This document shows, piece after piece, positions 1 through 51,534 of a stretch of 51,534 nucleotides of DNA. Made by a program: the position numbers and the translations under genes. The notes beneath the pieces were generated by a model. It was given only the letters and a program-made list of their open reading frames with translations. It did no database searches and had not been told where the DNA came from. Position 1 is the stretch's first letter; each line of letters starts with the position of its first letter. Origin of the DNA: Limosilactobacillus gorillae (lineage in GTDB: Bacteria; Verrucomicrobiota; Kiritimatiellia; RFP12; UBA1067). The stretch is from assembly GCA_963653155.1 (NCBI GenBank), contig CAVJWR010000007.1, forward strand, positions 1-51,534, in the 5' to 3' direction.

Positions 1-712
1 GGTCGTAGCGGAAGATGTCGCTGAGCGGGTCGAGCACCATGCCGCGCCCGTGCATCTTGAGGCCCCTCGCGGTGATCTTGAGACGGGCGTTAAGGACGGA
101 ACCCGGCGCGAGATAGATTTCCTTCAAGTCCTTCGGCGTTTCGAGGAAGCCGTCCGCGCCAGGCGCATCGACCCAACCCTCGACGAACAGCACACCCGGT
201 GTCCCCTTCTGCGGAATATCGTCAGCCTTCTCGGGAGCATCCGCAAAGACGGAGAGGATCGTCTTGTCGTAGTCGTTGAGTTGGATGCCGAAATATACGG
301 GGCGATCCAGCCACACGGAAATCACTCCGTCCCTAAAGGCGCTCTTCAATTTGTGCCGAGAGGGAAACACCTTGTAGGAAGAAACGTCACGTGAAACGCT
401 GATGTCCACACGCACGGGAGCTCCGGCAAAGGCAAATTCGCAGAAGCGCCGGTTCACGTCCCCACCACGGGTCCGTCTGTTAAGAATGGACTTCTCGCAG
501 TGGTTGTAGACTACGAGCGGACGGCGCACACCCAACTGCTCCACCTGCACCTCATACTCCGCGTCGCGCGTGATTGCCGCCGGGTATTCCGGGTAGACCA
601 CCACATGCGCATCCGTCTCGCGCACACTAAGGTCGGCGACGTTCCAGACGTTTGTCCCCGCGAAAAGGCTTCCCGCCGCAACGCACCCCACCAGAATGAC
701 ATTAAGTTCCAT
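1..712 (-). CDS. Secreted hypothetical protein, N-terminal 237 codons (3' end lies beyond the left window edge); possibly a beta-helix glycosidase-like protein
   Basis: Not in the ORF track because no stop lies inside the window. Manual reverse-complement translation from ATG 712..710 gives MELNVILVGCVAAGSLFAGTNVWNVADLSVRETDAHVVVYPEYPAAITRDAEYEVQVEQLGVRRPLVVYNHCEK...IYLAPGSVLNARLKITARGLKMHGRGMVLDPLSDIFRYD, with no stop down to base 1. The N-terminus is hydrophobic and signal-like. The family assignment is a guess. Confidence 0.6.
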   Translation of the reverse strand, partial: MELNVILVGCVAAGSLFAGTNVWNVADLSVRETDAHVVVYPEYPAAITRDAEYEVQVEQLGVRRPLVVYNHCEKSILNRRTRGGDVNRRFCEFAFAGAPVRVDISVSRDVSSYKVFPSRHKLKSAFRDGVISVWLDRPVYFGIQLNDYDKTILSVFADAPEKADDIPQKGTPGVLFVEGWVDAPGADGFLETPKDLKEIYLAPGSVLNARLKITARGLKMHGRGMVLDPLSDIFRYD

Positions 713-857
713 GGCCATATGATAGCATAAAGCCAACTGTTTTGTCACACATCCTCAATTTTGTCCGACTTCATCGCCCGTCTCCTTGTGCGACAAGGGG
801 CTTCACCGGCGCGTTGTCGGCTATCTCCAGACGGGATGCCAAAGGCAGGCTCATGCC

Positions 858-2210
858 CTATTCCGGCTTCACGTAGTAGTAGTCACCATCAAGATGCCTG
901 AACGGCAGGGTCGAGAAGTCGTTCGTCGACATGCCGGGGGACATGCAGAAGATCTGCGAGGCGGCGAGTTCCGCCGCGCCCGGCCAGAGGTAGCCCTGCT
1001 TGACGATCACGACGTCATAGTCCTTCACGTCGATATTCATCGCCGCGAAATGCTCCTTCATCGTGAACGACGTGCGGACGGTCGAATATACTATATCGAC
1101 GTTGCCGTCCCGCACGACCACGCCCTCGCCAGCCTCTTCACCGACGAAGCCAAGGATCTTGCCGCGTCCGACCGCACGATCCGCGAACTTCGCCACGGCC
1201 TCCGGATCGCACAGCGACGTGAAAAGCGTCTTCAGTCCCGTGCCCTTGAATACCTTCACGAGGCAGTCGCTCGTCCCCGCCGCGCCAGCCGTCGTGTTGT
1301 CGCCGGAATCGCTCACGAACACCGGCTTCGCCATCGTCCGCGCCGCATCCGGTGTCTTTTCGGGCGCAAGCGCCGGCACACCGAACGTGAGATCGGTCTT
1401 GTGCGCCTCGAAATAGTCGGCGATTGCCTTCGTCTTCGCCTCAATCGCCTCGTGGCCGTCCTTCGAGTAGACAACCACCGACGCGCCCATGAATGGCGCA
1501 TCGACCCACGGCTGCCCGTTGAAGACGTTCGCAGACACGATGCGCGAATCCCTGTCGAGTTCGCGCACCATCTTGAGAATCGATACATACGGCTCGACGC
1601 TCGTCTGCGCGGCGTCCGCGAACTGCACACGGATGCGGAAGAAATGGGGTCGGGTAGGGGGAATTGCGGGTTGCTTCGCGTCTCTCAACTTCTCAACCTC
1701 CAACACCTTCATCAGCGCCACAGCTGCACGCGTTTCGGCCTCGTCGTAGTCGGTGTGCGGGGCCGTGCGGTAGCCGCTGATCGCCTGCACCTGCGCGACA
1801 AGCCCCTCCGAGACGTTCGCGTGGAAGTCGAGGTCAAGCGAGATCGGAATCGCCTCGCCGACCGTCTTGCGTAGCTCGCGAACAGTCAGCTCCTCGCCGC
1901 TGAATCCGCCCTCCACGCACATCGCGCCGTGCAGGTAGAGGTAGATGCCGTCCGCATCGGGATGCTTCGCGGCCTCGGCGCGGAAATCGGACATTATCTC
2001 GTCGAAACACGCCCTCGTGACGTAGCCTGACGGCAGGCTGACCGCATAGACGAGCGGCACGACCTCGTACCCGGCCTCCTCGAAGAGGTGCGAGGCGAAA
2101 AGCCTCCGCTTCGCCTCTTCGCCCTTGAGGTAGTAGAAGTCGCCCTTCTCCGCTTTCGTGGCGGAGAAGGTGTTCGACTCGCACTGAAATGCGCCAACGA
2201 GAATCTTCAT
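858..2210 (-). CDS. M81 family metallopeptidase (MlrC / microcystinase C-like)
   Basis: 450-aa ORF. The N-terminus MKILVGAFQCESNTFS..., the length and the two-domain layout are typical of MlrC-type proteins. Recognised by eye only. Confidence 0.8.
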   Translation of the reverse strand: MKILVGAFQCESNTFSATKAEKGDFYYLKGEEAKRRLFASHLFEEAGYEVVPLVYAVSLPSGYVTRACFDEIMSDFRAEAAKHPDADGIYLYLHGAMCVEGGFSGEELTVRELRKTVGEAIPISLDLDFHANVSEGLVAQVQAISGYRTAPHTDYDEAETRAAVALMKVLEVEKLRDAKQPAIPPTRPHFFRIRVQFADAAQTSVEPYVSILKMVRELDRDSRIVSANVFNGQPWVDAPFMGASVVVYSKDGHEAIEAKTKAIADYFEAHKTDLTFGVPALAPEKTPDAARTMAKPVFVSDSGDNTTAGAAGTSDCLVKVFKGTGLKTLFTSLCDPEAVAKFADRAVGRGKILGFVGEEAGEGVVVRDGNVDIVYSTVRTSFTMKEHFAAMNIDVKDYDVVIVKQGYLWPGAAELAASQIFCMSPGMSTNDFSTLPFRHLDGDYYYVKPE

Positions 2211-2225
2211 GGTTGTTCCCGATAA

Positions 2226-2311
2226 TTTTTAACACAGAGACACGGTGGCTCAGAGAGGTCACCTACCTTTCGTTCTTTGTGTCTCTGTGACTTTGTGCCT
2301 CTGTGTTAAAA
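2226..2311. repeat. Intercistronic inverted/direct repeat element with alternative pairings
   Basis: TTTTTAACACAGAGACAC (2226-2243) is complementary to GTGCCTCTGTGTTAAAA (2295-2311) with one mismatch. Its core CACAGAGACAC is also perfectly complementary to GTGTCTCTGTG (2279-2289). Confidence 0.7.
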
Positions 2312-2319
2312 CCTAAAGA

Positions 2320-3492
2320 TCACAGCGGCTTCGAAAAGTACTCGTCCATTTTCGGGGACATCGGCCTGCAGCCGTTTTCCGTGATGATGTAGCCCGTCTC
2401 GATGCGTGCGCCGTTGAACTTCGGATGTCCGAAGAAGCTTACGTCGACCATGACCGTCATGCCGGGCGCCAGCACGTCCTCAGAATTCGGCCCGTAGAAC
2501 GGCAGTTCCGCCTCCATGAGACCGATCGTGTGCGCGAACGGGCAGACAAGGTACTTGAAGAGGTCGTGCTTCTTGAAGTATTCGCGGCCGGGCACGTCAA
2601 TCTCCTTGCCGGAGACGCCGGGCTTCAGCATTCCCTTCGTGAGCCACATCACCTCGCGCAGGTGGTTCATGCAGTCCTTCTGGTCCTGCGTGAAGACGCC
2701 GTTCACGGGAAGCGTGTCGCCGAAGGTGCCCGCGTAGCCGTTGAAGCGCGGCGCGATGCCGACCATGACGAGTTCGCCGTCCTGCATTTGCCGGTTCGTG
2801 GCTGTCGGGACGACCGCGTTCGCACGCTCGCCCGAACCCACGATGGTGGAGTACGCAAAACTCGTCGCACCATTTGCGCGGCAGACCGCCTCGCCCGCCG
2901 CCGCAACCTCGAACTCAAACGCGCCCGGACGAATCTTCGCCCGCATCGCGTCATAGGCGAGATCGCAGAGGCCGACTGCCTTGAGCATGTTCTCGCGCTC
3001 CCAGTCGCTCTTGTACGCGCGCATCGCCTCGTAGTCGGACGTGATGTCCACGAGTTCGACGCCCGCGAAGCCCTTCTGGAAGTCCAGATAGACCTGGTGC
3101 GGTAGCGCGGCTGTGCCGACGAGGCCAATACGCTTCAGCGGCATGCCGGCTGCGGACATCTCCTTGTAGAGGTCCTCGAAGCCGATGATGTGTGCATTCG
3201 GGTACTCTTCCTCCGGCACCATGAACACCGGGAAGCAGCGGATCTTCTTGATTGCCGAGCTCTGGAGCGCAAACGGCTCGGACTCCGGTCCGCCGAGAAG
3301 CCACGGTTCGCCCTTGCGCGGCACGAACACGGAGCCTTTCTCGAACTGGCCACACCAGCCGGTCAGGTACCAGCCATTGGCGATGTTGAGCTCGTCGAAG
3401 TAGACGAGCGCGGCATCAAGGTTTTTCTTTTCGAGGATCGCCTGCACGGCGGCGATCCGCTTGTTGGTTTCAGATTGGTTGTAGTATGACAT
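2320..3492 (-). CDS. M24 family metallopeptidase (Xaa-Pro aminopeptidase / creatinase-like)
   Basis: 390-aa ORF with a creatinase/prolidase-like N-domain followed by a pita-bread catalytic domain pattern (..GELVMVGIAPRFNGYAGTFGDT.., ..FAHTIGLMEAE..). Confidence 0.8.
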   Translation of the reverse strand: MSYYNQSETNKRIAAVQAILEKKNLDAALVYFDELNIANGWYLTGWCGQFEKGSVFVPRKGEPWLLGGPESEPFALQSSAIKKIRCFPVFMVPEEEYPNAHIIGFEDLYKEMSAAGMPLKRIGLVGTAALPHQVYLDFQKGFAGVELVDITSDYEAMRAYKSDWERENMLKAVGLCDLAYDAMRAKIRPGAFEFEVAAAGEAVCRANGATSFAYSTIVGSGERANAVVPTATNRQMQDGELVMVGIAPRFNGYAGTFGDTLPVNGVFTQDQKDCMNHLREVMWLTKGMLKPGVSGKEIDVPGREYFKKHDLFKYLVCPFAHTIGLMEAELPFYGPNSEDVLAPGMTVMVDVSFFGHPKFNGARIETGYIITENGCRPMSPKMDEYFSKPL

Positions 3493-3630
3493 AGTAGTAG
3501 GTTTTAGCTTGGAGCTTTGAGCTTTTAGCTTTTAGTTGGTAGTTGGTAGTGGTAGGTTTCAAATCATAAAATGACTAAATGGCAAAATGCAATCGTAAAT
3601 CGCAAATCGTAAATCATAAATCATAAAGAT
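3492..3630. repeat. Intergenic region built from three blocks of phased heptanucleotide repeats
   Basis: 3505-3532: TAGCTTG GAGCTTT GAGCTTT TAGCTTT. 3533-3553: TAGTTGG TAGTTGG TAGTGGT, which contains TTGGTAG, the reverse complement of CTACCAA. 3589-3630: GCAATCG TAAATCG CAAATCG TAAATCA TAAATCA TAAAGAT. Blocks A and B are flanked by the direct repeat TAGT[A/G]GTAGGTTT (3492-3504 and 3547-3559). Confidence 0.85.
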
Positions 3631-3631
3631 T

Positions 3632-3991
3632 TCAGCAGGAGAAGCCCTGCACGGGATAGTACGCCATGTCTTTCCGGCGGTCGAGGCGTCCGTAGACGGC
3701 GACGACTGGCACATCAGACTCAAGGATCGTCGCGGTCTGTCCCGGCCCAAGCTGGAACTTCTCGTCGCCGAGCGGATAGTCCATGCGAAAGCACTTGACG
3801 CGCCGCGCTGGCACGTGCAGCGTGATGTCCTCTTTCGGATCCTTGTCGTCGAAAAGAATCGTGACCTTGATCGTCGCGTCCTTCTCGCCGTTGTTTACAA
3901 CCATAAGGGCCTCATGTCCGAACGGCTCCGAATCACCGTGCGGCGGCAGGTCGCCATCCGAGAACACCCATGTTTTCTTTCCGATTTCCAT
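3632..3991 (-). CDS. Sensory rhodopsin transducer (ASRT) family protein
   Basis: 119 aa. It aligns by eye with Anabaena ASRT / Thermotoga TM1070-type proteins: W-x-F-x-DG-x-LPPHG..EPF-x-HE..VVNNG..DA..V-TI-x-F-DDKDP...L-x-VPARR...R and ..SDVPVV.....RLDRR. An SD-like AAGGAAGGA lies upstream of the ATG. Confidence 0.75.
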   Translation of the reverse strand: MEIGKKTWVFSDGDLPPHGDSEPFGHEALMVVNNGEKDATIKVTILFDDKDPKEDITLHVPARRVKCFRMDYPLGDEKFQLGPGQTATILESDVPVVAVYGRLDRRKDMAYYPVQGFSC

Positions 3992-4099
3992 TGCTAAAGT
4001 CCTTCCTTGGCCTTGCGCCTCTTTTCAAACAACGCCCGCAATTGTACACTTGCGCACCATCCGTTTCAATTGCACTGTTTGCCGTTTCAGATAGACATT

Positions 4100-4137
4100 T
4101 TGCAACTGGGACGTGACCATGTGATATACTTTCCGCC
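4100..4137 (+). promoter_or_regulatory. Sigma70-type promoter, extended -10, leaderless geometry (XylR-like gene)
   Basis: TTGCAA at 4100-4105. TGaTATACT at 4122-4130. Only 7 nt separate the -10 from ATG 4138, and there is no SD. Confidence 0.45.
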
Positions 4138-5355
4138 ATGAAGATGACGCAAACACCGAAAGTCGGAATCCTGGTGGAGATCACGCGTGAATTCGGACGC
4201 GGCATATGTCGAGGCATATCCGAGCTTGCGCGGGAGACCGGCTCATTCATCCCGTATCTCATAGATGCGTCCGCGCTGCGCAAGCCAGATGAATTGCGCG
4301 GATACGACGGGTTCGTGGCCCGCGTCATGAATGACCGCATCGCTGCGACGCTCGCCGCAACTGGTCGCCCCATTGTGGATGTCTATTACGATCGCCCACG
4401 TGATGGTTTCGCCATCGTGAAGACGCGGCACTCGCGCATCGGTACGCTCGCCGCCGAACACTTCCTTGAACGCCGTTTCAGGAATTTCGCCTTCTGCGGC
4501 TTTGCCGGTGGGCGGTTCTCGGCGTATTGCCGGGCGGCCTTCACCCGTGCGTTGGCCAAGCACGGAATAAAATGCGCAAACTACGATCCTGATCCTGCGG
4601 CCCACTATGCCTTCAGCCCACAGGTGCTGATCAACGAACAGATGCGGCCAGCGCCGGACGCATCCGCACTCGCACGCTGGCTTAGACAGTTGCCCAAGCC
4701 CATCGCCATATTCTGTCCGAACGACCTTCGCGCATGGCAGCTCGTGCATATCTGCAAGCAGCGCAAAATAGCAGTGCCTCGTGAAGTCGCCATCCTCGGC
4801 CTCGACAACGACATTCTCGTATGCGGCCTGTCCAACCCAATGATCTCAAGCATAGACCCCGACGCCGAAGCCATCGGGCGGTGCGCGGCGACCACGCTCC
4901 TCCAGCTCATGGGCGACCAGCATTTCTCCACGAAACGGATCGTGCGGCAGGTAGATCCAATCGGCGTAATTGAACGCACCTCAACGGAGGTCTACCCTAT
5001 CGAGCCTCAGTGGATTTCGGATGCGCTCGTATTCATGAACCGCAACATTTCCCGCAACCTCACTGCATCAGACATATACCGTCAAGTGGGATTGTCACAC
5101 ACGCAAGTGGACAAGGTCTTCCGATCAAGGCTCGGCACGTCGGTACAGGGCGAGATCGCCACCATGCGGCTTGAACGCGCACAGCATCTTCTGACCTCAT
5201 CCACACTCTCCATAGCGGAAATCGCCCCCAAATGCGGATTCTCCACACCGCAGTACCTGATAAGGAGCTTCACGAAAAGGTTTGGGATATCCCCCGCCGC
5301 CTGGCGCACCAAAGCCGTTTTGGCACGAAAAAGGATCGACAGCAAATTCACGTAA
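4138..5355 (+). CDS. XylR-type transcriptional regulator (LacI/periplasmic-binding-like sensor domain plus AraC-family HTH)
   Basis: 405 aa. The N-terminal ~270 aa resemble a sugar-binding PBP/LacI-type fold (VGILVEITREFGRGI..., ..IAIFCPNDLRAWQ.., ..VAILGLDND..). The C-terminus is an AraC HTH (..LTASDIYRQVGLSHTQVDKVFRSRLG.., ..GFSTPQYLIRSFTKRFGISPAAWR). Confidence 0.85.
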   Translation: MKMTQTPKVGILVEITREFGRGICRGISELARETGSFIPYLIDASALRKPDELRGYDGFVARVMNDRIAATLAATGRPIVDVYYDRPRDGFAIVKTRHSRIGTLAAEHFLERRFRNFAFCGFAGGRFSAYCRAAFTRALAKHGIKCANYDPDPAAHYAFSPQVLINEQMRPAPDASALARWLRQLPKPIAIFCPNDLRAWQLVHICKQRKIAVPREVAILGLDNDILVCGLSNPMISSIDPDAEAIGRCAATTLLQLMGDQHFSTKRIVRQVDPIGVIERTSTEVYPIEPQWISDALVFMNRNISRNLTASDIYRQVGLSHTQVDKVFRSRLGTSVQGEIATMRLERAQHLLTSSTLSIAEIAPKCGFSTPQYLIRSFTKRFGISPAAWRTKAVLARKRIDSKFT

Positions 5356-5372
5356 ACTCCATAATGCCTTTG

Positions 5373-5389
5373 TGCTATAATCACGCGCC
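5373..5389 (+). promoter_or_regulatory. Extended -10 promoter, leaderless geometry (murC-murB)
   Basis: TGcTATAAT at 5373-5381, then 8 nt to GTG 5390. There is no SD. Confidence 0.4.
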
Positions 5390-7492
5390 GTGATTGGACA
5401 AAGGAAATATCATTTTACGGGGATAGGCGGCGTTGGCATGGCAGGCGTCGCATTTCTCCTGAAGAAAAGCGGTTGCGACGTATCCGGCTGCGACCTCCAC
5501 TCCACGCCAAGGACAAGATGGCTGGAGGCAAACGGCGTACATGTCGATGTGGGGCACTCGCCGGAACACATCACCCCAGACACCGACGTATGCGTATTTA
5601 CGCCAGCAGTCCAGAAAACCAACCTGGAATTTATCGCCGCGCAATCGCTTGCGGAACGAGACTCGGACGCCCCAGCCGGCGCACCTGCGAGGCATGAGGT
5701 CAAATACCGTGGCGAAGTGCTTGCCGAGCTGTTTAACGCATCAGACGGCATAGCGGTATGCGGCACACACGGCAAGACGACCACCGCAACCTTCATCGCA
5801 AAGCTTCTTCGTGCGCTTGGCGACGACCCATCGTGGTGCATCGGCGGCGAAACTGGCGATTTCCCAGTGGCGGGCGTAGGCTCCGGCAAGTTCGTCATAG
5901 AGGCCGACGAGTCGGACGGCACCCTCGCACTCTACCGCGCCTCCATACTTGTCGTCACATCGCTCGAATACGACCACCCCGACCATTTCAAGACATATGC
6001 CGACTACCTTGACTGCTACAAGAAGGCGATGTCTGCCGCCAAATGCGTAATCGAGTCCGCAAAGCTCAACGTCGAGGACTGGCCTGAACTGCGTGGACTT
6101 GTGCTCGGCGAACACAACGTACGCAATGCGCGTACCGCCATCGAAGTGGCGCTACGGCTCGGCCATACGCATGACAAAATATCGTCCGCATTGCCGCAAG
6201 TACTGTCATCGCTGCCAGACCGACGGTTTGAGCGGATATGGCCGCAGGGGTTCTCGACGAACCATGCATCCTCCGATGCGCCGATTTTCATATTTACGGA
6301 CTATGCGCACCACCCTACGGAGATATCATGCGCCATCTCAATGGCGAAGGCCCTCAAGCCAAAACGCCTACGGGTTATGTTCCAACCTCATCGGTATTCA
6401 CGAACAAAGGCATTGCTGAACGAATTCCCGTCCGCATTATCAGGCGCGGATGAAGTTGTGCTGATCCCCGTATATCCGGCATTTGAGGAACCGATCCTAG
6501 GCGGAGACATTGCCGACCTGTACCTTGCGTTCAGAAAGGCAAGGCCGGACAACGTTGGCGACCTGATACTTTCCCGTAATGCGGAAGAGGCGTGGCGGCA
6601 CATGTTCCTGTCCGCCAAAGAAGGTGACCTCATAATGGTCCTTGGGGCCGGCGACCTTATCGACCTTGTTCCTCAGATCGTCAATGACATGCGTTCGATA
6701 GGTAACGGCAAGCCACAAAACGGTGTCCACGAGAAGATAGACCTTTCAAGACTGTCTCTATTCCGCACTGGCGGCATTTCCTACGGAAACCTAATTCAAG
6801 GCCTTGTCGCCCCAAGCAACAGCAAACACGGAAGCGTAATCGTAGGCGGCGGCTCGAACATCTGGTTCAGCGACTGCACCACAAATTGCGACATCGTAAA
6901 GGCTCCCGCCGAATGCGGCGCGGCGAAGCCTGGATCATCACTTTTGTCGAATCATCCAGAACTTGCGTTCATGGCAGGAATCCCCGGGACTGTTGGCGGA
7001 TGGGCCAAGATGAACGCAGGCGCATTCGGGGACAGTTTCGGGAGCCACATCGAATACGTAATCGCGGATGGACGGAAGATCCTTGCCAAAGACTGTGGAT
7101 TCGGATACCGCAAATCATCCATATCCGGTCTGATAACGGAAGTCGCGCTAAAAGCCTCTTGCGTAAACGGCGGCGAAGACCAGAACACGGCACAATCCTT
7201 AGATGCCGCACACTACATCGCCAAACGGCACAGGTTTCCGCCTCGCACATGCGGCAGCGTATTCAAGAACCCTTCGCCACAGCAACCTGCCGGCAAACTC
7301 CTTGAGGCCGCAGGCGCCAAATCCCTCAAAGTCGGCGGCGCGTACGTATGGAGCGGACACGCAAACGTAATCGTAGCGGGCGACGGGTGTACGTCGTCGG
7401 ATATACTCGCCCTTGCCAGGCTGATGGCCGCGCTGGTCCGCAGCAGATTCGGAATTACCCTCGTCCCGGAAATAGCCGGGCTTGAGGTGTAG
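5390..7492 (+). CDS. murC: Fused UDP-N-acetylmuramate--L-alanine ligase (MurC, about aa 1-450) and UDP-N-acetylenolpyruvoylglucosamine reductase (MurB, about aa 455-700)
   Basis: MurC motifs: YHFTGIGGVGMAGVAFLL, GTHGKTTTATFIA, DYAHHPTEI. C-terminal MurB motifs: LFRTGG, VGGGSNIWF, GIPGTVGGWAKMNAGAFG, FGYRKS, CGSVFKNP..PAGKLLEAAG, GHANVIV. The GTG start at 5390 is needed to keep the conserved N-terminal Rossmann motif. Confidence 0.85.
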   Translation: MIGQRKYHFTGIGGVGMAGVAFLLKKSGCDVSGCDLHSTPRTRWLEANGVHVDVGHSPEHITPDTDVCVFTPAVQKTNLEFIAAQSLAERDSDAPAGAPARHEVKYRGEVLAELFNASDGIAVCGTHGKTTTATFIAKLLRALGDDPSWCIGGETGDFPVAGVGSGKFVIEADESDGTLALYRASILVVTSLEYDHPDHFKTYADYLDCYKKAMSAAKCVIESAKLNVEDWPELRGLVLGEHNVRNARTAIEVALRLGHTHDKISSALPQVLSSLPDRRFERIWPQGFSTNHASSDAPIFIFTDYAHHPTEISCAISMAKALKPKRLRVMFQPHRYSRTKALLNEFPSALSGADEVVLIPVYPAFEEPILGGDIADLYLAFRKARPDNVGDLILSRNAEEAWRHMFLSAKEGDLIMVLGAGDLIDLVPQIVNDMRSIGNGKPQNGVHEKIDLSRLSLFRTGGISYGNLIQGLVAPSNSKHGSVIVGGGSNIWFSDCTTNCDIVKAPAECGAAKPGSSLLSNHPELAFMAGIPGTVGGWAKMNAGAFGDSFGSHIEYVIADGRKILAKDCGFGYRKSSISGLITEVALKASCVNGGEDQNTAQSLDAAHYIAKRHRFPPRTCGSVFKNPSPQQPAGKLLEAAGAKSLKVGGAYVWSGHANVIVAGDGCTSSDILALARLMAALVRSRFGITLVPEIAGLEV

Positions 7493-7498
7493 CTCTTC

Positions 7499-8365
7499 CT
7501 ACCGCGCAAAGAGCCTTAAGTAACCGGCGACAAGCTGTGGACCCCAAAACATCCATACCAATGTCGCCACGGCAATGAACGGCCCATACGGCACGGCAGT
7601 GAATCCGCCGAGCTTCGCCTTGCCTCTCACAATAAGCGCAATGCCCACGACCGACCCCACGACCGAAGACACTATCAGGACAAACAGGACAGCAGTAGGG
7701 CCGAAAAACGCGCCTATCGCCCCCATCAGCTTCACGTCACCAAACCCCAAGGCGTCCTTCCTGAAAATCTTTGTGAACAGCCAACCCATGCCCCACAGGA
7801 AGAAGAATCCAAAGCCCAATCCCGCCACGCTCCAGCAAAGGGATGGCAACCACGTGCGCTCCATCTGCAGTTCAGGGATCAGCACAGAGGCAGGTACGCC
7901 TATCAGCATTCCGCCAATGGTAACGCGATCCGGCAGATAGAAATGGTCGAGATCGATGAACGAGCCGAGGATCAATCCTGATATCACGAGCCAATACGCA
8001 GCGACAGCACACAGGGAATGCACTGGCTTAAGCCACATCACCGGACAATCCCCAAGCATCGCCGGCATCGCCCATTGGATGAATGCCATGAAGAACAGGA
8101 TGCCGCCAAGCATCTCCACCACTGCATAGCGCATGGATATCGGCTTGCGGCAATTCGCGCACCTGCCGCCAAGGGCCACATACGACAGTATCGGGATGTT
8201 CTGGTACCAGCGTATGGGGACGTTGCAGTTTGGGCAATGCGAGGCTGGCCTTACGACGCTTTCGTTTCGCGGAAGCCGCCATATGCATACATTGAGGAAA
8301 CTGGCAATGCACGCACCGAAAGCGAAACTGAAGAATCCGAATATGCAGAAGTAATTAAAATCCAT
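7499..8365 (-). CDS. Prepilin peptidase (A24 family type IV prepilin leader peptidase/N-methyltransferase)
   Basis: 288 aa, polytopic. Carries the N-terminal Cys motif SHCPNCNVPIRWYQNIPILSY...GGRCANCRKPIS and the GFGDVKLMGAIGAFFG aspartyl-protease motif. Confidence 0.85.
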   Translation of the reverse strand: MDFNYFCIFGFFSFAFGACIASFLNVCIWRLPRNESVVRPASHCPNCNVPIRWYQNIPILSYVALGGRCANCRKPISMRYAVVEMLGGILFFMAFIQWAMPAMLGDCPVMWLKPVHSLCAVAAYWLVISGLILGSFIDLDHFYLPDRVTIGGMLIGVPASVLIPELQMERTWLPSLCWSVAGLGFGFFFLWGMGWLFTKIFRKDALGFGDVKLMGAIGAFFGPTAVLFVLIVSSVVGSVVGIALIVRGKAKLGGFTAVPYGPFIAVATLVWMFWGPQLVAGYLRLFAR

Positions 8366-8368
8366 CGC

Positions 8369-9256
8369 CTATTTGCCTGACTGTGAAAGGTATTCCATGA
8401 GAACTGACGGATAGTCGGTTCCAAACGAATCAGGTTCAACCTTGGATAGGAGTTTGTACGTTTCCACACGATCACCTTCCGTCCATGGGAACACCTGAGC
8501 TTCTATGCCCAGATCCTTTGCCGTGCGCACGGCCTTTGCCAAAAGTGGCAGTGTTGGGGCGAAAACCGTGTTGCCGTCACGGGTGTCTACGCGCACATGG
8601 AACTGGATGATGTCCGGCTTCGGGAAACCGGGCTTCTTCATCTCTGCCAGACGCTTTTCCAGAGTCGATTCGCAGAGAGCCGCGATTTTCGGGTCGCGGA
8701 TGTTCACATCCCGATTATTACCCCACAAACCAGTCCACACCCAGACCAGTGTTTTCCCGTCAGGCACAAGCCTCCGCCATTTCTTGACGAATCCCGTTCC
8801 GCCGCCACAGCAGTAGACCTGCCGCTCGACGCCATGCTTTTTCACGAGAGCGGCGCATTCCTCAAGCTTGCCGGCCGCCTTGTCCATCACGATCCGCCTG
8901 TTGGGGAAGCCGCGCATTGTCGCAAACACCTCGTCCCATGTAGGCGGATACACGCCCGCGAACTTTGCACCCTTAGGACGCCCAATGTCTATTTTCCGAA
9001 CCTCCTCGAACGTGTATTCCTCAAACTTCTTTCCCCGATAGGTCGGGTCGTGGAACGCAACATACACGCCATCGCTCGTGTGACGGATGTCGAACTCCGG
9101 CATGAATCCCCGCTCCCAGGTAAGCATCGCAGCAGTAAGGGAATTCTCCGGAAGATTTCCAATGCCGTCCCCACGATGCACCACACTGTTCATCATGTCG
9201 GCATTAACCGACGAAATGGCGGTAATGGCCGCCAAGGCCAATGCGAGTCTTGTCAT
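8369..9256 (-). CDS. Secreted glycerophosphodiester phosphodiesterase (GDPD) family protein
   Basis: 295 aa with a signal peptide. GDPD signature VVHRGDG..LPENSL....G..PEFDIRHTSDGVYVAFHDPT. Its stop lies 3 nt from the prepilin peptidase start. Confidence 0.7.
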   Translation of the reverse strand: MTRLALALAAITAISSVNADMMNSVVHRGDGIGNLPENSLTAAMLTWERGFMPEFDIRHTSDGVYVAFHDPTYRGKKFEEYTFEEVRKIDIGRPKGAKFAGVYPPTWDEVFATMRGFPNRRIVMDKAAGKLEECAALVKKHGVERQVYCCGGGTGFVKKWRRLVPDGKTLVWVWTGLWGNNRDVNIRDPKIAALCESTLEKRLAEMKKPGFPKPDIIQFHVRVDTRDGNTVFAPTLPLLAKAVRTAKDLGIEAQVFPWTEGDRVETYKLLSKVEPDSFGTDYPSVLMEYLSQSGK

Positions 9257-9283
9257 TTCAACTGTTCCTTTCCTTTGTTTGCA

Positions 9284-12208
9284 TTACCTAAGACGATACC
9301 AGCGAGTTTCGCCGGCGGTCATCCTAACCTTGAAGCTTCCTCCCGTGGCATCCACTGTCTTGCCGGATTTCATGTTCACCACCTTTCCTGCACGTGGAGG
9401 CCTGATGACATACTCTCCACCGCGCAGACAATGCAGCGACATGAAGCTCTCATTCATGTCCACAGTCAATCCAAATCTGCCTACCGGCACATACGCACCA
9501 GACTCCACGGCCAGATGATTGAAATACTGCGGGGACAGTCCACCAAACGAGGCAACGTAGACGATCTTACCACGCCCATCCATTTTCTCAACCACAGCCG
9601 CCGTCCCATCCTCCGTATAGCGGGCAAGCACCTTTTGCGAAGGGCTCTCTTTCACATAATGGCGCGGAGGGCTCTGGAACTGCCATGGCCATCCGCCAGA
9701 TACGCCGAGAAGCGAAACCATCTTAGGCGCATGGGCAAGCGAATTCATGTTCCATCGCACACCAGACTCGGCCTTGACCTCGTGCTGTGCCGGAAACGGC
9801 CTTTCCCCAAGCTCGATACCCAACGCCTCAACGCCACGCGACACGCCCGTTCCCGCGAGGAACACAAGCGTTCTGCCGCCCGAGCGCAACCCTTCAAGAA
9901 TGCGTTTGCGATTGGAATCCAGGTCATACAGTCCCGCGAATACGATGGTCTTGTAGCGGGATGCGAGTGACGGATCCTCCATCCAATCGTCAAGAAGCCA
10001 ACGGTCTACTGGAACTCCGCTGCCGGCGAGCATCTCGAACTGTTCGCCGTTGAGGACCTGCTCGTCCATGTTGAAGTAGTGCGATATCAGGTTCCGCATA
10101 AGCGAACCCTCCTCGTCAAAGACGAAAGCCACATCGGGATGCCAGCCGTCCGCGCCAAGCTTCTCAAGCTCCCGTCCGCAGGTAAGCGTATCGGCGATAT
10201 CTGCCGCAATGCCATCAGGCTCAAACCACCCTCCAGCCATGTCGAGATACCACCATCCCATGCGCTGTGCGTACATCCTGCCGGCGAGCTTGCGGTTCAT
10301 CGAGCACCACATCGGGTCATCAATTGCGCGCGAAAAGCCAATTGTGGCAAGTTCATCCTCCCAACTCGTCAACGCGCCATATGTCCTAATGTCAAATTCG
10401 TCCAAATACAGCTTGCCATGGCGGTGGAACGAGGAAAGCGGCAAGCGCACCCCACACGGAACGCCCGGCACGCGGTTACCGTAATTTGGCTGTGCACAGA
10501 GGATATCAATCGCGTCAGACTTCACGAACGGCGTTATGTCGTAAGCGGCATTCCACGTGCCGCCAAACGGACTCATGCAGTAGCGCACCACTACAATGTC
10601 CTTACCGAAGCATTTCTTCACCTGTCGCGCCATATCCTCCTGAACGTGAAACGGGCCGATCTTCAGATACAGAGAATAGTCCGCTATGGCCCTGTCGCGC
10701 ACAGCTGAGAAATAATTACGCTTCCCGAAACTGTCGTGCAGGACGGGAGGCGTGGCAGATGAGAAAGTCACCTTGTCGTCATTCCATGCGCCACGCAATT
10801 CCCCTTCCGACGAATAGCGCGTCCTCAGCCACCGCCTGAAACCCGCAATCGCAGGCTTCGAGTAGTCGGGATGGACTGTCGCGAATTGCGCATCATGATA
10901 CCCCGCAAGGTGCACCCCAACGATGCGCTTCGAAAGCCCCGTGCGCCTAAGCTCGGATATAAGCTTCGAAAGGCACCCGTTGACCGCATCTCGCCAGACA
11001 GGCGAATGGTTCGAGACCCAGTACCAATGGCGCTTAGGATCCATCTCTTTCGGAAGCGAATACGCAGAATGTGTGTTGTGTCCGAACACCTTCCGCCCCT
11101 CATCATTAATCCACACTTCGTCAGGATGCTCTTCGGCGAACTCCGGATAGGCAGAGACATCCACGCTCAACAGGAATTGTGCGGAAGGCGCAAGTTTCAT
11201 GGACTTCCTGATTTCGGCCACAGCACCGGACACATCGAAACCATCTTTCGACCAATATCCCTTGGTCTGGCCTTTTGTCGTTCCAAGCCGGATCGCCATC
11301 GACTGAAGGTTCATGCCGGCCGCCTCCATCTTCGCTCCGCCATAGAAACCCTTGAGTTCTTCCGACGTTGACCCCTTGAAGAACACAGGCACCTGCACCT
11401 TGCCGTCCAGGATAAACTTGGAATAGCCATCCCGCCATTCAACCTTTGCGGTGTGGTCGATATCCGCCGCAAGCCCGGCATCGAAATCCTCGTCCGAAAT
11501 CGCCACGCCATACCCGGCTTTCCTTGGAGGCCGACGTTCACGCACGGCTTTCCACCATGATGCCGAAGCCGCCCCGAAGTCCTCCACGCCCCAGTTAGTC
11601 CATATGCTTACGGACGGAGCCCCCGCCACAACTATGGCCGCATATACGTTAGTCCCCGAAGTGGAGTCTGTCTCGAAATGCGCGAACTTCACATCAGGCA
11701 TGCCTGGTGGAGTGTTCGCCATCAGCGTCTGCTTCGGCCCGCCACGTCCGAAACGATCAAACTTCGAGAAATACGACAGACGCTCTTTGCCGCCATGCAT
11801 CACCAGAAACCCATAGCTGTACCCGCAATCCGCATCACGCGATTCCGAACTGGCATAAGCGCGTAACCTTGTGCCGAGCGGCACCTCAAACGGAGACTTC
11901 GGACGCACAACCACATAGCCGACCGCATTGCGCTTGGTGATCCTAATAGCCGGCGGCGCACGACGTATCTTAACCATCGAAACCGTGCCCGTCGCGCCAT
12001 CTCGCCATTCGACGTCAAAGGCGGAAAGTCCTTTTGCAAGCGGGGCATTCCAGATGTTCATTACCGGACTGTGGGAACGTCTTCCGGGGCATATGTTCTC
12101 CCAGCCTTCCGTACCGCAATAGGAGGCATGTGCCAAAAGTGCAAACATCGACAGGATATTGACCCGCACAAACATCTTGCCTAATCCCGAAAACATGCTT
12201 TCCCTCAC
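9284..12208 (-). CDS. Large secreted glycoside-hydrolase-like protein (N-terminal beta-sandwich plus GH42-like TIM-barrel region)
   Basis: 974-aa ORF with a signal-like N-terminus (a start at the internal MFVRVNILSMFALLAHA is also possible). The segment ..EHPDEVWINDEGRKV...IVGVHLAGYHDAQF...AGFRRWLRTRYSSEGELRGAWND.. is paralogous to aa ~800-1000 of the 17458-21924 product and resembles GH42-type beta-galactosidases. The family is not verified. Confidence 0.65.
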   Translation of the reverse strand: MRESMFSGLGKMFVRVNILSMFALLAHASYCGTEGWENICPGRRSHSPVMNIWNAPLAKGLSAFDVEWRDGATGTVSMVKIRRAPPAIRITKRNAVGYVVVRPKSPFEVPLGTRLRAYASSESRDADCGYSYGFLVMHGGKERLSYFSKFDRFGRGGPKQTLMANTPPGMPDVKFAHFETDSTSGTNVYAAIVVAGAPSVSIWTNWGVEDFGAASASWWKAVRERRPPRKAGYGVAISDEDFDAGLAADIDHTAKVEWRDGYSKFILDGKVQVPVFFKGSTSEELKGFYGGAKMEAAGMNLQSMAIRLGTTKGQTKGYWSKDGFDVSGAVAEIRKSMKLAPSAQFLLSVDVSAYPEFAEEHPDEVWINDEGRKVFGHNTHSAYSLPKEMDPKRHWYWVSNHSPVWRDAVNGCLSKLISELRRTGLSKRIVGVHLAGYHDAQFATVHPDYSKPAIAGFRRWLRTRYSSEGELRGAWNDDKVTFSSATPPVLHDSFGKRNYFSAVRDRAIADYSLYLKIGPFHVQEDMARQVKKCFGKDIVVVRYCMSPFGGTWNAAYDITPFVKSDAIDILCAQPNYGNRVPGVPCGVRLPLSSFHRHGKLYLDEFDIRTYGALTSWEDELATIGFSRAIDDPMWCSMNRKLAGRMYAQRMGWWYLDMAGGWFEPDGIAADIADTLTCGRELEKLGADGWHPDVAFVFDEEGSLMRNLISHYFNMDEQVLNGEQFEMLAGSGVPVDRWLLDDWMEDPSLASRYKTIVFAGLYDLDSNRKRILEGLRSGGRTLVFLAGTGVSRGVEALGIELGERPFPAQHEVKAESGVRWNMNSLAHAPKMVSLLGVSGGWPWQFQSPPRHYVKESPSQKVLARYTEDGTAAVVEKMDGRGKIVYVASFGGLSPQYFNHLAVESGAYVPVGRFGLTVDMNESFMSLHCLRGGEYVIRPPRAGKVVNMKSGKTVDATGGSFKVRMTAGETRWYRLR

Positions 12209-12219
12209 CCTTCTGCCGT

Positions 12220-14520
12220 TTAAAGGTCAAGCGTCGCAGAATAGTCGCCTCCATCCGAAAGCGCACATGCGGTGGCCATCCGCTCACTGCCGTTGACCTC
12301 CACCGTAAATGGCTTAGACACATCCCCCATTTCATTCGACAGATAGATGCGGAATTTGCGCACGTTCTCGGCTTCTACCTTGAACCTGTTGCCTCCCATG
12401 TTTTCCGCAATTATCCTGAAGCCCTGTGGAAACTCCCTCTTCTCAAGCCTATACGTCTGCCGCGCAAGGTCATCTTGCGACAATGCGACATCGGGACCTT
12501 CAAGCGCAATGCCGTCAAGCGTAAGCCGTCCTGGAACGGATTCCACAACTTCCAGCCAACGAGTCCTCTTTGGCAATTCGAGAGAAGGATGCCGAGTGCC
12601 GCATGGCGAAATTAGCGCAACCTTCCTTGCGTAGGGTTTTCTCTTTTGCTTCATCGCCCACGCAAAGAACCTGCGCATTGCCGCCTGAGCCTCTGCGCAT
12701 CCGAGGCTGTGCCCACCCATATGTTCGTCATACACATGCGCCACCCCATCGCGCTCCATCAGATCGTGTGCGGCGCGGGCAAAAGATACGCCACACCAGT
12801 GGTGATTGCGGGCGTGAGGAAGTCCGGGATGCCATTTGGATTCCGGCGAACAGTCAAGCGCACCATGCTGCATATACACGGGGGTGCCGAGAAAGGCGCG
12901 GAAATCAGATTCCCACCATCCGCCGGAACTGCACCACACTCCGGCCAGCCGATCGGAGAGGATCTGCCCGATGTGCAAGGCTCCATAGCCCCCCATGGAA
13001 TGCCCGCCAAGGAGAATCCTTTCGGGATCGATGTTGAACTTGCTTTTCGCGTCCCTTATCGTAGCCTCTATCAGTGCCGGTGCCTCAGGCACGTTCCAAC
13101 GCGATCCATGGTTGCCTTTCGGGGCACTCGGAGCCACCACAATGAATGGGGCTTCGCCCATCGCCGGTTGGGCAAGGCCACCATCACGCAAATACTTTTC
13201 CGGCTGGTCGTCTGGCGTATCCGTGGTTCCGCCATGCAGAAACACGAGAAGCGGAGACGGCCTCGCGAAGTCAATGCCTTTCGGGACATAATAGTACACT
13301 CGCCCATCCGTGCGTCCAGGCGCAGGCGTGAAGTAAGGCATTCGGTCAAGCGGCTTCACGTGGTTCTCAAGACGCTCCACGGCGGTATCGGATTCGTCAA
13401 GCGCGGTTGGCATCGGGTCGGTGAATGGACGCCAAACGGAATACTTCGTCTCGCAGCCACGTCCTGGGGCTACGTGCATCCGCGTCTCGCCGACTGACGC
13501 CGCAAACTCGCAGATCTCGGACTCGATTGTTGTAGACGAACAGATCGACCAGCTCTCAAGCACATGACGGCCATCCTTAAGCGGCGCATTGTGCGCCGTA
13601 AGGACCGATCTCAGGTCTTCCACACCAAATGGCACCTTCTTCGGCTTCACGGAGAACGGGAACGGCTTGCCATTCGGCCATTCCGACCCCGTCAGCAGAC
13701 GGATCGCCTGCCGGAACCGTCCTGTGTTGTTCGGATGCTCAAACGACTTTTCCTCCCCATAGTTGTAGCTTCCCTGATACGCCTTGGCGAAGTTGAACTT
13801 GCCCTTCCCGTCCCAAAAGCCCTTGCGCTTCGCGTTTTCGACTAGATCCTTCGATGCAATGACATTCTCCTTTGGCCAGGCATCGAGGTTGTACACGGTG
13901 TATAGGTTGGGCATGATGGTCACTTCGTAATCCGGACACCTCACCGCCACATAGTTGCGTCCGTGCACGACCTGCACAAGCCAGGCCTCATCCCTATCGG
14001 CAACCGTGTATATCCTCGCGCTCGGCGCGTAACCGTACTTCTCCACAAGTTCGCAGAGGATACGCACTCCGTCACGTGCGCTCGTCGCGCGTTCGCCGAC
14101 GGCCCGACGCAGGTTGAACTTGATCCCGCCCTCGGCAAGCAGAGACGGATCGTCCATCCGTTCCGTCGAATCGCCGCCGGAGTCGCTTAACACGAGCACG
14201 CCCTTCTCGTTGAGGAACGTGTCGGCATTGCCGTCGCCATAGTTGAACTTCACCTCGCCCCAATAGCACGCAAGCGTATGCGGGACCTGCGGGATCTTGG
14301 CGTTGCATCCTTTTGTGGCCGGGAGAAGCGTCCCGACCGGCCAATCCCTCGCGGGCAGCATTCCATGGTGGCATTCGAACGGCGGCCAGTCATCTTCGTT
14401 GTGCCCGACAATCACATGTCCTGTCGCGGAGACCTTCTTGCCGACGACAAACGTCATGCACGCCTCAGACATGGCGGTTGCGGACAAAGCCGCAAGCAAC
14501 ATCATCATCTTGCATCTCAT
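12220..14520 (-). CDS. Fusion protein: C69 family (Ntn, Cys-nucleophile) dipeptidase domain plus alpha/beta-hydrolase (esterase-like) domain
   Basis: 766 aa. A signal peptide ends ..AMSEA and is followed by C-MTFVVGKKVSATGHVIVGHNEDD, the N-terminal nucleophile Cys pattern of C69. The C-terminal half has LLVFLHGG...ILLGGHSMGGYGALH (a GxSxG nucleophile elbow) and then a tail domain. Confidence 0.7.
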   Translation of the reverse strand: MRCKMMMLLAALSATAMSEACMTFVVGKKVSATGHVIVGHNEDDWPPFECHHGMLPARDWPVGTLLPATKGCNAKIPQVPHTLACYWGEVKFNYGDGNADTFLNEKGVLVLSDSGGDSTERMDDPSLLAEGGIKFNLRRAVGERATSARDGVRILCELVEKYGYAPSARIYTVADRDEAWLVQVVHGRNYVAVRCPDYEVTIMPNLYTVYNLDAWPKENVIASKDLVENAKRKGFWDGKGKFNFAKAYQGSYNYGEEKSFEHPNNTGRFRQAIRLLTGSEWPNGKPFPFSVKPKKVPFGVEDLRSVLTAHNAPLKDGRHVLESWSICSSTTIESEICEFAASVGETRMHVAPGRGCETKYSVWRPFTDPMPTALDESDTAVERLENHVKPLDRMPYFTPAPGRTDGRVYYYVPKGIDFARPSPLLVFLHGGTTDTPDDQPEKYLRDGGLAQPAMGEAPFIVVAPSAPKGNHGSRWNVPEAPALIEATIRDAKSKFNIDPERILLGGHSMGGYGALHIGQILSDRLAGVWCSSGGWWESDFRAFLGTPVYMQHGALDCSPESKWHPGLPHARNHHWCGVSFARAAHDLMERDGVAHVYDEHMGGHSLGCAEAQAAMRRFFAWAMKQKRKPYARKVALISPCGTRHPSLELPKRTRWLEVVESVPGRLTLDGIALEGPDVALSQDDLARQTYRLEKREFPQGFRIIAENMGGNRFKVEAENVRKFRIYLSNEMGDVSKPFTVEVNGSERMATACALSDGGDYSATLDL

Positions 14521-14521
14521 T

Positions 14522-15652
14522 TCAACGCACCTCCCTGAGCCATTTCACGAAGAACTCCAGATACTCGTTCGCCGACCGAAGCGACCCATGCTCGTCAACC
14601 TGATGCGCACCATGCGCATCGGGGCAATAGATGACTGTCGGCAAACCAAGATCCGAGAACTGGAACGCATCCGTGGCGGCCACCATTTTCGCGTCACGGA
14701 ACGACTCGCCCCAACGCAAGCGCATCGACGCAAGAAGCGATTGCACAAGCGGATCATTCGGGTCGTTTACCACCGGCGGCACACAGTACAGCGTCTCGGG
14801 TTCTATGCCAGTCAACTCTCGGACATGGGCTTTCAATCTCTCAACATCGTCTTTCCCGATAAAGCGGTACGAGAACGTAACGGACGCCTCGCCCGGAATC
14901 GCGTTCGGTGCGTTTCCGGCAGACAGGATCGTCGGGGAAAGGACGCTGCGGTACGCGTCATCCGTAGGCTTGGGATACGCCTCCATGATCTTTTCGGTGG
15001 CGGCGATTATCTTCGGGATCGCGTTGTCTAGCATCCATGGGACGGACGAGTGTCCCGCCTTCCCCTTCGCAGTCAACCTAAATCCCCAATGCCCCTTCTG
15101 GGCCGTGAACAAGGTATTTGTGGTGTCGCCAACCGTGTCGCCGACCAAGACCATCTTCCTCGGCGTGAACCCCGCATTGCGCAACATCGTGCATGTTGGC
15201 ACCTTGCCTACGCACCCATCCTCATCCGTCGCAAAGAATGCCCCTACGGACACCTTTCCTTTAAGCTCAACAAGAATCTGGGCTATGAGCGCGGCATTGA
15301 CCTTCGTGTCGCATGCGCCGCGCCCGTATATCTCGTCGCCTATGACTTTCGGCTCATACTGATCAGGCGTCTGCGCGGGAACCACATCGATATGGGTCAC
15401 AAAGGCATAATCGCATTCCTTGCCAGGGACTGTCGATGCATAAAGCGCATCACGCCCCTCAACCGTCCTTTCCACATGGCAATAAACGCCACGTTCCTCA
15501 AGATACCCCCTGAGAAACGCGGTCGCCCGGTTGCACTCTGGGATCGATCTCGATTCCGATGGGATTGCAATCAGCCCCTTCACAAAGTCGACATCCATCC
15601 CGGCGAACGCCGCCGCATGCAAAATCCCAATCAAGAATGCCAACCTTTTCAT
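14522..15652 (-). CDS. M20 family metallopeptidase (ArgE/DapE/carboxypeptidase-like)
   Basis: 376 aa with a signal-like N-terminus. Motifs FVTHIDVVPA, YGRGACDTK, FFATDEDG. Its start overlaps the upstream gene's stop by 4 nt. Confidence 0.8.
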   Translation of the reverse strand: MKRLAFLIGILHAAAFAGMDVDFVKGLIAIPSESRSIPECNRATAFLRGYLEERGVYCHVERTVEGRDALYASTVPGKECDYAFVTHIDVVPAQTPDQYEPKVIGDEIYGRGACDTKVNAALIAQILVELKGKVSVGAFFATDEDGCVGKVPTCTMLRNAGFTPRKMVLVGDTVGDTTNTLFTAQKGHWGFRLTAKGKAGHSSVPWMLDNAIPKIIAATEKIMEAYPKPTDDAYRSVLSPTILSAGNAPNAIPGEASVTFSYRFIGKDDVERLKAHVRELTGIEPETLYCVPPVVNDPNDPLVQSLLASMRLRWGESFRDAKMVAATDAFQFSDLGLPTVIYCPDAHGAHQVDEHGSLRSANEYLEFFVKWLREVR

Positions 15653-16623
15653 GGATAAATCGCCCCACCTAAAAAATCAGCTGCGTTCACGGAAATCAGC
15701 AGACGGCAACCGCCATCCGCAACGATCTCACACGACAAGCCAGCCGGCAGCAGGACGCTATCGTCCGCAGCCATCGTGACCTGCGGATAGCCTTCGGTCA
15801 ATATGGCGCACTTCCCCTCGGCAACGAACAATATGCGGAAGTTATCCGATCTGCCGGACAGACTGAAATGATCAGATATGTTGCGTACCTGCAAGTTGAA
15901 GAAAGGGCATTTCACAGGCACAGGGCCATCCGTTTCTCCGCAATGCGCCATTTCCACCGGAGGCAATGACCAATCCATTGAGGCAAGCCCTTCGCGTTCA
16001 TTTGTCTTGCGGCACATTCCGGTCGAAGGGTCAATGCGGTTCCAGTCATGAAGACGCCAAGTGGTGTCGCTCGTCTGCTGTATCTCATACAGACGGCATC
16101 CCCCTCCTATTGAGTGGATCTGCCCGCCGGGGATCAGCAGCACATCGCCTCTGGCAACGTATATCTTTCTGACAAGATGCTCCACAACGCCATCGTGCAA
16201 TGCGCGAATGAAGTCATCCCTTGCCACACCATGATTCAATCCGACGGAAACGTATGACCCTGGCTCCGCTCCAAGCACATACCACATCTCCGTCTTCGGG
16301 TCGCCACCAGAACGACTGGCAGAATCCTGATTCGGATGCACCTGTAGGGAAAGCCTGTCTTTCGCCTCTATTATCTTAGTGAGCAGTGGGAATGGCCCAG
16401 CACATTTCGTCCCATACAGTTCCTCGCCGAATTCATTGGCAAGGTCAGGCAGGGTGCGTCCAGCGTACGGCCCTTCGGAGACGACGCTCGGATGCGCCCG
16501 ATAGGCCGATACGAGCCAGAATTCCCGTCCCCATATCGCCTTATCCTCCTGCGGGATGAACCTTATCGGGTACTTTATCAAGCCTTTAGCCTTTCCACCT
16601 CTGCCTGCGTAAGGTCTCGCCAC
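15649..16623 (-). CDS. manA: Class I mannose-6-phosphate isomerase
   Basis: Motifs YPIRFIP..K.WG, PLLTKIIEAKDRLSLQVHPN, EMWYVLGAEPGSYV, GDVLLIPGGQIHSIG. The ATG at 16623 overlaps rluB by 46 nt. A TTG at 16581 (LIKYPIRF...) overlaps the rluB TGA as TTGA and gives a more typical 310-aa protein, so it is the more likely true start. Confidence 0.8.
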   Translation of the reverse strand: MARPYAGRGGKAKGLIKYPIRFIPQEDKAIWGREFWLVSAYRAHPSVVSEGPYAGRTLPDLANEFGEELYGTKCAGPFPLLTKIIEAKDRLSLQVHPNQDSASRSGGDPKTEMWYVLGAEPGSYVSVGLNHGVARDDFIRALHDGVVEHLVRKIYVARGDVLLIPGGQIHSIGGGCRLYEIQQTSDTTWRLHDWNRIDPSTGMCRKTNEREGLASMDWSLPPVEMAHCGETDGPVPVKCPFFNLQVRNISDHFSLSGRSDNFRILFVAEGKCAILTEGYPQVTMAADDSVLLPAGLSCEIVADGGCRLLISVNAADFLGGAIYP

Positions 16624-17303
16624 TCTCCTGGCCGCAATCGCCCGTCAAGGCGAAGCCCGGATATCTCCACACGCTTCAGCGACAGGACTACAAGATGCGC
16701 CGCACTGCACATATAGCGGATTTGGCGCTTGCGGCCTTCGCCCAGACGGAACAAAAGCGTATGTACGTTGTTTTCCTGCGAACGGATAAGCTCTACCGGC
16801 ACAGGACGCGTAACGTATCCATCCGGCATCGTAACGGGTCCGCGAAGGACATCGAGCTTTTCATCCTGCCACCTTCCGCCGACGCGGACCACATACACCT
16901 TCTCGTGCCCATACCTCGGATGGGTGAGGCGGAGCGCAAGGTCTCCATCGTTGGAAAGCAGAATCAGCCCTTCCGAATCCTTGTCAAGGCGTCCAACGGG
17001 AACCAGACGCTCGCGGATGCGTCCCTTTATGAGGTCTACCACGGTTTCGCCGCCGAAGGGATCGGAAACGCTCGACAGAACACCGACCGGTTTGTACATC
17101 ATTATGGTGCGGGTGCGCTCCTTCATGACGGCAATGACCCGCCCGTCAACGCGCACAATCACCTTTTCAGGATCAAACCGCGCACCTGGCTCGGTGCACA
17201 CCGATCCATCCACAGTCACCCGCCCCTCTTCTATGATCGAGGCCGAATGGCGACGCGACGCAACACCCCTGTGCGCCAATATGTTCTGCAGACGCTCTTC
17301 CAT
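16578..17303 (-). CDS. rluB: Pseudouridine synthase, RsuA/RluB family (S4 domain plus catalytic domain)
   Basis: RLQNILAHRGVASRRHSASIIEEGRVTVDG (S4 domain) and VPVGRLDKDSEGLILLSNDG (catalytic Asp motif). The ATG at 17303 is preferred over the TTG at 17306 given in the ORF track. Confidence 0.85.
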   Translation of the reverse strand: MEERLQNILAHRGVASRRHSASIIEEGRVTVDGSVCTEPGARFDPEKVIVRVDGRVIAVMKERTRTIMMYKPVGVLSSVSDPFGGETVVDLIKGRIRERLVPVGRLDKDSEGLILLSNDGDLALRLTHPRYGHEKVYVVRVGGRWQDEKLDVLRGPVTMPDGYVTRPVPVELIRSQENNVHTLLFRLGEGRKRQIRYMCSAAHLVVLSLKRVEISGLRLDGRLRPGEWRDLTQAEVERLKA

Positions 17304-17355
17304 CAACGAAGCTCCAACAAGTCACAAGAAAACCGCATGAGGAAGGATTATATCA
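17303..17355 (-). promoter_or_regulatory. Extended -10 promoter plus leaderless 11-codon uORF overlapping the rluB start (UGAUG)
   Basis: On the - strand TGaTATAAT (17355-17347), then 8 nt, then ATG 17338. The uORF encodes MRFSCDLLELR, and its stop TGA (17305-17303) shares its A with the rluB ATG (17303-17301). Confidence 0.35.
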
Positions 17356-17392
17356 CAATAGGTACTCGATATTTGAGAAACACCGATATTTT

Positions 17393-17428
17393 GGAATAAA
17401 ATGCTCGCCAAACACAGTATGCGAGCAT
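17393..17428 (-). terminator. Possible rho-independent terminator after the 1488-aa gene
   Basis: The - strand RNA reads AUGCUCGC-(12 nt loop)-GCGAGCAU followed by UUUAUUCC, 30 nt after the stop at 17458. Confidence 0.45.
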
Positions 17429-17457
17429 CGTCAGACGACCGCAAACGGAAGTATGCG

Positions 17458-20400
17458 CTACGGCAAATATCCAATGGCGGCGGACTCCCCAACGGAAATC
17501 TCCGGTCGCCAGAAGCGCGTAGGCTCCGAGACATTGCCGCCAACGGCATCAACGAGTCTCACTGGGCGTCCAAAATCGACGACGGCGGGACCTGCAAGAC
17601 GATGCACACAGGCAACGCCATTGCCGACAAATGTCGCGTTGCCCGGATCGGCAAACGGCTGTACGCCCGCCTCTTTCGCCAGATTGTGAAGGAGCCTCGG
17701 CGTGAGCCCGCCATCACGGGCCATGAACACAAGCGTCCCTGCCCCAAGAGGCTTCCGCGCAAAAGCCACTCCACCGCCTATTGACCAACGCCCCAACGGC
17801 TTCGCTTCGGGATCATCTATCGTGGCATACCCTATCTGCGTACGCGGGACGGCACGCCCCTGAGCCACATGGACTCCATTGCCAAGTTCGCCGCAACCGA
17901 CAAGCCCATCAGTCAGCGGATCGTCCGACTCTACCACCACGCCCTCTGCGGCGTGCTTGAGAGGATGTGCCACAACCTTCATTCCAAGTTGAGCAAGCGT
18001 CTCCGACGTATCCGCAAAATCGCGGCTCGCGCACCCGGCCTCGCCAATGATCGCCAGCACCTTGCCGTGTTTAGATGCCCGCAGCCTGAAAGCGTCCACT
18101 TGGGATACGGTTATGGTAACCGGATGGTAGGCGACATACAGGTCATACTCCGGCAAATCCGGGTTCTCTATGTCCGTCAGGTAATGGATTGCGGGCATCA
18201 CACCGCTCGTGCGCCAAACGATGTCAATGTTGTCGCAGGTCGTCTCGCGCAGAAGCCGCGATTTCTCATCTGTGAATATCCCGATGCGTGGCGTAGCGTA
18301 TTTCCCCGCGTGGCAAGTGGCAAAGTCGTTCAGGGCAAATATCTCGCGGATTGCAGCCTTCACTCTGCTTCCATGATACCAACTGCCGAACATGTCGAAA
18401 AGGTGGAATCCAGCCCCACCTGCGGCAATCACGCTCGCACCATCTCGACGGATCTGGTTGCCGAAGTCGCGTTCGTCATTCGGAATCGCAATGGAGTCGG
18501 ACGACATGAACCCGCCCGGACGCTCCGTGCGCCAACTGCGGTGATCCATCTCCTGCACATAGAGCAGTCCGCGCAGATTCAATCCGGCTATAGCATTGTC
18601 GGCCGAAGCCCCCATGCCATCAAGCGCCCGCTTGTAGGAATAGCCGCTCACCGTGACGATCACGTTTACGCCATCGTCCTTGACGAGTTCATCGAGCGCA
18701 AGTCTGCCCGGCTGGCTCCAGATCGTAGACGTATACCACGTATCTACAAGGCACAGTCGCCCGAAATTTCGCCGCAGGGTCTTGGCGAAGCGATTGAGTG
18801 CGCGAGCAGGGCCGACAGACACAAACCTTCGGCAGTCCGCGAGCTTGCGTCCGAGCCCATGCCGGTCATCAAACACGTCAGTGGAGCGGAACTCCGCGAC
18901 CGATGGGTTCCGTGCCGCATCAAGCGTTACGTTTGAGTCGCCCCATGCCTTCCGCAACGCATCGTCGTTCCCGTATATCTCCCTCAGATACCCGCAAAGA
19001 GCCTTTCTGTTGGATTCGGAGTAGTCGAAATGTCCGTTTTCTGGCCCGTACTGCCATTGCACAAACTGTCCGTCCATGCCTCCGGCAAGGTGGAATCCGA
19101 TCACGATGTTCGATGAGGGTGTCGTCTTCAGGTAGTCGCAAAGCCGCCGTAGGCCATCGTCAACAAGAGTCTGCCACTCCGCAGACGTGTAGGAGAACGC
19201 CCAGTGCTGGTTGACCTTCTTCGGATCGAGCGGCGACGAATCGAATCCGGCGAACGCCTGAAAGTTCACGCGCCCGCGAACGCCCTTCTCATTGACGAAA
19301 ATCGATTCAGGGTGCCGCTCCAGAAAGGCGTTGTCAGGATCGAGGTCGATGCCAAGTATCACACGGGCCTGTGGGTTTGCGCGGTGAATCCTGAGAAGCG
19401 TATCCTCAATGCGGGAGAAATCCCATTTCCCCGTCTCGGCATTCCGCACTGCCTTGTCGAATGATACGTCAAAGAAGAGCCGCGAACCGCGATTGAACGT
19501 CATGACGACATCCCCGCCGCACTCGCCCATCAGCCTGTAGTCAGTGAAGCCCTTGTACTCGTTCAGCGGCATCGGCTTTCCGTCCACTACCGCCACGTTG
19601 CGTCCATTGTGCCGTTCAATGGTGGCTGTCGCAGGAGGAATCTTCGCAAGTTCGGCAAGGGTCTCCGCACGATTCGCCGGAAGCGGATCCTCCTTGTCGT
19701 ATATGCCGCGATATGGTGGAGCCTTGGATGCGGGACGCACGAAGATCGGCATTGGAGTGAATGTCACGGGATTGCCGGACGCATGGATCTTCACTCTCAT
19801 GGACACCGTGCCGCTTGCCGTCCTTACAGACATTCGGATGGGATGCGGATATCCGGTCGCACATACGAGTTGTTCCCACGAGGACGAGCCGTGGGACGCA
19901 ACCACGCGGCCCGAAGCATCCAACTCCTCGGCAGACATCGCCATCACCGCGCCCTCTATAAATTTCTCGGCGACATATCCGCCACTTACCGTATAGGACG
20001 TATCGCCTCGCACCGGATATGTCCCAAGCACGACAGTGGTCACGTCATGGCTTGAGCCAGACGACACCGTCTTCGGCGGCAGATTGGTGATCCAACTGTT
20101 TCCGTCGATGGTCACGCGCCTCGCCCCGACATTGCGCACACGCCCAGATTCGGGACCGAATGGCGTACGCGTAAAGCGTATCTCGTTGTTCCTGAACGTA
20201 ATGTCCGATCCGGCCGCAGCCATGAACGCAGCGCCGTACGGATTCACGAACACGTTCTCCTCGATCAGGATGTCCCTGATGAAATCGGGATCGAGCGAAT
20301 CGGCTTTCCATGGTGTAACGGAAACGAATGACGTGGATATCACCGGCATCGAACGGTCGATGTAGCAGCATTCGTCGAACAGGTTTCCGCGAATGACGAT

Positions 20401-21924
20401 ATTCGTCTCTCCAAGGCCCTCGCACCATAGCCGCTTTCGAGCGTCCGCAAGAATCCAGAGCGAGCGGCCTCCCGTACGCCGAAACGTGCAGTCCTCAATC
20501 GTGAGGTTCGATGGCGAAAAGAGGTTGCGGTGCGCAGAATCCTCGAACACGCAGTTGCGGATTATTACATTGTCAGTGCCATAGGCTCGGTCAAATACGA
20601 AGAAGTTGTCGCCGATCTCAGGCGGGATATCGCGGTCGAGCAGGAGGTCGTTGCCGCAGGTTCCGGCAAGCGTTGCGCGGAATCCGGTGGGACGCCAATC
20701 AGGATACCGCAGCTCCATCGGGTCGCCTATGTCTGGACGAAAATAGCCGATGCCCCGCTCGTTGACGATCGTCAGCGTCCTGGAATCCTTGCGCGAGGCG
20801 ATGGTGAAGCGGTCGTGGACGTTGATCGCGTCGTCGTTGTTGAGCCGTACGGTGCAGTTCAGAAGCTTCAGGTAGCCGCTCGAACGTGCGACATGAAGTC
20901 CGTCCGACACTGTGGAGTATGGTCTGCGATACGGCGAGTCTGGACGCGGCTCGATGCGCACGTTCTCGATTTGCGTGTACTTCTGCTTGCCGTCGATCAC
21001 TATACCCATGCCGAAGCAGCTCCATATGTCGATGTCCTGTAGCGTGACATGGCGGCTGGATACGAGGTTGATGCCGTTCTTGCCGTAATACTGGTGCTGG
21101 AGGCGGTATGTCTGCCCTACCTTGAAACGCTTGGTGTCGCTCACGTTCAGCGATGGAGAGAAATGCACATCCATGCGGAGATTATAGTCTCGCTTCAGAT
21201 CCTTGACCGCCGGATATACGCGCAGTACGTTCGGGGCGACCCATTCGTTCTTTGCACCCCAATGCCCCTCCGACAGCCCAAACTGCCAGCTCTCGCCGGG
21301 CGCAAAGCGCAGGTGCGACGGATCCATGACCTGTATCTTCTTGACCGGAACCGGCTCTGGATATTTCGGGTAGCGCTCGAAGTCCGTAAGCATCAGATCC
21401 ACGTATGAGGCATTAGGGTTATCCTCGTCAACGTGAATGGCCTTGCATACGCAAAAGAAGCCGAGCGGATCCGCATCCCAGTCCCAGTCCATCTTGAAGT
21501 CGCATACCTTCACGCGCTCGCAGTCCTTGACGAGCAGGTTCGCGTTCTCGTGCACAAGCTCGCTCTGCGGCTGGCAGCGGAATTCCGCAGGGCGGCGAAA
21601 CACGAGGATTGCGCCTCGTCCGTCAAACGTAAGATCCGTGAAGTTCGTGACGGCGATTCCGTTAGGGGCATCAAAACATCTGTACGTTCCAAGATCAAGT
21701 TCGAGCGTCTTTACCCCCTTCTCGCGGCAAGCCGCCAGTGCGCGGTTTATCGCGGCGGCGTTGAAATCATTGGTTTCGGAAAATCCGTAGTCGGCGGCAC
21801 GAATGATAGGCGTGCCGTTTCCGCGCGGAGTCTGTACCGAAAACTCAGGGCTACCTGACGGCAAAGCGAGGCAAAGGCACGGAAGAGCCGTCTGTGCCGC
21901 AAGAAGTGCAATTCCAGATCTCAT
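17458..21924 (-). CDS. Giant secreted multi-domain glycosidase-like protein (N-terminal right-handed beta-helix / pectate-lyase-fold domain, central beta-sandwich, GH42-like TIM barrel plus trimerisation-like tail)
   Basis: 1488-aa ORF with a signal peptide. The N-terminus IIRAADYGFSETNDFNAAAINRALAACREKGVKTLELDLGTYR is typical of pectate-lyase-superfamily beta-helix proteins. The later segment ..RHPESIFVNEKG...VIGFHLAGGMDGQF...LCGYLREIYGNDDALRKAWGD.. is paralogous to the 9284-12208 product. Confidence 0.7.
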   Translation of the reverse strand: MRSGIALLAAQTALPCLCLALPSGSPEFSVQTPRGNGTPIIRAADYGFSETNDFNAAAINRALAACREKGVKTLELDLGTYRCFDAPNGIAVTNFTDLTFDGRGAILVFRRPAEFRCQPQSELVHENANLLVKDCERVKVCDFKMDWDWDADPLGFFCVCKAIHVDEDNPNASYVDLMLTDFERYPKYPEPVPVKKIQVMDPSHLRFAPGESWQFGLSEGHWGAKNEWVAPNVLRVYPAVKDLKRDYNLRMDVHFSPSLNVSDTKRFKVGQTYRLQHQYYGKNGINLVSSRHVTLQDIDIWSCFGMGIVIDGKQKYTQIENVRIEPRPDSPYRRPYSTVSDGLHVARSSGYLKLLNCTVRLNNDDAINVHDRFTIASRKDSRTLTIVNERGIGYFRPDIGDPMELRYPDWRPTGFRATLAGTCGNDLLLDRDIPPEIGDNFFVFDRAYGTDNVIIRNCVFEDSAHRNLFSPSNLTIEDCTFRRTGGRSLWILADARKRLWCEGLGETNIVIRGNLFDECCYIDRSMPVISTSFVSVTPWKADSLDPDFIRDILIEENVFVNPYGAAFMAAAGSDITFRNNEIRFTRTPFGPESGRVRNVGARRVTIDGNSWITNLPPKTVSSGSSHDVTTVVLGTYPVRGDTSYTVSGGYVAEKFIEGAVMAMSAEELDASGRVVASHGSSSWEQLVCATGYPHPIRMSVRTASGTVSMRVKIHASGNPVTFTPMPIFVRPASKAPPYRGIYDKEDPLPANRAETLAELAKIPPATATIERHNGRNVAVVDGKPMPLNEYKGFTDYRLMGECGGDVVMTFNRGSRLFFDVSFDKAVRNAETGKWDFSRIEDTLLRIHRANPQARVILGIDLDPDNAFLERHPESIFVNEKGVRGRVNFQAFAGFDSSPLDPKKVNQHWAFSYTSAEWQTLVDDGLRRLCDYLKTTPSSNIVIGFHLAGGMDGQFVQWQYGPENGHFDYSESNRKALCGYLREIYGNDDALRKAWGDSNVTLDAARNPSVAEFRSTDVFDDRHGLGRKLADCRRFVSVGPARALNRFAKTLRRNFGRLCLVDTWYTSTIWSQPGRLALDELVKDDGVNVIVTVSGYSYKRALDGMGASADNAIAGLNLRGLLYVQEMDHRSWRTERPGGFMSSDSIAIPNDERDFGNQIRRDGASVIAAGGAGFHLFDMFGSWYHGSRVKAAIREIFALNDFATCHAGKYATPRIGIFTDEKSRLLRETTCDNIDIVWRTSGVMPAIHYLTDIENPDLPEYDLYVAYHPVTITVSQVDAFRLRASKHGKVLAIIGEAGCASRDFADTSETLAQLGMKVVAHPLKHAAEGVVVESDDPLTDGLVGCGELGNGVHVAQGRAVPRTQIGYATIDDPEAKPLGRWSIGGGVAFARKPLGAGTLVFMARDGGLTPRLLHNLAKEAGVQPFADPGNATFVGNGVACVHRLAGPAVVDFGRPVRLVDAVGGNVSEPTRFWRPEISVGESAAIGYLP

Positions 21925-21940
21925 GGTTCATTCGTCCAGA

Positions 21941-24691
21941 TCAGCGCAGAACCATAACGGTGCCACGGCACACGCCAAGAGACATCTTTCCATCTCCAAT
22001 GCGCAGTCGCCACATTGGGCCAAATCCGTCAAGCGTCGGCGCACCCGCTATCTTTGTCGCGCTGGCGATCAGCCTGAATCGCTCCGTATCAAGCCCCGAT
22101 ACATCTGCGGCGCGAATCTTTGAACCGGAGGCAAATTCAAGGCATCCGTTGACGTATGCCTCAGTGACCGTGACGTCACCGTTCACCGCACCTGCACCCT
22201 CAAGCGTAGTGACGGAAATGGGCGCCGAAAGATTCAGGGTCGCTCCGGCGGACACCTCAAGCGGCTGTCCATTCGGGATCGTGCCCGTGCTTGCGACATC
22301 AAGGGAGCCTTCCTTTACGGACGTCTTTCCCGCATATGTGTTTTCGCACACGAAAGCGAGTGTTCCCGGCCCGCGCTTCTCCACACCGCCAGAGACCGCA
22401 TCATCCAGTTCGCAGGTGCAGTTCCACGACTGGTCGCCATCCATCGACCATACGCGCACGACCGGTGCGTCCGAATAGCCCGTGCCGCGCGATGTTACGA
22501 CAACATCGCCGCGCAAAGTCCGCGCCGTGTCGTCGAACGGCGCATAGGCGGTTGCGCCGACACCGGTTGCGTCCACGATCTCAATACGCGCCGGGCCAAT
22601 GTATTTGGTTGCACGGAAAGTCTCGTCATCAGGCAGGGTAATGGATTTGATCGTCTTCCCCGTAGGAGCCTCAATCGGCGCGTTGACTCTCATGATCGCG
22701 CCATTGCCAGCATCGAACACGATGCCGCCGCGCTGGCAGAGGAACCTGTCAGGCTCCGCGCGTCCGACAGAATAGAACAGGCCGGGATTGCCTGTTCCCG
22801 CCGGCGCACGCCATACGCCGCCATCAAATGAGACGTATTCCTTCGACCCTTCCGGCCATGTCCAACCGTCGCCCGCGTTGTTGACGATGGACTGCGCTTC
22901 GTAGACGCCTCCATCGTTCACATTGATGAAGGCCGTGAAGTCTTTGCGGTTCTGCATTCCGACGAACCAGTGGGGCTTAAAGACCGTACCTGTTCCGGCG
23001 ATGGTCAACGTCGCCTCGCCACCAGTAGATGAGGCACTGTCCGTAAAGCCCATGTACGTCGAGCCGGCGGTCTGGGTGAACGTTGCGCCATCGGCAACGA
23101 CCATGTGGCCTCGCCCGCCAACGGAGAGCTTCAGGTTTTCACCCTTCACGGCAGCCGTGCCGCCGCGCTGGACGAAGAACGCCGCAGAATCGGCCCCGTA
23201 GGCCATGCGCCAATAGCGCGGCGCGACAACCGTGCCGTCCGTCATGCCCCAGTAGCCATAGCCGACATAGCCACCCTCGGTCGTACCGAGATTGCTCGAA
23301 TAGGATACGTCCGGAGCATCCATGTAGACGGATCCACCCGTCTGATAGACAGCCCCTCGGCCACGCGTACCGACGGCGAAGTTGTTGCTCAGAGATGCGC
23401 CCGCGCCAATCGTCAACGTTCCCCACGTGCGCTCCGTCCCGGAAAGTCCGCCAACATACAGATATGTCCTCGGATCCCCCATGCGGAAGTCAGTCGCGCC
23501 GGAGATTTTCAGTTCGCCAGGCTCCTTCCCGTTCGCGAACCGTCCGAAAATCTGGCACGAGCCATTTGTGAATGCGACAAGTCCGGCATCCGTGTAGCTG
23601 ACTGTCGCTTCGTCGGCTATCGTAAGGTACGCCGCATAGTTTGTCTCGGAATTCCGCACGTTCAACTCGCCGGCCGAAACGTAAAGGCGTGTGAAGATGT
23701 TTGACGGTCCTCCAAAGTTGAGTACGCCGTCACCGCCCTTCTCAAGGTATCCGTTGTTGCAGATGACCGCACCGTTGAGCGTGACGGCGTGTCGCTTCCC
23801 GTCAGTCGTCCGTTGAGGCCAAACCGTCAACTGGTTGCCCAGACACGTAAAGTCGCCGTTGATTACGTTCGCCGTGCCCGAATCGCCGCCAAGATTGCAC
23901 TCGATTGTGGCCTTGGCCGTGCGAGACCACAAGACAGACCAGTCAATCGGACTCGCACCTGCAAGCCAGAAGGCTTCCGCCGTGGATGCCAGTTCAAGGA
24001 TATTCGTCTTGCCGCCGTTGAACGTGCTGCCGTAGACATAGCACGTATTGGCCATCACGATGTGCCCAGGATTCGCTATCGTACAATAATAGAAGCGCAC
24101 ACCGGCCGGCGAAGCCACGTTAAGCGTATGGCCCTGTAAGTTGCACAGGCGCACGAACCACGGAGACTGGCCACCAATCGTGGCATCGTCCGTCAACCGC
24201 AATTCCCAAACGTACCAGTACGGCGTCACGCCGCCAGCAGCACGATCATAGTAGAACGCGCCGGAGCCGTCTGGTCCAGAACCCGCGATCTTCACGATGG
24301 AACGGAAGCCACGCCCTTCGGCGTTGCCGTCATCCTTGTCCGCCGCGAACGTAGCGCGGAGCTGCGCACCATTGGATACGGTGATCGTGTTCGGAGATGT
24401 CGTCCCGCTCCCGCCCGAACCGCGTCCAAGCGCATTCCTGTGCGTCGCGATGACAATACCTTCCCGAATCTCGACATCGCCATGATATGTCTCGTTGTCG
24501 CCAGACATCGTCAGCGTCCCTTCGCCCAACTTCACTACCTTGGTCACATCGGCGGGGATTGTATCCGCGTATGTCTCGGCACTAGAGACGGTAAACGTCA
24601 TCACACCGTTCTCAGTCACCACATTTGCATCCATCGGCAAGGCCATCATGAAGACTGCCGCATACAAAACCACCGCACATGAGATACGCAT
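21941..24691 (-). CDS. Secreted autotransporter-associated beta-strand repeat protein (no beta-barrel translocator domain evident)
   Basis: Contains repeats of the type ..K.G.GTLT.SG.N.Y.G...I..G.. (for example VVKLGEGTLTMSGDNETYHGDVEIREGIV and EKRGPGTLAFVCENTYAGKTSVKEGSL). The ORF track starts at TTG 24727, which overlaps the predicted -10. The ATG at 24691 (MRISCAVVLYAAVFMMALP) is preceded by AGGAG and is preferred. Confidence 0.7.
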   Translation of the reverse strand: MRISCAVVLYAAVFMMALPMDANVVTENGVMTFTVSSAETYADTIPADVTKVVKLGEGTLTMSGDNETYHGDVEIREGIVIATHRNALGRGSGGSGTTSPNTITVSNGAQLRATFAADKDDGNAEGRGFRSIVKIAGSGPDGSGAFYYDRAAGGVTPYWYVWELRLTDDATIGGQSPWFVRLCNLQGHTLNVASPAGVRFYYCTIANPGHIVMANTCYVYGSTFNGGKTNILELASTAEAFWLAGASPIDWSVLWSRTAKATIECNLGGDSGTANVINGDFTCLGNQLTVWPQRTTDGKRHAVTLNGAVICNNGYLEKGGDGVLNFGGPSNIFTRLYVSAGELNVRNSETNYAAYLTIADEATVSYTDAGLVAFTNGSCQIFGRFANGKEPGELKISGATDFRMGDPRTYLYVGGLSGTERTWGTLTIGAGASLSNNFAVGTRGRGAVYQTGGSVYMDAPDVSYSSNLGTTEGGYVGYGYWGMTDGTVVAPRYWRMAYGADSAAFFVQRGGTAAVKGENLKLSVGGRGHMVVADGATFTQTAGSTYMGFTDSASSTGGEATLTIAGTGTVFKPHWFVGMQNRKDFTAFINVNDGGVYEAQSIVNNAGDGWTWPEGSKEYVSFDGGVWRAPAGTGNPGLFYSVGRAEPDRFLCQRGGIVFDAGNGAIMRVNAPIEAPTGKTIKSITLPDDETFRATKYIGPARIEIVDATGVGATAYAPFDDTARTLRGDVVVTSRGTGYSDAPVVRVWSMDGDQSWNCTCELDDAVSGGVEKRGPGTLAFVCENTYAGKTSVKEGSLDVASTGTIPNGQPLEVSAGATLNLSAPISVTTLEGAGAVNGDVTVTEAYVNGCLEFASGSKIRAADVSGLDTERFRLIASATKIAGAPTLDGFGPMWRLRIGDGKMSLGVCRGTVMVLR

Positions 24692-24726
24692 GAACCAACT
24701 CCTTTTTTTCGCTTTAAATGATGGCA

Positions 24727-24753
24727 ATTATATCATTTTTTTTTTGCCGTCAA
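24727..24753 (-). promoter_or_regulatory. Promoter of the beta-strand-repeat protein operon with A10 tract in the spacer
   Basis: On the - strand: TTGACG (24753-24748), a 15-nt spacer GC-A10-TGA, then TATAAT (24732-24727). The downstream 5' UTR carries AGGAG before ATG 24691. Confidence 0.5.
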
Positions 24754-24768
24754 ATGGGCAAAACAGTG

Positions 24769-24781
24769 TATAATTTGCGGC
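24769..24781 (+). promoter_or_regulatory. -10 element with leaderless geometry (24782 gene)
   Basis: TATAAT at 24769-24774, then 7 nt to ATG 24782. There is no SD. Confidence 0.4.
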
Positions 24782-26404
24782 ATGTTGATATCTTGCATCA
24801 TAATGTCCGCAGCAATCGCATGTGGAGGGCAGACCGCCAAACCTGACGATTTCGACACCGTTTCGGCATGGGTTACGGGCAATCGTTTCGCATACGGCGC
24901 GAACCGCGACCGCATCGCCAATGGATGCCCGCAACTTGTCGCCGTGTTCTCCAGCAAGGATGGCGGCAGACGCAGCTTCAAACTCGGCAACATAAATTCA
25001 AAGGGCAGATACCTCCTGTCGCGGAAATTCTCCGAAGCCGAACGCAAGTCGCTTTCCGGCTGGGCCTTCGCTGGAGTGGAAATCGATGGCGCCTTGCCTG
25101 AGGACGGAGACATCGGCATCGACGACGTGCGCATCTTCCGCGAAAAACTTGCCCCCATCAAAACGTCTCGCCGTCCCAAACGACCTTTCGCGACGATGGA
25201 AGGACTCGTGCAGGGATTCAACACAGGCGATGGGGTACTTCCGTTCCCGACTGATTCCCAAACCATCCTCCCGAAAGCGGCCGCATCGAAGCCGCCACTC
25301 TCCATACAGCCGCGATTCACTGGCGGAGCCGTCCATCCCAACGAGGCAAGGTTCCTTTCCTCCAAGATCAGTTGCATGGGACGCGCACTCATAGTCGAGC
25401 TTAATGCGCCCGCAGGGAAGGTAACAGAGATTACGCTTGGCTCGCCAAACGAAGCCCCCTGCGTGAAATCGATCAGGATACCGTATCTGCCATACGGAGA
25501 CTGCAGAATGCTTGATGGCGGCCTTTTCCGCTATGCCGCACCTGACTGGTACATGTCGAACGCCTCGGTCATCGAGACGGACAAGTCGGACGGCACTGTG
25601 CGCCTCAAATACCTGCCAAAGACGGATGGCACATACAACCCCGTCTGCGAACGTATCGTCATTGTGCTCTCCGACCGACTCGAAGACGTATTCCCCGAAA
25701 TATCGAATCCGCCATCCCCACACAAGGCATTGACCGGCACAAGGGTGTGGAGGACACACGCGGCGAGTGACCGCATGCGCGATGCCGCGCTCTTGCGGTA
25801 CGTCCATGACGAGCTTGGAATCACGGAAGTTTGCGTCATGGATCATGAGACGATGTGGCGCGATGTGGCCGAACCGTTCACATTCGTCACCGATGCCGCA
25901 AAAGGCAAAGGCGGCGATGCCGCACAACGCGCATTCTCCAGACTGATGAACGAAGAGCTTGGATACGTCTACGGCCCATACAACAACTACACGGACTTTG
26001 CCGACAACAACACGGCCCTGTGGAACGAAAACGTCCTGTCCAGGAATCCCAACGGATCGTTCGTGCCTGCATGGCTTCGCTGCCACCATCCAAAGCCGAC
26101 TGTCGCCGCCGAATTCTGCGAAAGGATCGCTCCCGTTGCCCAGAGGAAATTCGGCTTCAGGGGAGCGTATTGCGACGTCCACACCGCACGCACGCCATGG
26201 TCATATGTCGATTACGATGCCCGTGTGCCCGGAGCAGGGACATTTGCGCAGACCTTTTACGCCTATGGCGAACTATTCACGATACAGCGTCGCGTCTGGA
26301 ACGGCCCGGTCTGGAGCGAAGGAGGCTGCCACTTTCTCTACGCTGGACTGACGGACGGCAACTATGCGCGTGATCCGCGCATCGATTTCCTGACGGATCC
26401 GTAG
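24782..26404 (+). CDS. Hypothetical secreted/lipoprotein-like protein, N-terminal 540 codons of a frame interrupted by TAG (possible glycosidase-like)
   Basis: N-terminus MLISCIIMSAAIACGG (lipobox-like). It ends at TAG 26402-26404, and the same reading frame continues in 26408-27115. Confidence 0.6.
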   Translation: MLISCIIMSAAIACGGQTAKPDDFDTVSAWVTGNRFAYGANRDRIANGCPQLVAVFSSKDGGRRSFKLGNINSKGRYLLSRKFSEAERKSLSGWAFAGVEIDGALPEDGDIGIDDVRIFREKLAPIKTSRRPKRPFATMEGLVQGFNTGDGVLPFPTDSQTILPKAAASKPPLSIQPRFTGGAVHPNEARFLSSKISCMGRALIVELNAPAGKVTEITLGSPNEAPCVKSIRIPYLPYGDCRMLDGGLFRYAAPDWYMSNASVIETDKSDGTVRLKYLPKTDGTYNPVCERIVIVLSDRLEDVFPEISNPPSPHKALTGTRVWRTHAASDRMRDAALLRYVHDELGITEVCVMDHETMWRDVAEPFTFVTDAAKGKGGDAAQRAFSRLMNEELGYVYGPYNNYTDFADNNTALWNENVLSRNPNGSFVPAWLRCHHPKPTVAAEFCERIAPVAQRKFGFRGAYCDVHTARTPWSYVDYDARVPGAGTFAQTFYAYGELFTIQRRVWNGPVWSEGGCHFLYAGLTDGNYARDPRIDFLTDP

Positions 26405-26407
26405 CTC

Positions 26408-27115
26408 GTGGATTTCGACCTGCTTAAGATACATCCGCTCGAATGCGATTTCGGCATGGGTTCTCTCTTTCATTTCTCGCCGGGCCGTACGCTGAAGGAG
26501 AAGCAGTTCTACCAGCCCCACATGCCGGAGGGGCGGGACCGTCTTGTGGACGCATTCCTCTGCGCGGAACTCGCGTTCGGCCATGCGGGCTACCTCATCC
26601 TCGACTGGATGTGGGAACCGGCGAAGATGTTCGGCCCGGCGTATTGTGGCGGCGGACGAGAAACATTCGCGGACGGCAAGGCCATTGCGATGCGCAGCTA
26701 TTACCTGATCCAGCCGATTGCCGCACGGTATACGCAAACGACAGCTGAAAGCATCCGGTACCTCGCCGCCAATGGACATTGGGTGGACGTGAATGACGCC
26801 TTGCGAAACGATGCGATCTCCAGGCGCCAGATACACGTCCGCTACGCCGATGGCACACACGTGATCGCCAATGGACATCCGTCTGAACGCCTACGCACGA
26901 CACTAGGCGGCACAGCGATTGACCTTCCATCCTATGGATTCCGGGCATGGACCGAGGACGGCACTATCTTCGTGGAGTCTGGCGATGCAGATGGTTCCAA
27001 ACCACGGTTCGACTATGCGGAAACCCCAAAGGCCATCTACATCGATGGACGCGGCTCGCCAACAGCATTCCGCAAGGGCCGCACCGATGGCGAGCCTGTC
27101 GTGACGCGCCGCTAA
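26408..27115 (+). CDS. Hypothetical protein, in-frame continuation of 24782-26404 (C-terminal 235 codons)
   Basis: Same frame as the upstream ORF (both start coordinates are congruent mod 3), separated only by TAG plus one Leu codon. There is no SD and only a GTG start. Confidence 0.5.
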   Translation: MDFDLLKIHPLECDFGMGSLFHFSPGRTLKEKQFYQPHMPEGRDRLVDAFLCAELAFGHAGYLILDWMWEPAKMFGPAYCGGGRETFADGKAIAMRSYYLIQPIAARYTQTTAESIRYLAANGHWVDVNDALRNDAISRRQIHVRYADGTHVIANGHPSERLRTTLGGTAIDLPSYGFRAWTEDGTIFVESGDADGSKPRFDYAETPKAIYIDGRGSPTAFRKGRTDGEPVVTRR

Positions 27116-27138
27116 CCCGGCAAAACGCGACGAAAGAC

Positions 27139-27726
27139 TTACGCTACGAGTCCCGCCACAACGGCGGCAAAGCGGCGCTTTGCGCGTGTAGGATCCTTCT
27201 CCACGCCAAGCATCACGCGCAAGGCGACCGATTCCATAAGCGCATACAGCGTCTCCGTGACCGCCTCAGGATCCACGTTGCCTCGCAATTCGCCGGAGGC
27301 TATTCCCTCCCTGACAAGCCTATCCAGCGCGACCTTGAAGCCACCGGTGAACTCGTCTATGCGTTCCGTCATGTCATGGCCGGAGCGAACCATTGCAAAA
27401 ACGAACTCATATATCGCGGAAAAGAAATCATTGTTGCCGTACATCGCATCTATCACGATGTAGCACGATTTTTCAAGGCGTACGGCCACAGGTTGGCGAT
27501 CTTCCGCGATTCGTCCGAATTCCGCCTTGAGGCCAGACGTTACGGAATGTATGGCCGCATCGAACAGCTCTCGCTTTGTCTTGAAATACCTGTATAGGGC
27601 GGTACGGGCTATACCGGTGGACTTGGAGATGTCGAGAAAGGATACTTTCGCGAAGCCCATGTTGGCGAAGAGCCGCATCGCGCTCGCGACTATGAGCTTC
27701 CGCCGTTCGCTATGATTCACTGCCAT
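27139..27726 (-). CDS. TetR/AcrR family transcriptional regulator
   Basis: 195 aa with an N-terminal HTH: RRKLIVASAMRLFANMGFAKVSFLDISKSTGIARTALYRYFKTKRELF. Confidence 0.85.
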   Translation of the reverse strand: MAVNHSERRKLIVASAMRLFANMGFAKVSFLDISKSTGIARTALYRYFKTKRELFDAAIHSVTSGLKAEFGRIAEDRQPVAVRLEKSCYIVIDAMYGNNDFFSAIYEFVFAMVRSGHDMTERIDEFTGGFKVALDRLVREGIASGELRGNVDPEAVTETLYALMESVALRVMLGVEKDPTRAKRRFAAVVAGLVA

Positions 27727-27745
27727 ATTGGTGCCGATTATATCA
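27727..27745 (-). promoter_or_regulatory. Extended -10 promoter close to the TetR start
   Basis: On the - strand TGaTATAAT (27745-27737), then 10 nt to ATG 27726. Confidence 0.4.
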
Positions 27746-27763
27746 TATGGCGCAAGCCGCAGG

Positions 27764-29326
27764 TCACTCCCACTCTATCGTCGCGGGAGGCTTGGACGAT
27801 ATGTCATACACTACACGGTTTATCCCGCGCACTTCGTTGATTATGCGGTTGGACATCGTTGCGAGAGTGTCGTACGGCAACCTCGTCCAGTCTGCGGTCA
27901 TCGCGTCCACGGAGTTCACCGAGCGGATTGCGCAGGTGTACTCGTACGTGCGCTGGTCGCCCATCACACCAACGGAACGGCACGGCAACAGCACTGCGAA
28001 AGTCTGCCATATCGTCTTGTAGTCGGGCAACTTGCGAACCTCCTCCTGAACGCGCAAATCGGCAAGCTGAAGCATCTTTACCTTTTCCTCGGTCACCTCA
28101 CCGACTATCCGCACTCCGAGGCCTGGCCCTGGAAACGGCTGCCTGTCGAGCAGTTCGTCCGCCATGCCCATCACCCTTCCGACGGCACGCACCTCGTCCT
28201 TGAAGAGTTCCTTTAGCGGCTCAACCAGCTCGAAATGCAGGTCTGAAGGGAGTCCGCCTACGTTGTGGTGGCTCTTTATCGTGTGCGACGGCCCCTTTAC
28301 CGGGGAACGGCTCTCTATCACATCAGGGTAGATGGTTCCCTGGGCGAGATACCGGCAATGGCTGTAGCGACGCGCCTCTTCGGCAAACACGTCAATGAAA
28401 AGCTTGCCTATGATCTTGCGCTTCGCTTCCGGCTCATCCACTCCCTTGAGCGCGGCATAGAACCTCTGTGCGGCACGGGCGACGGTCAAGTCCAATCCAA
28501 TGTTCTTCCTGAACATCTCCTCAACCTGCTCTGGCTCCTGGTAGCGGCCAAGCCCGTTATCCACATAGATGCAGTGGAGCCGCTTCCCTATGGCCTTGTT
28601 CAGCAACACCGCCACGACAGAGGAATCCACGCCGCCGGAAAGGCCTAGCACCACCTCATCGTCGCCGATCCTGCGCTTCAGGGACTCAACGGTAGACTCC
28701 ACCCAGTTGCCGAGATCCCAGCTCTTCTTTGCGCCGCAGACCTTGAACACGAAATTCGACAGTATCTGCGTGCCATATTGCGTATGCACCACTTCTGGGT
28801 GGAACTGGAGCGCATACATTCGCTTGCCGTTGTTGAACATCGCGGCGAACGGGCAGGTTGCGGATACCGCCCCCCTCTCGAAGTCGGCCGGTATCGCCTC
28901 AACCCTGTCCCCATGGCTCATCCAAACCGTAATCGTACTTGGGATTTCGCTGAACAGCGGATTGCCGGGCATGACCTCTATCGTCATCTTCCCGTATTCG
29001 CGCTCAATTCCTGGCACGACCTTGCCGCCGAACTTCTGGCTCATGAGCTGCATTCCGTAGCAAATTCCGAGAACGGGAACACCAAGGCTGAATATCTCCG
29101 GATCCACGCTCGGTGCGCCATCTTCGAACACGCTGTTTGGACCGCCCGACAGTATCACGCCAAGCGGGGGATTCTCGCGCAGCCTCTCGGCGGTGGTGGA
29201 GCAGCTGACTATCTCCGAATAGACCGCCATCTCCCGAATCCGCCTTGCGATCAACTGCGTGTACTGCGACCCGTAGTCCAATATCGCAATCCACTCCCTG
29301 CCATCTGCCGGAATCTGCTTTTCCAT
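27764..29326 (-). CDS. guaA: GMP synthase (glutamine-hydrolysing)
   Basis: ILDYGSQYTQLIARRIRE, GICYGMQL (GATase), GLSGGVDSSV (ATP-PPase P-loop) and the C-terminal ..SKPPATIEWE. The start is chosen at ATG 29326 (MEKQIP...), 9 nt downstream of GAAGGG. The ORF track extends to 29365. Confidence 0.9.
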   Translation of the reverse strand: MEKQIPADGREWIAILDYGSQYTQLIARRIREMAVYSEIVSCSTTAERLRENPPLGVILSGGPNSVFEDGAPSVDPEIFSLGVPVLGICYGMQLMSQKFGGKVVPGIEREYGKMTIEVMPGNPLFSEIPSTITVWMSHGDRVEAIPADFERGAVSATCPFAAMFNNGKRMYALQFHPEVVHTQYGTQILSNFVFKVCGAKKSWDLGNWVESTVESLKRRIGDDEVVLGLSGGVDSSVVAVLLNKAIGKRLHCIYVDNGLGRYQEPEQVEEMFRKNIGLDLTVARAAQRFYAALKGVDEPEAKRKIIGKLFIDVFAEEARRYSHCRYLAQGTIYPDVIESRSPVKGPSHTIKSHHNVGGLPSDLHFELVEPLKELFKDEVRAVGRVMGMADELLDRQPFPGPGLGVRIVGEVTEEKVKMLQLADLRVQEEVRKLPDYKTIWQTFAVLLPCRSVGVMGDQRTYEYTCAIRSVNSVDAMTADWTRLPYDTLATMSNRIINEVRGINRVVYDISSKPPATIEWE

Positions 29327-29381
29327 GTCATTCATCCCTTCACAAACCGACCCGCCTGCGCACAAAGCCAGGCGGACGCCA

Positions 29382-30914
29382 CTAAACCGTCTCCACTATA
29401 CCAAGCTTTGTCAGCCTGTAGTTCATCATGCGCGGGCTCACGCCAAGCTGACGCCCGGCGGCGCTGCGGTTGCCGTTGTTCTTACGTATCGCATCCTCCA
29501 GCACCCGCCTTTCGTAGGCAGCGAGCTTATCCGCTAGCGTCTCATGCCTATCCTGGGCATTGCCGAACGGCGACTCGGCATACTCCTCCGACTGCAGCTG
29601 CGGCGGCAGGTTGTACCCGTGTATCGTATCGTCCGTCGCGGTCAGTACCGCACGCTCTATGCAGTTCTCAAGCTCCCGGACGTTGCCGGGCCACTTCCAC
29701 GCAAGGAGCATGTTCACGGCCGGTTCGGAAAGCTTTGTGACCTTCTTGCCGTATTTTAGGCTCATCCTGCCCATGAAATGCTCCGCGAGAAGCAGCACGT
29801 CGCCGGTTCGCGACGCCAAATCCGGCATCGATATCGGGAACACCGAAAGCCGATAGTAAAGATCCTCGCGGAAACGTCCCTCAAGCATCATCTTCTCAAG
29901 GTTGCGGCTTGTCGCCGCAATGAAGCGGACATCGGAATGTATCTCCTCGTTTGAGCCTATGCGCGAGAACGTGCGTTCCTGAAGGAACCGCAACAGCTTG
30001 ACCTGAAGCGGAACGGAAAGGTCGCCTATCTCGTCAAGGAACAGGGTACCGCCATTCGCCGCCTCGGCACGGCCAATCCTGCGTTCGCGCGCATCGGTGA
30101 ATGCGCCCTTTTCGTGTCCGAACAATTCCGACTCTATGAGGGCTTCCGGCAACGCCGCGCAGTTGAGCGTTATGAACGGCTTGCCCTTGCGCTGGGAAAG
30201 CCGCTGTATCGCCTGTGCGACGAGTTCCTTGCCTGTGCCGCTCGCGCCACGGATGAGCACGGTCGCGTCCGACGGCGCGACCTGCCTTATCTGCTCATAC
30301 ACGGAACGCATCTCGCGGCAGTTGCCGATCATGTCGCCGGGAGTCTCCGCGAGCATATCCCTCAGTTTCCTGTTTTCCGACTCAAGCTTCTCGCGCTCTT
30401 CGCGTTCCTTGAGGCACACGCCGGCGGCATCCGCCGTTATGTTCGCGATTATCTGCAGCAACGCGACATCGCGGTTGAAGGACTCCACAGAACTGTCCGG
30501 CGGATTTACGCGGTCTATCGAGAGCGTACCTATGACCTGGCCAAGGTGTATCAGCGGCACACACACGAACGCTATGGCCTCGGAATCGCTGCGTGCACCC
30601 GTGCGGTTCAGGAAACGATGATCCTTGCGGATATCCGGCACCACTTCGGCGCACCCAGTCTTGGCGACGGTGCCGGTTATGCCTTCGCCGAGCCTATAGT
30701 GGCCGTGGGCCTTTTCGGCCTCGCCAAGGCCGCGTGACGCCTCTATCGAAACCTCGTCCCCGTCTAGCAAAGTGAACGTGCCGCGAAGGGTGCCCATGCG
30801 GCTCTCTAGTATCTCAAGCACCTTTTCGAGGATATCCCTCACATTCCTCTCGCACACAAGGACGGTGCTTATATCCCGCAGAACATCTATCTCTGGCGAC
30901 AACTTCGCTTTCAT
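29382..30914 (-). CDS. Sigma54-dependent transcriptional activator with N-terminal GAF domain (NifA-like architecture)
   Basis: GAF-like N-terminus, then an AAA+ sigma54-interaction domain (VLIRGASGTGKELVA, ESELFGHEKGAFTDA, GGTLFLDEIGD), then a C-terminal Fis-type HTH (NGNRSAAGRQLGVSPRMMNYRLTKLGI). Confidence 0.85.
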   Translation of the reverse strand: MKAKLSPEIDVLRDISTVLVCERNVRDILEKVLEILESRMGTLRGTFTLLDGDEVSIEASRGLGEAEKAHGHYRLGEGITGTVAKTGCAEVVPDIRKDHRFLNRTGARSDSEAIAFVCVPLIHLGQVIGTLSIDRVNPPDSSVESFNRDVALLQIIANITADAAGVCLKEREEREKLESENRKLRDMLAETPGDMIGNCREMRSVYEQIRQVAPSDATVLIRGASGTGKELVAQAIQRLSQRKGKPFITLNCAALPEALIESELFGHEKGAFTDARERRIGRAEAANGGTLFLDEIGDLSVPLQVKLLRFLQERTFSRIGSNEEIHSDVRFIAATSRNLEKMMLEGRFREDLYYRLSVFPISMPDLASRTGDVLLLAEHFMGRMSLKYGKKVTKLSEPAVNMLLAWKWPGNVRELENCIERAVLTATDDTIHGYNLPPQLQSEEYAESPFGNAQDRHETLADKLAAYERRVLEDAIRKNNGNRSAAGRQLGVSPRMMNYRLTKLGIVETV

Positions 30915-30952
30915 GGGTGTGGTATTTTACCAACTTTCAACATGGCGGTCAA
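30915..30952 (-). promoter_or_regulatory. Near-consensus sigma70 promoter, (near-)leaderless, for the GAF-sigma54 activator gene
   Basis: On the - strand: TTGACC (30952-30947), a 17-nt spacer, TAAAAT (30929-30924), then 9 nt to ATG 30914. Confidence 0.5.
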
Positions 30953-31012
30953 ATATCGCCGTCCGTCCATCATGTCGAATGGAGGGTCAGCCGCCAACCG
31001 CAGGCGCCATTG

Positions 31013-31573
31013 TCAGCCCTTGAAGATGACGAACTTGCGCACAAAGAAGTTGACGAAGAAGGAAACCACGATCTCGACCACAACGGCAACCGTAGTCATG
31101 ATCGCGAATTGGTCGATCAGCACCTTCATGACACCGAGCGCCATCAGAGTCGCGGCTGTGGATACCCCAAAGAACATCGCGAGTTCAATGTGCCATTTGT
31201 ATTTTCCGGGAGTGAACACAAACCAGCGGTTCATCAGCCAACAAAATACATTGGCCACGACAAACCCGCTGGCCGTAGCCAAGGCGGCAAGCATACCACG
31301 GGAGGCATACCACGCCTCATTGCCCGTGAACGTGGCATGCGGCAACCCCAGAAACCGCACCGCAAAGTCATCTGAGGTGAGACACTTCAGGCATGTCGCG
31401 GCAAGCACATAGAATATGCCCGTCTGCACACAGGTAGACAATACGCCGATTACGCCGTACTTCACAAATTGCGCGAACGGACCGCCATCGTGCGAAAGAA
31501 AACGCATGACCCTCGACCATCTGTCTGAAACCGAGTGCCCGCAATCTGTCATCGCACCGTCATCCATAACCAA
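31013..31573 (-). CDS. GtrA family membrane protein
   Basis: 186 aa, four TM segments, FAQFVKYGVIGVLSTCVQTGIFYVL and ANVFCWLMNRWFVF motifs. Confidence 0.75.
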   Translation of the reverse strand: MVMDDGAMTDCGHSVSDRWSRVMRFLSHDGGPFAQFVKYGVIGVLSTCVQTGIFYVLAATCLKCLTSDDFAVRFLGLPHATFTGNEAWYASRGMLAALATASGFVVANVFCWLMNRWFVFTPGKYKWHIELAMFFGVSTAATLMALGVMKVLIDQFAIMTTVAVVVEIVVSFFVNFFVRKFVIFKG

Positions 31574-31581
31574 ACACTCCT

Positions 31582-32514
31582 CTACCGTTTTCGGGCGCGA
31601 CGCTTGAACAGCGTACGTACCTCGTTAACATATGGACGGTCAGTAGATATCGATATGTGATCGATCCCGCTTCTGTTGAAGAACCTCATGAGATCATCAT
31701 CCTCTTCCGCCGCCGTTGCCGCAAAAGAATCGCGCACACGCCTATCTGACGTGTCCACAAGGACAAGCTCGCCCGTCTCCGGATCCTCAAGCTCCACAAG
31801 GCCAGCGTCAGGAAGCTTCCGTTCAGCCGGATCGGACACCGCGACACACACCACATCGTGCCTTCTGGCCATTACCTGAAGCAACCTTTTCCATGAAGCC
31901 TGACGGCGCATATCGCCGCCATCGCCCACATTCCCATCCTGTACGCCATAATCCTGAAAGTCGGAGACGAGAAACACTACGCACTTCCGCTTCTGGACTC
32001 CGTTCAGGAACCGGATGGCCCCTGCGACATCCGTACCGCCCATCGCATCATCCTCTGCGGCAAGCACCTCCCGCACAATGCGCATGACAGGCTGCCGCCC
32101 CTTGCGGGGAGGAATGAACTTGACTATCTTGTCCGAAAATAGGATCAGCCCTATCTTATCCTGGTTCCTTATCGCCGTGAGGGCCAGGAGAGCGGTGACC
32201 TCTGCGGCGAGTTCTGCCTTTGAGCGCATTACGCTGCCATACGACTGCGAACCGGAAATGTCCACAAGGAAAAGCACGGTGAGTTCACGCTCTTCGCTAA
32301 ATCGTTTTATGAAAGGCTCGCCTGTGCGAGCCGTGACGTTCCAGTCTATCGTGCGGACATCATCGCCGGGCACGTAGGGACGCACCTCGTCGAATTCGAC
32401 GCCCTGCCCCTTGAAGGTCGAATGGTAGTCGCCCGCAAGCTGGTCGTCGATCAGCTTGTTGGTGAGGATCCGAATCTTCCCCACCTTCGCCATCAATTCC
32501 TTAACGTCAGTCAT
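31582..32514 (-). CDS. DUF58 (vWA-like) protein, MoxR partner
   Basis: GDYHSTFKGQGVEFDEVRPYVPGDDVRTIDWNVTARTGEPFIKRFSEERE is the classic DUF58 signature. It lies directly downstream of the MoxR ATPase gene. Confidence 0.85.
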   Translation of the reverse strand: MTDVKELMAKVGKIRILTNKLIDDQLAGDYHSTFKGQGVEFDEVRPYVPGDDVRTIDWNVTARTGEPFIKRFSEERELTVLFLVDISGSQSYGSVMRSKAELAAEVTALLALTAIRNQDKIGLILFSDKIVKFIPPRKGRQPVMRIVREVLAAEDDAMGGTDVAGAIRFLNGVQKRKCVVFLVSDFQDYGVQDGNVGDGGDMRRQASWKRLLQVMARRHDVVCVAVSDPAERKLPDAGLVELEDPETGELVLVDTSDRRVRDSFAATAAEEDDDLMRFFNRSGIDHISISTDRPYVNEVRTLFKRRARKR

Positions 32515-32592
32515 GGTTCACATTATTCCAAAAGCATGACGCCAGAACCTGTGCGCTTTTTGCACGGAGAATAATGCTCGGCACTCTTTCGC

Positions 32593-33555
32593 TCACGGCA
32601 CCGGGACTTCGGAGAGGATCTTGTCGATGATCTTGTCGGACGTGATGCCCTCGGCCTCCGCCTCGTAGGTGAGGAGGATGCGGTGACGGAGGACGTCATG
32701 CACGACTTCCTTCACGTCCTGTGGCGTCGCGTAGGCGCGGCCATGCACAAGCGCATTCGCGCGCGCCGCCTTGTTCAGTGCAAGCGTAGCGCGAGGCGAG
32801 GCGCCGATCTGGATCATTTCGCTCGTCTCACGGGTCTTGAATACTATGTCGAGGATGTAGTCGCCGACTTTCTCATCGCAATACACCTCTTTCAGTGTCG
32901 CACGTAGCGTCGCGATGTCCTCTGGCGTTGCCACCGTGCTCGCTTCCGGTGGTTTTGCACCCTGCGCGAACCGCTCCATTATGCGGCGCTCGTCAGTCTT
33001 CGATGGCGTCTCCACGAGGCACTTGAACATGAAGCGGTCGACCTGCGCCTCCGGAAGCGGATACGTACCTTCCTGTTCGATAGGATTCTGCGTCGCGAGG
33101 ACAAGAAACGGCTGTGGCAGCTTGTACGTCTCATCTCCGATCGTGACCTGCCTCTCCTGCATCGATTCAAGCAATGCGCTCTGCACCTTCGCCGGGGCGC
33201 GGTTGATTTCGTCCGCGAGAAGGAGGTTCGTGAATACCGGCCCCTTCTTCGGCGTGAACTCACCCGTCTTCGGCGAGTAGACGAGCGTGCCGACCACATC
33301 GGCAGGCAGAAGGTCCGGCGTGAAGGAAATGCGCCTGAAATCAAGGCCAAGCACCTTCGCCAACGTGTTCACGCTCAGGGTCTTCGCAAGGCCAGGCACA
33401 CCTTCAAGCAAAATGTGACCATCGGTTATCAGCGCAAGCACCAGACGGTCAATCAGCCTTTCCTGCCCAACGATAACCTTGCCAACCTCTTCGCGTATCT
33501 TAGTCACCAGTTCAGACTGCGCGGCAACCTTGTTCATCTGCCCAGCAAGATCCAT
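32593..33555 (-). CDS. MoxR family AAA+ ATPase
   Basis: VIVGQERLIDRLVLALITDGHILLEGVPGLAKT, RISFTPDLLPADVVGT, LLADEINRAPAKVQSALLE. An AAGGAG SD lies 8 nt upstream. Confidence 0.9.
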   Translation of the reverse strand: MDLAGQMNKVAAQSELVTKIREEVGKVIVGQERLIDRLVLALITDGHILLEGVPGLAKTLSVNTLAKVLGLDFRRISFTPDLLPADVVGTLVYSPKTGEFTPKKGPVFTNLLLADEINRAPAKVQSALLESMQERQVTIGDETYKLPQPFLVLATQNPIEQEGTYPLPEAQVDRFMFKCLVETPSKTDERRIMERFAQGAKPPEASTVATPEDIATLRATLKEVYCDEKVGDYILDIVFKTRETSEMIQIGASPRATLALNKAARANALVHGRAYATPQDVKEVVHDVLRHRILLTYEAEAEGITSDKIIDKILSEVPVP

Positions 33556-33570
33556 ATCAATGCTCCTTGA

Positions 33571-34296
33571 CTACTTGTCCGTAACGAGAGTGCCAACGGC
33601 CTCGCCCTTTACAACGCGTTCAAGGGCATTGCCGTCAAAGAAATCGAACACAACTATCGGGATATCGTTATCCATGCAAAGCGCGAAAGCGGCGGAATCC
33701 ATGACCTTGAGCCGTTTCTCTATGGCCGTCTCATATTTGAGGGAGCCATACTTCTTCGCCTTGGGATCCTTCATCGGATCAGCCGTGTATATCCCATCCA
33801 CCTTGGTGGCCTTCAATAGCGCATCCGCACCGATTTCGCTGGCCCGCAGCGCAGCCGCCGAATCCGTGGAGAAGTACGGATTGCCAGTACCTCCTGCAAA
33901 TATGCACACGCGCCCCTTCTCGAAGTGGCGTATCGCCTTACGCTGTATGAACGGCTCCGCCAACTTCGGCATCTCGATGGCCGTCATCACCCGGGTCGGG
34001 ACACCTATGGACTCAAGGGCGTTCATCATCGCCAGGCCGTTTATGATTGTCGCGAGCATTCCCATCGAATCGCCGGTCACGCGGTTGACGCCCTTCGCCG
34101 AGCCGGAAAGCCCACGGAAGATGTTCCCGCCGCCAAGCACGATCCCCACTTCGCAGCCAAGCTTGTGGATCTTTTTGACGCGCTCGGCCATAAACGCGAG
34201 TCGCTTGGGGTCGATGCATTCCCCGGTCTCGCGATTGGCGAGCACTTCGCCGGAGAGTTTAAGCAAAATACGTTTGAATTTTAGTTTTCGCTTCAT
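33571..34296 (-). CDS. pyrH: UMP kinase
   Basis: RILLKLSGEVL, IVLGGGNIFRG, FAGGTGNPYFSTDSAAALRA, ATKVDGIYTADP. Confidence 0.9.
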   Translation of the reverse strand: MKRKLKFKRILLKLSGEVLANRETGECIDPKRLAFMAERVKKIHKLGCEVGIVLGGGNIFRGLSGSAKGVNRVTGDSMGMLATIINGLAMMNALESIGVPTRVMTAIEMPKLAEPFIQRKAIRHFEKGRVCIFAGGTGNPYFSTDSAAALRASEIGADALLKATKVDGIYTADPMKDPKAKKYGSLKYETAIEKRLKVMDSAAFALCMDNDIPIVVFDFFDGNALERVVKGEAVGTLVTDK

Positions 34297-34328
34297 GGCG
34301 CATATTGTACGAAATTCAGACCTTCAAA

Positions 34329-35348
34329 TCAAGTGCAGAGAGGCTTGCGGGGAAAACGTGCGTCAAGCTCCATGGTGTCGGAAAGGGATCGCGCAGCCGA
34401 CACGGAATCCCCGACGGAAAGGTTCATCGCCGCCGCGCACGACGCAAGCCTCATCCCCTCTTCGGCAGACATCCCTCTTACGAACGAATAGAGCATTCCG
34501 GCGCAGAAGGCGTCCCCAGCCCCGACAGAGCCCCTTATCCATCCCTTCGGAAGATCGAGCGACGGCACAGCCGTAAAGTTCCCGGACTTGTCGAGGGATA
34601 CGCTCAGTTCCGGAGAATGCACCACGACCTGCTCCTTCACCCCAAGGCCGAACAGGCCTTCGCAAATGCGGCGCAAGCACGAGACGGAAGCCTTGCCGTC
34701 CTCGCAACCGGCGGGAAGGCCAGTGGCGTTAGCCCCTTCCACCTCGTTTATCACCACATAGTCGCAATGCCTCAGCGATGGCCTCACCACGCGGGCAAAG
34801 CGTGCGGACTGTTCGCTGACGATATCCACGGAAGTCTTTATCCCGGCCGCCCGCACCTTTGCGAGAAGCCGGGCCGCCTTTGTCCCAAACTCTTCATCCT
34901 CCGCATCGAGGCCATCAAGCAGAAGCAGGTAACCAAGGTGGAACAGGCTACAGCCAAGCGTAGCCGGATCAATGTCGTCAGGCGTGAGCTTGGAGTCGGC
35001 CCCGTGCATGTTGAAGAACGTCCGCTCGCCAGTCGACGCTACCGTCATTACGTCCGTAAACGACGTAGGGACGCCATCGACTTTCTGTACGCCAGAGACG
35101 TCAAGTCCGTTCTCGCGCAGGAATCCAGTGACAAAGTCGCCCGCATCGTCAGCCCCAACCTTGCCGACAGCGGCGACATCAATCGACGGATCCAGCCTCT
35201 TGAGGTCTATGCCGCTGTTGGACACAGAGCCGCCAGGGGATCTGCGCACCGATGTGATCGGCACGAGCATCCCCTTCTTCGGCCAGGCGGTGATGGTCTT
35301 TACGTTGTCGACTATTATGTTGCCGGCGAGTACGACTCTGTCAGACAT
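34329..35348 (-). CDS. PfkB family carbohydrate kinase
   Basis: The start is taken at internal ATG 35348 (MSDRVVLAGNIIVD...). The long ORF-track version (to 35591) overlaps the upstream gene. Motifs PGGSVSN and GAGDAFCAG are present. Confidence 0.8.
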   Translation of the reverse strand: MSDRVVLAGNIIVDNVKTITAWPKKGMLVPITSVRRSPGGSVSNSGIDLKRLDPSIDVAAVGKVGADDAGDFVTGFLRENGLDVSGVQKVDGVPTSFTDVMTVASTGERTFFNMHGADSKLTPDDIDPATLGCSLFHLGYLLLLDGLDAEDEEFGTKAARLLAKVRAAGIKTSVDIVSEQSARFARVVRPSLRHCDYVVINEVEGANATGLPAGCEDGKASVSCLRRICEGLFGLGVKEQVVVHSPELSVSLDKSGNFTAVPSLDLPKGWIRGSVGAGDAFCAGMLYSFVRGMSAEEGMRLASCAAAMNLSVGDSVSAARSLSDTMELDARFPRKPLCT

Positions 35349-35365
35349 ATCTGGCTCCGTGCAGA

Positions 35366-36721
35366 TCAAGCCCTCTTGGTTTCCCAGGGCTTGCCGGGCA
35401 ATGGGAACCTGTCGTCGCCGTATTCCGGCATCGGAACGTCTCCATCCTTCTCGAAGTCCACCGGCGTGGGCTTGCATTCGAGGCTGTAGAACGGAGATGC
35501 CGCATTGCGCAGGATATCCGCCATCGAGACCATCTGGCCCGTGTATGCCGAAAGCCTGATCATCACGCCACACGCGGTGGACAGTGCGCAATCCTTGCCT
35601 TCATTGAGATATGGGCCAGCCCCAAGCATGCTCTTCAGGAGATCGACATGCTCCTGCACATACGGATTCACGTCGGCGAAATCGCCGGCAAGCTCGATCT
35701 TCTTGCCGCCCACCGTCTTTGCGATCTGTCCGCCGGCTATCGTCTCCTTGGCCGTACGGAAGAACTCCCGCACGTCATTCTTGCAGTCGCTGATCTGGCG
35801 GCACATGGAGTGTATGTGCACTCCCTCGCCGTAGTCAAGGTCTGCGGAGAAGAAGTCGTACTGGTTCCCAGATACGCGACGCATGCGGCCTCCGAACGCC
35901 AGGGCGGTCTTTGGGAAACGTCCGATGAACCAGTTCGCGACATCGATGTTGTGGACATGCTGTTCGCAGATATGGTCGCCCGAAAGCTCCGTGAAGTTCA
36001 GCCAGTTGTTGCAGAGGTAGTCCTTGTTGGACATCTCCGGAGTGCGCTCGCGCACCCATGGCACACGGCTATTCCAGTACACCTCTCCACCAAGGATAGG
36101 ACTAAGCACACCCTCGTCAAGTGCCTTCTTCTGAAGGAGATACCCGCGCTGGTGCCGCCTTTGCGTTCCGCACACGATCGACAGCTTCTTCTCTGCGGCA
36201 ATGCGCGAGGCCTCTATCATCAGGCGAACGCCAGGCGCATCTACGGCCACGCCCTTCTCCGCGAACACGTGCTTGCCGGCATTTACGGCGGCCATGGTGT
36301 GGATGGGGCGGAAGTTCAGCGGCGTAGTCAGTATCACAACGTCAACGTCGGGCATTTCAATGGCCTTCTTGTAGCCATTGGCGCCGCCAAACGCGAATTT
36401 CTTGTCAACGCCAAACTTCTCTGCCGCGAATTCGGCCTTCTTCAGGAAATAGTCCGCAAACGCCACCGGTTTTACGGTGACGTCAATGCCCTCCTTGCGA
36501 AGGATTTCCGCCGCCTGCAGCATATTGCCGAGTGCGCCAAACTTGTAGAAGTCCTGGGCATTGGCAGGTTTCCACATGCCACCGGTGCCGCGTCCGCCGC
36601 AGCCGACAACCGCCACCCTTATCTCCTTCTTGCCTGCCGCCAAGCCAGCTACGCTTGCGCAGCCAGCCATGCCTGTCACCGCAAACACCGAACCCGACTT
36701 GAGGAACGTTCTCCTGTTCAT
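35366..36721 (-). CDS. Gfo/Idh/MocA family oxidoreductase with twin-arginine (TAT) signal
   Basis: MNRRTFLKSGSVFAVTGMAG.. (RR motif) followed by the Rossmann motif IRVAVVGCGGRGTG. The start is taken at ATG 36721. Confidence 0.8.
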   Translation of the reverse strand: MNRRTFLKSGSVFAVTGMAGCASVAGLAAGKKEIRVAVVGCGGRGTGGMWKPANAQDFYKFGALGNMLQAAEILRKEGIDVTVKPVAFADYFLKKAEFAAEKFGVDKKFAFGGANGYKKAIEMPDVDVVILTTPLNFRPIHTMAAVNAGKHVFAEKGVAVDAPGVRLMIEASRIAAEKKLSIVCGTQRRHQRGYLLQKKALDEGVLSPILGGEVYWNSRVPWVRERTPEMSNKDYLCNNWLNFTELSGDHICEQHVHNIDVANWFIGRFPKTALAFGGRMRRVSGNQYDFFSADLDYGEGVHIHSMCRQISDCKNDVREFFRTAKETIAGGQIAKTVGGKKIELAGDFADVNPYVQEHVDLLKSMLGAGPYLNEGKDCALSTACGVMIRLSAYTGQMVSMADILRNAASPFYSLECKPTPVDFEKDGDVPMPEYGDDRFPLPGKPWETKRA

Positions 36722-36744
36722 CCGTACATTTTCCTTTCTTGTTG

Positions 36745-37686
36745 TTAGCATTCAGCCCACTGCCTGCGCAGCAGTTCGCACATGTTCGTCAAAATCTGGT
36801 GACGCTCCGCGAGATCGGGCAATATCGGCCTGCCCTTCGCGTCTTTCCCCTTCGGCACCCATCCGGCCTCAAGCGACACTACTCCTTTGTAGCCGATCTC
36901 CTTAAGGCCACGGAATGCAAGGCGGTAGTCATCTGCGGCGCCATCCGATCCCGGTATCTTGCGGTTCTTGCGCGAGGCTATGTGGACGTGGGCGAGAAGG
37001 TCGCCGGCGGCAATAATCGCCGCCCGGTCATTCGCCTCCTCCCACGTCATGTGCCACAGGTCTGCCATCACCTTGCACCCAGGGCCGATCTCCTGCGCCA
37101 TCTTTGCGCCATCGGACACTTGGCGCAAGAAAGGCGTCTCCTTGCGCTGTAGCGGCTCAAGCACTATCGCCGTTCCGCATTTCGCCGCCTTCTCGGCAAG
37201 CCGGCGACCGGTGTTCGTGACGAAATCTTCGCGCAGTTCCTTGAGCCCCACCTCTGGCTTCGCCCGTGCCGGACAGATTATAAGCCCAGTGGACTTCAGT
37301 CCGCCAAGTATTTCAAGCAATGGAAGGAACTTGGCGACCTCGGCATCGTTCTGCCTGCTGTCGGCATAGTCAAAGCGGCTTGGCCCGCAAGCGGTGGCGC
37401 AAGAAAGCTTGCGCCCCGCCATTGCCTTGCCGAACGCTTCGCCCTTTTCGAGCACCCATTCGCCATTTTTCCCGGTGGGGATCTCAACGGCGGAATACCC
37501 GTTCGATTCAAGATAGTCAAGCTTCGCATTCATGTCGTCCGCAACCGGTATCGTCCCCCACTGAAGACACAGCTTCAGGGCAGGGCCGCAACCGCACTGG
37601 CGGACCGCACCGCCCGCATTGGCGCAACCTGAGGCGACTCCCGCGCCGACAAGTGCCGCACTTGCGATAAACTCTCTTCTGTTCAT
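36745..37686 (-). CDS. Sugar phosphate isomerase/epimerase (xylose-isomerase-like TIM barrel) with TAT-type signal
   Basis: MNRREFIASAALVGAGVASG (RR motif) followed by a TIM-barrel pattern. The start is taken at ATG 37686. Confidence 0.7.
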   Translation of the reverse strand: MNRREFIASAALVGAGVASGCANAGGAVRQCGCGPALKLCLQWGTIPVADDMNAKLDYLESNGYSAVEIPTGKNGEWVLEKGEAFGKAMAGRKLSCATACGPSRFDYADSRQNDAEVAKFLPLLEILGGLKSTGLIICPARAKPEVGLKELREDFVTNTGRRLAEKAAKCGTAIVLEPLQRKETPFLRQVSDGAKMAQEIGPGCKVMADLWHMTWEEANDRAAIIAAGDLLAHVHIASRKNRKIPGSDGAADDYRLAFRGLKEIGYKGVVSLEAGWVPKGKDAKGRPILPDLAERHQILTNMCELLRRQWAEC

Positions 37687-37753
37687 TCTGGAATCTCCCT
37701 TTGCGCCCATTATAGCACAATTCGACGAAACACTTGGCCCCACATGGATACGG

Positions 37754-38251
37754 TTATTGAACCGTGATCGTCCTTTGCTCGTAGTGGCCGGGCTGCCATA
37801 CGCGAATCACCGCACCATTTGCCTGGACCTGATCGACATAGCGCCCTTCGACCCAGACGTTCTGGACTTGCGTGACGGGTGCCACAACGACAGGCTGCTG
37901 GACGACCACTGGCTGCGTGACGACGGTTGGCGTGGTCACGACCGTAGGCGTAGTCACTACGACCGGCGCGGGCTCTACGATTGTGCTGGCGACCGCGCCT
38001 CCCACAAAGCCACCCACAAAACCGGGCCAGAAGTTGCGTCCGCCCCGTCCCCAGAAACTATCGTCATGACGATGGCGCGGCGCTGGTGGCGGACGATGCC
38101 CACCGCCTCCCGGACCTCCGCGCATGCTTGGGCCCGGACGACCGCCTCCCGGACCGGGCCGACCACCACCCGGACCACCGGGACGGGCCATGCACACTCC
38201 GGTGCACAGAATCGTTGCTATAGCAACTGCAACAGTATATTTCTTGTTCAT
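37754..38251 (-). CDS. Small secreted Gly/Pro-rich low-complexity protein
   Basis: 165 aa. The signal peptide MNKKYTVAVAIATILCTGVCMA is followed by RPGGPGGGRPGPGGGRPGP..., a (T)TPTVV/QPVVV repeat region and a C-terminal WVEGRYV...RVWQPGHYE module. An AAGGAAA SD lies upstream. Confidence 0.6.
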   Translation of the reverse strand: MNKKYTVAVAIATILCTGVCMARPGGPGGGRPGPGGGRPGPSMRGGPGGGGHRPPPAPRHRHDDSFWGRGGRNFWPGFVGGFVGGAVASTIVEPAPVVVTTPTVVTTPTVVTQPVVVQQPVVVAPVTQVQNVWVEGRYVDQVQANGAVIRVWQPGHYEQRTITVQ

Positions 38252-38371
38252 TTTATTTTCCTTTCTTTATTGCGGCAGATTTGCCTTACGAAGAGCATAG
38301 GGCAACATACCCAAGTTTTCTGACAGAGAATTCTCGTGATTGCGGCACATAAGTTCAAACCGCCATTCACG

Positions 38372-38941
38372 TCAATAGCCCAAGTCCGCATCCACAAGTA
38401 TGACGAGCGTTGACGTACGGGATGGACACCTGTCGAATATGGCCGTCACTTTGCATATGCGGTCAGGAGAGTTGCAGTCGGCGCAAAGGTTCGTTTCCGC
38501 GCATGGCGTACGCTTGCCGAGCCTACGGCAGTTCGGGCCACACGCACACCGCTTCGCGCGGCCAATGGCCTCCAGCACACCCCCGGCGACAATCTTGTTC
38601 CTGCCTATCACATACACGACGCGCTTCGGCCCATAGATGGATGCCGCAACGCGATTGCCGGTGCCGTCAATATTTACGATCACGCCATCTTCCGTCATCG
38701 CATTGGCCGACAGAAGGAATAGATCCATAATGGTCTGGTGGTCGCAAATCTCCTTGCCTGAGGCCAAAAGCGACTCGCGCACACCCAAGGCCTTCACGCT
38801 CTCGGATCCGCCCCAACCGACAGACTTGGCCGTCTCGGCCTCCTTCATGACGATGGCGGAAGCATCTGCCCTAGTCGCCGCGAAAGTCGCGTCGTATCCA
38901 CGGCGTCTCAATGCCTCAACCGTTTTTCCGTAATCTCTCAT
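38372..38941 (-). CDS. LUD-domain (lactate-utilisation LutC/YkgG-like) protein with C-terminal Cys cluster
   Basis: 189 aa. ..SVGWGGSESV.., ..LLSANAMTEDGVIVNIDGTGNRV.., ..VVYVIGRNKIV.. and the C-terminal CxxC-rich segment CACGPNCRRLGKRTPCAETNLCADCNSPDRIC. Confidence 0.7.
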   Translation of the reverse strand: MRDYGKTVEALRRRGYDATFAATRADASAIVMKEAETAKSVGWGGSESVKALGVRESLLASGKEICDHQTIMDLFLLSANAMTEDGVIVNIDGTGNRVAASIYGPKRVVYVIGRNKIVAGGVLEAIGRAKRCACGPNCRRLGKRTPCAETNLCADCNSPDRICKVTAIFDRCPSRTSTLVILVDADLGY

Positions 38942-38984
38942 CCGTTCCTTTCCACATTAATCGCAGTCGCTCCATGCTCACAGT

Positions 38985-40604
38985 CTATCTAAACAAGCCT
39001 ATGCGCAAGTACGGCAAGATGTCATTCACAAGAGTATAGTCCAAATCGAAGAACGCAACGCCGGCGGCACCGTTCTGGCGGGCGATCTTCACCTGATCTA
39101 TCACCTGCCGCACGCCAAGCCGGGATTCGATTGCGGTGACGCCAATGCCAGACACTATCCGTTTTGCATGGGCGGGGGTGCGGCACTGCTGCCGAACGCA
39201 AGCCGCATACTTGGCGTTGTCCTCAAGATAGTTCATGGCCACTATCCAGTCCACAATGCCCGCATCGAGCCAACTCTCCCAGTCCTGACCCACCGCGCCC
39301 ACGCAACTTGGATACTTCCCGAACACGGCCGTCGTGAAAATGGCAGAGGGCCGGGCCCTCTTCACTCGACCTCTCGCCTGCGCCACGAAATTGCCGACGT
39401 GGCTCGCCGCATCAGGTGGCAACTTCGAGCCCTCATACCAACGGACGAAATCGAGATGCACACCCTGCACGGCATAACGGCTCGTGACTTCATCTATCGC
39501 GGAAAGCAGATACTCTCTGAGACTCGCGTTGGACGGATCAAGGTATTCCGTAAGCCGTCCCTTCTTGTCCTTCAGCCGCCAACCGCGTTTCGCGAATGTC
39601 TCAAGTCGAGAGGATGTTCCCCTCGTCCCATTGAAGCACATTATCCATGCGTGCACCCGAATGCCCGTACCAGCGGAAGCCCGCAGACATGCGGCAAGCT
39701 GATCGCCCTGTTGCGCACACACCTGGCTCTGGGGCAGGACCTTGGACGGATAATGCGCGAATGATGCCCCTGCCACATTGACGAAAATATCCGTGATGCC
39801 ATATCTCTGGAGTTCACGGAAAGTCCTCGGCCAATCTCCCGGATAAAGGCCCTGCCCCGAATGCTCCCACACTGCACGGACCTCGCCGGTTCGCGGGCTC
39901 TGCGCAAGTGCATAGCGGCGATCAGCCTCCTGTTCGGCCTTGCGTTTCGCCAGGAAGGTCTTGTGGCTCCAGGTGCCGGGAACGCTCATGCCGGCGACAG
40001 ACGCAAGGAATTGCGACTTCGCCTTCTCGTCGCCATCGGCAAGCAGAACATGCGTCATCCACCAACCGGCATTCGAGGCGATGACGGCCGCCTGACCCGT
40101 TGAACGCCCGTTCCTGTCGAGCCACGTCGCAATCACGCGGGACTTCCCCGGTACGGCGTACGCGCAAAAGATGTTCGCCGAACTCTGTATGATCTCCGCC
40201 GGAGCGCCGGGTGGAGCAGTTTTCCCGAACGATATCTTCGAGAAAGCCCCTGAGCCGTCGGATTTCCTGTACGCGCCCAGTTTCACACCAAACAGCGAAG
40301 CAACCTTTGCGGAATCGGAATAGAACGCAAACATCCTCCCGCCACTACGCGCAAATGCGGACAAAGCCGCATAATGGGCATCCTTCGGCATTATCAGATA
40401 TGCCAGGCGTTTCCCGGACAATCCCACGCCAGCGGCATTCTCGTCGACAAGATCCACCTGGATGTCGTGTTGCCCGAGCCAACGCACAATGTGCCGCCCA
40501 AGGCTAAGGCCAAATCCTGACTTCGGCGCCACAACCGCGATGTCAGAAGCCTGACAGAGCGAAGCAATGAGGATTGCCGCGAAAACCAACTTAGACTTAA
40601 GCAT
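38985..40604 (-). CDS. Secreted GHL10-type (DUF187/YngK-like, family-10-like) glycosyl hydrolase-like protein
   Basis: 539 aa with a signal peptide. The C-terminal TIM-barrel-like region has ..YGITDIFVNV.., ..GIRVHAWIMCFN.., ..YLDPSNASLREYLLSAIDEVTSRYAVQGVHLDFVRW... Confidence 0.65.
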   Translation of the reverse strand: MLKSKLVFAAILIASLCQASDIAVVAPKSGFGLSLGRHIVRWLGQHDIQVDLVDENAAGVGLSGKRLAYLIMPKDAHYAALSAFARSGGRMFAFYSDSAKVASLFGVKLGAYRKSDGSGAFSKISFGKTAPPGAPAEIIQSSANIFCAYAVPGKSRVIATWLDRNGRSTGQAAVIASNAGWWMTHVLLADGDEKAKSQFLASVAGMSVPGTWSHKTFLAKRKAEQEADRRYALAQSPRTGEVRAVWEHSGQGLYPGDWPRTFRELQRYGITDIFVNVAGASFAHYPSKVLPQSQVCAQQGDQLAACLRASAGTGIRVHAWIMCFNGTRGTSSRLETFAKRGWRLKDKKGRLTEYLDPSNASLREYLLSAIDEVTSRYAVQGVHLDFVRWYEGSKLPPDAASHVGNFVAQARGRVKRARPSAIFTTAVFGKYPSCVGAVGQDWESWLDAGIVDWIVAMNYLEDNAKYAACVRQQCRTPAHAKRIVSGIGVTAIESRLGVRQVIDQVKIARQNGAAGVAFFDLDYTLVNDILPYLRIGLFR

Positions 40605-40613
40605 CTTGCACCA

Positions 40614-42152
40614 TCACCAATCGCGGTCGTTTGACGGGAGCGGCATGTTTCTCATGCGGGCCTTCTTGTCCGCCTCATGCTGATCATTGCGCTCCTGCGC
40701 CTTGCGCAGCACGTCCTCCACCTGTCGGTCATCCTTGCCGTCCGCCTCGGAAGGCTGTTCGTCCTGCCCATCACGAGGGGTCTCTTGCCCATTTTCGTCA
40801 TTCTTGTCCTGACCCTGATTCTGCTCGTCATTCTGTGGCTGGTCGCCCTTGTCTTGCTGATCCTGGCCCTTATCCTGCCGATCCTTGTCTTTGCCGTCAT
40901 CTTTGTCCTGATTCTGCTGATCATTGCCTTGGTTCTGATTCTGGGCCCCACCCTGCTGTTGGTTCTGCCCGCCGCCATTCTTGTCCTTCGGCAACAGTTC
41001 CCGTATCCTATTCAGCTTCTCAAGCACACGGAATTCCTTTGCCGCATGATCTGCGGCCTGGCCACCCCCACGACGATCCGGCTTGCCCTTTGACAGCCGT
41101 TCATCGTCAACGGCAAGTTCCTCCTGCAGTTTGATGGATTCGTCTACGAGCTTCTTTATCTCCGCCTGCGCCTCGGCCGTGAACGGCGGCATGTTCGTGT
41201 CGGACTGCGCCTTTTGCCCGTACATCTGGACCCATTGCTCGAACTTGGCGCGAAACGCATGCATGTAGTCGAGAGACTCCATCTGCCAGTCCCTACCGTT
41301 TATCGTGTCTGCCCTAACCAGTGAATTGGTCTGGGATAGGATCGCCTCGTCGCATGCCTCCGGCGGCAAGATGGCGAGTTTCCAGAATCGCGTCAGTGAC
41401 GACTCCGCCTTGGCAAGGCTCGACTGCGCCGAAGGATCGAGATCCGCAAGCGACTTCGCGGCTGAGTCTGTGGCCGCACGGGCTTCGTCAACCTGCGCCG
41501 TTATGGGCATGGCCTGCTGTTCGTTGGTGACCGACTGCGCCACGCCCTTTTTGAGCGCAATCCACATGTCGCTCAACCGCTCGACGCGCCGTGCCATCGC
41601 TTCGCATCTGGACACTGCGGATCGTGCGTCATTGGTCAGCGCGACAGGGAACTCAACCATGATCGAACGGGCCTCGCGCACACCCGAACCAAGCAGACTC
41701 GATGGATCCTGCTGCCCGAACTCCTTCAATGCCTTCTCGATGTGCGCCTGTTCGCGCAACTCAGGCAAACGATCCGCAGCCCTTGTGAAATTGCGGTTCA
41801 TCCGGGCATCGTCCGGATTGGAGCGAAGCGCCGCCTGAAGATCCGTGGCCGAGCTCTCGATGGACCGAAGGGCCTCTTCCGGGCTTTCACCTAAATTCTT
41901 CTGCCCACGCGCGAACTCTATCGCACCGACAAGCTCCGACGCTCTCACCCCATGCGTCTTTGAGAGCATGAGGGGCTTCAAGACCGCAATGGCGTTGGTC
42001 ATGTCGCCAGCGCGATACAGGTCTACGCCACGGTTCCATATCTCACCGTCTGTCTCGGGCATGGGTTCAGAATCGGCCCAAACGCTTCCAGGGGCAGAGG
42101 CCGCAAGCCCTATCGCAAGATAAATTATGCCGACGATTCCATTCCTTTTCAT
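40614..42152 (-). CDS. Secreted TPR-like protein with long Q/N/D/K-rich acidic tail (BatC-like architecture)
   Basis: 512 aa with a signal peptide and a TPR-like start (EIWNRGVDLYRAGDMTNAIAVLKPL). The tail is a low-complexity GGGQNQQQGGAQNQNQGNDQQNQDKDDGKDKDRQDKGQDQQDKGDQ... stretch ending ..SNDRDW. The BatC resemblance is from memory and is not verified. Confidence 0.6.
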   Translation of the reverse strand: MKRNGIVGIIYLAIGLAASAPGSVWADSEPMPETDGEIWNRGVDLYRAGDMTNAIAVLKPLMLSKTHGVRASELVGAIEFARGQKNLGESPEEALRSIESSATDLQAALRSNPDDARMNRNFTRAADRLPELREQAHIEKALKEFGQQDPSSLLGSGVREARSIMVEFPVALTNDARSAVSRCEAMARRVERLSDMWIALKKGVAQSVTNEQQAMPITAQVDEARAATDSAAKSLADLDPSAQSSLAKAESSLTRFWKLAILPPEACDEAILSQTNSLVRADTINGRDWQMESLDYMHAFRAKFEQWVQMYGQKAQSDTNMPPFTAEAQAEIKKLVDESIKLQEELAVDDERLSKGKPDRRGGGQAADHAAKEFRVLEKLNRIRELLPKDKNGGGQNQQQGGAQNQNQGNDQQNQDKDDGKDKDRQDKGQDQQDKGDQPQNDEQNQGQDKNDENGQETPRDGQDEQPSEADGKDDRQVEDVLRKAQERNDQHEADKKARMRNMPLPSNDRDW

Positions 42153-42169
42153 TGGCGGTAATTATACCA
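42153..42169 (-). promoter_or_regulatory. Extended -10 promoter, leaderless geometry (BatC-like gene), abutting inverted heptads
   Basis: On the - strand TGgTATAAT (42169-42161), then 8 nt to ATG 42152. There is no SD. Confidence 0.45.
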
Positions 42170-42203
42170 CAGTAGATGGTAGTTGTTAGTTGGCAGGTGG
42201 CAT
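42169..42203. repeat. Five phased degenerate heptads in inverted orientation relative to the main array (ACAGTAG ATGGTAG TTGTTAG TTGGCAG GTGGCAT)
   Basis: Read directly from the sequence. ATGGTAG is the reverse complement of the CTACCAT unit. The block overlaps the spacer and -35 region of the predicted promoter of the 40614-42152 gene. Confidence 0.6.
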
Positions 42204-42242
42204 GTTTTACCGGGGAGAAGTGTAGAGATTGCAAATTGAATA

Positions 42243-42648
42243 CTACCCACTACCCTCTACCAACTACCCTCTACCAACTACCCACTACCCTCTACCCACT
42301 ACCCACTACCCACTACCAACTACCCACTACCCTCTACCCACTACCAACTACCCTCTACCAACTACCCACTACCCTCTACCCTCTACCAACTACCCACTAC
42401 CAACTACCCACTACCCTCTACCCACTACCAACTACCCACTACCAACTACCCACTACCCACTACCAACTACCATCTACCCTCTACCCACTACCATCTACCC
42501 TCTACCCACTACCATCTACCCTCTACCCACTACCATCTACCCTCTACCCACTACCATCTACCCTCTACCCACTACCATCTACCCTCTACCCACTACCATC
42601 TACCCTCTACCCACTACCAACTACCATCTACCAACTACCATCTACCAA
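42243..42648 (+). repeat. Tandem array of 58 contiguous heptanucleotide units CTACC[C/A][A/T]
   Basis: Parsed unit by unit. The CTACC core is invariant in all 58 units with no indels. Unit types are CTACCCA x21, CTACCCT x15, CTACCAA x13 and CTACCAT x9. Units 33-53 (42467-42613) are seven exact copies of a 21-nt super-unit. The + strand is G-free from 42239 to 42659. Confidence 0.95.
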
Positions 42649-42780
42649 CTAATCTTCCAGAATGTTGTCATTACAACAGAATATGATTGCAAGATTTCAT
42701 ATCATATGCGCCATCGGAAGGAACGGGTCTTTCCGCAACACAAAAAAAAACACGAAACAAAAAAAAAACGGAGGTGCACC

Positions 42781-43029
42781 ATGAAAGGAGTCATCAAGCA
42801 ATCAATCACGATCGCTCTGACGGTCGGAACACTCGCCATAGTCCTCGCGGGCTGCTGCATGTTCTGCGACAAGTCCTGTTGCCGCAAAGACGACGGCTGT
42901 CCGCCGAAGACGAGCGGCGTGAACACGTCCATGAGCGTCGGCGTCGGCACGGACGGTGCCTATGTTGGCGGCGCAGCCAACGTCGGCAACCACGGTGCTT
43001 CCGGCTCTGTCGGCGGCAAACTTCACTAA
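42781..43029 (+). CDS. Small Cys-rich, Gly-rich lipoprotein (82 aa)
   Basis: GGAGG lies 6 nt upstream of the ATG. The lipobox is ..TLAIVLAGC and is followed by CMFCDKSCCRKDDGC, then a Gly-zipper-like GVGTDGAYVGGAANVGNHGASGSVGG. It is the 3' part of the artefactual long ORF 42229-43029. Confidence 0.6.
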   Translation: MKGVIKQSITIALTVGTLAIVLAGCCMFCDKSCCRKDDGCPPKTSGVNTSMSVGVGTDGAYVGGAANVGNHGASGSVGGKLH

Positions 43030-43054
43030 CCCAGAAACGAACAGGAGGTCAATC

Positions 43055-43162
43055 ATGAACATGACTTGCTGGATCAGCCTTGGAGTAATCGTCATTGTCG
43101 CACTGGCAATCTTCTGCTGGTGCCGCCGTGGCTGCGGCCATCGCGACAACGATTCCATGTAA
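43055..43162 (+). CDS. 35-aa single-TM Cys-rich peptide
   Basis: AGGAGG lies 6 nt upstream of the ATG. The product is MNMTCWISLGVIVIVALAIFCWCRRGCGHRDNDSM, and the gene starts 25 nt after the preceding stop. Confidence 0.5.
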   Translation: MNMTCWISLGVIVIVALAIFCWCRRGCGHRDNDSM

Positions 43163-43246
43163 TCAACTAACCCGATCGCGACGCGTCGCACAAACTCCGC
43201 GTCGCGACACTGCAAAACGCCAATGTCGCACCTAATGATGCGTCTG

Positions 43247-43288
43247 GCCAGCGGCCCTCACTTTTTGCAAAAAGTGAGGGCCGCTGGC
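43247..43288. terminator. Perfect 42-bp palindrome (hairpin; possible bidirectional terminator or operator)
   Basis: GCCAGCGGCCCTCACTTTTTG/CAAAAAGTGAGGGCCGCTGGC is perfectly self-complementary. It lies between the small-peptide genes and GH88. There is no U-tract after the stem, so terminator function is uncertain. Confidence 0.4.
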
Positions 43289-43381
43289 ATCTCCGAACAT
43301 CCCCGGAGCAAATGGCACCGCAACTGGAAGCCTTGCGGACGCAAATTTTCGAGACGGACGCATTTTGTCCCCATTTTAGTG

Positions 43382-43417
43382 TATAATTTCAGTCAATGAA
43401 AGGATTGGACTGAAATG
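43382..43417 (+). promoter_or_regulatory. -10 element plus leaderless 5-codon uORF ending 1 nt before the GH88 start
   Basis: TATAAT at 43382-43387, then 8 nt, then ATG 43396. The uORF encodes MKGLD, with TGA at 43411-43413. The GH88 ATG is at 43415. Confidence 0.35.
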
Positions 43418-44641
43418 ACACTTACATTGACATTGATGGTGGCGGCCATTCTGACGCCACATGAAACGGAACTCAAGGCAAAGCTCCCCGATATCTTCGC
43501 GAAATCCGCCGCGCACTACCATGCGCTCGACGCGGCGGCAACACCATTGGCCGTGAGCGAGAAAGACCTGCACGAAGGCAGGGAGGCCTCGCGGCTTCAG
43601 TTCCCGCACGGTTTCAAGCGGGCGACCGGCAAGCTGGACATGCGATCCATCTACTGGTGGACTTCCGGGCATTTTCCGGGGACTCTCTGGTATCTCTACG
43701 AGGCGACTGGCGACACGGCCCTCCGTGACCGCGCCATATTCTGGACGGAGCGTCTGGCCCCGAACCAGACCGCCGACACCAACCACGACATCGGATTCAT
43801 CACCTACTGCTCATTCGGCAATGCGCGTAGGATTCTGAAGACCGACAAGTACGATGCCATCCTGTGCAAGACCGCCGACACGCTCACCCGCCGCTACGAG
43901 CCGTCACTGGGCCTCATCCGCAGTTGGGGACGCATAGGCGAAAAGAAGAACTTCCTCGTCATACCCGACAACCTGATGAACCTTGAGCTTCTTGAGTTTG
44001 CCTCGAAGAAGTCAGGAGATCCGCGCTTCGACAAGATCGCGCGCAGCCACGCGACAAAGACGATGGCGAACCACTTCCGCGATGACGGCGGAACGTACCA
44101 CGTCATGAACTACGACCAGCGTCCGGGCTTCGTCGGCTCGGTGCAGGAGATCCGGCGCGGACAGGGCCTTTCTTGCCGCACCGCATGGAGCAGAGGCCAG
44201 AGCTGGGCCATATACGGCTACACGATGATGTACCGCGAGACGAAGGATCCCGCGTACCTTGCGTTCGCGCAGAAGGTGACGGATTACGCGATGAACCATC
44301 CCAACATGCCTGAAGACGGCATCCCGTACTGGGACTTCGGCGCACCAGACGAGGAGCGCGACAGCTCGGCCGGTTCCATCATGGCATCAGGCCTTCTTGA
44401 GCTTGCGGATTTCGTTGGCGGCGAAAAAGGCGCGGCCTATCGCGCGTTCGCCGTAAAGCAGATGCTCTCGCTCGCATCGCCCGCATATTTCTCGGAAGGC
44501 GACGAGATCGGACACTTCCTCCTCAAGCATGGCGTTGGCAGCAAACCGAGCGGTTCCGAAATCGACACGCCGCTCGACTACGGCGACTACTATTTCCTTG
44601 AAGCCCTTATCCGCTTCAAAAATTCCGTCTCGAAAGACTGA
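43415..44641 (+). CDS. GH88 family unsaturated glucuronyl hydrolase
   Basis: WWTSGHFPGTLWYLYEATGD, HDIGFITYCSFGNA, ..NLMNLELL.., ..WSRGQSWAIYGY.. are typical GH88 motifs. Confidence 0.8.
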   Translation: MTLTLTLMVAAILTPHETELKAKLPDIFAKSAAHYHALDAAATPLAVSEKDLHEGREASRLQFPHGFKRATGKLDMRSIYWWTSGHFPGTLWYLYEATGDTALRDRAIFWTERLAPNQTADTNHDIGFITYCSFGNARRILKTDKYDAILCKTADTLTRRYEPSLGLIRSWGRIGEKKNFLVIPDNLMNLELLEFASKKSGDPRFDKIARSHATKTMANHFRDDGGTYHVMNYDQRPGFVGSVQEIRRGQGLSCRTAWSRGQSWAIYGYTMMYRETKDPAYLAFAQKVTDYAMNHPNMPEDGIPYWDFGAPDEERDSSAGSIMASGLLELADFVGGEKGAAYRAFAVKQMLSLASPAYFSEGDEIGHFLLKHGVGSKPSGSEIDTPLDYGDYYFLEALIRFKNSVSKD

Positions 44642-44686
44642 CGGTGAACAACCCACCTCAAAATCTTACATGAAGGGAACGTTTAC

Positions 44687-46594
44687 ATGAACGCAAAAAG
44701 ACATATCGGAATCACGCTGGCGCTGTTCACGGCGGTAGGCATGTCATGGAGGGCATGCGGCTTCCAGGAGATCAACCACGCCCGCGTGGCGGAAATCGCA
44801 AAGATGCTCCCGGAGAAGCCCGGAATACCGGGTGCGCACATATCGGATCGGACGACATGGGATCGTCTGGCAAATACAGGCGCAGGACGCTATCTGATAC
44901 GGAAGGCCGTACGCGAAGCGAAAGAGCCTATCGCGGAATGCACTGATGCACTGTATCTCGAATTCAGCACACCAGGCAACGGAAACCGCACACACTACCA
45001 GAAGCCGTTTTTCAAGCGTTTAGCCACACTTAACCACCTTGTGCTGGCCGAATGCCTCGAAAACAAGGGGCAGTTCATTTCTAAGATTTCAGACTATCTG
45101 CGCACCATCTGCTCGGAGCGGACGTGGTGCCTACCGGCGCATGACCGAGAGCTGAAGGCATTCCGCGGAGAGGTGCAGAACGTGGATCTCGGTGCGCAGT
45201 CACGCGCATTCACCTGTGCGTTCACTGCCTACGTCCTTCAGGGACGTCTGCCGGAGGATGTCGAAAAACTGACGCTCTCGGAACTTGAGCGCCGGATATT
45301 CGCTCCGTTGCGCGAACGGTTCACAAAAGCCAAGTCAGGAAGCGACTGCCGCCCGATGTGGTGGATACAGGGTCCGGCGAACTGGACGGCGGTGTGCCAC
45401 TCCGGAGTCACGCGCGCTGCGCTTGCCGTGCTGGAAAGCCGGGAGGATAGGGCCGTGTTCATAGAGGCTGCCGAGCGTTCCACCAAGACATTCATGACGG
45501 GGTTCACCGAAGACGGATATTGCTCCGAAGGAGTGGGATACTGGTGCTACGGATGGGGCAACTTCCTCACCCTTACGCTCGCCGTGCGCGATGCGACCGG
45601 AGGCAAGGTCAACCTCTGCGGAACGCCCAAGGCCCGCAAGGTGATGGAATTCGGCACAGGCGCCCTTCTCTTCGGCGAGACTGGTCCGGCGTTCGCCGAT
45701 GGAAACGGCGCATTGGACAGCCGTATCCTGAAGCTCGGACACCTCATATGGCCAGACCTTCCCGTCACGCAGAATGCACTGAATCACGAGCCCCTGGAAG
45801 GCGGGATCGAATACGCATTCCTTATGGACTTTGGGCAGTGGAACAGCACACCCGCTCCGGTAGCCACCACATACCCGATCCGCTCCGAATTCCCCGATGC
45901 GCAGATGTGGGTATTAAGGAACGGCACGAGCGACATGCCGTTCCGCATGGCGCTAAAGGGAGGTCACAACAAGGAGTTCCACAACCACAACGACGTAGGC
46001 TCGTATACGCTGTTCATGGGCGAGACGTGGGTCACGGGCGATGCCGGCGGCACCGAGTACAACGCAAAGACGTTCAGCGACCAGCGCTACGAGATTCCGA
46101 TTATCAACTCTTACGGGCACCCATTGCCAGTGTTGAATGGCGCTCTTCAGTCCTACGGCAGGAAATTTGCCGCAAAGGTACTCAAGACGGATTTCTCTGA
46201 CGGAAAAGATGTCATCTCCATGGAGTTGGCTGGCGCGTACAACCGGGAAAAGTCAAAGGCAAACTCGCTTGTGCGTACGTTTACGTATGACCGACTGGCG
46301 AAGTCCGTGACGGTCTCTGATGCGGTCGCATTCGATGACGAAGGATCGTTTTCCGTGGCGATCATCACATGCGGGACGATAGAAAAGGCGGCAGACGGCA
46401 ACTACATCCTGGCGGTCGGGAAGGATGCGGCCAAGCAGAAAATCGCCGTAGAGATTCAGACGGGCGGCATCCCGTTTGAGATGTCATCTGAACGAATCGA
46501 AAACGAAAATAGAATCTCGCCAAATCGCTACGCCATTACGCTGTCAAAAAACGTAAAGGCCGCAACGGTTTCGATCACGTACAAGAAGCCCTAA
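44687..46594 (+). CDS. Heparinase II/III family polysaccharide lyase-like protein
   Basis: 635 aa with a signal peptide. An alpha/alpha-toroid-like N-terminal half is followed by the heparinase II/III-like C-domain motif GGHNKEFHNHNDVGSYTLFMGETWVTGDAGGTEY. Confidence 0.7.
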   Translation: MNAKRHIGITLALFTAVGMSWRACGFQEINHARVAEIAKMLPEKPGIPGAHISDRTTWDRLANTGAGRYLIRKAVREAKEPIAECTDALYLEFSTPGNGNRTHYQKPFFKRLATLNHLVLAECLENKGQFISKISDYLRTICSERTWCLPAHDRELKAFRGEVQNVDLGAQSRAFTCAFTAYVLQGRLPEDVEKLTLSELERRIFAPLRERFTKAKSGSDCRPMWWIQGPANWTAVCHSGVTRAALAVLESREDRAVFIEAAERSTKTFMTGFTEDGYCSEGVGYWCYGWGNFLTLTLAVRDATGGKVNLCGTPKARKVMEFGTGALLFGETGPAFADGNGALDSRILKLGHLIWPDLPVTQNALNHEPLEGGIEYAFLMDFGQWNSTPAPVATTYPIRSEFPDAQMWVLRNGTSDMPFRMALKGGHNKEFHNHNDVGSYTLFMGETWVTGDAGGTEYNAKTFSDQRYEIPIINSYGHPLPVLNGALQSYGRKFAAKVLKTDFSDGKDVISMELAGAYNREKSKANSLVRTFTYDRLAKSVTVSDAVAFDDEGSFSVAIITCGTIEKAADGNYILAVGKDAAKQKIAVEIQTGGIPFEMSSERIENENRISPNRYAITLSKNVKAATVSITYKKP

Positions 46595-46624
46595 AGCTAT
46601 AATCTCTTTGGGATTCAACAAAAG

Positions 46625-46651
46625 GCCGCAACGTTTGTTGCGGCTATTTTT
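46625..46651 (+). terminator. Rho-independent terminator after the heparinase-like gene
   Basis: GCCGCAAC-GTTT-GTTGCGGC (8-bp stem, 4-nt loop) followed by TATTTTT, 30 nt after the stop codon. Confidence 0.7.
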
Positions 46652-46667
46652 GTGGGAAAAATTCAAG

Positions 46668-46757
46668 TGGCGGAGGGGGGGGGATTCGAACCCCCGGTGG
46701 ACTTGCGCCCACACAACCTTTCCAAGGTTGCACCATCGACCACTCGGACACCCCTCC
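46668..46757 (-). tRNA. tRNA-Ser (anticodon GGA), CCA encoded
   Basis: The reverse complement reads GGAGGGGTGTCCGAGTGGTCGATGGTGCAACCTTGGAAAGGTTGTGTGGGCGCAAGTCCACCGGGGGTTCGAATCCCCCCCCTCCGCCA. Acceptor stem GGAGGGG/CCCCTCC. Anticodon stem CAACC/GGTTG with loop TTGGAAA (anticodon GGA). Long variable arm. T-arm GGGGG-TTCGAAT-CCCCC. Confidence 0.9.
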
Positions 46758-46806
46758 TGAAAATTGGCGCAAATTATATCAAACTACGGCAAGATGCGCA
46801 AGCGTG

Positions 46807-48600
46807 TCACGCATGGTCTTTGCCGATGAATTCGCATGGGGCGTGGGATGCGAAAAGCCCGCGCATGAATTGCACCCCGTACCACACGTGCGACAGGAAC
46901 ACTCCCATTTCCGTAACGATCCACTTGAACGGATTCAGCGAAAACGTGGAGATCACCGTGAACAGGATGTAGAACATGAATGGAGCGGCCACAACTGCCG
47001 CCATCGGCCCCAATGCCCCTCCTCCCATCACATTCCGCAAGAGGAAGAAGGCGGCAAGCGACAGAAGGTAGCACACAAAGACGCTCGGCACAAAGTATGA
47101 CAACCTGAAACTTGTCGCAGGGAATCTCTTTACGAAATATCCGCGATGGAAACCATATCTCCCAAGCTGACGCAAGTGAGCGGCGAACAGCGGCCTCCGA
47201 TGGTGGTAGACGAGCGTCCACGGATCATACACTATGCGTCTTTTCGACTTCTTTACGATGTCCTCGCAAAGGAGTGTATCCTCGCCAGGCCAGAAGTCCG
47301 TGCGATAGCCTCCGATTTGCCTGAGGACATCCCTGCGGACGAAAAGGTTGCAACTCGGATAATCCTCGATGTCCTTTCGCACCCTGCCGCCAAGGTATCT
47401 GTAGCGATAGTTGCCCGACACAAAGATGTTCTCGTAAACCCTGCCGCCGCATTTCGCCCAAAAGCCGTCTCCCGGCGGAGTCACGCCAGGGCCACCAAGC
47501 GCACATATCGTCGGCTCTCCAAAATACTTCACGGCATTCTCAAGCCACCGTTCGTCAGGATAGGCATCATCATCAATGAATGCCACGACCTCGCCTTCCG
47601 ATGCGTCGATGCCGACATTGCGCTTCTCGGCAGGACGCACCTTGCCGGTGGGGATCACCTTGAGCCTAAATCCGTAGTCTTTTGTCAGCCTAAAATCTTC
47701 GTCAGGGAGGACAATGACCTCGAAACTGCGGTAGGTTTGCCTATCAAGGGCATCAAGGCACTCGTCAAGCATCCATGATCCGTGCGGACAGGCTATCACT
47801 ACGCTTATGGGCAAATCGCGCTCAAGCGGCGGCGGCACCTCGACATTGGCATAATAGTTCAATATGCGAAGCCTGTAGAATACGGCAAGCGAATCCATGG
47901 ACATTTGGCGCACGGTCTTCGCCGAAAGGGCTCCGAATTTTTCGCCGAACCTGATTACGACCGGCGCTTCCGCGATCTTTGCGCCTCGTCCGTACGCTAT
48001 GGAAAGCAGCTCAAGGTCGAACGCATACGTCTTCACCAGCATCCTGTCAAGAGCATCGCCAAGAACCTCCCGCCTGAAAAGCTTCATGCCGGTTTGCGTG
48101 TCGGTGATCGGCATGCCAATGAAAAGCTTCACAAGCCCAAAGTATACGGCGCTCGCGATGCGCCTGTGCCACGGATATGCGACCTGGGACGCTGGATGTC
48201 TCTTGGAGCCGATGACGATGTCGGCGTGCTCCCGCTCCATTATGTCGAGAAAACCTGGCAGACAGTCGGGGAGTATGTCAAGATCCCCATCGAGCAGAAG
48301 CACCAACCGCCCTGAACTTGCGCGAAAACCCGCCTTCAGTGCATTGCCCTTGCCGCCGTTGCGCTCCAACAGCACGGGATTGCGCTGCGATCCGGACAAG
48401 GCCCAGTCCCGTATGATCGCAGGTGTCCCGTCTGACGATCCATCATCGACGGGAACCATCTCATATGAGACGCCGGTGCCCTTAAGCACCGACTCAACCT
48501 TGTCCAGATTCTTGCGGATCGTGTCCGCAAGATTGAACGTAGGCAATATGACCGACAGGTCTACCACAGCCAGCCCTTGCGCACAATGCGGGCCGTCCAT
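46807..48600 (-). CDS. Membrane-anchored glycosyltransferase with two tandem GT2 (GT-A) domains
   Basis: First GT2 domain: LSVILPTFNLADTI...VPVDDGSSDGT. Second GT2 domain: ISVVIACPHGSWMLDECLDALDRQTYRSFEVIVLPDE...AFIDDDAYP. The tail has C-terminal TM helices. A GTG at 48567 would reduce the overlap with the upstream GH97 gene from 40 to 7 nt. Confidence 0.8.
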   Translation of the reverse strand: MDGPHCAQGLAVVDLSVILPTFNLADTIRKNLDKVESVLKGTGVSYEMVPVDDGSSDGTPAIIRDWALSGSQRNPVLLERNGGKGNALKAGFRASSGRLVLLLDGDLDILPDCLPGFLDIMEREHADIVIGSKRHPASQVAYPWHRRIASAVYFGLVKLFIGMPITDTQTGMKLFRREVLGDALDRMLVKTYAFDLELLSIAYGRGAKIAEAPVVIRFGEKFGALSAKTVRQMSMDSLAVFYRLRILNYYANVEVPPPLERDLPISVVIACPHGSWMLDECLDALDRQTYRSFEVIVLPDEDFRLTKDYGFRLKVIPTGKVRPAEKRNVGIDASEGEVVAFIDDDAYPDERWLENAVKYFGEPTICALGGPGVTPPGDGFWAKCGGRVYENIFVSGNYRYRYLGGRVRKDIEDYPSCNLFVRRDVLRQIGGYRTDFWPGEDTLLCEDIVKKSKRRIVYDPWTLVYHHRRPLFAAHLRQLGRYGFHRGYFVKRFPATSFRLSYFVPSVFVCYLLSLAAFFLLRNVMGGGALGPMAAVVAAPFMFYILFTVISTFSLNPFKWIVTEMGVFLSHVWYGVQFMRGLFASHAPCEFIGKDHA

Positions 48601-50585
48601 CCGCCGCCCGGCGCGAGATCTGCCGTGATCTTGGTAGTTGCCGTGACCGTGCTTGTGGTCTTTGTGTAGTCAGTCGCGTCGCGATCCGCATTGATGCCAT
48701 CCGCGAATATCTCAGCCTTCCACTTGCCCTCACCGAGGAACGGGAACGATATCTCAATCTTGCGTGGCGTCCACGAGTTTATCGCCGACACATACCATTC
48801 GTCGCCCTTGCGCCTTGCCACAACCGCATACTCTTCCATTTCGCCGCCAAGGCCGATCGTCTCATCCCACACGACAGGCACGTTGGCCATGAACGAGAAA
48901 CATTCGCGGTTACGAAGGTACTGCGTCGGCGAATCGCAGAGCATCTGAAGCGGGGCCTCGTAGGCCGTCATCAACGCCATCTGATGCACGCGCGTACCCT
49001 GGCTACCGGGCTGCGCCACGCTTGGGCGATACTGTTCCTTCGTCATGTTGATCATCGCGCCCGGCGTATAGTCCATCGGTCCGGCGCTCATTCTGCCAAA
49101 GAACGAAAGAACGTCGTTGCGAGGGAAGTCAATGGCCTTGGTATCCCACTTTGTGCACTCAAGCCCATGGATGCCCTCATAGTTCAGTACGTTCGGATAA
49201 GTGCGGCTCAGTCCGGTCGGCTTGTGCATTCCGTGATAGTCAATCACGAGTTTCCACTCGGCGGCGATTCTGGCGGTATCCTCAAGGTAGTTCTCAAGTA
49301 CCTGATCGTCACGATCCATGAAGTCGATCTTGAACCCCTTCACGCCCATCTTCGCATATTTGCCGAACACCTCATTCTGCCGCCCGACAAGCTGAGGCCA
49401 AGCGCACCACAGGATGATGCCGACTCCCCGGGCATTGGCGTATTTCACAAGATGCGGCACATCGGTTTCCGGGTTCAGCTCCATCACATTCAGCTTTTTC
49501 GACCAGCCCTCGTCCATTATCACGTATTCCACACCGAACTCGGCGGCGAAATCTATGTAATACTCGTATGTTGCCGTGTTGCATCCGGCCCTGAACGGCA
49601 CACCGGATACATTCCAGTCGTTCCACCATTCCCATGCGACCTTGCCGGGCTTGATCCAATCTGTCTTGGACAGCTTGCACGGAGTGGCAAGGGCATACAC
49701 GATATCAGCCTCGCAGAGCTTCGATTCCGTAGGGGCGAGCATGAATACGCGCCACGGATATGTGCGCGTGCCGACCGTCTCGGCAAGGTAATTCTCGCGT
49801 TCCTTGACTCGGATGTAACGTAGCGGCTTCTCAGCCGAACCGACAACATTCCAGTCACTGTGCTCGACCTTTGACGGATATCTTGCCATGTGCGATTCAA
49901 GGGCGCAAGAGCCATCCTTCGCACGACGGAGATTCCATCCGGGGTAATCAAGCAGATCGCTCTCCGTGACGCACATCACCACTCCATCCGAGTGCTTCAC
50001 AACAAGAGGGAGGTACACCGTCTGGCCGGCGGAAGCGACTCCTGCCGCATTTGTAGTGGTGTACACCGATTCCCAACTGCACTGGAGCGGGTCGCCCCGG
50101 TCACGGCAATATCCGGCATAGACCTTGGCAAGCGGTTCGGAGAACTTGATTCCGGCAGACTCGCCCAGAACCTTGACCTTCCCCGGAAACGCGGTCTCAA
50201 ACCTGTAGGCCACACCGTCGTTCCTGGCCACCATTACGATCTTCCAGCCGCCATCAAACGCAACGGTCGTCTTGTTCGCGCATTCGTCAACCTCCGACTT
50301 CTTGTAGAGCGGAGACGCCACCTTACCCTTCACGCTTATGGTATCCGATGCGGCTACCTTTGCGGAGCTTCCGCCCAAAACACCCTTCCCTTCGATCTCC
50401 ATGGATATTGGCGTTGGCGCAACGCGCTCGACGCCAGCCCTGAGAACCGAATACGAAAGCGTCGGCTCGGTGATCAGCCTGATTTCGTTCAGGCCATCAG
50501 GACTCTTTACGCTGACTGTCTGGGCGGTCAACGTCATAACGCTGGCAAGAGATGCCGCCAGCAAGCAGATCATTTGTTTTTTCAT
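48561..50585 (-). CDS. GH97 family glycoside hydrolase (alpha-glucosidase/alpha-galactosidase type)
   Basis: The start is taken at ATG 50585 (MKKQMICLLAASLASVMTLTAQT), preceded by AAGGAAAGG. Motifs DFAAEFGVEYVIMDEGW, GVKGFKIDFMDRDDQ, IDYHG..KPTG are present. Confidence 0.8.
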   Translation of the reverse strand: MKKQMICLLAASLASVMTLTAQTVSVKSPDGLNEIRLITEPTLSYSVLRAGVERVAPTPISMEIEGKGVLGGSSAKVAASDTISVKGKVASPLYKKSEVDECANKTTVAFDGGWKIVMVARNDGVAYRFETAFPGKVKVLGESAGIKFSEPLAKVYAGYCRDRGDPLQCSWESVYTTTNAAGVASAGQTVYLPLVVKHSDGVVMCVTESDLLDYPGWNLRRAKDGSCALESHMARYPSKVEHSDWNVVGSAEKPLRYIRVKERENYLAETVGTRTYPWRVFMLAPTESKLCEADIVYALATPCKLSKTDWIKPGKVAWEWWNDWNVSGVPFRAGCNTATYEYYIDFAAEFGVEYVIMDEGWSKKLNVMELNPETDVPHLVKYANARGVGIILWCAWPQLVGRQNEVFGKYAKMGVKGFKIDFMDRDDQVLENYLEDTARIAAEWKLVIDYHGMHKPTGLSRTYPNVLNYEGIHGLECTKWDTKAIDFPRNDVLSFFGRMSAGPMDYTPGAMINMTKEQYRPSVAQPGSQGTRVHQMALMTAYEAPLQMLCDSPTQYLRNRECFSFMANVPVVWDETIGLGGEMEEYAVVARRKGDEWYVSAINSWTPRKIEISFPFLGEGKWKAEIFADGINADRDATDYTKTTSTVTATTKITADLAPGGGWTARIVRKGWLW

Positions 50586-50651
50586 CTTGTCATCACCTTT
50601 CCTTAAATCCGTACAGTCAACTGCCGCCGAAAGCATTGGCGGCGCCGATGG

Positions 50652-51534
50652 TCAAATCCTATTGGGGGCGGCTATTCCGAGAAGGTCCAAACCCTTCGCG
50701 AGAATCTTGCCAAATAGGGCGCAGAGCTTAAGCCTCGCATCGCGGACATCCGGTTCGCTCTTGAGGATCGGGTTCTGCTGGTAGAACGACGAATATATCT
50801 GCGCCGTCTGGAAGAGATAGTCGGCAAGCAGCGATGGCTTGTAGTTTTCGGCCGCCTTCCTTACCGTGTCCCCGAACTTCAGGAGCTGCAGCGCAAGGAG
50901 CTTTTCGGACTGTGTGGAGACATTGAACGAAAAGCCCGCGACATCGGGATTTCCCGCCTTCTCCATGAGCGAGCAGACGCGGGCATGGGCATACTGGAGA
51001 TATGGGCCGGAATTGCCCTCAAGCGCAAGGGCCTTGTCCCAGTTGAAGTCGATGGCCGTGCCGGGATCATGGCTTAGGTCCGCATACTTTACCGCCCCGA
51101 ACCCGATTTGCTCCGCAAGCCTTTCGTCTCCGCCGCGATCCTTGACGATCTCATAGGCCCTGCGGGTTGCTTCCGCAAGGAGATCATCGAGTTTTATGAG
51201 GTTGCCTTCGCGAGTTGAGATCGCCTTGCCTTGATAGGACATCAGCCCGAACGGCACATGGACGAGCTTGGCCTTCATCCCCATCTTCGCGCATATGATG
51301 AAGAACTGCTTGAAGTGCAGGATCTGGCGGTCGTCCGTCACATATATTATCTCGGCGGGATCATACTCGGCAATGCGGCTCTCGACGCACGCGATGTCCG
51401 ATGTGGTGTAGTTGAAGCCTCCATCGGACTTCCTCACTATCGCAAGCGGCAACCCCTCATCCTCAAACCTTACGACAAGCGCACCCTCCGACTCTTCGGC
51501 AAGGCCCATCTTCACAAGGCGATCCACGACGGGG
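50652..51534 (-). CDS. argS: Arginine--tRNA ligase, C-terminal part (5' end beyond the right window edge)
   Basis: ..DGGFNYTTSDIACVESRI.., ..IYVTDDRQILHFKQFF.., the anticodon-binding (DALR) domain ..PSLLADYLFQTAQIYSSFYQ.. and a typical C-terminal end. The frame stays open to base 51534. Confidence 0.85.
   Translation of the reverse strand, partial: PVVDRLVKMGLAEESEGALVVRFEDEGLPLAIVRKSDGGFNYTTSDIACVESRIAEYDPAEIIYVTDDRQILHFKQFFIICAKMGMKAKLVHVPFGLMSYQGKAISTREGNLIKLDDLLAEATRRAYEIVKDRGGDERLAEQIGFGAVKYADLSHDPGTAIDFNWDKALALEGNSGPYLQYAHARVCSLMEKAGNPDVAGFSFNVSTQSEKLLALQLLKFGDTVRKAAENYKPSLLADYLFQTAQIYSSFYQQNPILKSEPDVRDARLKLCALFGKILAKGLDLLGIAAPNRI

Follow-up and report, generated by a model that had tools for sequence, protein, structure and literature searches.

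The window, i.e., the whole 51,534-nt stretch analyzed here, is a chromosomal segment of an uncultured gut Kiritimatiellia bacterium with genes for GMP synthase, ArgRS, a MurC/B fusion, glycoside hydrolases and MoxR. A Pfam scan of 38 proteins across its 51 kb recognized only housekeeping and carbohydrate-active functions; Rep, ParA/B and RHH proteins were absent from this set. A divergent intergenic region (42153-42780; its length of 628 nt, given in an earlier note on this DNA, was confirmed) holds a long heptanucleotide array between the gene of a 512-aa secreted protein, for which no Pfam family was matched, and two small genes (Table 1). The latter had been taken for two tiny genes of Cys-rich peptides, but the first encodes an 82-aa protein with a lipoprotein-type signal and an LAGC lipobox (read from the sequence), and only the second a Cys-rich membrane peptide (35 aa). 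When the exact sequences of the window's 82-aa, 35-aa, GH88-like and M24 products were looked up, none was on record.

Table 1. Positions of the array, its parts and neighbors, and of other heptanucleotide loci in the window
Feature	Position	Strand	Remarks
Main heptad array, 58 x CTACC[C/A][A/T]	42243..42648	+	G-free strand; same direction as the lipoprotein gene downstream
Units 1-32, types A, B and C intermixed	42243..42466	+	49-nt exact repeat at an 84-nt (12-unit) offset
Units 33-53, seven exact 21-nt blocks CTACCAT-CTACCCT-CTACCCA	42467..42613	+	
Units 54-58 (C D C D C)	42614..42648	+	Homologous to the entire short allele of L142/L143
Four to five degenerate heptads, inverted (GGTAG-type on the + strand)	42172..42200	+	
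Promoter-like site of the 512-aa gene, CTAACA-17-TGgTATAAT	42161..42189	-	Promoter scan; -10 conserved in relatives
512-aa secreted protein gene, left neighbor	40614..42152	-	C-terminal region Q/N/D/K-rich
Right flank of the array	42649..42780	+	About 96% identical to L142
82-aa putative lipoprotein gene, right neighbor	42781..43029	+	GGAGGT Shine-Dalgarno; conserved in L142 and L143
35-aa Cys-rich membrane peptide gene	43055..43162	+	Conserved in L142 and L143
Second locus of the CTACC heptad family, spacer upstream of the M24 peptidase ATG	3493..3560	-	About 39 kb from the main array
Third heptad array, TTTATGA/TTTACGA/TTTGCGA (sense)	3591..3627	-	Directly after the stop codon of an ASRT-family gene

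The predicted promoter of the 512-aa gene has an extended -10 that ends 8 nt before the ATG, which suggests that the mRNA is leaderless or near-leaderless. Its -35 hexamer and spacer overlap a group of degenerate heptads in inverted orientation; these had been placed at 42169-42203 and do lie over the -35 and the spacer, although the narrower bounds of Table 1 describe them better. Their 29 nt show 86% complementarity to positions 42617-42645 at the distal end of the array; they are kept in the related strains L142 and L143 and are missing from L001 and L002. The array itself begins 53 bp upstream of the predicted -35 hexamer (42189 to 42243) and 42 bp beyond the inverted heptads. On the other side, the right flank contains a palindrome (TGTTGT-N4-ACAACA, 42663-42678) and two A-tracts (42742-42750 and 42759-42768), the length of which varies between strains. 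This flank is also the probable place of the lipoprotein promoter or operator; when scanned for promoters, neither the lipoprotein gene nor the M24 gene gave a site above threshold. A sigma-54-like TGGCAT...GC near 42198, picked out by eye, was discarded because its spacing is wrong.

Organization of the array and its alleles in related strains

The array comprises 406 nt, i.e., 58 in-phase 7-nt units, all with the core CTACC. Re-counting gave the four unit types in the numbers claimed before (CTACCCA, 21 units, A; CTACCCT, 15 units, B; CTACCAA, 13 units, C; CTACCAT, 9 units, D), and they follow each other in the order ABCBCABAAACABACBCABBCACABACACAAC (DBA)x7 CDCDC. The + strand is free of G over the 421 nt from 42239 to 42659, again as previously stated. 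With TRF scores of 584 (period 21) and 505 (period 14), the array far exceeds any other repeat in the window. The 49-nt repeat within the mosaic of units 1-32 reads as a block duplication, and the run of 21-nt blocks as the youngest expansion of the array; the exactly 21-periodic stretch, partial flanking matches counted, extends over 154 nt (42466-42619).

The array is non-coding: all frames of the - strand are closed by TAG, those of the + strand are open across it solely because TAA cannot occur there, and a coding role was rejected since the in-frame upstream ORF is disrupted by stop codons in L142 and L143. A 266-aa ORF running through the array was dismissed as spurious as well; a protein search with it matched only spurious YPLPTTH/HYSLLTT ORFs over unrelated heptad arrays (the lipoprotein homologue was absent from this search and recovered by a separate one). 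RNA of the array is predicted to be wholly unstructured (MFE 0), and none of the Rfam covariance models matched it, a tRNA-Ser at 46668-46757 alone reaching the gathering score. As single matches outside tandem runs, the heptad occurs nine times on both strands of the window compared to about 25 expected from base odds, and is thus not enriched.

In L142 (SRR14619838), which has the same gene order and 93.1% nucleotide identity over 8.2 kb, the intergenic region is 247 nt long and the array is reduced to CTACCAA-CTACCAT-CTACCAA (CDC) plus degenerate units. L143 (ERZ28641067) carries CTACCAA-CTACCAT-CTGCCCA-CTACCAA, with one substitution in the core (CTGCCCA). Both strains show about 93% nucleotide identity and have the flanking genes and flanking sequences of the window, so that the unit number at one locus with conserved flanks is 3 (L142), 4 (L143) or 58 (window), in lineages that are about 7% diverged and are not near-identical isolates. 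As to length polymorphism, this bears out the earlier proposal of a VNTR. Compared with the short alleles, the window allele has the same unit types plus CTACCCT only. The alignments show three to four units (CTACCAA, CTACCAT and CTACCCA-like) between the same flanks as the apparent ancestral or alternative state. In L001 and L002 (90-92% nucleotide identity), homology to the window ends at 42171 and 42169, respectively, exactly at the onset of the heptads, and different genes lie upstream. What the earlier note had named as speaking against a function, namely drift of the unit number between near-identical strains and orthologous regions free of the repeat, is thus largely what was found.

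The self-matches of the array extend over 133 nt at an offset of 21 and 49 nt at an offset of 84. Because the former is its longest exact repeat (all k-mers are unique at k of at least 134), unique assembly of the array needs k of at least 134 or long reads. The 21-periodic stretch falls within the 141-161 nt that a k=141 graph barely resolves, and copies of the 21-nt block were possibly under-called; the seven copies may therefore be a lower bound. Short-read contigs also commonly break at heptad arrays, as in L008 and in many metagenome matches that end in arrays. Nevertheless, it is very unlikely that mis-assembly of a short repeat produced the array or its length: the array lies in the interior of a 51.5-kb contig, the unique k-mers make the assembly path self-consistent, and L008 (SRR13434664), an independent sample, is 100% identical to the window over 1793 nt up to a contig end within the array. 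In L008 the left junction and units 1-5 are those of the window and unlike the junction of the short alleles, so the long allele is not confined to one assembly.

Heptanucleotide repeats elsewhere in the window and in other bacteria

The same heptad had been noted to recur at 3533-3553. Tandem copies of TTGGTAG are indeed present at 3536 and 3543, in a run of CTACC heptads that covers 3533-3555, but their setting is a same-strand spacer before the ATG of an M24 aminopeptidase gene and not a divergent region. On the sense (-) strand this leader reads TTGAAAC CTACCA CTACCAA CTACCAA CTAAAAG CTAAAAG CTCAAAG CTCCAAG CTAAAAC CTACTACT-ATG, i.e., its heptads abut the start codon, are poor in G and include no Shine-Dalgarno, and it shares with the main array the left junction TTGAA[A/G]C-CTACC. 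The M24 leader is built from A and C units in L144-L148, while different heptads make up the M24 spacer in L135, L149/L150 and the window. In four lineages the M24 leaders contain 0-5 G and no Shine-Dalgarno; the position of the start codon agrees with Firmicute homologues, which have AGGAGG there. That heptads have persisted at this leader in at least four lineages may mean that some arrays are kept for a reason, and a length-dependent or RNA-level role of the main array may exist. Arrays of TAGCTTT and AATCGTA also lie near the M24 locus, heptads are found in L004 and L135 too, and in about 236 kb of the clade most non-coding tandem repeats of at least three copies have period 7.

A scan of metagenomes for (CTACCNN)x5 returned more than 120 loci from every environment type, nearly all of them homogeneous and of 5-18 units; the pattern is therefore not specific to the array at 42243-42648, and there were no close relatives among the matches. 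Metagenomes also contain long heptad arrays of the mosaic type, with roughly 35 to 60 units. Viral contigs scanned for six CTACC[CA][AT] units yielded six homogeneous arrays, nothing like the mosaic, and no phage link. A general rule of a 5-nt core plus two adjacent variable positions was tried and rejected: adjacency was seen in 5 of the 16 arrays with two variable positions (one third expected), and at this chance level the adjacency in the window array is unremarkable.

In a long SSR, a unit of 1-11 nt is repeated head to tail and without interruption over a length far beyond chance. STRRs in the strict sense occur in heterocystous cyanobacteria and have the units CCCCAGT, TTGGTCA or CAACAGT; these heptamers were reportedly described by Mazel in 1990. 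The array consists of uninterrupted 7-nt copies beyond chance, is non-coding and differs in copy number at the same locus, as long SSRs do. It also resembles heptanucleotide long SSRs and STRRs in that the head-to-tail units are mostly intergenic, several heptamers occur per genome, one heptamer is found at more than one locus, and copy number and sequence vary among close relatives. Within about 50 kb of this genome a heptamer is present at several loci together with other heptamers, and the earlier comparison with STRRs holds to this extent: a second locus carries the same heptads, and the spacers of relatives are filled by arrays of other heptads. The host (gut Kiritimatiellia, PVC group) and the units, which are not those of STRR1-3, place the array outside STRRs in the strict sense. 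Our literature search found no report of such heptad repeats in Kiritimatiellia. The 58 units exceed the quoted maxima of 26 and 43 (PMC4679880, PMC4692102), although metagenome arrays reach about 60.

TAACTGA heptamers are known from marine Beggiatoaceae, some Cyanobacteria and Bacteroidetes (MacGregor 2015, PMC4679880). They share with the repeats described here the position seen in the M24 leader, the frequency of short sets and rarity of very long arrays, and the location of long arrays at synteny breaks with a suspected part in rearrangement. The heptamer is different, however, the sequence of the orthologous M24 leader varies between lineages, the comparison here covers two loci, and 132 nt separate the main array from the next start codon, that of a gene with its own Shine-Dalgarno.

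Origin and possible function of the array

We consider it likely that the array is the much lengthened allele of a heptanucleotide tandem repeat (a long SSR or VNTR) that is unstable and belongs to a CTACC-N-A family dispersed in this gut Kiritimatiellia lineage. It would have grown in steps of 7, 21 and 84 nt (one, three and twelve units) through slipped-strand mispairing, unequal recombination between sister strands, or both, and too fast for any private point mutation to have accumulated yet. With amplification so recent and fast, the unchanging core and the variation at two positions would go back to the seed units (a founder effect) and not to a selected code; since the short alleles already hold AA, AT and CA-type units, the variation at positions 6 and 7 would have been inherited from the seeds. 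Of the selection or very active homogenization previously invoked, only the latter can be retained, because the strains with the same flanks have three to four units, one with CTGCCCA, so that neither the core nor the 58-unit code is conserved. As the array is located upstream of the left -35 and of the conserved right flank, its likeliest consequence would be passive: it would put a distance of about 380 bp between two divergent promoters and create a recombination-prone and non-B-prone tract at a synteny breakpoint, and any regulatory effect would be set by its length and not by its sequence. Heptanucleotides are, in the account of Mrazek (2007) given in PMC4679880 and PMC4692102, the commonest class of long SSRs in many bacteria and are there ascribed to polymerase slippage.

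That the array is a contingency locus, the unit number of which tunes or switches the 82-aa lipoprotein and/or the 512-aa protein via promoter spacing, upstream-element geometry or 5'-leader length, seems rather unlikely. The length polymorphism, the position between two divergent start sites, the fact that both neighbors encode envelope or secreted proteins, and the strain-variable length of the A-tracts that shortly precede the Shine-Dalgarno of the lipoprotein gene would all fit, but the array lies neither in an ORF nor between the -35 and -10 of the predicted left promoter (the extended -10 needs little upstream sequence), the probable site of the lipoprotein promoter is downstream of it, and the divergence of the compared lineages is not that of switching within a population. 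The ATCTTTC repeats in the hmw1A/hmw2A promoters of H. influenzae are a contingency locus with homogeneous runs of a few to a few tens of units, which lie between promoter and start codon and have a graded, measured effect on expression; the array is like them a 7-bp tandem repeat of strain-variable copy number upstream of envelope or surface protein genes. Contingency and an expanded VNTR are compatible and not exclusive. It is doubtful that the CTACC-N-A heptads act in RNA as sense, G-free, unstructured leaders that replace the Shine-Dalgarno and recruit ribosomes or an S1/Csp-like factor, with the main array a transcribed overgrown leader or sink. The main array ends well before a gene with a strong GGAGGT, and because the flank in between likely holds the promoter, it is perhaps untranscribed; no rightward promoter-like site was found upstream of it, and the orientation of CTACC arrays to neighboring genes in the metagenome loci (crude ORF calls) had no consistent bias. 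The M24 leaders, with few G and without Shine-Dalgarno before a start codon placed as in AGGAGG-bearing homologues, are in keeping with such a role, as are the sense orientation of both CTACC arrays of the window to their downstream genes, the structure-free array RNA and the position of the TAACTGA repeats of Beggiatoaceae (PMC4679880), yet the M24 heptad sequence differs between lineages. Similarly doubtful is a lineage-specific modular cis-element that spread between loci with the TTGAARC junction and is read by a factor binding single-stranded nucleic acid; the 58-unit array would then be a transcribed leader or titrating sink, and long arrays would seed rearrangements at synteny breaks.

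Binding of a cooperative DNA-binding protein to an iteron- or centromere-like platform, as in omega (RHH) heptads or plasmid iterons, is hardly credible. The omega operators of inc18 plasmids such as pSM19035 consist of 7-10 units of WATCACW on a plasmid that carries the omega and delta (ParA) genes. The array shares with them contiguous 7-bp units in direct and inverted orientation over or beside a promoter, and its 21-nt super-unit spans about two helical turns; its unit, however, is CTACCMW, neither cognate genes (among the 38 proteins scanned) nor a plasmid context are present (the gene content is that of an ordinary chromosome), and the same heptads occur in an mRNA leader elsewhere. In addition, promoter and genes are kept in related strains with three to four units, and the locus is missing in others. 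The earlier suggestion of an iteron or omega centromere thus finds no support, whereas its suggestion of G-quadruplexes stands as far as physical possibility is concerned. That quadruplexes of the - strand (or i-motifs of the C-rich strand) regulate transcription or replication is nonetheless quite improbable: although GGG is present on this strand in 36 of the 58 units, motifs with loops of up to 12 nt span nearly the whole array, and quadruplexes appear in the predicted fold of - strand RNA (ViennaRNA gquad), the other 22 units have no GGG, and the single canonical G3-N1-7 motif (G3-N4 x4) lies at 42281-42311. The units of the short alleles (CTACCAA, CTACCAT) have GG only, and the capacity to form quadruplexes is therefore neither ancestral nor conserved. 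G-rich heptamers do form G4 in vitro (PMC4692102), and the GGGNATC and GGGGAYT heptamers of Xanthomonas and Nostoc (Rehm 2015, PMC4692102) resemble the array in their G3-containing 7-nt units, 4-nt loops, variable copy number, excess in non-coding DNA and a G-rich strand that is antisense upstream of ORFs. These published heptamers, however, favor four units (maximum 26) and are under-represented between divergent ORFs, and in the array a tract of at least three G with loops of at most 7 nt does not recur in every unit.

As an expanded VNTR, the array would be an unstable repeat of a familiar kind that has run away in length, and not a selected two-letter code. It thereby calls for caution, because a few seed units that differ at two positions can, when rapidly amplified, mimic a selected code with an invariant core. 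In practice, the locus can serve to type strains, and assemblies of gut metagenomes can be expected to break at it. It also adds an uncultured gut lineage of the PVC group to the range of heptanucleotide long SSRs (STRR-like, TAACTGA-like). The alleles of 3, 4 and 58 units with identical flanks, together with an M24 leader rebuilt from different heptads in each lineage, form a natural series that is suited to asking why bacterial polymerases favor 7-nt slippage and whether G-free heptad leaders drive translation independent of the Shine-Dalgarno.

Composition and alleles of the main array

Direct reading of the sequence bore out what the earlier note had described as 58 contiguous, in-phase heptads of four types on a G-free strand: positions 42243-42648 hold exactly 58 x 7 nt with the CTACC core in every unit, variation is confined to position 6 (C/A) and position 7 (A/T), and the + strand lacks G over 42239-42659. 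The units, CTACCCA (A, 21 copies), CTACCCT (B, 15), CTACCAA (C, 13) and CTACCAT (D, 9), follow the order ABCBCABAAACABACBCABBCACABACACAAC (DBA)x7 CDCDC, with zero singleton variants across 406 nt. The (DBA)x7 block forms an exact self-match of 133 nt at offset 21, the exactly 21-periodic stretch spans 154 nt (42466-42619), and the first part of the array contains an exact 49-nt self-match at offset 84 (12 units). TRF scores were 505-584 for the array and at most 61 for all other repeats of the window. The count of 58 is as assembled, unique resolution of the array requiring k of at least 134.

The locus was compared among three alleles from lineages about 7% apart. L142 (Logan SRR14619838, 8.8 kb) shares 93.1% identity and its gene order with window 34045-43280, and its intergenic region measures 247 nt versus 628 nt in the window. 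Base-for-base alignment of the flanks takes in the -10, the inverted heptads and the spacer as well as the entire right flank including the palindrome, and the L142 array comprises CTACCAA-CTACCAT-CTACCAA alone, followed by degenerate CTAACCC-ACTAATC. In L143 (ENA ERZ28641067) the same degenerate tail follows CTACCAA-CTACCAT-CTGCCCA-CTACCAA, the third unit being mutated at a core position. The alleles thus number 3, 4 and 58 units, and AA-, AT- and CA-type units were already present in the short ones. Units 54-58 of the window (CDCDC) are homologous to the entire short allele, the units to their left being extra. The long allele is not peculiar to one assembly, because L008, a contig from a fourth sample (SRR13434664; 100% identity over 1793 nt), shows the left junction of the window type together with five initial array units before the contig ends.

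Slipped-strand mispairing or unequal exchange, in steps of one or several units, would have built the array from a small set of seed units; the two self-matches and the lack of singleton variants suggest that this amplification was recent, and we infer expansion, not contraction, as the direction of change. The earlier note had argued for selection or very active homogenisation. The self-repeats and seed units favour its homogenisation half, whereas the alleles of three and four units and the mutated core speak against its selection half. An invariant core with two variable positions needs no selection: amplification of few seeds may produce it, and if the founders differ at only two or three positions, two variable positions fall side by side with a probability of about 1/3. 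No adjacency rule was seen in other heptad arrays (5 of 16 adjacent). The array as coding sequence was rejected: long ORFs arise because the G-free strand lacks TAG and TGA and TAA never arises in the units, and in L142 and L143 the frame leading up to the lipoprotein ATG is closed. A spurious 266-aa ORF of YPLPTTH repeats (42229-43029) crosses the array and continues into the lipoprotein gene. Protein databases hold over 100 spurious "proteins" of this sort, predicted from heptad arrays and in some cases joined to real domains.

Putative flanking promoters and the synteny break

The degenerate inverted heptads that had been noted over the spacer and -35 region of the 512-aa gene were confirmed there (Table); they pair best with 42617-42645 (29 nt, 86%). 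The extended -10 (TGgTATAAT) ends only 8 nt from the ATG, no Shine-Dalgarno sequence is present, and the element is kept in relatives despite otherwise unrelated upstream DNA, which together suggest a leaderless or near-leaderless mRNA. In L001 (92% nt) and L002 (90% nt), relatives about as diverged as L142, all homology is lost at 42171 and 42169, respectively, right at the start of the inverted heptads, and each has its own upstream genes beyond the break, different from those of the window; the heptads therefore mark a synteny breakpoint (a rearrangement or island boundary).

The C-terminus of the 512-aa protein (40620-41000, - strand gene) is a Q/N/D/K/G-rich low-complexity region whose coding sequence consists of imperfect 6-, 12- and 21-nt repeats that vary among orthologues (L002-L007). 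In the more distant relative L004, GTAAAAT x3 and GGAGAAT x3 come immediately after the orthologue's stop codon; they adjoin another extended -10 (TGgTACAAT) and again occupy the place of a would-be -35.

To the right, a GGAGGT site precedes the gene of an 82-aa protein whose signal is of the lipoprotein type (LAGC), and a 35-aa membrane peptide is also encoded there. A related strain keeps both, with five synonymous and two non-synonymous codon changes in the 82-aa gene. A protein search found just two other records of the 82-aa protein, which lead to L142 and L143. The right flank is well conserved (~96% identical to L142) and most likely holds the lipoprotein promoter. The palindrome beside the array, kept in L142 and L143 with one spacer change, looks like a candidate operator. 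Two A-tracts just upstream of the GGAGGT differ between strains: in both L142 and L143 the first has an interruption (AAACAAAC), and the second is A10 in the window, A9 in L142 and A6 in L143. They are a second, more classical length-variable tract, beside the lipoprotein ribosome-binding site.

Coordinates of the features (window positions unless a contig is named)
Feature	Position	Remark
Degenerate heptads, opposite orientation (four to five)	42172-42200	Best complement: distal end of main array
Promoter-like site of 512-aa gene, CTAACA-17-TGgTATAAT	- strand	Inverted heptads overlap -35 hexamer and spacer
Extended -10 of 512-aa gene	42153-42166 (-); L001 3975-4003; L002 3975-4003; L142 8098-8111	
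End of homology	42169-42172; L001/L002 about 3982-3986	
Heptads after 512-aa orthologue	L004 5503-5540	
Palindrome TGTTGT-N4-ACAACA	42663-42678	Directly right of main array
A-tracts	42742-42750; 42759-42768	A9; A10
M24 heptad leader	3493-3560 (- sense); L144 9940-10003; L149 9959-10003; L135 166-247	
ASRT homologue (PF07100)	3632-3991	Adjoins M24 gene
LacI-periplasmic-binding/AraC-HTH regulator	4138-5355	Divergent
MurC-MurB apparent fusion	5390-7492	700-aa ORF
Inverted-pair contigs	L039 1370-1499; L058; L070 767-918; L096 533-643; L103 909-1010; L111 7324-7497	
Pfam-identified products of window		GMP synthase, ArgRS, MurC/MurB fusion, prepilin peptidase, MoxR/DUF58, sigma-54 activator, many glycoside hydrolases

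A dispersed heptad family

The recurrence of CTACCAA near 3533-3553 was also confirmed, as (CTACCAA)2 within the leader of an M24 (Xaa-Pro) aminopeptidase gene. The spacer 3493-3631 between this gene and an ASRT-family gene (both - strand) consists almost wholly of heptads. On the sense strand, (TTTATGA)2-TTTACGA-TTTGCGA-TTTACGA is separated by a conserved segment of 40 nt from TTGAAAC-CTACCA-(CTACCAA)2-(CTAAAAG)2-CTCAAAG-CTCCAAG-CTAAAAC-CTACTACT-ATG. Among relatives with M24 proteins at least 90% identical, the leader reads TTGAAAC-(CTACCCA)3-CTACCAA-(CTACCCA)2-CTACCAA-CTACC-ATG in L144-L148, (CTAACCA)2-CTAACGA-(CTAACAA)2-CC-ATG in L149/L150, and is built of CTCGCAA/CTTACAA/CTCACAA units in L135, so that each of the four related lineages has its own heptad sequence. 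These leaders, made up of heptads throughout, contain 0-5 G, abut the ATG and, in all four lineages, lack a Shine-Dalgarno sequence; the start codon position matches that of Firmicute homologues of equal length (390 aa), in which AGGAGG occupies this place. The M24 locus shares the junction TTGAA[A/G]C-CTACC with the main locus of L142 and L143. Among repeats with at least three copies in ~236 kb of this clade, period 7 dominates, and repeats of period 6/12/21 are coding low-complexity. The heptads form a dispersed, fast-evolving family.

The ASRT homologue (Anabaena sensory rhodopsin transducer) has the LacI/AraC regulator on its other side, an M24-ASRT-LacI/AraC arrangement kept in all close relatives. 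The apparent fusion of MurC-like Mur ligase domains to a MurB C-terminal domain is present also in L144 and L145.

A metagenome scan with five CTACCNN units gave, among the matches listed, mostly homogeneous arrays of 5-18 units, many at contig ends and many on contigs with several unrelated heptad arrays; long mosaic arrays occurred in L024 (~60 units), L073 (at least 35), L050 and L019. Six unrelated contigs among the matches listed, plus the window (42172-42648), carry inverted pairs, and all 7 of these have the same polarity (a GGTAG-type array, a 41-120 nt gap, a CTACC-type array), none the reverse.

Among long SSRs, heptanucleotides form the commonest class in many bacteria, and they have been ascribed to polymerase slippage (Mrazek 2007, as cited in PMC4679880 and PMC4692102). 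In Xanthomonas and Nostoc, arrays of GGGNATC heptamers have up to 26 units, and these heptamers form G4 in vitro (PMC4692102). In Beggiatoaceae, TAACTGA heptamers lie directly upstream of start codons without SD; some Bacteroidetes and Cyanobacteria have as many as 43 copies, and long-form arrays coincide with rearranged regions (PMC4679880). Our literature search found no paper connecting Kiritimatiellia to tandem repeats.

Candidate roles

The relatives of the 512-aa gene all come from Kiritimatiellia/Kiritimatiellota MAGs of gut or rumen, and one M24 cluster member is annotated Kiritimatiellae. The window is a complete NCBI contig of 51,534 nt. Pfam scans of 38 window proteins describe an ordinary chromosomal segment with no replication, partition or RHH genes among them, and Rfam found a tRNA-Ser only. 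The iteron or centromere-like platform proposed in the earlier note was rejected, as the gene context offers no support, the unit is wrong and the array is not conserved. The likeness to cyanobacterial STRR repeats holds as a working analogy, but not as membership. The VNTR candidate is borne out as to length polymorphism, and an effect on expression would be hypothetical; the array is located upstream of the left -35 and, probably, of the lipoprotein promoter as well. For a G-quadruplex on the - strand there is one canonical motif (42281-42311), and allowing loops of up to 12 nt extends motifs over nearly the whole array, but the short alleles have GG-only units. The + strand RNA is predicted to be wholly unstructured (MFE 0), which is trivial for a G-free sequence and relevant if the array is transcribed.

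We consider it likely that the main array is a heptanucleotide VNTR drawn from the dispersed heptad family and present here as a hyper-expanded allele. The array is real and striking, yet explicable, and its kind of repeat is already known. The more interesting residue is the heptad family itself, with an SD-less, heptad-built M24 leader rebuilt from different heptads in each lineage; the coincidence of the main array with a synteny break is also of interest.
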